DNA of 32,000 bases from Diaphorobacter ruginosibacter (GTDB taxonomy: Bacteria; Pseudomonadota; Gammaproteobacteria; Burkholderiales; Burkholderiaceae_C), in NCBI RefSeq assembly GCF_014395975.1, contig NZ_CP060714.1, positions 1 through 32,000 of the forward strand, in the 5' to 3' direction. The first letter of the stretch is position 1; each line of letters starts with the position of its first letter. Below are positions 1-32,000 of the stretch, piece by piece. The translations under genes and the position numbers were made by a program. Below the pieces are notes generated by a model. The model did no database searches. It was not told the origin of the DNA and saw only the letters and a list, made by a program, of their open reading frames with translations.

Positions 1-1
1 C

Positions 2-2596
<2,595 letters not shown>

Positions 2597-2729
2597 ATAC
2601 AACTTAAATGCTGTAAATTCTTAATACAAATCAAAAGGTGTATTTTTAAAATACATAAGTTGGTTTGTAATTCGTGTTTACAGCATATAGTGTGTATTCC
2701 GAATTCCCTGGATCCCCCAAGGAGTGAGC
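2597..2729 (+). promoter_or_regulatory. AT-rich hipBA upstream region with candidate operators
   Basis: 17-bp palindrome TGTATTTT-t-AAAATACA at 2639..2655. 10-bp inverted repeat ATGCTGTAAA (2608..2617) / TTTACAGCAT (2677..2686). AAGGAG ribosome-binding site at 2719..2724, 5 nt before the ATG at 2730. Confidence 0.4.
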
Positions 2730-3011
2730 ATGGACGAGTTCACTGTACGCACCACGGAGCAACTGCCGCAGTTGCTCAAGGCCTTCCGCAAGAACGCCAA
2801 GCTGACGCAGGCGGATGTGGCGCTGCGCCTTGGCGTGACGCAGCAGACGGTCTCCGCAATGGAGCGCAATGCCGAAACCGTGAGCGCGGAGCGCCTCATG
2901 AAGCTGATGGGTATTCTGGGCGTGGACTTGGTGTTGCGCGCCCGAACAAGCCAAGCGGCCCCACTCGCGCAACCGGGCCACATGGTCAATGAGTCGCGTC
3001 CCCGCTGGTAG
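2730..3011 (+). CDS. hipB: XRE-family HTH antitoxin, HipB-like
   Basis: Small HTH protein (KLTQADVALRLGVTQQTVSAMERN) directly upstream of a HipA kinase. I took the ATG at 2730 with a good SD rather than the GTG at 2724. Confidence 0.85.
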   Translation: MDEFTVRTTEQLPQLLKAFRKNAKLTQADVALRLGVTQQTVSAMERNAETVSAERLMKLMGILGVDLVLRARTSQAAPLAQPGHMVNESRPRW

Positions 3012-3027
3012 AGGGGAGAACTGCACC

Positions 3028-4389
3028 ATGGCCAACACACGCATGCATGGCCGGGGCAAAAAGGCGCTCGGCCTGTGGATGAACGGTCGGTTTGTCGGCA
3101 CCTGGAGCATAGAGGCCGGCGGCGACGTGTTGCAGTACGACGCCGAATGGGTGAATGACCCGGTCTTGCGCAGACCGTTGTCACTTTCGCTGCCCTTCAC
3201 GCCTGGCAACCGTCCACACAAGGGCGACGCGGTACGGTTCTATTTTCAGAATCTGCTGCCGGACAACGAGTACATCCTGGAACGTATCGCTCGCCGCTAC
3301 AGGGTGCGTTCCATCGACGCCTATTCGCTGCTGAGCGAGATTGGGCGCGACTGCGTGGGTGCCCTGCAGATCTTGCCAGCAGGCGACATGCCGCCCGAGG
3401 AACAGGGCGTGCACCGCGAGGCCCTGGACGAAGCCGAAATGGCCCGCCTCATCCGCGCGACGATCGACCCCGGGTTGTTTGGAGACAGCGCCCGCGACGA
3501 TGAAAAGTTTCGGATCTCGATTGCCGGCGCGCAGGAGAAAACCGCGTTCCTGCGCTGGCAGGGTCAATGGTGCAGGCCGCTTGGAGCCACGCCGACGACG
3601 CATATCTTCAAGCTGCCGCTGGGCCTGATCGGCAACATGCAATTCGACATGCGGCATTCGGTGGAAAACGAATGGCTGTGTTCCGAACTGCTGGCCGCGT
3701 ATGGACTGCCGGTGGCGCGCTGCGAAGTGCTGCAATTCGAAGACCAGAAGGTCCTATCTGTGGAGCGCTTTGACAGGCGCGTGTGGAACGACAGCGAACT
3801 GCTCAGACTGCCGCAGGAGGACATGTGCCAAGCCATGGGCATGCCACCCATCCTCAAATACGAAAGCGACGGCGGTCCCGGCGTGGATCGCATCATGGCG
3901 CTGCTGGACGGCTCCATGAATCGGGACCAGGACCGTCTCCAGTTCTTCACGGCCCAACTGCTGTTCTGGATGCTCTGTGCAACGGATGGCCACGCCAAGA
4001 ATTTCAGCATCTTCCTGAGACCCGAGGGCCGGTTTGAGCTCACGCCACTCTATGACGTGCTCTCGGCCTACCCGATTCTTGGGGCAGGTCCGGGAAAGCT
4101 CTCTCCACACAAGGCCCGAATGGCCATGGCCGCGCGCTCCAAGAATGCCCACTGGCACATGAACAAGATCGTGCGTCGGCATTGGGTGGCGGTGGGGGAG
4201 CGATATGGCATCGTTTCCCGGCAGGGCATGCCGGTGGATGCAGTGATCGATGAGATCGTGGAAATGACGCCCACCGTCGTGCAACGGGTGCGTGGCAAGC
4301 TGCCGGAGGGGTTTCCTCAGGAGGTCGCGGAGGCAATATTCAACGGGTTGTTGGAGGCGGCAAGGCGCCTGGGACGAAGCCGCGACTGA
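3028..4389 (+). CDS. hipA: Type II toxin HipA-family Ser/Thr kinase
   Basis: N-terminal HipA coupling domain (GTWS...LQYDAEW, ISIAGAQEKTAF). Catalytic loop TDGHAKNFSIF and downstream TPLYDVLSAYP. The ATG at 3028 follows a GAGGGGAG SD and lies 17 nt after the hipB stop. Confidence 0.9.
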   Translation: MANTRMHGRGKKALGLWMNGRFVGTWSIEAGGDVLQYDAEWVNDPVLRRPLSLSLPFTPGNRPHKGDAVRFYFQNLLPDNEYILERIARRYRVRSIDAYSLLSEIGRDCVGALQILPAGDMPPEEQGVHREALDEAEMARLIRATIDPGLFGDSARDDEKFRISIAGAQEKTAFLRWQGQWCRPLGATPTTHIFKLPLGLIGNMQFDMRHSVENEWLCSELLAAYGLPVARCEVLQFEDQKVLSVERFDRRVWNDSELLRLPQEDMCQAMGMPPILKYESDGGPGVDRIMALLDGSMNRDQDRLQFFTAQLLFWMLCATDGHAKNFSIFLRPEGRFELTPLYDVLSAYPILGAGPGKLSPHKARMAMAARSKNAHWHMNKIVRRHWVAVGERYGIVSRQGMPVDAVIDEIVEMTPTVVQRVRGKLPEGFPQEVAEAIFNGLLEAARRLGRSRD

Positions 4390-4480
4390 AGATCGACGAA
4401 AACCAAAAGTTGCAGCCGTGGATAACCGCCAAACATCATCCCAAAGCCGCAGCCCATCAGGTCACTCGAAGAAAAAAGAA

Positions 4481-4512
4481 AAGGGAGCCGAGTCCCGGAC
4501 TCCAGCTCCCTT
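4481..4512. terminator. Hairpin between convergent hipA and the GDPD gene
   Basis: AAGGGAGC-C-GAGTCC-c-GGACTC-CA-GCTCCCTT, an imperfect extended stem, preceded by an A-run. Possibly a bidirectional terminator. Confidence 0.45.
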
Positions 4513-4583
4513 GCAGGAATGAATGAGGACGGATGCTGAATCAGCAAGCTGACGGCTGACTGATTCTCCGCCCGCAGAAACGC

Positions 4584-5981
4584 TTACTTCACCCCGATTT
4601 CCTTGTCATACGCTGCGCGCGCCTGCACGCCCGTGTTGGCGAAGTCGGTGAACACGCCGTCGATGCCCAGGCGGAAGTAGGCCAGGAACTCGGCGACGGG
4701 GTCGCCCTTGTAGATGCCTGCGAGGCGGCCGGGTTCGTTGCGGAAGGTGAAGCTGTGTACCACCAGGCCGGCCTTGTGGGCGTTGGCGATGACGCCGGTG
4801 TCCTTGAGGGTGTTCACGTCCTTCAGGCCCGCGCCCTCCTTGTAGGGCACGACGGAGTGGGCGAGCAGTTCCGGCTTCCAGGGGCCGATGCCGTCGGCGT
4901 AGGTCTTGATTTCCGCGAGGCCTGCAGGCTTCAGCATTTCCGCGAAGGTGCGCGCGTCGCCGGCCAGGGTCCAGCTGTAGGGACGGCCGCTGATGAAGGT
5001 CCATTCATCGTTCGTGATGAAGACCATCGAGCCGTCCTTGTAGTTGATGTCGTTGCCGTCGATCAACTGGACGCCCTTGGCCTTCATGCCGGCCTTGCGC
5101 AGGTACTTGAGGCTGGCGGGGTCGAAGCTCTGGATGTAGATGGGCGCATCCTTGCTGTTGAGCTTGTTCTTCTCGAGCAGCGCGATCACCGCGTCTTCCA
5201 GGGGCGAGCTGCCGGGCTTGCCGCAGCCGTTGGCGATGGCCTGCTGGTTGTTCCAGTAGGGGTTCTTGGTTTCGGCATAGACCGGGATGGTGCGCTTTTG
5301 CTCCTTGCCCTTGGCGACCGCGATGTCGATCACGTCCTGCGCGCTGATGATGGGCAGCTTGCCGTTCCATTCGGTGGGGCGCTCGCTGGCGTTGTCGAGA
5401 ACCTTGCCGGCAATCCAGTCGCGCAGCTCCTGCATGGTGAAGTCGCTGATCGACCAGTCGTTGATGTGGTTCTCGCCATCGACGACGAGCGGCTTGAGCA
5501 CGGCCTTGGGGTCGTTCGGGTCGATCTGGTCGGACAGGTACTGTGCCGGGCCGTTGGCGGCGATGGCGGGGTACTTCACGTCCACCAGAACGCCGGGTGT
5601 CGTGCGCTTACGGCCGGCCACGACGGCATTGGTCTTGGCAACTTCCTCGACGTTGGTGTTGTCGCCCAGCCATGCGTTGTGGCGTGCAACGAGCTGGCAG
5701 TCGCGCGTGAGGTGCATGTCGAGCTCGAGCATGTCGGCTCCCGCATCGGCGGCCTTTTCGTAGGCCATGCGGGTCTGCTCGGGGTAGTAGCCCGAGAGGC
5801 CGCGGTGCGCAATGATCTGGGGCGGCGTGCCATCCAGCGTGAGGTACTTGGAGGAGTCGTCATCATCCCCGCCACCGCATGCGCTCAGCGCGGCGGCTGC
5901 CAGGATGGAGACCGCGATCAGGGCCGGTGCGGGCAGGCGACGGGCAAGGCGGCGCGAGGAGAGGCGAAGGGAAGAGGACAT
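4584..5981 (-). CDS. Glycerophosphodiester phosphodiesterase family lipoprotein
   Basis: Lipobox signal (LAAAALSACGGG). GDPD motifs IIAHRGLSGYYPEQT and GADMLELDMHLTRDCQLVARHN. I took the start at the MSSSLRL methionine; the longer ORF-track start adds a non-signal leader. Confidence 0.85.
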   Translation of the reverse strand: MSSSLRLSSRRLARRLPAPALIAVSILAAAALSACGGGDDDDSSKYLTLDGTPPQIIAHRGLSGYYPEQTRMAYEKAADAGADMLELDMHLTRDCQLVARHNAWLGDNTNVEEVAKTNAVVAGRKRTTPGVLVDVKYPAIAANGPAQYLSDQIDPNDPKAVLKPLVVDGENHINDWSISDFTMQELRDWIAGKVLDNASERPTEWNGKLPIISAQDVIDIAVAKGKEQKRTIPVYAETKNPYWNNQQAIANGCGKPGSSPLEDAVIALLEKNKLNSKDAPIYIQSFDPASLKYLRKAGMKAKGVQLIDGNDINYKDGSMVFITNDEWTFISGRPYSWTLAGDARTFAEMLKPAGLAEIKTYADGIGPWKPELLAHSVVPYKEGAGLKDVNTLKDTGVIANAHKAGLVVHSFTFRNEPGRLAGIYKGDPVAEFLAYFRLGIDGVFTDFANTGVQARAAYDKEIGVK

Positions 5982-6270
5982 GGATGGTTCGGCTGAGTGG
6001 TGGTTGATTTTGTGAAGGCCGACCGTTTCATGGAAAAACAGGCGGCATCGGCCGGCTGCCCGCAATGCTCTTTCGCGCATGTGACGGCTGTGTGACTGTT
6101 GCGTGATGGCCGTGCGACGGTTGCGTGTCGATCACCGCGAGCGCTGTGCAGTGTTGCACAGTGCGGAGCCGGATGGGATGTGGAATGCACCGGGCGTCGG
6201 CGCGCAGCAACACCGGGGCTGGATGGAACCACCCAGCCGCCCGGTCCGGGTGTGGTTCTGCCGCCGGGTC

Positions 6271-6831
6271 TCAGCGCAGCAGGGGCTGGACGGCGCCGTC
6301 CAGTTCCGCACGCAGCCGGGTTCCCTGCTCGATCTTGCCGACCACCTTGCCGCTGTCGTCCAGGATGATGGCCGTGGGAACGACCTGGATCTTCCCGAAG
6401 CTGCCGAAATCGAAATTGCGCATCTTTTCCTGGCCTGGCGCGGGCAGGGAACGCATGGCGATCGGCAGTCCCAGCTGTTGCGATTCCACGAGCTTCTTGC
6501 CGCGGAACTTGAACGGATCGTCCAGGTCGACGAACAGGACCTGCAGGCCCCGGCCCTTGTACCTGGAGAACGCATCGAGCACGGCGGGACGGCCGTTGGC
6601 GACGCACGGTGCGCACCAGTCGGCGCCGAAGTAGATCACCAGCGGCTTGCCCGCGTAGTCCGAGAGCCGGACGGGCTGGCCCGTCACCAGTTCCAGCTGC
6701 TCCATGGTGTTGGGCTTCTCGCCGATTTCCGGCTGCCAGGCGTGGGCCGTGCCGGAGGCGATCCAGCAGACGACGAACACCAGCAGTCCCAGGTAGACAT
6801 GCACCGGCTGCGGCTTGCGTTTCCTTCGCAT
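6271..6831 (-). CDS. TlpA/ResA-like membrane-anchored thioredoxin-fold thiol:disulfide oxidoreductase
   Basis: N-terminal anchor (VYLGLLVFVVCWIASG) and WCAPC active-site motif. The start at MRRKRK is preceded by a GGAGG SD. Confidence 0.75.
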   Translation of the reverse strand: MRRKRKPQPVHVYLGLLVFVVCWIASGTAHAWQPEIGEKPNTMEQLELVTGQPVRLSDYAGKPLVIYFGADWCAPCVANGRPAVLDAFSRYKGRGLQVLFVDLDDPFKFRGKKLVESQQLGLPIAMRSLPAPGQEKMRNFDFGSFGKIQVVPTAIILDDSGKVVGKIEQGTRLRAELDGAVQPLLR

Positions 6832-6975
6832 GATGGCCTCCTCTCGCGTCGGGGAGAAACGAGTGTAGGCATGCCACCGGGGGCGCGGCAACGACTGGAT
6901 CGAAGCATTGCCGCGGTAACAAAAAGTGCTACCGTGTTCTGGGGATGTGCGGATATACAGCAGGAGCCGGCGGGC

Positions 6976-7004
6976 AGGAAAGGAAAAGGAGCACGAGGCT
7001 CCTT
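6976..7004 (-). terminator. Putative rho-independent terminator after the trpB-like gene
   Basis: On the minus strand, AAGGAGC-ctcgt-GCTCCTT is followed by TTCCTTTCCT. Confidence 0.45.
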
Positions 7005-7059
7005 GTTCAGCGCGTGTCCGGGCTCAGATTCGGGCCCAGATGCCGACGCCTATGCCGAC

Positions 7060-8268
7060 TCAGATGCCGAGCCTCTTCGCCACGTAGTCCGCGTCCTTGT
7101 CGCCGCGTCCCGAGAGATTGACCAGGATGTTCGTGTCCTTGCCGAGCGTGGGCGCCATGCGCATGGCCCAGGCCACGGCGTGGGAGCTTTCCAGGGCGGG
7201 GATGATGCCCTCCACGCGCGAGAGGGTCATGAAGGCATTCAGGCATTCGGCGTCGTCCACCGCCTCGTACTGCACGCGGCCGATGTCCTTCAGGTAGCTG
7301 TGCTGCGGGCCCACGCCAGGATAGTCCAGGCCCGAGGCGATCGAGTGCACGGCCGCGGGCGTGCCGTCGGCGTTCTCGAGCACGTAGCACTTCATGCCGT
7401 GGATCTCGCCGGGCTTGCCGACCGACAGTGTCGCCGCATGCTTGCCCGGCTTGTCGATGCCCTCGCCAGCGGGCTCCACGCCCACGAGCTTCACGCCTTC
7501 ATCGTCCAGGAAGGCGGTGAAGATGCCCATGGCATTGGATCCGCCGCCCACGCAGGCGCTCACATAGTCCGGCAGCTTGCCGTGCTTCTTCTGGAACTGC
7601 TCACGTGCTTCGCGGCCGACGATGGACTGGAAGTCGCGCACCATCTTCGGGAAGGGATGCGGGCCGACCACGGAACCGATGGCGTAGATGGTGTTGACGG
7701 GGTCCTTCAGATATTCCTCGAACGCGCTGTCCACGGCATCCTTCAGGGTGGCCTGGCCGCGCGTGACCGCCACCAGGTTGCAGCCGAGGATGCGCATCTT
7801 GGTGACGTTGGGATGTTCCTTCTCGATGTCGACCTGGCCCATGTGGATCTCGCACGGAATGCCCACCAGCGCGCAGGCCGTCGCGAGCGCCACGCCATGC
7901 TGGCCCGCACCGGTTTCGGCGATCACCTTGGTCTTGCCCATGAACTTGGCGAGCAGCGCCTCGCCCAGGCAGTGGTTGATCTTGTGCGCGCCGGTGTGGT
8001 TCAGGTCCTCGCGCTTCAGGTGGATCTGCGCCCCGCCGAGCTGCTGCGACAGCCGCCTGGCGTGGAAGATGGGGCTGGGACGGCCCACATAGTCGGCGAA
8101 CAGCTGTGCGAGCTCGTCCTGGAAATCCTGGCGCTGCACGATCTTGTCGTAGGCCGCTGCAATGTCATCCATCGCCTGCTTGAGGTGCGGCGGAACGAGC
8201 TGGCCGCCGTAGGGGCCGAAAAAGCCGTTGGCGTCGGGCATCAGGGAAGCGTCGAGCTGACGTGTCAT
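7060..8268 (-). CDS. trpB: Tryptophan synthase beta-chain family PLP enzyme (orphan copy, no trpA adjacent)
   Basis: [12 protein letters not shown]-lysine motif, [16 protein letters not shown] and SGRGDKD. Start taken at MTRQLD (CAT at 8266..8268). Confidence 0.9.
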
Positions 8269-8396
8269 TGCGTTTGTCTCCGGAAACAGGAATGGAATGA
8301 AAAAGGGTTCAGATGGCATGCACCCCCCGTTCATACCATAGCGCCGGGCCGTCAACTGCGGGCGCGGCCCCGTTGCGGGTGGCGGCCGTACCGCGC

Positions 8397-9098
8397 TCAG
8401 CCGCCCATGCGGCCGACCGGTGCGAGCGCGGCCCGCAGCCGGTCCGCTGCCTGCGCCTCTCCGGGGGCCTCGGGCTCGAATTCCAGCGAGCGCTCCACCG
8501 TGCCGATGTGCTCGATCAGCAGCTGCTTGGCGGTTTCGGTGTCCCCGTCCTCCAGGGCCTGCACGATGCCCTCGTGCTCGGCGCACGACTGGCTTGCGCT
8601 GTGCGTGGATTGGTACAGCGTCGCGGCCAGCGTGGTGCGCGCCGTCAGGTCGCGCAGCGTGTCGGCCAGCAGCTTGTGGCCCATCTGCTCGGCCAGGCAG
8701 ACGTGGAAATCCGCCAGCAGGAAGGCGCGCGTGGCGGCGTCGGCCTCCTCGATGGCGTCCTTCTCGTGGGCGATGTGCTTTCGCAGGTTGCCGATCACCT
8801 TCTGCAGCGGCTTGCCCGCCTCCTGCAGGATGCCGGCCTCGATGATGCGGCGCGCCGAGAACGCATCGCGTGCCTCATCGGCGGAAGGCTGCACGATGAA
8901 CCAGCCCTTGCGGGGCTGGACCTGCACGAAGCCCCGCGCCTGCAACTGCACCATGGCCTCACGCACCACGGTACGGCTGACGGCGAAATTGTCCGCCAGC
9001 TCCTGCTCGCCCAGCCGGTCGCCCGGCGCGAGCTTCTGCGCCAGCACGGCTTCCACGATGCGTTCGGCGATATGGAGGGGAGAGGCGGGTGTCGTCAT
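8397..9098 (-). CDS. GntR-family transcriptional regulator with FCD-type C-terminal domain
   Basis: Winged-HTH segment [30 protein letters not shown], followed by a helical effector domain. Confidence 0.85.
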
Positions 9099-9119
9099 GG
9101 CAGGTGGGCTGGGATCGTC

Positions 9120-10433
9120 TCAGTGATTCATGGCGACTGTACCGGTTTCCGCGAGCGTTTCTTCCACGGGTGGCATCCGGCCGTCGAGCACCGCGTGCGC
9201 GCGCTCCCGGTCGATATCACCTTCCCAGGCGGCCACGGCGACGGTGGCCACGCAGTTGCCGATCAGGTTGCCCAGGGCGCGTGCGATGCCGATGAACCAG
9301 TCGATGGACAGCACCAGTACCAGGCCGATCGTGGGGATGGCGGGAATCGCATGCAGCGTGGCGGCCAGCACCACGATGGCGGAGCCCGGCACGCCGTGCG
9401 CGCCCTTGGAGGTGACCAGCGAGATCGCCAGGATCGTCAGCAGGTCGGTCATCGTGATCGGTGTGTTGGTGGCCTGTGCGATGAACACGGCCGCCAGCGT
9501 GATGTAGATGGAGAACGCATCCAGGTTGAAGGAGTAACCGGTGGGAATCACCAGGCCGACCGTCGAATCGCGGATGCCCATGTTGCGCAGCTTGCTCATG
9601 ATCTGCGGCAGCACGCTGTCGGACGAGGTGGTCGCGAACACCACCATCAGCTCCTCGCGCAGGTAGCGCAGCAGCTTGATGAGACTGAAGCCCGAGACGC
9701 GCATCACGAAGCCCAGCACCACGAACACGAAGATCGCCACGGCGGCGTAGAACAGCAGCACCAGCATGCCGAGCTGCTTGAGCGATCCGATGCCGTACTT
9801 GCCCACGGTGAAGGCGATCGCACCCAGGACACCGAGCGGTGCGAGCTTGATGATGATGCCCATGATCTTGAACAGCACCAGCGAAGTGGCATCCACCACG
9901 GCGGCAACGGGTTTGCCGCGCTCACCGAGCATGGACAGCGCACAGCCGAACAGCACCGCGAACAGCAGCACCTGGAGCACGTCGCCGGTGGCGAACGCCT
10001 GCACCACGGTGTTGGGGATCAGCTTCATGAGAAAGTCGACGAAACCTCCGGACGTGAGCTTGTCGGCATTGCTCGCGTAGGTGCTCATGGCAGAGGCGTC
10101 GAGCGTCTTCACGTCGACGTTCATGCCGTGTCCCGGCTGGAAGACGAATGCCAGCACCAGGCCCATGACCAGCGCGATCGTGGTGAGCACTTCGAAATAC
10201 ACCAGCGCCTTCACGCCCACGCGTCCCACGCGCTTGAGGTCGCCCGCGCCCGCGATGCCGTGCACCACCACGCAGAACACCAGCACGGGAATGATCATCT
10301 TGATCAGCTTGATGAAGCCATCGCCCAGCGGCTTGAGCTTGACGGCGAAATCGGGCGAGAACAGCCCGACGAGAATCCCGATGGCCAGTGCGATCAGCAC
10401 CTGCCCGAAAAGTGATTTGGCAAAACGTCCCAT
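9120..10433 (-). CDS. dctA: Dicarboxylate/amino acid:cation symporter (DctA-type C4-dicarboxylate transporter)
   Basis: Typical DAACS sequence (FIKLIKMIIPVLVFCVVVHGIAG, SSDSVLP, TSKGAHGVPGSAIVVLAATL). Start at MGRFAKSLF (CAT at 10431..10433). Confidence 0.9.
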   Translation of the reverse strand: MGRFAKSLFGQVLIALAIGILVGLFSPDFAVKLKPLGDGFIKLIKMIIPVLVFCVVVHGIAGAGDLKRVGRVGVKALVYFEVLTTIALVMGLVLAFVFQPGHGMNVDVKTLDASAMSTYASNADKLTSGGFVDFLMKLIPNTVVQAFATGDVLQVLLFAVLFGCALSMLGERGKPVAAVVDATSLVLFKIMGIIIKLAPLGVLGAIAFTVGKYGIGSLKQLGMLVLLFYAAVAIFVFVVLGFVMRVSGFSLIKLLRYLREELMVVFATTSSDSVLPQIMSKLRNMGIRDSTVGLVIPTGYSFNLDAFSIYITLAAVFIAQATNTPITMTDLLTILAISLVTSKGAHGVPGSAIVVLAATLHAIPAIPTIGLVLVLSIDWFIGIARALGNLIGNCVATVAVAAWEGDIDRERAHAVLDGRMPPVEETLAETGTVAMNH

Positions 10434-10464
10434 GTTGCGCCTCTTTCCTGCTGTGGTTTGGAAT

Positions 10465-10511
10465 CTTGTATGCAAGCACGACTTGTCTTGAATACAAGAA
10501 TGTAGACAAGC
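10465..10511. promoter_or_regulatory. Nested CTTGT/ACAAG inverted repeats upstream of dctA
   Basis: CTTGT at 10466 and 10482; ACAAG at 10494 and 10506. The inner pair is CTTGT-N7-ACAAG (10482..10498). The outer arms extend to TCTTGTAT/ATACAAGA and CTTGTCT/AGACAAG. This resembles the GT-N-AC type operators used by GntR-family regulators. Confidence 0.35.
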
Positions 10512-10630
10512 CAGAACCATGCCAACAGCGGGATTTCCTGTAAGGGCTAACCATGAGGATTGGTGGCGGCGTCACGGGCGGCCCAAAGCGGTGCGGGCGG
10601 GCACTGCCCCTGTGCGAGGGGCTGCACCAA

Positions 10631-10657
10631 TGAAAGCGGCCCGCATGGGCGGGCCGC
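10631..10657 (-). terminator. Rho-independent terminator at the end of the long minus-strand operon
   Basis: 9-bp GC stem GCGGCCCGC-N4-GCGGGCCGC (10636..10657), followed on the minus strand by TTTCA. It lies 19 nt after the stop at 10676. Confidence 0.55.
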
Positions 10658-10675
10658 AGGATGGGCATCGACGGA

Positions 10676-11308
10676 TTACTGTCCGTCAGCCGGAAAAACC
10701 GGCTCGCCCAGATTCAGCATCAGCCGGTTGGCCCAGGCAAAGATCGCGTCGGAGTGCAGCAGATCGAGGATCTCGCCCTCGTTCAGGCCCTGGGCCTTGA
10801 GCGCGCCGATGTCGCCGGCATCGAGCGCGGCGGGCTGCTCGGTGATCTTCACCGAGAACGCCCCGATGGCCTTCTCGCGTGGCGTGGTGCCGGCGGTGCG
10901 GGGCTCGTCGAACACCTGCTCGATCACGTCGGCGCGCTTGGCCAGCTGTTCGAAACGCTGGGCATGCACCGAGGCGCAGTACACGCAGCCGTTGATGCGC
11001 GAGACCACGGTGGCGCCCAGTTCGCGCTCCGCGCGCGAGAGGCCTCCCGGGGCGTACATGATGGCGTTGAACGCCGCCGAGCGCTGGCGCAGGATCTCGG
11101 GCTGGTGCACGAGGAACAGGTAGTAGTCGCTGGTCTTGGCCTTGGGATGGCTCTCCTCCAGCACCGCGACCTGGGCGGGCGTGGCATGGCCCAGGTCGAC
11201 CACCGGAAGCCACGCATCCCACTCGAGCGAGGCGTTGGTGAAACCGTGCGACTGGATCAGCCGGGCGGGGGTGAATGCGGCGGGCGTGGATGCTGTGGGC
11301 TTGTTCAT
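10676..11308 (-). CDS. Peroxidase-related CMD/AhpD-like domain protein
   Basis: Carboxymuconolactone-decarboxylase/AhpD-like core with the CVYCASVHA motif. Its start overlaps the upstream stop (ATGA). Confidence 0.8.
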   Translation of the reverse strand: MNKPTASTPAAFTPARLIQSHGFTNASLEWDAWLPVVDLGHATPAQVAVLEESHPKAKTSDYYLFLVHQPEILRQRSAAFNAIMYAPGGLSRAERELGATVVSRINGCVYCASVHAQRFEQLAKRADVIEQVFDEPRTAGTTPREKAIGAFSVKITEQPAALDAGDIGALKAQGLNEGEILDLLHSDAIFAWANRLMLNLGEPVFPADGQ

Positions 11309-11844
11309 GCGCGGGCCTCCTCTTCAGATGCCTTCATTGCCTTGAGACCGGCGACCAGGCGGACCTGGTACGACAGGAATGCGATCAGTTGCGACAGCGC
11401 CACCACGGCAGGCGTGCTGATGCCCGCGGCAGGCAGCGCCAGCAGCGCGGTCTTGTCGCCCTCCACGGGGTCCTCGACCAGCGTGCGGGTGAACTGCAGC
11501 ATGGCGGCCATGCGCGGATTGGTGAAGTCGCCGGGCTCGCCGCGATCGGCCATCTCGATGAGTGCTGCGTCGCAGCCCACGGCCAGCAGGCGCTCGCGGT
11601 AGTGCGTTGCCAGCTCGGTCGAGGGCGTGAGGCGGCACGCATAGAGCGCCACCAGCAGACGCTCGGTGAGCGAGATGTCGCCGTCGAGCGCATGGGAGAA
11701 AAGCGCCTCGTAGCTGCCTTGCGTCGCGGCGGCCACCTTCTCGCGCTGATGGCGCACCTCGTAGGTGCGCTGTCCCGGCCTCAGGCCGACGATGCGGTCG
11801 ACCAGATCGTCGGCCGCGCGGTATTCAGTCGCTTGTTCTGCCAT
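11305..11844 (-). CDS. CMD domain-containing protein (partner of the peroxidase-related protein)
   Basis: All-helical CMD-like sequence paired with the downstream CMD gene. Start at MAEQATEY, preceded by an AAGGAG SD. The 11877 start in the track is less likely. Confidence 0.7.
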   Translation of the reverse strand: MAEQATEYRAADDLVDRIVGLRPGQRTYEVRHQREKVAAATQGSYEALFSHALDGDISLTERLLVALYACRLTPSTELATHYRERLLAVGCDAALIEMADRGEPGDFTNPRMAAMLQFTRTLVEDPVEGDKTALLALPAAGISTPAVVALSQLIAFLSYQVRLVAGLKAMKASEEEARA

Positions 11845-11873
11845 GCAGATGCTCCTTGATGTGTCGTTGTCGT

Positions 11874-13178
11874 TCAATGTCCGGCGGCATGTGCCTGGAC
11901 CGCATTGCGCAGGAAGCGCAGCACGCCGGGCCAGGACTGCGCATCGGCACGCGCGTTATCGCGCGGGTTGCCGCCGCTCGTGCTGACCTTGCCCGATACC
12001 GGGTGCGCATAGACATGCTGCGTGGTCGGCACGTAGGGGAACAGGATGGTGTGTCCCGCGTTCTCGTAGTTCAGCCATTGCACGTCGTGGGGGTGCTTCA
12101 CCTCGGCGAGCCTGTCGCGCACGATGCGGGAGTAGGTGTCGGACGGCCAGGAGCCGTCATCCGTTCCCGACAGCAGCATCACCGGCCCCGCGATGTCTTC
12201 CACGTGGATGCGTGCGCGCGCCAGGGCCTCGGGGTCTCCGAGCGCGGTGCGCATGGCGCGGTCATGGCGGTGCGGCGACGGTCCTTCGTCGAACGGCTTC
12301 CAGCTGGCCGTGCGATTGCCTTCCCACAGGTGGGTGAGCGGCTTGCCGTCCAGCAGCCAGGTCGGGCCTTCGCGGCCGATCTTCGGGTCGCTGGCGTTCT
12401 GGCCACTGTGCACGAAGGCGCTTGGCACGTAGGCCACCACGGCGTTCACCTCCCGGGGGAAGGTGGCGCCCAGCAGCAGCACCAGTTCGCCGCCGCGCGA
12501 CTGCCCGCTCACGGCGACGAAGTCGTTGGCCGGCCGCACGTTCCTGCGGATCCATTGCAGGCCCTTCTGGAAATACTCGAGGGGCGTGTTGGAGATGTAG
12601 TCGGACAGACCGGGCGCCTTGAAGTACGCCAGTGCAAATGCGGCGAAGCCGTGCGAGGCATACAGTGCCGCGCGCGGCTCGTTGATGCCACCACCGGAGC
12701 CGTTCAGGATCATCACCGCCGGATGCGGGCCGGCGCCTGCGGGCAGGTACAGCGTGCCGACGAGCCCGTCCTCGCGCACCTCGCGCCGCGTCACACCCCG
12801 GGCGGCCAGGTGCTGCGTGAGCGTTGCTCCGGCATTGGCCGCACCGGCACGCGCGGTGACGTCCGTGACCAGGGCATCGGTCACCGGGCTGTTGAAGTTC
12901 TCACGGCTCGCCGAGCCGACGGGCGACTGCGACCAGATCAGGCCCATGCCGTCCACGCCGGCGTAGCTGCCGCCATCCTGCGGGGCATCTCGCTCGAGAT
13001 CGATAACACCGTTTCCGTCGGCGAGAAAGCGGGCCTGGCTCTGCCAGGCCACGCCGCTGCGCAGCGTTCGCGTATCGATCACGACGGTCTCGCCGGGCCG
13101 CGCGCCCGTCACCGTGATGCGCCGCGGCTCGTCGATCAGCCCTTCGGCGGGCGTCACGGTGACCTGCAGCGTGCCCAT
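11874..13178 (-). CDS. BAAT/acyl-CoA thioesterase-family (dienelactone-hydrolase-like) alpha/beta hydrolase
   Basis: N-terminal beta-sandwich-like part followed by a hydrolase part with nucleophile elbow GQSRGG and a downstream H. Its start overlaps the binding-protein stop (TAATG). Confidence 0.75.
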   Translation of the reverse strand: MGTLQVTVTPAEGLIDEPRRITVTGARPGETVVIDTRTLRSGVAWQSQARFLADGNGVIDLERDAPQDGGSYAGVDGMGLIWSQSPVGSASRENFNSPVTDALVTDVTARAGAANAGATLTQHLAARGVTRREVREDGLVGTLYLPAGAGPHPAVMILNGSGGGINEPRAALYASHGFAAFALAYFKAPGLSDYISNTPLEYFQKGLQWIRRNVRPANDFVAVSGQSRGGELVLLLGATFPREVNAVVAYVPSAFVHSGQNASDPKIGREGPTWLLDGKPLTHLWEGNRTASWKPFDEGPSPHRHDRAMRTALGDPEALARARIHVEDIAGPVMLLSGTDDGSWPSDTYSRIVRDRLAEVKHPHDVQWLNYENAGHTILFPYVPTTQHVYAHPVSGKVSTSGGNPRDNARADAQSWPGVLRFLRNAVQAHAAGH

Positions 13179-14749
13179 TACTTGGCCACCTTGGTGACCA
13201 TCATGGCGGCGGTGCGGTCGCTGGTCATCGGCGTGACCTTCAGGCCCTTCTTGGTGGCCCAGATGTTCTTGTAGTGGTACAGCGGGATGATGCCCGCGTC
13301 ATCGGACACCAGCCTGGCCGACTGGCGCAGGATGGCTTCGCGCTTGGCAGGGTCGAACTCCGATGTGGAGTCGGCCAGTGCCTTGTCCACGGCCGCATTG
13401 CTGTAGTGGCCCCAGTTCGAGGCGCCCAGGCCCTTCTTGGCGTCGACGGTGGCCAGGATGTTCACCAGCGCATAGCTGGCCTCGCCCGTGCCGTTGCCCC
13501 AGGCGAGCATGCTCACGGCATACTCGTTCTTGTTGGCGCGGCCCGAGTACACGGCCCATGGCACGACCTCCACCTGGGTCTTCACGCCGATGCGGGTCCA
13601 GAACTGTGCGACGGCCTGTGCGGTCTCCGGGCCTTGCGGATAGCGGTCGTTCGGCACGTGCATGGTCAGCTTGAAGCCTTCGGGGAAGCCGGCGTCGGCC
13701 AGCAGCTTCTTGGCCTTGGCGGCGTCGAACGGAATGTTCTTGATCTCGGGGTTGTAGCCGAAGGTGTCCTTGGGCATCCACTGGTTGGCCTCGGTGGCCG
13801 CGTCCTGCAGGATGCGCTTGGTGATGGCGTCGCGGTTGATCGCCAGGTTCAGCGCCTGGCGCACGCGCTGGTCAAGCAGCGGGTTCTTCGCGAGCGGCTT
13901 GCCGGCGTTGTCGGTGATGTACTGGTTGGGGGCGGGGTTGAAGCTCGGCTGCAGCAGCATGACGCGCAGGCCGTCGTACGGGTACACGCTCACGTTGGCG
14001 GCGCTCTTGAGCTTGGCCAGATCCGACACCGAGACCTTGTCGATCACGTCCACGTCACCGGCCAGCAGCGCGGCGGTGCGGCCGGCTGCGTTGTTGATGT
14101 AGCGGTAGGTGACCTTCTCCCAGATCTGCTTCTGTCCCCAGTAGGCGTCGTTGCGCTCCATGATCACGCGGTCGCCCGGCGTGTACGACACGAACTTGTA
14201 CGGGCCGGTGCCAACCATCGCCTTGCCGGAGTTGTAGTCTTCGGTGCTGGACTTCTCGCCCACATGCTTGCTGACCACGTGCACCGACGCCAGGTTCAGC
14301 GGCAGGTCGGGGTTGGGCGTGTTGGTCTTGACAATCAGCGTGTGCGGATCCTTGGCGGTCATCGATTCGATGGTGCGCAGGTAGCCGCCATACGTCGCCA
14401 CGCTGCCCGGCACGGCCTTGGCGCGGGTGTAGGAATAGATCAGGTCATCGGCGGTGAACGGCTGGCCGTCCTGCCACTTCACGTCCTTGCGCAGCTTGAA
14501 CTCCCAGGTCTTGGGATCGATGTTCTTCCAGCTCTCGGCGAGGCCGGGCTGGAGCTTGTTCCACTTGTTCTCGACGAGCAGGTCCCAGAAATGCAGCGCC
14601 ACCGAGCGGTCGCCCGCGTGGTTGTTCAACTGGGGGTCGAGCGAGGACAGCGGATCGGCGAAGCCGATGCTCAGGTTGTCGGCGTGCGCGGCCATGCCGG
14701 CCGACAGCAGCGCGGCCGTGAGGGTGGAGAGAATGATTTTCTTGTTCAT
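13178..14749 (-). CDS. ABC transporter substrate-binding protein, family 5 (peptide/nickel type)
   Basis: Signal peptide MNKKIILSTLTAALLSAGMAAHA and typical SBP_bac_5 sequence. Start CAT at 14747..14749. Confidence 0.9.
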   Translation of the reverse strand: MNKKIILSTLTAALLSAGMAAHADNLSIGFADPLSSLDPQLNNHAGDRSVALHFWDLLVENKWNKLQPGLAESWKNIDPKTWEFKLRKDVKWQDGQPFTADDLIYSYTRAKAVPGSVATYGGYLRTIESMTAKDPHTLIVKTNTPNPDLPLNLASVHVVSKHVGEKSSTEDYNSGKAMVGTGPYKFVSYTPGDRVIMERNDAYWGQKQIWEKVTYRYINNAAGRTAALLAGDVDVIDKVSVSDLAKLKSAANVSVYPYDGLRVMLLQPSFNPAPNQYITDNAGKPLAKNPLLDQRVRQALNLAINRDAITKRILQDAATEANQWMPKDTFGYNPEIKNIPFDAAKAKKLLADAGFPEGFKLTMHVPNDRYPQGPETAQAVAQFWTRIGVKTQVEVVPWAVYSGRANKNEYAVSMLAWGNGTGEASYALVNILATVDAKKGLGASNWGHYSNAAVDKALADSTSEFDPAKREAILRQSARLVSDDAGIIPLYHYKNIWATKKGLKVTPMTSDRTAAMMVTKVAK

Positions 14750-14814
14750 GACGGGCTCCTTGTATTGAGGAAGGACTTGAATGACTGAATGAATGAAGGA
14801 AGGATGGTTCTGTT

Positions 14815-15869
14815 CTACGCGGAGGCGCCATCGTTGAGATGGCAGGCACTCAGGTGGTGGATGGCGATGCCCTTGAGTTGCGGCGCCTCCACCGTGCAGC
14901 GCGGCATGGCGTGCGGACATCGCGGGTGGAAATGGCAGCCTGACGGTGGATGGAGCGGGCTCGGGATCTCGCCCTGGATGGCGGTGTAGGTCTTGTGGCG
15001 CGCGCTCATGTTGGGCACCTCGGCCAGCAACGCCTGCGTGTAGGGGTGGTTGGGGTGCGAGAACAGTTCATCCACCGGCGCGGACTCGATCACGCGGCCC
15101 AGGTACATCACCACCACGCGGTCGGAGAGATGCTCCACCACGCCGAGGTCGTGGCTGATGAACAGGTAGGTGAGGTTGAGCTGCTCGCGCAGGTCCATGA
15201 ACAGGTTCAGGATCTGCGCCTGGATGGACACGTCGAGCGCCGCGACCGCCTCGTCGCACACCAGCATCGAGGGCTGCACGGCCAGTGCGCGCGCAATGCC
15301 GATGCGCTGGCGCTGGCCGCCGCTGAACTGGTGCGGATAGCGGCTGCGAAGCGCGGGATCCAGGCCCGCGCGCTCAAGCTGTGCGCACACGTAGTCGTCA
15401 AATCCCGCGCGGTCCACGAGTCCATGGATGCGCGCCGCCTCGCCCACGATCTCGTCGACGCGCAGGCGCGGATTCAGGCTCGCATAGGGGTTCTGGAAAA
15501 TCATCTGCACCGACAGGCGCGCGGCATGTTTTTCCTCGGGCGTCATGCCGGCGAAGTGGCGACCGTTGATCAGCACCTCGCCGTCCGATGGCGCGAGCAG
15601 GCCCGAGCCGATGCGCCCGAGCGTCGACTTGCCGCAGCCAGATTCGCCCACGAGGCCGACGACCTCGCCGGGCTTCACGACGAGGTCGACCTTGTCGACA
15701 GCACGCGTGATCGGCGCCGGTTTTTCCAGCCCGATGCCCTGCAGCGCGCGGCCGAGCAGGCCCGGCTTCTGTTCGCCAAAGCGCTTGCTCACGCCCCGGA
15801 GGTCGACTACCGGAGGCGGGGCGGATGTGCCCGGTGTGGCGGGCAAATTGTGGGTATCGTGCCCGAGGC

Positions 15870-15873
<4 letters not shown>
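14815..15873 (-). CDS. ABC transporter ATP-binding protein (DppF/OppF type)
   Basis: Walker [10 protein letters not shown], signature FSGGQRQR, Walker [13 protein letters not shown], and a C-terminal oligopeptide-type extension. ATGA overlap with the upstream ATPase. Confidence 0.9.
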
Positions 15874-16886
<1,013 letters not shown>

Positions 16887-17000
16887 CGGGCGTCAGCTGC
16901 GTTGTGAGGCAACTGGCGAGGCTTTTTGAGGTGGCTGCCGTGGGTTGGTTGTTCCCGGCCGGGACTGCCCCCGGCGGGGCCGTAACTTTGGAGGGTCGTC

Positions 17001-17933
17001 TCATCCCACGTTCCTCGGGTTGAGCACGTCGCGCAGGCGATCGCCCACGAGATTGATCGCGACGATGGTGATGAGCAGTGCAATGCCGGGGTAGAAGCTG
17101 ATCCAGTACTCGCCCGAGAGCATGTACTGGTAGCCGTTGGAGATCAGCAGCCCGAGCGAGGGTTCGGTCACGGGGACGCCCAGGCCCAGGAAGCTCAGCG
17201 TGGCCTCGAGCGTGATGGCGCGGGCGATCTGCAGCGTGCCGATGACGATCAGTGGCGGCAGGCAGTTCGGCAGGATGTGCTTGACCATGATGCGCCAGTT
17301 CGGGATGTCCTGGCATTGCGCCGCCTCGACATATTCCTTGCGGCGCTCGACCAGGGCCTGGCCGCGTGCGGTGCGGGCGTAGTAGGCCCACTCGAGGATC
17401 ACGAGCGTGAGCACGACGTTGCCCACGCCCTTGCCCAGCCATGCGAGGATCATCATCGCGACGAGGATCGACGGGAACGAGAGGATCAGGTCGACGATGC
17501 GCATGATGACGGCATCGGTGCGGCCGCCCGCATAGGCCGCGAGCAGCCCGAGCAGCGTGCCGATGACGCCCGCGATCAGCGCGGAGCCGACGCCGACGAT
17601 GAGACTGATGCGCAGGCCGTAGAGAATGGCCGAGTACAGGTCGCGGCCCTGGCCGTCGGTGCCGAGCACGTAGCGGAAGGTATCGAGTCCGTTCATGGCG
17701 CCCGGATGCAGGCGGGCATCCATGACGTCCAGCTGCATCAGGTCGTAGGGGTTCTGCGGCGTGATCCACGGCGCGAACAGCGCGGCCAGGATCAGCAGCG
17801 CGGCCACGACGAGACCGAACACCGCGAGCCTCGACGCGAAGAAGTCGCGCGCATGCTCGCGCCAGGGCGACTCCTGCCTGGAGGGCCGGGCGGGCGTGGC
17901 GGGCGGTGTGGGCGGGGTGGTGGACTGGCTCAT
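17001..17933 (-). CDS. ABC transporter permease (DppC/OppC type)
   Basis: Multi-TM BPD-transporter permease (TLEATLSFLGLG motif). ATGA overlap with the upstream permease fragment. Confidence 0.9.
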   Translation of the reverse strand: MSQSTTPPTPPATPARPSRQESPWREHARDFFASRLAVFGLVVAALLILAALFAPWITPQNPYDLMQLDVMDARLHPGAMNGLDTFRYVLGTDGQGRDLYSAILYGLRISLIVGVGSALIAGVIGTLLGLLAAYAGGRTDAVIMRIVDLILSFPSILVAMMILAWLGKGVGNVVLTLVILEWAYYARTARGQALVERRKEYVEAAQCQDIPNWRIMVKHILPNCLPPLIVIGTLQIARAITLEATLSFLGLGVPVTEPSLGLLISNGYQYMLSGEYWISFYPGIALLITIVAINLVGDRLRDVLNPRNVG

Positions 17934-18365
17934 GCCGCAGCTTCCAGACGTACGCGTGGATCAAGCACCTTGTAGAGGATGTCCACGATGAGATTGAGCG
18001 TGACGAACAGGCACACCACGACGACGAGGTAGGACACGATCACGGGCCGGTCGAGCGCGTTGATGCTGTCCAGGATCAGCTTGCCCGCGCCGGGCCACGA
18101 GAAGATGCTCTCGGTGACGACGGCGAACGCGATGGTCGATCCCAGCTCGAGGCCGAGCACGGTGACCAGCGGGATCATGGTGTTGCGCAGCACGTGCACG
18201 ACGATCACGCGCAGTGGCGACAGGCCCTTGGCGCGCGCGAACTTCACGAAGTCGAGCGGAAGCACCTCGCGCACGCCGGCACGCGTGAGGCGGATCACGA
18301 GCGATATCTTGAACAGGGACAGGTTGATCGCGGGAAGCAGCATGTGCTTGAGGCCGCTTACCGTG
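17930..18365 (-). pseudogene. 3' fragment of a DppB/OppB-type ABC permease gene, separated from its 5' part by the prophage
   Basis: Encodes ...VSGLKHMLLPAINLSLFKISLVIRLTRAG...ILYKVLDPRVRLEAAA, which is the C-terminal ~145 codons of a DppB-like permease. There is no N-terminal half here. The matching N-terminal half is at 25698..26239. Confidence 0.85.
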
Positions 18366-18378
18366 GTTTTCGAACCAT
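18351..18378. other. attL (host half AGGCCG-cttacc, core GTG, phage half gtttt-CGAACCAT)
   Basis: This is the junction between the permease reading frame and the lower-GC insert. See the att finding for the symmetry of the half-sites. Confidence 0.6.
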
Positions 18379-18384
18379 AGAAAG

Positions 18385-18410
18385 GGACCGGTTTTTCCGG
18401 TCCTTTTTTT
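18385..18410 (+). terminator. Stem-loop plus T7 run at the left phage end
   Basis: GGACCGG-ttttt-CCGGTCC followed by TTTTTTT on the plus strand. The T-run overlaps the recombinase stop codon. In a circularised genome it would lie just downstream of the plus-strand HTH gene. It also follows the minus-strand recombinase gene. Confidence 0.6.
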
Positions 18411-18984
18411 ATTCCAAGCTGCTGTGACCCGGTTTCGTTACCCGGTAGATAGCACGTTTGACGCTCGAAGTATGGACACCGAAATGATGGGCTAGGGCGT
18501 CCATCGTGTAATAACCAGTTCCATACAAACGCACAAGGTGAGCCTCCTTGACAGGCGTCAAAGATCGCTTGCGACCAAACTTCACACCACGGGCCTTCGC
18601 TGCTGCGATACCCGCTGCACTTCGCTCTAGGATCATTTCCCGTTCAAACTCGGCAAATGCGCTCAGCATATGCACAAACATTCGACCGTGCGGCGTATCG
18701 GTTTCGATAGATTGCGTCAATGATCGAAACCCAATTCCCCGTCGTTGCAGATCTTCAAAAACCCGCACGAAATGCGAAACACTGCGCGCTAGACGGTCCA
18801 ATTTATAGACCACCAATACGTCACCTTTTTTTAGGCGCTTCAGCAGCTTGGCAAGTTCCGGTCGTTCCTTTATTGCAGACCGACGTTCTTCAACAATATG
18901 CTCTATTCCCGCTCTCCTGAATGCTTCTACCTGAGCATCTGTGTTTTGTTCAGAGGTAGACACGCGTGCATAACCAATCTCCAT
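18409..18984 (-). CDS. Small serine recombinase (resolvase/invertase family)
   Basis: N-terminal catalytic motif MEIGYARVSTSEQ (nucleophilic Ser), VYKLDRLARS, and a C-terminal HTH (YYTMDALAHHFGVHTSSVKR). 191 aa. Confidence 0.9.
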   Translation of the reverse strand: MEIGYARVSTSEQNTDAQVEAFRRAGIEHIVEERRSAIKERPELAKLLKRLKKGDVLVVYKLDRLARSVSHFVRVFEDLQRRGIGFRSLTQSIETDTPHGRMFVHMLSAFAEFEREMILERSAAGIAAAKARGVKFGRKRSLTPVKEAHLVRLYGTGYYTMDALAHHFGVHTSSVKRAIYRVTKPGHSSLE

Positions 18985-19010
18985 TTATCCTCCCATATAT
19001 GGAGAGCTGA

Positions 19011-19481
19011 CTATCGCTTGAAATCGCGCTGAACACGCAATGCCAATTGGTTCAATTGACGCAGCCCGGGCGGCTTGTTGTCCATGCTGTAGCTGATCCT
19101 CTCATCACGCTTGGGCACTGGCGATACATGATCCTTCAGCTTGCCACCGGCGAGCGTGAATGCCGGGCTTCCATCGGTTATTGCCTCGCAGTGGTCCACC
19201 TCGACCGCCACCGGCCGGCCGCGTCCGGTGTAGCACCGGCATTCATCTGCCATGCGCAAGCATCCATTCGGCACCTGGGCCGCCACTGGAAGCGATACCA
19301 GGATGATGAGCAGCAGCGCAACGGCGCTAGCGCGCAAACAGCCGACGTTTATCAAGCACGAATGAGCGCCACGCATTGCCAGATACCGTGCCTCGCGGAT
19401 GTACGCATCGAATTGCAAGAGCCGCGACGTCTCCGCTTCGCTGACATGGGGCGATGCCCCATACCCCACAGCGCCCCTCAT
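19011..19481 (-). CDS. Hypothetical single-pass membrane/periplasmic protein, possible pXI-like assembly partner
   Basis: ATGA overlap with the Zot-like gene stop. TM segment ASAVALLLIILVSLPVAA followed by a Cys-containing soluble part. An internal start at MRGAHSC is possible. Confidence 0.5.
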   Translation of the reverse strand: MRGAVGYGASPHVSEAETSRLLQFDAYIREARYLAMRGAHSCLINVGCLRASAVALLLIILVSLPVAAQVPNGCLRMADECRCYTGRGRPVAVEVDHCEAITDGSPAFTLAGGKLKDHVSPVPKRDERISYSMDNKPPGLRQLNQLALRVQRDFKR

Positions 19482-20368
19482 GCAGACAGCCTCATGCGCT
19501 GATAGCGTGCCACCAGTTGAAGCGATTGATCTGGTGGCAGCGCTCGAGCCAGCTTAACGACTCGCGCCAACTGAAGGTCAGGCACCAGCGGTGCTAACGG
19601 CTTGACATGTTGCGGCTTGGCCTTGAACAAGATAGCGAGCAGCTTTCTCCACCATGGGACCTCATCGCCCGCCAGGAAGCGCCCTTCAACATGCCATGGC
19701 GAAAGCACTGAATGTGTGCCGTATGGGTAGTCCAAGCGGAACACCTGCCGCGTGTCGTAGCAAGGCTCAATGTCCTGGCCCTTGAACCAAAGTCGATCGC
19801 TCACCAAGTCTTGCGGATTCGTGCCAATCCGGAAAACCGCTTGATGAAAACGCGGCAGATAGCCGAATCGATCGCCAAGCAGCATCCCGATCAACGTGCC
19901 GACGAAAGGAATGCGCACCTTGTCATAGCGCACATGTCGCACGGTCTGTTCAATAAACGAGTCCCGTAGCTGCTTATCGACCTGGGAGACGTCCTGCATG
20001 ATGTAGTAGCAGTCCCAGCCATGCTTACGAGCATGCGCCAGGAAATCAAGGGTTCCGGCCCGCCCCTTATCGTTGAACGTGCGCGCGTTGAACCACGTAC
20101 CCAACTCATCAAGCACCATGGCCCCGTTTTTATCTTCATCGTAGGAATCCGGGTTGCCATGCCCCGCCGCCAGTAAATCGAACTCAGTCGGCTTATCTGG
20201 CACGCGCACATAGGTAACCTTCGATCGCGGACCAAACATGGCTTTCAGATCGATATCCAAGTTTGTGGCCACAGCCCTTTTTCGCTTGAAATAGGTCTCG
20301 CGCATGCGCAAGACAGCGTGCTTGCTTTTGCCAGTCCCTTTCTTTCCGACGAACGCGTAATCGGTCAT
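19478..20368 (-). CDS. Zot/pI-family phage assembly ATPase
   Basis: Walker A FVGKKGTGKSK at the N-terminus and Walker B GAMVLDELG. It sits after the pVI-like gene, as in inoviruses. Start at MTDYAF (CAT at 20366..20368). Confidence 0.85.
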   Translation of the reverse strand: MTDYAFVGKKGTGKSKHAVLRMRETYFKRKRAVATNLDIDLKAMFGPRSKVTYVRVPDKPTEFDLLAAGHGNPDSYDEDKNGAMVLDELGTWFNARTFNDKGRAGTLDFLAHARKHGWDCYYIMQDVSQVDKQLRDSFIEQTVRHVRYDKVRIPFVGTLIGMLLGDRFGYLPRFHQAVFRIGTNPQDLVSDRLWFKGQDIEPCYDTRQVFRLDYPYGTHSVLSPWHVEGRFLAGDEVPWWRKLLAILFKAKPQHVKPLAPLVPDLQLARVVKLARALPPDQSLQLVARYQRMRLSA

Positions 20369-20369
20369 A

Positions 20370-20720
20370 TCAGCGGCTGTAGTTGTGAATGCCAGTCTTC
20401 CTGATCTTGTAGACCTGACACCCAATCCACACGGAGGCCATGCACGTCAAGATCGCACCGGCATTGCCAGGAATGAACATACCCACGCCCATCAGGAAAT
20501 AGGACCAAAGCGCCCCATTACCACCGCCACCACCACCGCCCTGAACCATGCCAAGCAACGTATTCAAACAGACAGAAACTGTCGTGACGAAGGTCGTTAG
20601 GATGGTGATCCACACAAGGAAGGACGCCAAGCTCAGCGCAGCTTTGAATCCCAGCCAGCGTGAAAAGAAGCCCGTGAGAAAGGTCGCAATCGACCCTATG
20701 AAAGTCGCAAGAATCGGCAT
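20370..20720 (-). CDS. pVI-like minor virion protein (hydrophobic, 116 aa)
   Basis: Called from position between the pIII-like and pI-like genes, from size, and from multiple hydrophobic segments. It contains an internal G7 tract. Confidence 0.6.
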   Translation of the reverse strand: MPILATFIGSIATFLTGFFSRWLGFKAALSLASFLVWITILTTFVTTVSVCLNTLLGMVQGGGGGGGNGALWSYFLMGVGMFIPGNAGAILTCMASVWIGCQVYKIRKTGIHNYSR

Positions 20721-22085
20721 TTAAACGGCCTCCCTGATCCAGCCCAAACAAAGCCATATAGCCGTCAGCGCCCACACATAAGCCATGATCGCGCGACCAG
20801 TATCGACAACCTCACATTGCTTTTCATAGGCCACACCACCAGGGAGAGGTATGGGCGTGCAAGACGCCAACGGAGGCGCTGAAAAGAGCACATTCATGGA
20901 ATCGAAAATTCCACCACCAGATTCCTTCATCTGATCGCGATTAGCCTCAATATCGGCCTTCCACTTATCCAGACCTTTGCCACCATCACCCTTGTACTCC
21001 TTGGGCGTACCTGTCTCATCGATCTTGCAAGGCGGTTGCCCCGGCGCACCGCACGCAGCTTGCTCTTTACCCTCACCCGGCTTGTTCGTCGTGCCGTCTG
21101 GCTTGGTTCCCCCACCAGCCGCGCCCCCAGGGCCACCAGCACTACCGCCTGTGCCAGTACTAGGCGTGCGCCCTGCACCGTCAGTACCAGACCCCTCCCC
21201 CTCACTCGGCTTATTGCCCGCGGGAGGGTTGCCCTTATCTGAGCCGTTGTTGTTCGGCTTGTTTGGATCGGTAGATGGCACCGGCTTTTGCGCGTTACCA
21301 AAGCACCCCTTGACACCATTGACCTCACCGACATAACCCGGGCACGGTGGGTCTTTCGAGTCATCAGGCGTGAGCAAATCAGGCGCTACCTCACTGTCAG
21401 AAGTGCTGCAGCTTTCCCCGCTGTAATGACCTCTGAAATCAGTACTGACCCGGTACATGCCATTGTTACCGGGCGTTTGCGATACCCACCCTTTGCAGTC
21501 CGCACACGGCTCATTGGCGTCAATGTCTTGCTTACAACCACTGGTGCCACCCGGCGTGCTAGGACTGCAAACACTGAACTGACCGCCCGAAGGAAGCTGG
21601 TTAGTTACAACCCAGGACTCGGAAGGGTCACCAACGCTGGGCGTACGCTTCCATCCCGATGTGATATTCACAATGTCGAACGTACCGGCCTTGCCGCCAC
21701 ACTCCGCAGACTGGTTGGATTTACACTGCCCGCCCTGCTCTGAATAGCCAGACTTGCACACACACTCGCCGCCAACGCTTTCCGAATTTTCAGGGCAGAC
21801 TTGGGCGGTGCTGCATGGGACATTCATCAAATTGATATCCCGGCCATCCTTGTTCTGAGCCATGATTTGACAGAAGCCTGAAGCCGAAATGCCGTAGAAG
21901 CGGTAAGCAACACTCTCCCCGGACGGTGGCTCATTTGCTGCGGCGTCTGCGCATGCAGACTCTTTCGACATACCAGTACCGTAACGGCACACATAGCCTT
22001 GGCCTGGAGGCACCGAGGCTATGGCTGAATGACCAAGGACCACCAGCATGACGGCCAGCAGCCAACGCCAATAAACAATTCGCAT
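20721..22085 (-). CDS. pIII-like adsorption/minor coat protein
   Basis: Signal peptide (LLAVMLVVLGHSAIA), a Cys-rich N-terminal region, a long G/P/T/S-rich linker (GSGTDGAGRTPSTGTGGSAGGPGGAAGGGTKPDG) and a C-terminal anchor (AIMAYVWALTAIWLCLGWI). GAGGAG SD. Confidence 0.7.
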   Translation of the reverse strand: MRIVYWRWLLAVMLVVLGHSAIASVPPGQGYVCRYGTGMSKESACADAAANEPPSGESVAYRFYGISASGFCQIMAQNKDGRDINLMNVPCSTAQVCPENSESVGGECVCKSGYSEQGGQCKSNQSAECGGKAGTFDIVNITSGWKRTPSVGDPSESWVVTNQLPSGGQFSVCSPSTPGGTSGCKQDIDANEPCADCKGWVSQTPGNNGMYRVSTDFRGHYSGESCSTSDSEVAPDLLTPDDSKDPPCPGYVGEVNGVKGCFGNAQKPVPSTDPNKPNNNGSDKGNPPAGNKPSEGEGSGTDGAGRTPSTGTGGSAGGPGGAAGGGTKPDGTTNKPGEGKEQAACGAPGQPPCKIDETGTPKEYKGDGGKGLDKWKADIEANRDQMKESGGGIFDSMNVLFSAPPLASCTPIPLPGGVAYEKQCEVVDTGRAIMAYVWALTAIWLCLGWIREAV

Positions 22086-22109
22086 AACGACTCCTCAAAC
22101 TGCCTTACA

Positions 22110-22130
22110 CATGCCCCGAAAGGAGGCATG
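22110..22130 (-). terminator. Hairpin between the major coat and pIII-like genes (possible attenuating terminator)
   Basis: Minus strand CATGCC-T-CC-tttc-GG-GGCATG. There is no strong T-run. The position is analogous to the terminator after gene VIII in Ff phages. Confidence 0.35.
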
Positions 22131-22142
22131 GCGTAAAGCCGC

Positions 22143-22382
22143 TTAGGCAGCGGACTTGCCGCGCTTGATCCACTTGATGCCAATCATGATGCCGGTCGCA
22201 ACGACAGCCAGAGCAAAAAGCGGAGTGGCGTAGCTGCTGGCCTCGCCCTTGAGCGCCTCGAGAGAAGCGGCAGCACTCGGAATCGTTTCCTGCGCCATGA
22301 CGCCAGCAGACAGAGCCAGAGCACCAACGGCGGCAGCAGCCTTAGAACCGTACTTGACCATCACATTACGAGTTGTGTTCAT
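22143..22382 (-). CDS. pVIII-like major coat protein precursor (79 aa)
   Basis: Leader ending ALSAGVMA, then an acidic N-terminus (QETIPSAAASLEALKGE), a hydrophobic core (LFALAVVATGIMIGI) and a basic tail (KWIKRGK). GGAGG SD. The longer track ORF runs through a hairpin and is rejected. Confidence 0.75.
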   Translation of the reverse strand: MNTTRNVMVKYGSKAAAAVGALALSAGVMAQETIPSAAASLEALKGEASSYATPLFALAVVATGIMIGIKWIKRGKSAA

Positions 22383-22423
22383 AGAACCTCCGAAAAGTTG
22401 AAAAAAAGGTGCAACTGCACCGG

Positions 22424-22480
22424 CAAGCGTTGCGCCCCTGCGGGGCACGCTACGCATACCCCGCAGGGGCGCAACGCTTG
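22424..22480. repeat. Perfect 22-bp inverted repeat with 13-nt loop
   Basis: CAAGCGTTGCGCCCCTGCGGGG (22424..22445) and its exact reverse complement (22459..22480). The repeat lies in the non-coding gap upstream of the coat gene. Confidence 0.9.
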
Positions 22481-22497
22481 ACGCTAAAGTCGCTTCA

Positions 22498-22602
22498 CTA
22501 CGCGGCGCGAAAGGCCATCCGCACCATTCGCACCTTGAAGCCAATGACGTAACCAACGGCCCATGCCGCCATGAAATAGACAAGACTCGCGGCCATCAGC
22601 AT
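22498..22602 (-). CDS. Tiny hydrophobic protein, pVII/pIX-like (34 aa; not in the ORF track)
   Basis: My translation is MLMAASLVYFMAAWAVGYVIGFKVRMVRMAFRAA. It has a hydrophobic N-part and a basic C-terminus, and lies just upstream of the coat gene, as gVII/gIX do in Ff. Confidence 0.4.
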   Translation of the reverse strand: MLMAASLVYFMAAWAVGYVIGFKVRMVRMAFRAA

Positions 22603-22760
22603 CCCGCCTTCAAACAGCCTTCAGGCTGGGCAGGCAGTACCGACAGCACCGCAGGTGCCGGGATCGGCACGGACCAGGGGTTTTTCCAACCCACATAGAT
22701 CCTGAACACCCCATAACACACAGCTAGAAAAATCACCCACACGGCCATTCGTTGAGCCAT
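22596..22760 (-). CDS. Alternative small membrane ORF (MAQRMAVWVIFLAVCYGVFRIY...)
   Basis: One TM segment. Its stop overlaps the tiny ORF start region (TGATG). It overlaps ORF 22621..22866 in another frame, so both cannot be confirmed. Confidence 0.25.
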   Translation of the reverse strand: MAQRMAVWVIFLAVCYGVFRIYVGWKNPWSVPIPAPAVLSVLPAQPEGCLKAGC

Positions 22761-22866
22761 AAGACACCCCCACTGAGACACCGACCGCAAGGCCAGCTAG
22801 AAAAGAACAAAAAACGATGGTTGCCAGCAGGGCCAAAGCACCCGCATAGCGTCGAAAAAAGGTCAT
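22621..22866 (-). CDS. Hypothetical small membrane protein (81 aa)
   Basis: ATGA overlap with the upstream 34-aa ORF. The N-terminal TM segment (ALALLATIVFCSFLAGLAVGV) is convincing; the C-terminal half is less protein-like. Confidence 0.4.
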   Translation of the reverse strand: MTFFRRYAGALALLATIVFCSFLAGLAVGVSVGVSYGSTNGRVGDFSSCVLWGVQDLCGLEKPLVRADPGTCGAVGTACPA

Positions 22867-22967
22867 CCAGCAGCGCCCCCACCGGCCAGATAGCCCAGGC
22901 CAAACATGACGGCGACAAGGCCGCTCGTCAGGATTTCAGAGAAGTACTGCAACTGGTCGGGCGTCAT
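22863..22967 (-). CDS. Tiny hydrophobic protein (34 aa; not in the ORF track)
   Basis: My translation is MTPDQLQYFSEILTSGLVAVMFGLGYLAGGGAAG. It has ATGA overlaps with the Rep stop (22964) and with the next ORF start (22866). Confidence 0.45.
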   Translation of the reverse strand: MTPDQLQYFSEILTSGLVAVMFGLGYLAGGGAAG

Positions 22968-23944
22968 TGCGCATCCTTGATTTCAGGGAGCCAGGAAAAC
23001 GGACCGCATGGTTCGATCCTTCGCGGGCCTCGCCGCACGCGGATAAAGCTATGAAAACCGCCGCCCGTTGGTGCGAAGTCAGAGAGCAAAAGCTCTCCTG
23101 TCTCAGCATTGACGTAACCGCCTCCCGGCGCAGGTCTAAAGCGGTCTTGCACCGAAGCATTAGCCTGCACATACGAAGGCCAAAGTACCCAACGGCGGCA
23201 AGCACGGCCAGTTTCAGACAGGCCTCCACAGCCATGAATTCGAGCGCCATGCGGAAATCCTCCAATCGTTTTTTGGCCCACCTTGCTGACGTACTTCATC
23301 AGGTACGCGACCGGGCAATAGGCCTTGTCCCTTCGGGTCATGCCATGCGGCCACATAGGAGGCTCCCAGAGCTTCAAACCGGCCCGGTCTTTACGTGACC
23401 ATGGGCGATCCCCTTTCGGCGGCGTAAGGCCCCCTTCCAGCCACACAACGATGTGGTAATGAATGACGCCTCGGTCCTGCAATTCAGCAACCCATGCATA
23501 GCGCACTGTCTTGCTGCCGGTCTTGGCGTAGTGCCACTTGCGCAGTGCGTCGAGGTATCGGCTGATGTGCTCAGGCTTCCACGCGCGGTTATCGCCGCGG
23601 TAGGTCAGCGTCTGCATCCACATCTGCTGCTTTAAGCTGCCCGCGTTGTGCAGGGCCTTGGAAGCCACGCCCAGCGATTTGCGCAGGCGCGTGATGCGGC
23701 TTTGGATTGGATCGATGGTGATGACGTTATCGGTCCATGCCAAAGCCACCTGATCTTTGCCGGTGTAGGTCTCACCGCCAACGATCAGAGACGATCCACT
23801 TGCAGTCCTGCAAGTTGTTGATACTGAGACAAGCCCGGCAGCGCTGCGCGCTGCCTGCTCAGCTGCACGCGCCTGCTGACGTGCGAACAGCAATGCACCC
23901 ATGCTCTGCATGCGTGCCTCGTTCTTGGCCTGAAGCGCGCTCAT
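22964..23944 (-). CDS. HUH-type rolling-circle replication initiator (gII-like function)
   Basis: HUH motif VIHYHIVVW and Tyr motif AYLMKYVSK. Start at MSALQAK, with an ATGA overlap on the upstream ORF. Confidence 0.85.
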   Translation of the reverse strand: MSALQAKNEARMQSMGALLFARQQARAAEQAARSAAGLVSVSTTCRTASGSSLIVGGETYTGKDQVALAWTDNVITIDPIQSRITRLRKSLGVASKALHNAGSLKQQMWMQTLTYRGDNRAWKPEHISRYLDALRKWHYAKTGSKTVRYAWVAELQDRGVIHYHIVVWLEGGLTPPKGDRPWSRKDRAGLKLWEPPMWPHGMTRRDKAYCPVAYLMKYVSKVGQKTIGGFPHGARIHGCGGLSETGRACRRWVLWPSYVQANASVQDRFRPAPGGGYVNAETGELLLSDFAPTGGGFHSFIRVRRGPRRIEPCGPFSWLPEIKDAQ

Positions 23945-24462
23945 GCCAACTCCAACGGACGGCACTGATGTGCCAGGTCAACCAGCCATTGCGCAAAGGC
24001 CGCAGGAGTGCGTTCACGCTCCGCACGACCCATACGTTCGACCGTGCAGGTCGCAGCGACCTCACCAGGTTCGATAGCTGGCACCGGGCCGACGATGTAG
24101 AGACACGTCTTTTTCTGGGCACGATGACCGAACCAGCTCTGCATTACCGGCACCAAAACGCCGCCATGCTGATCGCGAACACCGAACGTGCCGCAGCCTG
24201 ATACGCCCCACAACTTGGAACTGAATGGATGTTCCAGAACACCGCCAAAGCGGCGCACCATAGCCATAGACCACAGCGCCAGCTCGCGCTCACCGTCCCG
24301 CGGCTTTGCAAAGTGCGAGAGCTGGCCCCACGCTCTACACGGTGGATGGAAGATGCCAGGTACACCACCCGGCCAGGTCAAGGCATCGCGATCAATGTCG
24401 TAGCAGTCACAGCCGAGCGCCGCATAGTGGTTGTCCGCACGGACGAAAAGAGCAGCGACCAT
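23941..24462 (-). CDS. Hypothetical protein (173 aa) translationally coupled to Rep
   Basis: Clean ORF with overlapping start and stop codons on both sides. The motifs FHPPCRAWG, LEHP and GHRAQKKTCLYIVG weakly recall C5-methyltransferase motifs IV, VI and VIII. This is unverified. Confidence 0.6.
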   Translation of the reverse strand: MVAALFVRADNHYAALGCDCYDIDRDALTWPGGVPGIFHPPCRAWGQLSHFAKPRDGERELALWSMAMVRRFGGVLEHPFSSKLWGVSGCGTFGVRDQHGGVLVPVMQSWFGHRAQKKTCLYIVGPVPAIEPGEVAATCTVERMGRAERERTPAAFAQWLVDLAHQCRPLELA

Positions 24463-24656
24463 CAGAGGCCCTCCCCGCTCACAGGCATGCCGCCTCGCGT
24501 GTACGTGAAATCGACGGTGGTCTCTTCGCCTTCCATGCGGAAATGCGCAGACACACCGTCGATCAATGAGAGCTCTTGTTGACGCTGCTCCATGAACAGC
24601 GCCAGGAGCGCGTCATGGGCAGCAGCGAGCCGCGCATCGTGCATGGCTTGAGCCAT
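24462..24656 (-). CDS. Hypothetical protein (64 aa)
   Basis: Tightly packed between the gV-like gene and ORF173 (TGATG overlap downstream). I recognise no motif. Confidence 0.5.
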   Translation of the reverse strand: MAQAMHDARLAAAHDALLALFMEQRQQELSLIDGVSAHFRMEGEETTVDFTYTRGGMPVSGEGL

Positions 24657-24658
24657 GG

Positions 24659-24976
24659 TCAGCCCTTGACGTCAGCAGCTGCGGGGGCGGACTTGATCGC
24701 GCGCAAACGCGGCGACATGGCAATGTCACCGTTGCGGCTCACATAGACCGATTCAGGCGCGAGGGTGTACTCGCCGATTGGGTAGTAGAGCGCCGCACCT
24801 TCGGAGTTGGTGGGCAGGATGATTTCGACCTTCGTGGGGTACGGCTCAGGGTTGCCGTTCTTGTCCACGAGGTGGAAATAGACGTTCTGGAAATTGAGGC
24901 TGTAGGGCTTGCCAGATTGCTTGGAGGTGCCGCTTTGGTTGCGGACGTCGGTCGACTTTACCGATACCTTAATCAT
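24659..24976 (-). CDS. Gene-V-like ssDNA-binding protein
   Basis: MIKVSVKS...SGTSKQSGKPYSLNFQNVY...YPIGEYTL...SPRLRAIK aligns by eye with Ff gVp (MIKVEIKP...SGVSRQGKPYSLNEQLCY...YAPGLYTV...DRLRLV). GGAGA SD. Start CAT at 24974..24976. Confidence 0.85.
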   Translation of the reverse strand: MIKVSVKSTDVRNQSGTSKQSGKPYSLNFQNVYFHLVDKNGNPEPYPTKVEIILPTNSEGAALYYPIGEYTLAPESVYVSRNGDIAMSPRLRAIKSAPAAADVKG

Positions 24977-25066
24977 GATTTCTCCTAGACTGTGCGACGT
25001 TGCACACGTTGACCCTGCACGCAAGGCCAACGTTTGAAACGTCAGGCCAATGCAGAGGGAGAAGAA
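24977..25066. promoter_or_regulatory. Divergent control region of the prophage (candidate operators and/or origin)
   Basis: Near-palindrome TGTGCgACGTtGCACA (24991..25006). ACGTTG at 24997 and 25006. Palindrome ACGTTT-g-AAACGT (25030..25042) flanked by direct AGGCCAA repeats (25024..25030 and 25044..25050). Confidence 0.45.
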
Positions 25067-25345
25067 ATGGATTTAAGCCAGTACTCCAAAGTGATGGAGC
25101 AGATAGAGCAAATGTGGATGCGCGCGCTGATCGTCGATCTGTGCATTAGCGTGATCGCGTTCATCGTGGTTTGTTGGGTTGCGTACTCGATCACGCGCGC
25201 CGCCGTTCGTGATGGCATACGCGATGCGCTTCCGCGCTTTCCAGTCGCAAACAACAAAGGAGCGCCACCAGATGGATTCAGGTGGGAGCTTGTAAAAGAC
25301 GACGCACCCAAAGCACAGATGCCAGATATGCGCGCTGAAAAGTAA
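25067..25345 (+). CDS. Hypothetical single-pass membrane protein (92 aa), divergent from the phage structural genes
   Basis: GAGGGAG SD before the ATG at 25067. TM segment LIVDLCISVIAFIVVCWVAYSI. Confidence 0.55.
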   Translation: MDLSQYSKVMEQIEQMWMRALIVDLCISVIAFIVVCWVAYSITRAAVRDGIRDALPRFPVANNKGAPPDGFRWELVKDDAPKAQMPDMRAEK

Positions 25346-25361
25346 CTGATTTTCATAAGAA

Positions 25362-25378
25362 ATTCTTAGCCTAAGAAT
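25362..25378. promoter_or_regulatory. Palindrome upstream of the phage HTH gene
   Basis: ATTCTTAG-c-CTAAGAAT is a perfect palindrome. A related CTTA-tcc-TAAG element lies at 25417..25427, next to the SD. Confidence 0.4.
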
Positions 25379-25437
25379 CTCTTTGTTTATTCGCCAGCGA
25401 AAAATGCTAAAACCCACTTATCCTAAGAGGTACTCAG

Positions 25438-25701
25438 ATGCAAAAAACCATGGAACTTTGGGCAAAAGCGCAAGAAATTAAGAGCCCTGCGCAATGGGCG
25501 CGCGAGTTCAACGTAACCCCGGAGGCGTTTTACGTAGCAAAACGACAAGGACGGCTAAGCCCAATCCTGGCGGGAAACGTTGCTATTGAATTAGGAGAGA
25601 ACCCAGAGCATTGGATGGCGATTGCCGCTCTGGAAGCAGAAAAAGAAAGCCCGCTCGTAGCAAGACTACAGCGGGCTGTCAACTCATGGCGGAGGCTGTG
25701 A
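25438..25701 (+). CDS. Small HTH DNA-binding protein (candidate phage repressor/regulator, 87 aa)
   Basis: AAGAGG SD. HTH-like segment SPAQWAREFNVTPEAFYVAKRQGRLS. Opposite orientation to the morphogenesis genes. The stop codon TGA (25699..25701) straddles the attR junction. Confidence 0.65.
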   Translation: MQKTMELWAKAQEIKSPAQWAREFNVTPEAFYVAKRQGRLSPILAGNVAIELGENPEHWMAIAALEAEKESPLVARLQRAVNSWRRL

Positions 25702-26239
25702 GGAACGACCATTGCGCACCGAGCACCTGCACCGTCTCGCCGCGGCCGCTGGCCGGCAGCCAGCCCAGGGAGACGCTGAAGGCCATGATAAGCATGAGGC
25801 CCACCCAGAACGTGGGCAGCGAGAAGCCCACGATGCTGCCGGCCATGATGGACTTGGCGAACCAGCTGTCAGGGTAGAGGCCCGCGTAGAGCCCGAGCGG
25901 CACGCCGAGCAGCGTCGCCAGGATCAGCGCCGCGATGGCCAGCTCCAGCGTGGCGGGCAGGCGCTGCAGGATCAGCTCGATCGCGGGCACGTTGTAGACG
26001 AAGCTCGTGCCGAGGTTGCCGTGCAGCGCGCCGTTCACGAACGCCAGGTACTGGCGCCACAGGGGCTGGTCCAGTCCGAGTTCGGCGATGATGCGCGCGC
26101 GTTCGATCTGGTCCACGTCCTGGCCGATCAGGATGTCCACCGGGTTGCCGATGGCATGCAGGCCGACGAAGACGATCACCGTCATCAGCAGCACCACGAG
26201 GACCGCCTGGGCGAGGCGTCGCAGCAGCCAGCCGGTCAT
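25679..26239 (-). pseudogene. 5' fragment of the DppB/OppB-type ABC permease gene, truncated by the prophage
   Basis: MTGWLLRRLAQAVLVVLLMTVIVFVGLH...GWLPASGRGETVQVLGAQWSFLT, then 5 phage-encoded codons (ASAMS) and a stop. The start overlaps the oxidoreductase stop (ATGA). Confidence 0.85.
25686..25713. other. attR (phage half ATGGCG-gaggct, core GTG, host half aggaa-CGACCATT)
   Basis: This is the junction between the lower-GC insert and the permease 5' fragment. Confidence 0.6.
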
Positions 26240-27717
26240 GATGATGCATCCTGCGGCAGTCCGTCCTGGGACGGCGGCTCGGCGGGCGTCCATTCGTCGC
26301 CGAACACCTCGGGCTCCTCGAAGGTCTGCAGGTTGTCGTAGTGCCACTGCACGTCTTCTGCGTACAGCGTGCCCGCAAGGCCCTGGGCCATGCGCTGCGC
26401 TCCCACGCTCACGGCGGGAATGTCGCCCGAGATCGTGCCCTGCGTGAGCGCTGCGGGGTAGGAGAACACATGCACGCGCGAGAGGCCCGGGCATTCACCG
26501 GGCGTCTTCTCCTGCAGCTCGAACACCGGGCCGAGGTCCGGGGAGTCGGCGAGTTCCTGGTCGTCCTCGCCCTCTGGATGGGTGAAGCGGTCCTTCCATG
26601 CACGCACGTGGGGTGCGAGCCTGGCGAACTCGGGGCGCTGGCTCCAGTCGATGCGAAAGCCTGTGGAGAAGATCAGGAAGTCGAAGCGGAACACGCCCTT
26701 GTTGGTGAGCGCGCGGATCTCGCCGTCCACCCATTGCAGGTCCTCGATCCGGGTCCCCAGGTTGAAGCGCGCGTTGTCATGGCGCGATACGCGCAGCGTG
26801 CTGCCGCGCGGCGGAGGCACCTGTTGCACGTTGATGTAGTGGCGGATCTTCCATTTCCAGGCGTCGGGCAGCGTCAGGTGGCCATGCGTGAGGCCGGGGC
26901 TGCCCGCGCCCTTGCCCTTGTTGACGCGCGGGATGTCGTCGCGGCGGATCAGCAGGTCGACGCTGGCCGCGCCGCGCTCGAGGGCCGTGGCAGCGCTGTC
27001 CATGGCGGATGCGCCCGCACCCACCACGCCCACGCGCCGGCCCTTGAGCATGGCGTAGTCCATCTCGTCGGACGAGTGCGCCCACACCTCGCGCGGCAGC
27101 TTGTCGGCCACGGGCGGTACCCAGGCGCCGCCCAGGCCGTCGCGGCCGGTGGCGAGCACCACATGGCGCGCGAGTACCGTGCGCGGTCCGGCAGGCGTCT
27201 GCATGTCGAGCTGCACCACGCCGTCAGCGCCGCGCGGCTGCACGGACAGCAGCCGGTGTTCGTTGTGGATCTCGAGATCGAGCGCCTTGCGGTACCAGCG
27301 CAGGTAGTCCATCCATTGCAGGCGCGGAATCTTGTCGAGCGCTTCCCACGCCTCGGTGCCGAACTGCGATTCGAACCAGGCGCGGAAGGTGAGTGCGGGC
27401 TGTCCGAGCGCGGGGCCGGTGAGCGTCTTGGGCGAGCGCAGCGTCTCCATGCGCGCGGTGGTCGCCCAGGGGCCTTCGAAGCCGGTGGGCGAGCGATCGA
27501 AGATGGGTGCCTGGACGCCCAGGAACTTGAGCGCGGCGGACGTGGCCATGCCGCCCATGCCACCGCCGATGATGGCGACGGGAAGCACGGGCTGGCCGTC
27601 CACTTCGGAGTCGGGCAGCCAGTTCCTGGCGGGCAGGTCGAGCCAGTCGAGGTCCTGGCGCAGGCGCGCCTCGAGTTGTTCGAGGCCTTGCGGCGGTGCC
27701 GCAACGGTGGGGGTCAT
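26236..27717 (-). CDS. FAD/NAD(P)-binding oxidoreductase (flavin monooxygenase-like)
   Basis: Two dinucleotide-binding motifs (VAIIGGGMGGMATS and VGVVGAGASAMDSA). 493 aa. Confidence 0.8.
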   Translation of the reverse strand: MTPTVAAPPQGLEQLEARLRQDLDWLDLPARNWLPDSEVDGQPVLPVAIIGGGMGGMATSAALKFLGVQAPIFDRSPTGFEGPWATTARMETLRSPKTLTGPALGQPALTFRAWFESQFGTEAWEALDKIPRLQWMDYLRWYRKALDLEIHNEHRLLSVQPRGADGVVQLDMQTPAGPRTVLARHVVLATGRDGLGGAWVPPVADKLPREVWAHSSDEMDYAMLKGRRVGVVGAGASAMDSAATALERGAASVDLLIRRDDIPRVNKGKGAGSPGLTHGHLTLPDAWKWKIRHYINVQQVPPPRGSTLRVSRHDNARFNLGTRIEDLQWVDGEIRALTNKGVFRFDFLIFSTGFRIDWSQRPEFARLAPHVRAWKDRFTHPEGEDDQELADSPDLGPVFELQEKTPGECPGLSRVHVFSYPAALTQGTISGDIPAVSVGAQRMAQGLAGTLYAEDVQWHYDNLQTFEEPEVFGDEWTPAEPPSQDGLPQDASS

Positions 27718-28733
27718 TGAAAAATCTCTTCTTCTTGTTCGGTGGGGAAATGAGGGGATGCGGCACGCTGCGGTACGGCGTGCTGCATGAGCAGTTCTGT
27801 GTGCCTGGCGGCGTCGTGGCGCACGAAGCCGGGCACCAGGGCCTGCGCAGCATCCGCAAGCGCGTTGACCAGGCCTTCCATGGCGGGCGTCATGGGCAGG
27901 GTCTGCGGGGAGACGACGCCAAACAGGAAGGGGATGGAGGTGTCGATCGCGCGCACGGCGACTCCGGCGAGCGGCAGCCCCAGCGCGGTCACGGGTTCGA
28001 GCACGGAAACGCCCAGTCCGGCGCGTACGGCGGCCATGGCGTTGACGGATGAATTGGTCTTGATGAACTGGCGCGTGCGCTCTTCGTGGGTCGCCGCGGC
28101 AAAGGCTTCGGAGAGCCGGCCCATCAGGCGGTACGGATTGGCCAGCGTGATCATGCGGCGCTGCGCAAGTTCGGCGAGCGGCACCACGTCAAGCTGCGCG
28201 AGCGGGTCGTCTTCGGGCAGCACCGCCACGCAGGGCGCCTCGGCGATCCAGTGCACCTGCAGCCCTCGGTGCTCCAGCGGCAGGCTGGTCACGCCCAACT
28301 GCGCCGTGCCGGCCAGCACGCCATGGGCCACGCGCTCGGGCGAGGCGCTGCGCAGGTGGATCTGGGCTGCGGCGGCCTTGTCGCCGCGCTGGTCCAGCAG
28401 GGCGAGCGCGGCGGGGATCAGGCCCGCGGCCAGCGCCGACGTGGCCAGCACGTGCAGCGGGCGTGACACGCCATGCTCGATCTCACGGGCACGATGGCGG
28501 ATCTGCTGCAGGCTCTGCAGCGCATGTTCCACATCCTCGAACAACAGGAAGGCCTGCTCGGTGGGCGACACGCGCGGGCCGTTGCGGCTGAACAGCGGAT
28601 AGCCGATCGCGCTCTCCAGCTCCTGCACCAGGCGCGTCACGGCCGGCTGCGAACGGCCCAGCACCCGGCCGGCAGCGGTGACGCTGCCTGTGGACATGAC
28701 GGCCGCAAAGGCTTCCAGTTGACGAAGTTCCAT
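27714..28733 (-). CDS. LysR-family transcriptional regulator
   Basis: N-terminal HTH MELRQLEAFAAVMSTGSVTAAGRVLGRSQPAVTRLVQELE. Its stop overlaps the start of the downstream oxidoreductase (ATGA). Confidence 0.9.
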   Translation of the reverse strand: MELRQLEAFAAVMSTGSVTAAGRVLGRSQPAVTRLVQELESAIGYPLFSRNGPRVSPTEQAFLLFEDVEHALQSLQQIRHRAREIEHGVSRPLHVLATSALAAGLIPAALALLDQRGDKAAAAQIHLRSASPERVAHGVLAGTAQLGVTSLPLEHRGLQVHWIAEAPCVAVLPEDDPLAQLDVVPLAELAQRRMITLANPYRLMGRLSEAFAAATHEERTRQFIKTNSSVNAMAAVRAGLGVSVLEPVTALGLPLAGVAVRAIDTSIPFLFGVVSPQTLPMTPAMEGLVNALADAAQALVPGFVRHDAARHTELLMQHAVPQRAASPHFPTEQEEEIFQ

Positions 28734-28762
28734 CGTGTTTTGACTATGCTCAATGCAAATTC

Positions 28763-28785
28763 TGAATCACTAAGAATGTGATTCA
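28763..28785. promoter_or_regulatory. Perfect inverted repeat in the LysR / DUF2868 divergent region
   Basis: TGAATCAC-N7-GTGATTCA, 30 to 52 bp upstream of the LysR ATG, in an AT-rich patch. Compatible with a T-N11-A type LysR box. Confidence 0.4.
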
Positions 28786-28805
28786 CAAATAATAAAAATG
28801 CATAA

Positions 28806-28827
28806 GTAAAAACCCGAAAAATCGGGT
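28806..28827 (-). terminator. Terminator-like hairpin with no obvious upstream gene
   Basis: Minus strand ACCCGA-tttt-TCGGGT followed by TTTTAC. It lies upstream of the LysR promoter region. Confidence 0.35.
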
Positions 28828-29048
28828 GAGCGATGGCAAAAGGCGTGCGATTCGAAGTTGACGGACGTTGGTGAAAGAAGCGGATGGTTACCGACGGTTT
28901 GGCGTTTTTTCTCGGATCAATCCTCTCCGTGGCGCGAGGCGGGAAGCGTCCCTCGCGCATTGCCCACAGATCCCGAAGGGTTCCCCGGCGCGAGGTGGCG
29001 CCTCTGTCCGCAAAGGCACCGCGCAGCTCAGCGGGTAACATCAAATGC

Positions 29049-30536
29049 ATGAAATCGAGCTCTGCCCGCGACATTCTTCTGGCCCATGCCATCGAAACCG
29101 CCGCGCCCAACGACGCGTTGCCCGATGCCGCCCGCTGCGCGGCCATCACGCATGACACGCTGCATGCCATCGGCAACCCGAATACGTCGGGAGGGGCCGC
29201 CAGCCGCGAGCAGTTCCAGAAATTCCTCGAGCAGCGGGCGCAACGCATCATCGCGGCGGCATCGCTGCCCGATGACGTCCGCCAGGTGTGGAAACATGCC
29301 CCGGGCGTGGCGCGCTGGGTGCCGCTGGCGGTGTTGGCCGGTGCGCTGGCCATCGGCTTCGGCATGCACCGCTTCACCGATCCGCACCGCGTCGACCTGC
29401 TCACGCCGTCGCTGCTGGGCATTGTCGTGTGGAACCTGCTCGTCTACGCCGGCATGCTCGTGAGCGCGGTGCGGGCGCTGCTGCGCAGGGGGCATGCCGC
29501 GCCCGTGGTCCTGCAGCCGGCCAATGCATCGCCGGCCGCGATGGAGCCCACCGGTGGCTGGCGTGACAGGCTGCGTGCGCGCATGTCCATGGCTGGTGGT
29601 CGTGGCGGCGGGAGCCTGCGCAGGATGGCCCTGGGTTTCGAGCGCAACTGGTGGCAGCTCAGCGCCAGGGCGCGCCATGCCCAATGGCTGCTGTGGCTGC
29701 ATCTGGGTGCGGCGATGATGGCCGTCGGGGCGCTGGCGTCGCTGTGGATGACGGGGCTGACCAACGAGTACCAGGTGGGCTGGGAGAGCACGTTCCTCTC
29801 GCCCTCCAGCGTGGAGCGTCTGCTGAACTTCATCTTCGCGCCGGTGCAATGGCTGTTCGCCGCTTCGCCGTGGACCCTGGCGGAGATCGAGTCGCTGCGC
29901 GGCTGGGTGAGCAACAACGCCGTGCCTGCGCCTGCCGAGCGCATGATCCACCCCTCCAAGGGTGAGCAATGGGTCATTGCCTACACGGCGCTGCTCGGCG
30001 TGCTGGTGGTGGCCCCGCGGCTGCTGCTGGCGCTGTACCAGGGCGTGCGCGCATGGTGGCTGCATCGCCATGTCCGCCTGCCGCTTGCACAGCCCTATTT
30101 CCAGAACCTGCAGCGCGACTTTGGCGGCCTGGCGGTCACCTTGCATGTGCTGCCCTACAGCTTCGACATCACCACGGAGCGCAGGTCCGCGATCGAGGCC
30201 TGGATCGCCACGCAGTACGGCGCGGGCGCCCATCTGGTGATCGAGCCGGCGCTCGCCTATGGCGCAAAGCTGCCGTCCGCCGCGGCGATTGCGGGCAAGG
30301 GAGACGACGCGGCGGCCGTCCTGCTGATCAACATGGCCGCCACGCCGGAGGCAGAGATTCACGGCGAACTGCTGCAGACCGCCCGCGAGCGCTGGGGCCG
30401 CGGTGCTGCGGTCTGGCTGTGGACGCAGGACTTCACCGAGCGCAACTCCGGTGCGCCCAGGCGGGTGCAGGAGCGGCGGGAGCTGTGGTCGGAGTTTCTG
30501 CGCGGCGCAGGCCTCGGCGCCGTGTGGGTGCCATAG
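29049..30536 (+). CDS. Membrane protein resembling the DUF2868 family
   Basis: Several TM segments (WVPLAVLAGALAIGFG, LLGIVVWNLLVYAGMLV, LWLHLGAAMMAVGALASLWM). Adjacent to a DUF3482-type GTPase, a pairing I recall as conserved. Start at MKSSSARD. Confidence 0.7.
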   Translation: MKSSSARDILLAHAIETAAPNDALPDAARCAAITHDTLHAIGNPNTSGGAASREQFQKFLEQRAQRIIAAASLPDDVRQVWKHAPGVARWVPLAVLAGALAIGFGMHRFTDPHRVDLLTPSLLGIVVWNLLVYAGMLVSAVRALLRRGHAAPVVLQPANASPAAMEPTGGWRDRLRARMSMAGGRGGGSLRRMALGFERNWWQLSARARHAQWLLWLHLGAAMMAVGALASLWMTGLTNEYQVGWESTFLSPSSVERLLNFIFAPVQWLFAASPWTLAEIESLRGWVSNNAVPAPAERMIHPSKGEQWVIAYTALLGVLVVAPRLLLALYQGVRAWWLHRHVRLPLAQPYFQNLQRDFGGLAVTLHVLPYSFDITTERRSAIEAWIATQYGAGAHLVIEPALAYGAKLPSAAAIAGKGDDAAAVLLINMAATPEAEIHGELLQTARERWGRGAAVWLWTQDFTERNSGAPRRVQERRELWSEFLRGAGLGAVWVP

Positions 30537-30630
30537 AGCGCCCGCTCCGTGACATCACGGTCCCGGGGCGATCTGTGGCAACGCGTTAGAGTGGTAGCTT
30601 CGATACCCATCCCCTGTTTCAATTCCACGC

Positions 30631-32000
30631 ATGGTCGAACCCGCCCCAGACACTGCACCTGCCCCTGAGCCTGACATCGCACGATCTGCGGTAAGCCATG
30701 CCGTTGCCGACGCCGGCGACCCATCCCGCCAGATCGAGTGGTGCCTGCTCTCCCACACCAACATCGGCAAGACCTCGCTCACGCGCACGCTGCTGGCCGA
30801 CGACGTGGGCGAGATCCAGGATGCGGCGCATGTCACCAGCCAGTCGCAGCGCTACCTGCTCCAGGGCGACGCGCACGGCGATCAATTGTGGCTCTGGGAT
30901 ACACCCGGCTTCGGCGATTCGGTGCGGCTGTACGAGCGCCTGAAGCAGCAGGGCAATCCGCTCGGCTGGTTTCTCTCGAATGTGTGGGACCGCTGGCGCG
31001 ACAAGCCGTTCTACATGAGCCAGCGCGCACTGGTGGCGGCGCGCGACCATGCGGATGTGATGCTGTATCTGGTGAATGCGGCGGAAGATCCGGCGGATGC
31101 GGGGTACTGGGAATCCGAGATGCGCATCCTGCAATGGATGAACAAGCCGGTGATCATTCTGCTCAACCAGATCGGCAGCGACACGACGCAGGAGCAGACC
31201 GCCGCCGACCTGCAGCGCTGGCGCGAGGCCGTGCAGCCGTTCAGCGGCACGGTGCATGATGTGCTGGTGCTCGATGCCTTCACCCGCAGCTGGTGGCACG
31301 AACGCACGATGCTGCAGAGCATCGCGCCCCTGTTGCCGCCCGGGAAGCTGCCCGCCTACGAACGCCTGCTGGCGGAGCGCGAGCGGCGACAGCAGGCACG
31401 GGAGGAGGCCAGCCTGCGCGCCCTGGCCGAACAGCTGGTGGCCTGCGCCCGTGCGCAGGAAGCGCCCCAGCAGGAAAAGTCGGGACTCTGGGGCCGTGCG
31501 GTCCACACGATCTCGCAGAAGCTCCGGCCCGCGCAGGAGGATGTGTCGCCCGAAATGCGCGAGGCCATGAAGCGCCTGTTCTCCACGCTGCAGCAGGCCG
31601 ATGTGCGCTCGACACAGCAACTGTTGCAGCTGCACCAGCTCGATGGCGACGCCGCCAGCCGGATACAGCAGCAGCTCAAGAGCGACCTGAGCATCTCGAG
31701 GCCCAACGACCCGCAGGCCGCAGGCCTGTGGGGGGCGCTCACCGCGGGCGCGGCAACCGGACTGGGCGCGGATCTGGTGGCCGGCGGCATGACGCTGGGG
31801 GCCGGTGCGCTGGTCGGCGCCCTGGTGGGCGCCGTCACTTTCGCGGGCGCAGCCTGGGGCGCGAACAAGATGCTCGACCAGGAGTCGCAGCGCTTGCGGC
31901 TGTCGGACGACTATCTGAACGCACTGGCGTCGCAGGCCTTGCTCAAGTACGTGGTGATCTCGCATTTCGGCCGGGGGCGCGGGCGCTACAGCGCGCCCTC
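30631..32000 (+). CDS. Membrane-associated GTPase (DUF3482-like), 3'-truncated by the window edge; absent from the ORF track
   Basis: My translation from the ATG at 30631 is MVEPAPDT...CLLSHTNIGKTSLTRTLL (P-loop), then LWDTPGFGDS (G3) and VIILLNQIG. The frame stays open to nt 32000 (...YVVISHFGRGRGRYSAP). The 448-aa minus-strand ORF at 30619..31965 is its antisense shadow. Confidence 0.8.
   Translation, partial: MVEPAPDTAPAPEPDIARSAVSHAVADAGDPSRQIEWCLLSHTNIGKTSLTRTLLADDVGEIQDAAHVTSQSQRYLLQGDAHGDQLWLWDTPGFGDSVRLYERLKQQGNPLGWFLSNVWDRWRDKPFYMSQRALVAARDHADVMLYLVNAAEDPADAGYWESEMRILQWMNKPVIILLNQIGSDTTQEQTAADLQRWREAVQPFSGTVHDVLVLDAFTRSWWHERTMLQSIAPLLPPGKLPAYERLLAERERRQQAREEASLRALAEQLVACARAQEAPQQEKSGLWGRAVHTISQKLRPAQEDVSPEMREAMKRLFSTLQQADVRSTQQLLQLHQLDGDAASRIQQQLKSDLSISRPNDPQAAGLWGALTAGAATGLGADLVAGGMTLGAGALVGALVGAVTFAGAAWGANKMLDQESQRLRLSDDYLNALASQALLKYVVISHFGRGRGRYSAP

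Follow-up and report, generated by a model that had tools for sequence, protein, structure and literature searches.

A filamentous prophage encoding a small serine recombinase splits a PepT-family permease gene in Diaphorobacter ruginosibacter, most likely at a secondary site

The window analyzed here is a 32,000-nucleotide stretch of the Diaphorobacter ruginosibacter genome (NZ_CP060714.1:1-32000), in which an ABC importer operon on the minus strand is interrupted by a prophage (Table 1). The operon opens with the genes for a LysR regulator and a flavin-dependent oxidoreductase; these two share 4 nt at their ends, and an overlap of the same kind joins the oxidoreductase gene to the start of the permease gene. 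Beyond the insertion lie genes for a C permease, two ATPases, an SBP_bac_5 binding protein, a BAAT-type hydrolase, a TIGR04029 CMD protein, and a TIGR01926 peroxidase-related CMD protein. This is the operon content claimed in a first-pass annotation of the same DNA, namely LysR, oxidoreductase, B and C permeases, two ATPases, family-5 binding protein, hydrolase, and two CMD/AhpD-type genes. Gaps of 132 nt and 65 nt precede the first ATPase gene and the binding-protein gene, respectively.

Table 1. Coordinates of the operon, prophage, and junction features in the window
Feature	Position	Strand	Evidence or remark
LysR regulator	28733..27714	-	same order in empty-site loci
Flavin-dependent oxidoreductase	27717..26236	-	same order in empty-site loci
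PepT-family ABC permease ("DppB-type"), N-terminal part	26239..25698 including core	-	codons 1-180 and two bases of codon 181
Core copy 1, permease N part/phage junction	25700..25698	GTG plus strand, CAC operon strand	blastn breakpoint overlap
Filamentous prophage, unique part	18366..25697	-	7,332 nt; G+C drop, phage gene content
DNA-binding regulator-like gene, 87 aa	25438..25701	+	phrog_31301 at 3.1e-29
Terminator-like hairpin near upstream prophage end	25645..25680	-	scan; fold -23.1 kcal/mol, z = -2.8
ssDNA-binding protein (gene V-like)	24659..25030	-	PF02303 at 2e-11; phrog_1199
Rolling-circle replication initiator	22964..23965	-	PF23343 REP_ORF2-G2P at 1.7e-26; phrog_2969
Major coat protein, 79 aa as called on contig L068	22143..22382	-	phrog_1646, phrog_6548
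pIII-like minor coat/adsorption protein, 454 aa	20721..22085	-	phrog_4352 and module position
pVI-like minor coat protein	20370..20720	-	phrog_17485, phrog_1944
Zot/pI morphogenesis ATPase	19478..20425	-	PF05707 at 6.8e-20; phrog_1675 "protein I of M13" at 8.8e-83
Small serine recombinase, 191 aa, catalytic domain and C-terminal HTH	18409..18984	-	PF00239 at 2.4e-44
Terminator-like hairpin between recombinase stop and junction	18385..18403	-	scan; fold -15.1 kcal/mol, z = -2.6
Core copy 2, phage/permease C part junction	18365..18363	GTG/CAC	blastn breakpoint overlap
Permease C-terminal part	18362..17930	-	last base of codon 181 to codon 324 and stop
Genes downstream of insertion	10676..17933	-	profile matches; gene calls on locus L004

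Both parts of the permease gene were confirmed on the minus strand where the first-pass annotation had placed them; the N-terminal part without the core is 26239..25701, to which the CAC core adds 25700..25698. Joined through a single copy of the core, the parts give 975 nt (324 codons and a stop) reading ...GAQWSFLTVSGLKHMLLPAINL..., in frame as had been proposed. The rebuilt 324-aa permease was 100% identical to the homolog P0001 across 100% of its length and 99% identical to P0002 and P0003, and 102 of the 120 best permease homologs are exactly 324 aa long. P0001 and P0003 represent uninterrupted permease genes in five loci of related strains (L001-L005), where the neighboring genes match those of the window (LysR, flavin oxidoreductase, permease, and DppC) and the flanks of the window align with 97–99% identity by blastn. 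Breakpoints fell at 25698 and 18365, with an overlap of exactly 3 nt and no indel in any of the five empty sites. An alignment to homologs and a search for the uninterrupted gene in relatives had been suggested earlier as checks on the split gene, and both came out in its favor. The plus-strand empty site reads GCCGCTCACCGTGAGGAACGACC in all five loci; the attB sequence proposed at first (GCCGCTTACC...) was right in its join but differed in one host base adjoining the core, where GTA and GTG are synonymous.

The insertion point is codon 181 (Thr). As integrated, the N-terminal part reads ...WSFLTASAMS and meets a stop after 186 aa, and the same 186-aa shortened permease was called on Logan contigs of this strain. 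The name DppB had to be given up, as the permease scored 250 bits with PRK10914 (the DppB model of NCBIfam), below the equivalog cutoff of 590. The top-scoring model was Opp2B, with 268 bits versus a cutoff of 350. The predicted product is a generic PepT-family B permease.

The insert is marked by a decrease in G+C, from 0.65–0.70 outside to 0.53–0.61 across it, and the phage genome comprises 7,335 bp counting one core copy. Filamentous phages have small genomes, of about 5–12 kb. The genes follow the order replication, structure, and assembly, and this full inovirus gene set bore out the earlier view that the insert is a prophage and identified it as a filamentous one. Judged from its genes, it is a complete filamentous (M13-like) phage of the Inoviridae sensu lato (Tubulavirales). 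A megablast search of the INPHARED phages with the prophage returned no nucleotide match, and its structural and replication genes have no counterpart in DNA sequence among sequenced phages; phage-only Logan contigs (L068-L072) were 99.9% identical to the prophage. The 87-aa regulator gene spans attP, with host base 25701 completing its TGA stop, and in the reconstructed circular phage this ORF is 130 aa long. The hairpin after the recombinase gene consists of GGACCGG-AAAAA-CCGGTCC followed by CTTTCTATGG, and its U-tract is weak. Within the prophage, 18 nt from its upstream end, AGCCCGCTGTAG...CTACGAGCGGGCT followed by TTCTTTTT forms a second hairpin, opposing transcription that arrives from the operon promoter.

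Identical phage proteins carry two sets of GenBank accessions in the same genome, which indicates a second identical prophage copy elsewhere in it. The ends of the Logan contigs imply that the flanks of the second copy also read CT/CAC...CAC/G, and the permease site has the same hexamer. Every contig with the occupied permease site was 100% identical to the window, which confines the occupied site to one strain. Given two identical copies and short-read graphs that break at prophage ends, the assembly could have misplaced a twice-occurring phage repeat inside the gene. However, an independent Logan contig (L300) crosses the upstream junction and continues from host sequence through 7.3 kb of phage, while others (L299, L301-L304) extend 28 nt past the same junction. 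The host-side bases CT and G are also present at the phage contig ends, and the junction lies on a common trinucleotide with the reading frame exactly restored. An artefact of this kind is extremely improbable.

As had been noted at first, the phage genes end, on the operon strand and 44 nt before the junction, with one for a serine recombinase. The protein matched the DNA invertases of phrog_125 (8.5e-64); its closest solved structure was the Gin invertase (4m6f, 1.3e-42), with the YxRVST motif aligned, and its best match among sequenced phages was the resolvase of Ralstonia phage Rs551 (53% identity). Matches to XisF and Ccr were confined to the catalytic domain and fell far under the cutoffs. 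Large serine integrases are 450–700 aa long and combine a recombinase domain with a zinc-ribbon/coiled-coil C-terminal region; assignment to this class (phiC31, Bxb1, or SprA type) was rejected, the protein having 191 aa and only an N-terminal catalytic domain and an HTH. In size, two-domain architecture, and aligned catalytic motif, it resembles the Gin/Hin invertases and the gamma-delta/Tn3 resolvases. Those enzymes, however, invert or resolve two sites on one molecule and need accessory sites or an enhancer, whereas the 191-aa enzyme would recombine a phage circle with the chromosome. The recombinase is thus predicted to be a phage integrase of the invertase/resolvase type, like the Int of phiRSM.

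The phages phiRSM1, phiRSM3, and Rs551 of Ralstonia solanacearum are likewise filamentous and carry their own serine recombinase of the resolvase/invertase type. RSM1, RSM3, and Rs551 make up the genus Habenivirus. When all 12 phage ORFs were compared with Rs551 by tblastn, the recombinase was the sole match, and the replication and structural genes of Habenivirus are not common to the two. In both groups attP adjoins int and a small regulator gene lies on the opposite side. In the Diaphorobacter phage, however, int runs in the direction of the structural genes and is followed, after its stop, by attP, whereas the int of Rs551 is antisense and preceded by attP; also unlike Rs551, the regulator ORF spans attP and the copy is in a protein-coding gene instead of tRNA-Ser. 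The Int of phiRSM both integrates and excises, and its attP is identical to a 13-nt stretch of tRNA-Ser (PMC4471427).

The reconstructed attP reads CATGGCGGAGGCTGTGGTTTTCGAACC. In phiRSM/Rs551, attP mimics the tRNA-Ser 3' end (PMC4471427), and the blocks TGGCGGAG and TTTTCGAAC are common to the annotated Rs551 attP region and the attP described here. Fourteen nt of the latter (CACAGCCTCCGCCA) are identical to the 3' end of common tRNA-Ser(UGA) genes, and among 132 matches to TTCGAANNNCACAGCCTCCGCCA, 111 read ...GAGTTCGAATCTCACAGCCTCCGCCA. This attP, as judged from its bases, mimics the tRNA-Ser(UGA) 3' end. Relatives with 66–78% identical recombinases are located at that 3' end and have a nearly identical P arm (TGGTTCGAAAACCAC), and a group with 60% identity is located between nadK and hrcA.

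The closer relatives are inovirus prophages of Comamonadaceae (Acidovorax sp. ACV02 and metagenomic; L073, L161, and L162), in which the recombinase and the 87-aa regulator (57–64% identical) are the only genes common to all. They have the same P arm, TGGTTCGAAA(A/C)CCAC, and the same layout, the regulator being terminal on one side and the recombinase terminal, or nearly so, on the opposite side; their replication and structural modules (Rep_trans, DUF2523, and TspB-like) are unrelated, and some carry cargo between int and attR, such as an OLD-family nuclease. The regulator, attP, and integrase form a unit that moves as a cassette between unrelated Comamonadaceae inovirus backbones. Unlike the permease copy, these relatives sit in a tRNA gene and regenerate its 3' end.

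No tRNA gene was found in the window; the prophage copy lies inside the permease ORF and not at a tRNA-Ser 3' end, the location of the phiRSM type. The permease site and attP have only CAC in common, and in ungapped comparison with attP or the tRNA site the permease site is unremarkable, ranking within the top 16% of CAC sites. An ATGGT(T)CG left-arm motif, noticed post hoc, is present in both the permease site and attP, offset by 1 nt, and occurs at only 5 of 1,830 CAC sites. Because attP mimics the tRNA-Ser(UGA) 3' end, which relatives use for integration, the permease site is most likely a secondary site for a tRNA-Ser-targeting phage. The permease is probably not a dedicated site of the phage family, as relatives are found in tRNA-Ser(UGA) or in the nadK-hrcA spacer and a single strain is occupied.

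Taken together, we favor, with a probability of about 0.72, an account in which a filamentous phage used its own recombinase to insert off-target into the permease gene, with loss of the transporter and polar effects downstream. The 191-aa enzyme would have acted at a pseudo-attB used once in one strain. Since the crossover would lie inside the 3-bp overlap (CAC on the operon strand), nothing would be lost or duplicated beyond the core. Because attP and the permease attB have only CAC in common, the insertion would place, for the phiRSM-like integrase family as a whole, the crossover dinucleotide at the T-stem/acceptor-stem junction of the tRNA-like attP; integrations into tRNA genes cannot locate it, as attP and target are identical over 14 nt in those cases. 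Most descriptions of filamentous-phage integration concern dif sites or tRNA genes, and the permease insertion is a well-documented scarless gene disruption by a filamentous phage via a very small serine recombinase. The permease insertion alone reveals no new regulatory principle.

The claim that conservative, scarless excision would rebuild the permease exactly is supported in silico by the 324-aa product and the empty sites. Alternatively, excision from a poor secondary site could be so inefficient that the permease is permanently off, a pseudogene in the making, with any phage output coming from the other copy or from replication without excision. The common stretch of 3 nt between attP and attB, the ordinary similarity of the arms, and the identical truncated gene in at least seven Logan contigs of the SRR284098xx run series fit such a locked insertion, as does the result that neither attB/attP forms of the lysogen nor circular phage were found in public assemblies or the protein database. 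However, serine recombinases require a matching central dinucleotide and recognizable half-sites, nothing more; the four half-sites used for integration are all retained in attL and attR, the window encodes an intact recombinase, and absence from assemblies is a weak guide to rare events. Permanent loss is unlikely, and excision would be possible in principle under the off-target account, plausibly so because phiRSM Int catalyzes both directions (PMC4471427).

This two-way activity, the intact recombinase ORF and junctions, and the scarless product would also suit active lysogeny, a regulated switch in which conditional excision restores the permease and operon and the phage later reintegrates; a cell with a second copy would remain a lysogen when one copy excised, which would permit reintegration, and CTCACG is apparently common to the flanks of both copies. 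Listeria phi10403S in comK, Bacillus subtilis SPbeta in spsM (with SprA), and Staphylococcus aureus phiSa3 in hlb also split an ORF that precise excision rebuilds, and SPbeta also uses a serine recombinase (PMC5499854, PMC7397523, PMC6597384). Those phages, however, are tailed, have a dedicated attB conserved across many strains, and show regulated excision, whereas the Diaphorobacter phage is filamentous, has a small recombinase, and enters a target that is apparently incidental. Excision would rebuild the ORF in silico, but a dedicated, recurrent attB was not seen. With an attP that mimics tRNA-Ser, relatives at other sites, one occupied strain, excised forms absent from the public data, and no sign of co-adaptation between phage and operon, a regulated switch is very unlikely.

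The common CTCACG hexamer hints at a real sequence preference, and a recurrent non-tRNA target is then possible. Relaxed specificity is suggested because both copies are flanked by CT/CAC...CAC/G. The broader speculation that the integrase has a relaxed or dual specificity (for tRNA-Ser(UGA) and for sites with little beyond CTCACG), that the operon is switched in a manner like phase variation, and that the attP-spanning regulator senses the integration state is quite unlikely to hold. If it did, a chronic, non-lytic phage could enter coding genes and leave again, and it would be the regulator (130 aa circular, 87 aa integrated) that senses the integration state.

With the permease cut to 186 aa, the off-target account predicts that the importer is inactivated. 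The putative terminators argue against strong phage read-through into dppC. Since eight co-directional downstream genes are parted from the LysR-side promoter by 7.3 kb and by terminator-like hairpins at both ends, a polar loss of their expression would be expected, and the insertion is probably polar on them; internal promoters in the 132-nt and 65-nt gaps may keep downstream genes on. For the sequenced strain, one uptake and catabolic operon of the peptide/opine type is predicted to be lost.

The minus-strand ORF that opens the permease reads ...GGTCGTTCCTCAC before it enters foreign DNA (AGCCTCCGCCATGAGTTGA), giving a 186-aa product that ends ...WSFLTASAMS and a stop codon. At the opposite junction, the last foreign bases are ...GGTTCGAAAACCAC; next comes GGTAAGCGGCCTCAAGCACATG..., which continues in frame into the remaining permease. 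Joining the two parts gave 975 nt encoding a 324-aa protein that matched the uninterrupted homologue P0001 at 100% identity over its full length, and two others, P0002 and P0003, at 99%. The exact length of 324 aa recurs in 102 of the 120 best permease homologues, which share the motif S(F/W)LT-xx-GL(K/R)H(M/L)(L/I)LP at the junction, and the DppB, NikB and OppB-type NCBIfam models each gave one continuous alignment across it. P0001 and P0003 are unbroken genes in five loci with an empty site (L001–L005), with LysR, flavin oxidoreductase and DppC genes as neighbours, as in the window. The window flanks aligned to these loci at 97-99% identity, with breakpoints at 25698 and 18365, an overlap of exactly 3 bases and no indels. 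G+C content falls from 0.65-0.70 outside to 0.53-0.61 within the insert. The first-pass annotation had described a permease split at these sites, and all of its structural details held, from the end-to-end alignment of the 324-codon ORF with homologues, free of any junction indel, to the uninterrupted gene in related genomes. Its 23-mer for attB placed the site correctly and was one base off the real sequences; no exact match to it was found in the empty-site loci because a synonymous host SNP adjoins the core, and alignment showed the sites to be otherwise identical. The Val codon concerned is GTG in all five empty sites and GTA in the lysogen; this is probably a lineage SNP, and it lies 3-4 nt from the crossover.

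Pfam and NCBIfam assigned the minus-strand operon, in order, to a LysR regulator, a flavin-dependent oxidoreductase, the B permease and a C permease. Further genes encode two ATPases with an oligopeptide C-terminal domain, a family-5 binding protein, a BAAT/acyl-CoA-thioesterase-type hydrolase, a TIGR04029 CMD-domain protein (107 bits vs a cut-off of 100.75 bits) and a TIGR01926 peroxidase-related CMD protein. The permease scored under every NCBIfam equivalog cut-off, and "DppB-type" is therefore valid at family level only. Several operon genes share overlapping ends; because gaps of ~132 nt 5' of the first ATPase gene and ~65 nt 5' of the binding-protein gene remain in the gene calls of the empty-site locus L004, internal promoters are conceivable. 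The binding, CMD-domain and peroxidase-related proteins also match TIGR04028, TIGR04029 and TIGR04030, of which TIGR04029 alone exceeds its cut-off. The numbering and the names of these models (KPN_01854, Avi_7170, Avi_7169) give the impression that they were built together from one conserved gene neighbourhood; if so, the transporter may have a specific substrate, as yet uncharacterised. Elsewhere in the window, a HipA-type toxin kinase gene stands in a low-G+C patch (about 0.60), directly after a methionine synthase gene that extends past the window start.

Positions, matches and accessions of features in the window and of the two junction k-mers
Feature	Position	Strand	Match, sequence or accession
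Permease, N-terminal part	26239..25698	-	
Permease, C-terminal part	18362..17930	-	
DppC		-	QNN57346
Host SNP	18359	+	operon strand: GTA in GGTAAGC (lysogen); GTG in GGTGAGC (5 empty sites)
Prophage	18363-25700		
Core copies	25698..25700; 18363..18365		CAC (operon strand); GTG (plus strand)
Zot/pI morphogenesis ATPase			PF05707; phrog_1675 at 8.8e-83
pVI- and pIII-like proteins; small major coat protein			Phage structural genes; pIII-like, QNN57351 and QNN56251
Rolling-circle initiator			PF23343
Gene V-type ssDNA-binding protein			PF02303
Several small ORFs			
87-aa DNA-binding, regulator-like protein (one of two divergently oriented small genes)	25438-25701	+	phrog_31301; QNN57357 and QNN56245
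191-aa serine recombinase (last phage gene on operon strand)	18409..18984	-	QNN57347 and QNN56255
Homopolymers with indels	18826-18832 (A7/T7, in recombinase gene); 18404-18410; 22407; 22814; 22860; 23274; 25447		
attB junction k-mer (permease, prophage excised)			GGTCGTTCCTCACGGTAAGCGGCCTCAAGCA
attP junction k-mer (circular phage)			GGTTCGAAAACCACAGCCTCCGCCATGAGTT
Binding, CMD-domain and peroxidase-related proteins	10676-14920	-	TIGR04028, TIGR04029, TIGR04030
HipA-type toxin kinase	2989-4389	+	HipA_C 1.1e-49; Couple_hipA

Judged from its sequence, the insert is a complete filamentous phage genome, of 7,335 bp counting one core copy. Its gene content (Zot/pI, pIII-/pVI-like, coat, rolling-circle initiator and gene V-type genes) ruled out a tailed prophage, and no nucleotide match to it was found among 50,697 deposited phage genomes. 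The ORF of the 87-aa regulator-like protein spans attP and encodes 130 aa in the reconstructed circular phage, and its C-terminus therefore varies with the integration state. In the integrated form, the host bases CTCAC provide its TGA stop, as a tRNA T-stem would; in relatives too, the integrated regulator has 87 aa, against 114-134 aa on circular contigs.

The first-pass annotation had correctly named the phage enzyme a serine recombinase. It belongs to the small invertase/resolvase class, being composed of a resolvase catalytic domain and a C-terminal HTH only, which ruled out a large serine integrase of the phiC31 or SprA class. The closest solved structure was that of Gin invertase (1.3e-42), in an alignment that includes the catalytic YxRVST motif, and the top match among sequenced phages was the "putative resolvase" of the phiRSM-type inovirus Rs551 (53% identity). 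In phiRSM, such a recombinase is the integrase and carries out both integration and excision, with an attP of 13 nt from a tRNA-Ser gene (Askora and Yamada 2015, PMC4471427). A GTDB scan returned mostly distant resolvases and no close relatives among the matches listed. The Logan contigs of the same strain differ from the window by indels that all fall in A/T homopolymers, ranging from -3 to +3 between runs. Those in the A7/T7 run either split the recombinase (53-65 aa plus 134 aa) or shorten it by one codon (190 aa). A broken or phase-variable integrase was dismissed, since all frameshifts lie in A/T homopolymers whose length varies both ways across runs; the indels in the gene are most likely sequencing error, slippage there being still conceivable.

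The rebuilt attP reads CTATGGTTCGAAAAC-CAC-AGCCTCCGCCATGAG on the operon strand and CATGGCGGAGGCTGTGGTTTTCGAACC on the other, and has the blocks TGGCGGAG and TTTTCGAAC in common with the annotated attP region of Rs551, AATGGCGGAGAGGGTCCTTTTCGAAC. It resembles a tRNA in its T-arm and acceptor end. One relative, whose recombinase is 78% identical, was found both as a circle (L074, L075; attP TTATGGTTCGAAACCCACAGCCCCCGCCA) and integrated (L073) at a tRNA-Ser(UGA) 3' end, where ...GAGTTCGAATCTCACAGCCCCCGCCA is followed by phage. Two prophages with 66-68% identical recombinases, one of them in Acidovorax sp. ACV02, also sit at tRNA-Ser(UGA); their far junction is TTGGTTCGAAAACCAC-AGTCTCCGCCA, so their P arm equals that of the window phage. 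Genes for tRNA-Ser(UGA) ending exactly ...GAGTTCGAATCTCACAGCCTCCGCCA were common in metagenomes (111 of 132 matches to TTCGAANNNCACAGCCTCCGCCA), and thus the 14 nt of attP from the core rightward coincide exactly with the terminus of an actual tRNA-Ser(UGA). Given the relative in both forms, the two prophages and these tRNA ends, the resemblance is no coincidence. A more distant group (60% identical recombinases; Alicycliphilus and IMG/VR contigs) occupies the nadK-hrcA spacer, where some 10-20 nt separate the recombinase stop from the start of hrcA.

The permease site, GCAATGGTCGTTCCT-CAC-GGTAAGCGGCCTCAA, has nothing but the CAC core in common with attP, which places the crossover dinucleotide at CA or AC. 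Compared without gaps, its arms resemble attP or the tRNA site only as well as those of one in six CAC sites would (top 16%), and its dyad symmetry is weak; mimicry of attP or the tRNA through good half-site matches was dropped on these grounds. A left-arm motif, ATGGT(T)CG, is common to attP and the permease site at a 1-nt offset and is rare, with 5 occurrences among 1,830 CAC sites; seen post hoc, it is only a lead. The permease site does not appear to be a dedicated attB, the defining feature of active lysogeny.

The 186-aa truncated product together with the phage was found only in Logan contigs of SRR284098xx, which are 100% identical to the window barring homopolymer indels and so derive from the window strain. 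Other projects and one 97% identical MAG carried the intact gene, and no protein record of the 137-aa C-terminal permease fragment was found. Every phage protein tested had two GenBank accessions, in mirrored order, and a second identical, inverted prophage copy therefore lies elsewhere in the genome. This copy (QNN56245-QNN56255 vs QNN57347-QNN57357) is protein-identical and about 1,100 protein accessions away, and its existence accounts for the breaks in short-read contigs at the ends of the prophage. In the k-1 overlaps of the Logan contigs, host contigs stop 28 nt into the phage, and phage contigs begin CTCAC... and finish ...CCACG, implying that the second copy, too, has CT ahead of its first core and G behind its last (CT-CAC...CAC-G). 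The two inverted 7.3-kb repeats could mediate a chromosomal inversion. P0251, pursued as a lead to the second copy, pointed to a mosaic element (L308) that is unrelated and carries a tyrosine integrase. Misassembly of the prophage into the gene was rejected, and an artefact is very improbable.

The permease is cut after four transmembrane segments' worth of sequence, and with this truncation loss of importer activity is expected. The operon strand has two hairpins: a strong one (-23.1 kcal/mol, z = -2.8), followed by TTCTTTTT, 18 nt within the upstream end of the prophage, and a second, GGACCGG-AAAAA-CCGGTCC (-15.1 kcal/mol, z = -2.6), in the stretch from the recombinase stop codon to the downstream junction; in the circular phage, both would stand in series after the recombinase gene. 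As integrated, the upstream hairpin should halt transcription from the LysR side, and the downstream one should limit phage read-through into the permease C-terminal fragment and dppC. Transcription of the recombinase gene had been proposed to drive the downstream genes; because of these terminator-like hairpins, leaky read-through is possible at most.

Excision by serine recombinases is conservative, and this, with the bidirectional action of phiRSM Int, makes reversal of the insertion mechanistically plausible. A true regulatory switch of the permease operon (active lysogeny) is nevertheless speculative and quite improbable. The tRNA-like attP, the location of relatives at tRNA sites, occupancy in one strain only, the second prophage copy in the same genome and the fact that the excised form was never observed all argue against an evolved switch and for a one-off event, and the window prophage resembles comK/phi10403S, spsM/SPbeta and hlb/phiSa3 only in geometry. 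We therefore favour insertion at a secondary site with polar inactivation, with a probability of about 0.7. A circular form of the window phage was found neither by DNA pattern in IMG/VR and JGI metagenomes nor by a search for the 130-aa junction-spanning ORF; the attP 24-mer had 0 matches in IMG/VR and the phage-end 23-mer 0 matches in JGI metagenomes and IMG/VR. That this prophage has lost the ability to excise is rather unlikely.

Like the phiRSM Int-attP unit, the window phage combines a small recombinase related to Rs551 Int with an adjoining tRNA-Ser-like attP, but the prophage is not located in a tRNA gene. The element adds a new host genus to the phiRSM-type integrating inoviruses and sits at a non-canonical site within a gene. 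Membership in Habenivirus was ruled out, only the recombinase being common to Rs551. Comamonadaceae relatives (L073-L075, L161-L166, L006-L009) have the recombinase and the 87-aa regulator in common with the window phage and nothing else, their replication and structural modules being unrelated to its own; regulator, attP and integrase thus behave as one cassette, passed between inovirus backbones. For specialists, the locus places the crossover for this integrase family, indicates that small serine integrases are able to use low-identity sites and documents the regulator-attP-integrase cassette.

The closest full-length recombinase homologue, P0122 (81% identity), is encoded on circular-looking replicons of about 3.3 kb (L076-L080) that carry a Rep_1 initiator and lack phage structural genes, and the integrase cassette is therefore also found on plasmid-like elements. 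In the Acidovorax tRNA-Ser prophage (L162 10845-12695, L163), the interval from the recombinase gene to attR contains an OLD-family nuclease gene (AAA_15 plus OLD-like TOPRIM) and a T5orf172 gene, which have the look of defence genes carried as cargo by an inovirus-like element.

Follow-up and report, generated by a model that had tools for sequence, protein, structure and literature searches.

The closest described systems are the Ralstonia phages phiRSM1, phiRSM3 and Rs551 of the genus Habenivirus, inoviruses that carry their own serine recombinase of the resolvase/invertase type. The phiRSM recombinase integrates and excises, as shown experimentally (Askora 2011, as cited in PMC3816273 and PMC4471427). 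These phages reside in a tRNA gene, the 13-nt core of their attachment site (attP) copies the 3' end of a tRNA-Ser gene, and a repressor-like gene adjoins attP. An initial annotation of the locus described below knew resolvase-like serine recombinases only from this group of inoviruses, but they are not restricted to it. RIP1 (Ralstonia phage 1 NP-2014, NC_023586), known only as a circular metagenomic contig, is a mosaic inovirus with an M13-like morphogenesis module and a phiRSM-type serine recombinase (PMC10975378), 'S-rec' is listed among inovirus integration genes by Roux et al. 2019 (PMC6813254), and sequence searches found many serine-recombinase inovirus prophages in Comamonadaceae. The RIP1 enzyme is 80% identical to that of phiRSM1, adjoins Rep on the opposite strand and is accompanied by a phiRSM-type attP. 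Unlike these phages, the Ralstonia phage phiRSS0 integrates by host XerCD at dif rather than by a phage serine recombinase, with an attP that lies inside a regulator ORF and gives it a new stop on integration (PMC3816273).

The locus considered here is a complete inovirus prophage of 7,335 bp in Diaphorobacter ruginosibacter, at 18366-25700 of the window, that is, of the whole 32,000-nucleotide stretch of DNA analysed. It is best read as a serine-recombinase inovirus of the already-known kind, to which it adds a probably off-target copy in a permease gene.

Gene content of the prophage

The prophage and its borders are made up of the following features.

17930..18362, minus strand: 3' part of a split DppB-like ABC permease gene of the host (PF00528, E=3.5e-31)
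18363..18365: attL core GTG, left copy of a 3-bp overlap (empty-site alignments)
18366..18376: P' half-site of attP, GGTTTTCGAAC (conserved in relatives)
18385..18410: hairpin GGACCGG-TTTTT-CCGGTCC, then seven T (terminator scan)
18409..18984, minus strand: small serine recombinase of DNA-invertase/resolvase type, 191 aa, putative integrase (PF00239, E=2.4e-44)
19011..19481, minus strand: protein of 156 aa containing a single hydrophobic segment and several Cys (public contig gene calls)
19478..20368, minus strand: pI/Zot-type morphogenesis ATPase, 296 aa (PF05707, E=7e-20; phrog_1675, E=9e-83)
20370..20720, minus strand: pVI-like minor coat protein, 116 aa (phrog_17485, E=8.5e-9; DUF5455, weak)
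20721..22085, minus strand: pIII-like adsorption protein, 454 aa (phrog_4352, E=1.7e-10)
22143..22382, minus strand: pVIII-like major coat protein, 79 aa (phrog_1646, E=1.1e-5; phrog_6548, E=1.5e-4)
22424..22480, minus strand: perfect 27-bp hairpin, then a T-run (DNA fold; inverted repeat I1)
22498..22967, minus strand: three small hydrophobic ORFs of 32, 81 and 34 aa, in the pVII/pIX position (ORF list, public gene calls)
22964..23944, minus strand: HUH rolling-circle replication initiator (Rep), 326 aa (PF23343, E=1.7e-26)
23941..24462, minus strand: conserved 173-aa protein (phrog_12600, E=3e-49)
24462..24656, minus strand: 64-aa ORF (gene call in public contigs)
24659..24976, minus strand: gV-type single-stranded-DNA-binding protein, 105 aa (PF02303, E=2e-11; phrog_1199)
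25067..25345, plus strand: 92-aa membrane protein, divergent to gV (public contig gene calls)
25438..25701, plus strand: 87-aa DNA-binding regulator, putative repressor (phrog_31301 'DNA binding protein', E=3e-29)
25687..25700: P arm of attP, TGGCGGAGGCT, with attR core GTG (tRNA-Ser(UGA) and phiRSM homology)
25701..26239, minus strand: 5' part of the split permease gene of the host (PF19300, PF00528)

The initial annotation had described an integrated inovirus with a resolvase-type serine recombinase, with filamentous-phage gene content and order on the minus strand and a G+C content below that of its flanks, and this description holds. All the genes listed are found in the order given (gV, HUH Rep, pVIII, pIII, pVI and pI/Zot, with the recombinase), the profile searches it proposed returned PF02303, PF23343, PF05707 and PF00239 together with PHROG matches, and G+C is 56.5% within the element as against 66.0% in the flanks. 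The filamentous (M13-like) phage type is evident from the profile matches of gV, Rep, pVIII, pVI, pI and the recombinase.

Within the replication module, the gV-like protein is borne out by its PF02303 match and the HUH Rep by PF23343 and by both of the motifs claimed for it, HYH at residue 169 and YLMKYVSK at residue 221; Rep is 32–34% identical to its counterparts in the Xanthomonas phages Xf109, XacF1 and Cf1c, which are its nearest relatives. The 'two small ORFs' annotated beyond gV are correct for the 64-aa ORF, which has no match in family searches, but not for the other, which encodes 173 aa. Homologues of this larger protein occur in the related prophages L010 (61%) and L287 (48%), no solved structural relative of it was found, and its structure model (pLDDT 34) is unusable. 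The 92-aa membrane protein likewise gave no significant match in family searches.

The tiny hydrophobic ORFs reported between Rep and the coat gene are present, with weak PHROG hints. Directly upstream of the coat gene, the 27-bp hairpin folds as DNA at -41.3 kcal/mol (z = -9.4 against shuffles) and may serve as a packaging signal, an origin element or a strong terminator. The pIII-like protein has a signal peptide, a Gly/Pro-rich linker and a C-terminal membrane anchor; the assignment is based on position and composition, and the protein found no match in the phage collection. The pI/Zot protein begins with MTDYAFVGKKGTGKSK and is 39% identical to f1 gene I, 44% to RIP1 and 46% to Vibrio inoviruses, its nearest relatives being Vibrio fs2/VFJ, RIP1 and Ff. 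The end of its gene overlaps by 4 nt the 156-aa ORF, for which family searches gave no significant match.

The recombinase is 53% identical to the Rs551 resolvase and 52% to that of RIP1. Its closest solved structure is the Gin invertase (4M6F, E=1.3e-42), in an alignment that covers the catalytic RVST motif, and it has the same fold and catalytic motif as the Gin/Hin invertases and gamma-delta/Tn3 resolvases. The latter enzymes carry out inversion or resolution on a single DNA molecule and depend on accessory sites or Fis, whereas the phiRSM recombinase, and probably that of the element, has an intermolecular role in integration. The P' arm is similar to the hix/gix half-sites (GGTTTT...). 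Placed last in the morphogenesis operon, the recombinase gene is convergent with the regulator across attP, whilst the recombinase gene of Rs551 is placed upstream, on the strand opposite to the structural genes. The hairpin at 18385..18410, with a T-run of 4 to 8 T across public contigs, looks like a terminator between attP and the recombinase gene.

Apart from the recombinase, the phage is not phiRSM-like: no DNA similarity to phiRSM/Rs551 was found, nor any detectable protein similarity other than the recombinase. Beyond pI and the recombinase, the proteins of RIP1 are also without detectable relation to those of the element.

Attachment site and insertion junctions

An uninterrupted permease gene is found in five related contigs, 97–99.6% identical to the flanks, as the initial annotation had suggested might be sought in related genomes. 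The alignments stop at 18365 and restart at 25698 with a 3-bp overlap, GTG, and the proposed edges at 18363 and 25700 are hence exact. The element does sit in a protein-coding gene, as claimed, in contrast to the tRNA location of phiRSM/Rs551. Rejoined in frame, the two parts encode a permease of 324 aa, to which an intact protein in public data (P0001) is 100% identical, and a truncated product ending ...FLTASAMS is recorded in public assemblies (P0361). The permease gene belongs to a peptide transporter, and the insertion breaks it and restores nothing.

As rebuilt, attP consists of TGGCGGAGGCTGT joined to GGTTTTCGAAC. It is homologous to the attP of phiRSM/Rs551 (TGGCGGAG...GT..TTTTCGAAC), with 19 of 25 positions matching Rs551, and its P arm and core are homologous to the phiRSM/Rs551 core TGGCGGAGAGGGT (comparison with PMC3816273). 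The first 13 nt of 25687..25700 perfectly match the tRNA-Ser(UGA) 3' end in reverse complement, the isoacceptor thus differing from the UCG-reading type of phiRSM/Rs551. This exact 13-nt pattern has 134 matches in public contigs, 116 of which are tRNA-Ser(tga) genes, one of them in a Comamonadaceae contig. Because of this arm and the homology to Rs551, attP is, on its sequence, a tRNA-Ser-type site. The element had been described as related to phiRSM but distinct from it; the relationship stands through the recombinase, and the homologous attP makes it closer than was supposed.

The crossover dinucleotide is probably GT, since a CG dinucleotide falls at positions 7-8 in all four half-sites only with GT as the centre, and the 3-bp breakpoint overlap is as expected for a serine-recombinase crossover. 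In the proposed mechanism the recombinase binds attP through two arms of about 11 bp around the central GT (TGGCGGAGGCT-GT-GGTTTTCGAAC) and exchanges strands at that dinucleotide. In this phiRSM-type attP the left arm together with GT repeats the final 13 nt of tRNA-Ser(UGA), the right arm mimics the tRNA T-arm, and the 3' end of this tRNA gene is therefore probably the normal target of the phage lineage. Here, the exchange would have occurred at a weak look-alike site, GGCCGCTTACC-GT-GAGGAACGACC, inside the permease gene.

That the phage recombinase performed the integration seems likely. XerCD is the commonest route of described inoviruses (PMC4471427), but integration through XerCD acting on a dif-like site, through the HUH Rep or through illegitimate recombination is highly improbable here, given that the breakpoint coincides with the exact centre of a site that has homology to the proven phiRSM attP and lies 45 bp from the recombinase gene, and that a 3-bp overlap with no target duplication or deletion fits conservative serine-recombinase exchange. 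The window also holds no dif-like sequence with up to three mismatches to the E. coli consensus, although this is a weak test.

The P arm of attP doubles as the final four codons (WRRL) of the regulator, whose stop codon is completed by host bases. Since the regulator gene overlaps attP, integration cuts the ORF from 130 aa in the modelled attP form to 87 aa, which is comparable with the change from 156 to 130 aa in phiRSS0, whereas integration reportedly leaves phiRSM orf15 unaltered (PMC3816273). A relative's regulator is similarly 87 aa in L304 and 114 aa in L305/L306.

The circular junction put forward earlier, GGAGGCTGTGGTTTTCGAACC, is supported by homology, and an equivalent attP-type junction is seen as contiguous DNA in a relative (GGGGGCTGTGGGTTTCGAACC, loci L305/L306). 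The junction of the D. ruginosibacter phage itself was not found in any collection searched, which could point to a decaying, non-productive remnant, fixed by chance, that neither excises nor forms particles. The recombinase and Rep genes are also split by frameshifts in some public contigs, and the ORF list and profile searches reveal no secretin (pIV) gene in the element. Decay is nevertheless unlikely. Host secretins are used by many inoviruses, CTXphi among them, the frameshifts occur where those assemblies show homopolymer-length noise and may be sequencing errors, and 15 of 15 ORFs are intact in the window. Moreover, the host genome holds two identical copies of the prophage with identical encoded proteins, which argues for recent activity and means that integration has happened at least twice. 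The phage is probably still active.

Relatives and the choice of target

The nearest relatives, with recombinases 78%, 66% and 47% identical, are located in tRNA-Ser(UGA). They include L304 (78%; attP TGGCGGGGGCTGT joined to GGGTTTCGAACC), Acidovorax sp. ACV02 (L307; 66%) and L287, L282 and L166 (45–48%), each of the last three with Zot and Rep. All share a layout of an 87–102-aa regulator ending WR(R/G)L, phage genes, recombinase and attP, and L287 further resembles the element in gV (67%) and Rep (60%). Unlike the element, these Comamonadaceae prophages occupy the canonical site with a 13-bp direct repeat, and most have other replication or structural modules (Rep_trans, DUF2523-type pVI); no experimental study of them was found in the literature searched. 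The P' half-site is GGGTTTCGAAC in L304, GGTTTTCGAAC in L307 and L152, and CCTTTTCGAAC in Rs551.

The permease site shares only GTG with attP. Compared with the canonical attB, it matches at 11 of 22 positions outside GT, which is chance level, and an equally good match is found at about 9,000 GT-centred sites per genome. Because the relatives lie in tRNA-Ser(UGA) and the permease match is no better than these, the element is probably a tRNA-Ser-type temperate phage, 7,335 bp in its circular form and self-integrated by its serine recombinase, for which the permease gene is an off-target, secondary (pseudo-attB) site rather than a preferred one. The earlier view of a distinct targeting class is accordingly not upheld, and the best reading of the sequences is that no new class is represented.

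A less likely possibility is that specificity has moved from tRNA-Ser and that the permease site, or CGTGAG-centred sites generally, is the true preferred target in Diaphorobacter, the tRNA-like arm being retained only because it encodes the regulator C-terminus (WRRL). The P arm is indeed under coding constraint and the genome has two copies. A lineage with recombinases 60% identical (L010, L092 and L093) lies upstream of hrcA and not in a tRNA gene, and thus retargeting does occur in this recombinase family. However, the P' arm hardly differs from that of the tRNA-located relatives, the permease half-sites resemble the phage arms no more than chance would give, and CGTGAG, with about 3,300 occurrences per genome, cannot define a site by itself. 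Furthermore, the lysogen contigs all derive from a single run series and match the one sequenced genome, and therefore only one insertion event is documented at the permease site.

The second copy bears on both the secondary-site and the preferred-target readings. In each of at least 8 public samples the phage contigs terminate at 18362 and 25702, which would imply a second junction pair sharing C-GTG-AG with the permease site. Its implied right flank (GTGAGA) fits tRNA-Ser, whilst the left flank does not, having C instead of the expected T, and for this reason both copies may be in non-tRNA sites. Were that so, a relaxed or shifted specificity would be favoured over a single accident.

Gene content and affinities of the prophage

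The block between 18363 and 25700 has a G+C content of 56.5% against 66.0% in its flanks, which bears out the lower value that the initial annotation had ascribed to it. The element is compact (7,335 bp). Thirteen of its genes share one orientation, on the minus strand, and two lie on the plus strand; they include the following.

Prophage genes with their strand, product and best profile match
Minus strand: gV-type ssDNA-binding protein (PF02303, E=2e-11)
Minus strand: HUH Rep, the rolling-circle initiator (PF23343, E=1.7e-26), with HYH and YLMKYVSK as its HUH and Tyr motifs
Minus strand: three small hydrophobic ORFs
Minus strand: 79-aa major coat protein (phrog_1646, E=1e-5)
Minus strand: 454-aa pIII-like protein (phrog_4352)
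Minus strand: pVI-like protein (phrog_17485)
Minus strand: pI/Zot-family morphogenesis ATPase (PF05707, E=7e-20; phrog_1675, E=9e-83)
Minus strand, after pI: 156-aa membrane protein
Minus strand, after pI: 191-aa serine recombinase (PF00239, E=2.4e-44)
23941-24462, minus strand: 173-aa protein (phrog_12600, E=3e-49)
Plus strand: 92-aa membrane protein
25438-25701, plus strand: 87-aa DNA-binding protein, the regulator (phrog_31301, E=3e-29)

As the profile searches return the standard filamentous-phage set, the inovirus gene content claimed in the initial annotation was described correctly. Judged by its pI/Zot protein, its HUH Rep and gV proteins, its coat protein and its compact genome, the element is classified as an Inoviridae-type filamentous phage (Tubulavirales). 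As an inovirus prophage it is genuine, and its boundaries are exact. The prophage genes include none for a secretin (pIV). The 173-aa protein has no match in Pfam, NCBIfam or the PDB and is kept in several serine-recombinase inoviruses; a single-sequence AlphaFold model of it reached a pLDDT of 34 and was discarded. The coat gene is separated from the small hydrophobic ORFs by a stretch that contains a perfect 27-bp GC-rich hairpin followed by a T-run (22424-22480, minus strand; -41 kcal/mol, z = -9.4); candidate roles are those of packaging signal, origin element and strong terminator.

Homopolymer lengths vary between public contigs. The T-run at 18404-18410 has from 4 to 8 T, and the genes for the recombinase, Rep and the regulator also contain A/T runs of varying length. 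The recombinase and Rep genes look split in some contigs. These differences are either sequencing noise or real variation, and decay deduced from the frameshifted recombinase and Rep genes was not relied on because homopolymer lengths vary throughout those assemblies.

The pI protein is closest to those of Vibrio fs2/VFJ-type phages (43-46%), RIP1 (44%) and Ff (39%, f1 gene I), the Rep is nearest to those of the Xanthomonas phages Xf109, XacF1 and Cf1c (32-34%), and pIII has no match among deposited phages. At the DNA level, blastn finds no similarity to any deposited phage beyond a chance 128-bp match to a microvirus. These mixed affinities, together with the missing DNA similarity, mark the phage as a mosaic, and it would constitute a new taxon. 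Although its Rep is distantly related to that of XacF1 and other Xanthomonas phages, its integration module is not. Neither genome-wide relatedness nor gene order places the phage in the genus Habenivirus (phiRSM, Rs551): a tblastn comparison with Rs551 gives a match for the recombinase alone, and the genes around attP are arranged differently.

Recombinase, attP and the point of exchange

The recombinase belongs with the small invertases and resolvases; among solved structures Gin of phage Mu (4M6F, E=1.3e-42) is the closest, and the catalytic RVST motif is aligned between the two. Of the deposited phages, Rs551 of Ralstonia, a member of the phiRSM group, encodes the nearest protein, a resolvase (53% identity over 95% of the length). 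According to Askora (2011), as related in PMC3816273 and PMC4471427, the phiRSM recombinase was shown to integrate and excise its phage at tRNA-Ser, and by analogy the 191-aa protein is the probable agent of integration and excision here.

The attP that is rebuilt by joining the prophage ends, 45 bp past the recombinase stop codon, reads TGGCGGAGGCT-GT-GGTTTTCGAAC (contiguously GGAGGCTGTGGTTTTCGAACC), and the annotated attP of Rs551 with its surroundings reads TGGCGGAGAGG-GT-CCTTTTCGAAC. The two match at 19 of 25 positions and are therefore homologous. The left 13 nt of the rebuilt attP (TGGCGGAGGCTGT) are the reverse complement of ACAGCCTCCGCCA, the 3' end of tRNA-Ser(UGA), and the right arm resembles the complement of the tRNA T-arm (GAGATTCGAAC). 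When a pattern built on the 13-nt arm was searched in fetched public metagenome and viral contigs, ARAGORN identified 116 of the 134 matches as tRNA-Ser(UGA) genes, one of the contigs being from Comamonadaceae. The exact attP of this prophage, as a circular junction, was not present in the viral or metagenome collections searched and is seen in relatives only.

A phage-encoded small serine recombinase with an attP beside its gene that holds a 13-nt tRNA-Ser core makes this an integration system of the known phiRSM kind, and the phage is a new member of the inoviruses that integrate by serine recombinase. The initial annotation knew of resolvase-like recombinases in inoviruses only from the phiRSM group. 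They also occur outside it: RIP1 is a published precedent for an M13-like assembly module joined to a phiRSM-type recombinase (PMC10975378), and Roux et al. (2019) already listed serine recombinases among inovirus integration genes (PMC6813254). The further description of the prophage, in that annotation, as a related but distinct case holds for the recombinase, which is related to that of phiRSM, but probably not for distinctness, since the integration system is of the phiRSM kind and the insertion is most probably off-target. The phiRSM-type system, a small serine recombinase with a tRNA-Ser-mimicking attP, is thereby extended beyond Ralstonia.

The prophage interrupts a DppB-like ABC permease gene, one half of which lies on each side of it, in agreement with the protein-coding location that had been proposed, and in silico excision of 18366-25700 restores an in-frame 324-aa permease that is 100% identical to a public protein (P0001). 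The search for strains with an empty site, also suggested initially, returned five contigs that encode P0001 or a 99% relative and are 97-99.6% identical to the window flanks over up to 16 kb. Alignments to these empty sites stop at 18365 and restart at 25698 with an overlap of GTG (3 bp), and so delimit an element of 7,335 bp. The junctions of the lysogen are CTTACCGTGGTTTTCGAACC and GGAGGCTGTGAGGAACGACC, and the repaired attB is GCTTACCGTGAGGAACG. There is no target duplication or deletion, and this, with the 3-bp overlap, is what would be left by a conservative exchange at a 2-bp staggered cut. Position 18359, 4 nt from the crossover, is T in the lysogen (GCTTACC/GTG) and C in all five empty sites, a synonymous difference that is taken to be strain variation. 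An XerCD/dif inovirus of the CTXphi, phiRSS and XacF1 type is not indicated, as the insertion lies in a permease gene and no dif-like sequence occurs at up to 3 mismatches, scored against the E. coli consensus only.

With GT as the centre, CG occupies positions 7-8 in all four half-sites (P and P' of the phage, B and B' of the host), whereas with TG as the centre this fails, and the crossover is therefore placed at GT. The insertion provides a natural experiment on the exchange point. As only GTG is common to phage and host, the strands must have been exchanged within the final 2-3 bp of what is classically a 13-bp core; insertions in tRNA genes cannot map it because the whole core is identical there. 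Surveys that define the ends of prophages by direct repeats of 10 bp or more (methods of PMC6813254) would miss such insertions.

The operon at the insertion (15870-17933 and 26236-28733) contains an oxidoreductase gene, dppB, dppC and then ATPase genes, and the phage genes run in the same direction. Loss of the transporter is to be expected from the insertion, along with a possible polar effect on dppC and the ATPase genes.

Target sites of the prophage and its relatives

In five related public loci (L304, L307, L287, L282 and L166), prophages whose ends are organised in the same way occupy tRNA-Ser(UGA), in every case with a 13-bp repeat; all five encode Zot and a Rep protein. The recombinase of L304 is 78% identical, with an attP of TGGCGGGGGCTGT joined to GGGTTTCGAACC, and that of L307 (Acidovorax sp. 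ACV02) is 66% identical; L287 shares gV (67%), Rep (60%), the 173-aa protein (48%) and the recombinase (47%). L282 holds a tandem prophage pair at tRNA-Ser(UGA), at 2363 and 10405, with an intact attP between the copies. L305 and L306 contain the attP of the L304-type phage as contiguous DNA, which means a circular form or a tandem arrangement in both. Across these relatives the phage arm tracks the host tRNA variant (GGAGGCT, GGGGGCT or GGAGACT). A further locus, L152, was rejected as an intact attP, for with 13-bp identity a tRNA-gene junction looks the same; L307 reveals the sequence of L152 to be the far end of a composite island.

The copy in the window departs from this pattern, being within the permease gene with a direct repeat of only 3 bp rather than the phiRSM-type 13-bp repeat in tRNA-Ser, and no tRNA gene lies in the window. 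Outside GT, the permease site agrees with the canonical tRNA site at 11 of 22 positions (4 left, 7 right); GT-centred sites that match as well make up 1.8% in 100 kb of related host DNA, or about 9,000 per genome. The tRNA-Ser arm of the phage is still perfect, and the P' arm hardly differs from those of the tRNA-integrating relatives. The simplest account is therefore that a tRNA-Ser(UGA)-type phage recombined with a pseudo-attB, and insertion at a secondary site, with inactivation of a transporter gene, is the most probable history of the window copy.

The other explanation, that the recombinase has been retargeted or has relaxed its specificity, is regarded as unlikely; a sister lineage and a second copy bear on it. 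In the sister lineage (L010 at 3147-10594, L092 and L093; recombinase 60% identical, with Rep_trans, DUF2523 and Zot), the prophages are inserted immediately in front of the hrcA start codon, with nadK on their other side, on three separate contigs, and the recombinase family can therefore change its target.

The second copy is apparent from the complete genome of D. ruginosibacter (5,167,372 bp), where each phage protein has a second accession. Those of the window run, in order, from DppC (QNN57346) through the recombinase (QNN57347), the pIII-like protein (QNN57351) and the regulator (QNN57357) to the flanking oxidoreductase (QNN57358); the others include a regulator (QNN56245), pIII (QNN56251) and recombinase (QNN56255), with locus tags near H9K76_00105-00140. 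The genome therefore has two copies that encode identical proteins. At least eight runs of a single public series (SRR284098xx) yielded phage contigs, every one of which ends at 18362 and 25702, with C+GTG and GTG+AG, one and two bases past the GTG core. In a k-mer assembly graph such ends mean that paths diverge at 18361 and 25703, and with two copies sharing these branch points the second site should also read ...C-GTG-AG.... Compared with the tRNA-Ser site, the right side of this string fits (GTGAGA) but the left does not, as T is expected before GTG, and the pattern is explained by neither attP nor the empty site. The contig ends were ruled out as a sign of a circular form, since their bases are host-derived (C at 18362, AG at 25701-25702) and not those of the attP join. 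Both copies may hence be at non-tRNA sites, which would suit either a host tRNA mismatched to the phage arm or a looser specificity. Homologues of the CoA-transferase that adjoins tRNA-Ser(UGA) in the Comamonadaceae contig have no neighbouring tRNA in D. caeni, D. ruginosibacter, Alicycliphilus or Acidovorax sp. 69. The prophage shows that phages of this kind are able to disrupt genes of their host, in this instance a peptide/nickel-type ABC transporter, and to be present twice in one genome.

A scan of a genome collection with the recombinase gave 60% identity as the best among the matches listed, and a protein search returned several hundred related recombinases, many in Acidovorax, Comamonas, Alicycliphilus and Rhodoferax. 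A large and unstudied group of Comamonadaceae inoviruses combines phiRSM-type integration with replication and structural modules of quite another kind.

Two features of related elements were also observed. L307 carries a 3-kb block between the recombinase gene and the P' junction (10845-13770; also in L152 and L308) that encodes an OLD-family nuclease (AAA_15 with an OLD-like TOPRIM) and a T5orf172 protein, and this is possibly defence cargo on a filamentous prophage. A 363-aa protein (P0374, on a 14.7 kb public contig) has an N-terminus like the 64-aa ORF fused to the C-terminal two-thirds of the pIII-like protein, which suggests a deletion derivative of a related phage without Rep and the coat gene.

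A regulator gene that runs across attP

The final four codons of the regulator (W-R-R-L) form the P arm of attP, and the host arm supplies with its first bases the remainder of the TGA stop (GT/GA). As a result the regulator (25438-25701, plus strand) has 87 aa when integrated versus 130 aa in the modelled circle, where it continues from 18366. The same gene in a relative encodes 87 aa beside the tRNA (L304) and 114 aa across attP (L305 and L306). Truncation of the regulator on integration is a candidate lysogeny switch. This integration-dependent length stands with multi-site integration in one genome and the mapping of the crossover as the points of note in this prophage.

A more far-reaching and rather doubtful proposal is that the lineage targets loosely, can seed a genome with several copies at GT-centred pseudo-sites and breaks genes like a transposon, with the regulator as a built-in integration sensor. 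The two regulator forms would arise because attP lies within the ORF: an episomal or tandem form would give the long regulator of 114-130 aa, and a single integrated copy, with the host arm providing the stop codon, would give the 87-aa form. This would apply at the tRNA site and at pseudo-sites that start with GAG.

A parallel is found in phiRSS0, an XerCD-dependent phage whose ORF13 was noted to shorten from 156 to 130 aa on integration, whereas orf15 of phiRSM was reported to be unchanged (PMC3816273). Regulators that end in WR(R/G)L and take their stop codon from the host occur in six lineages.
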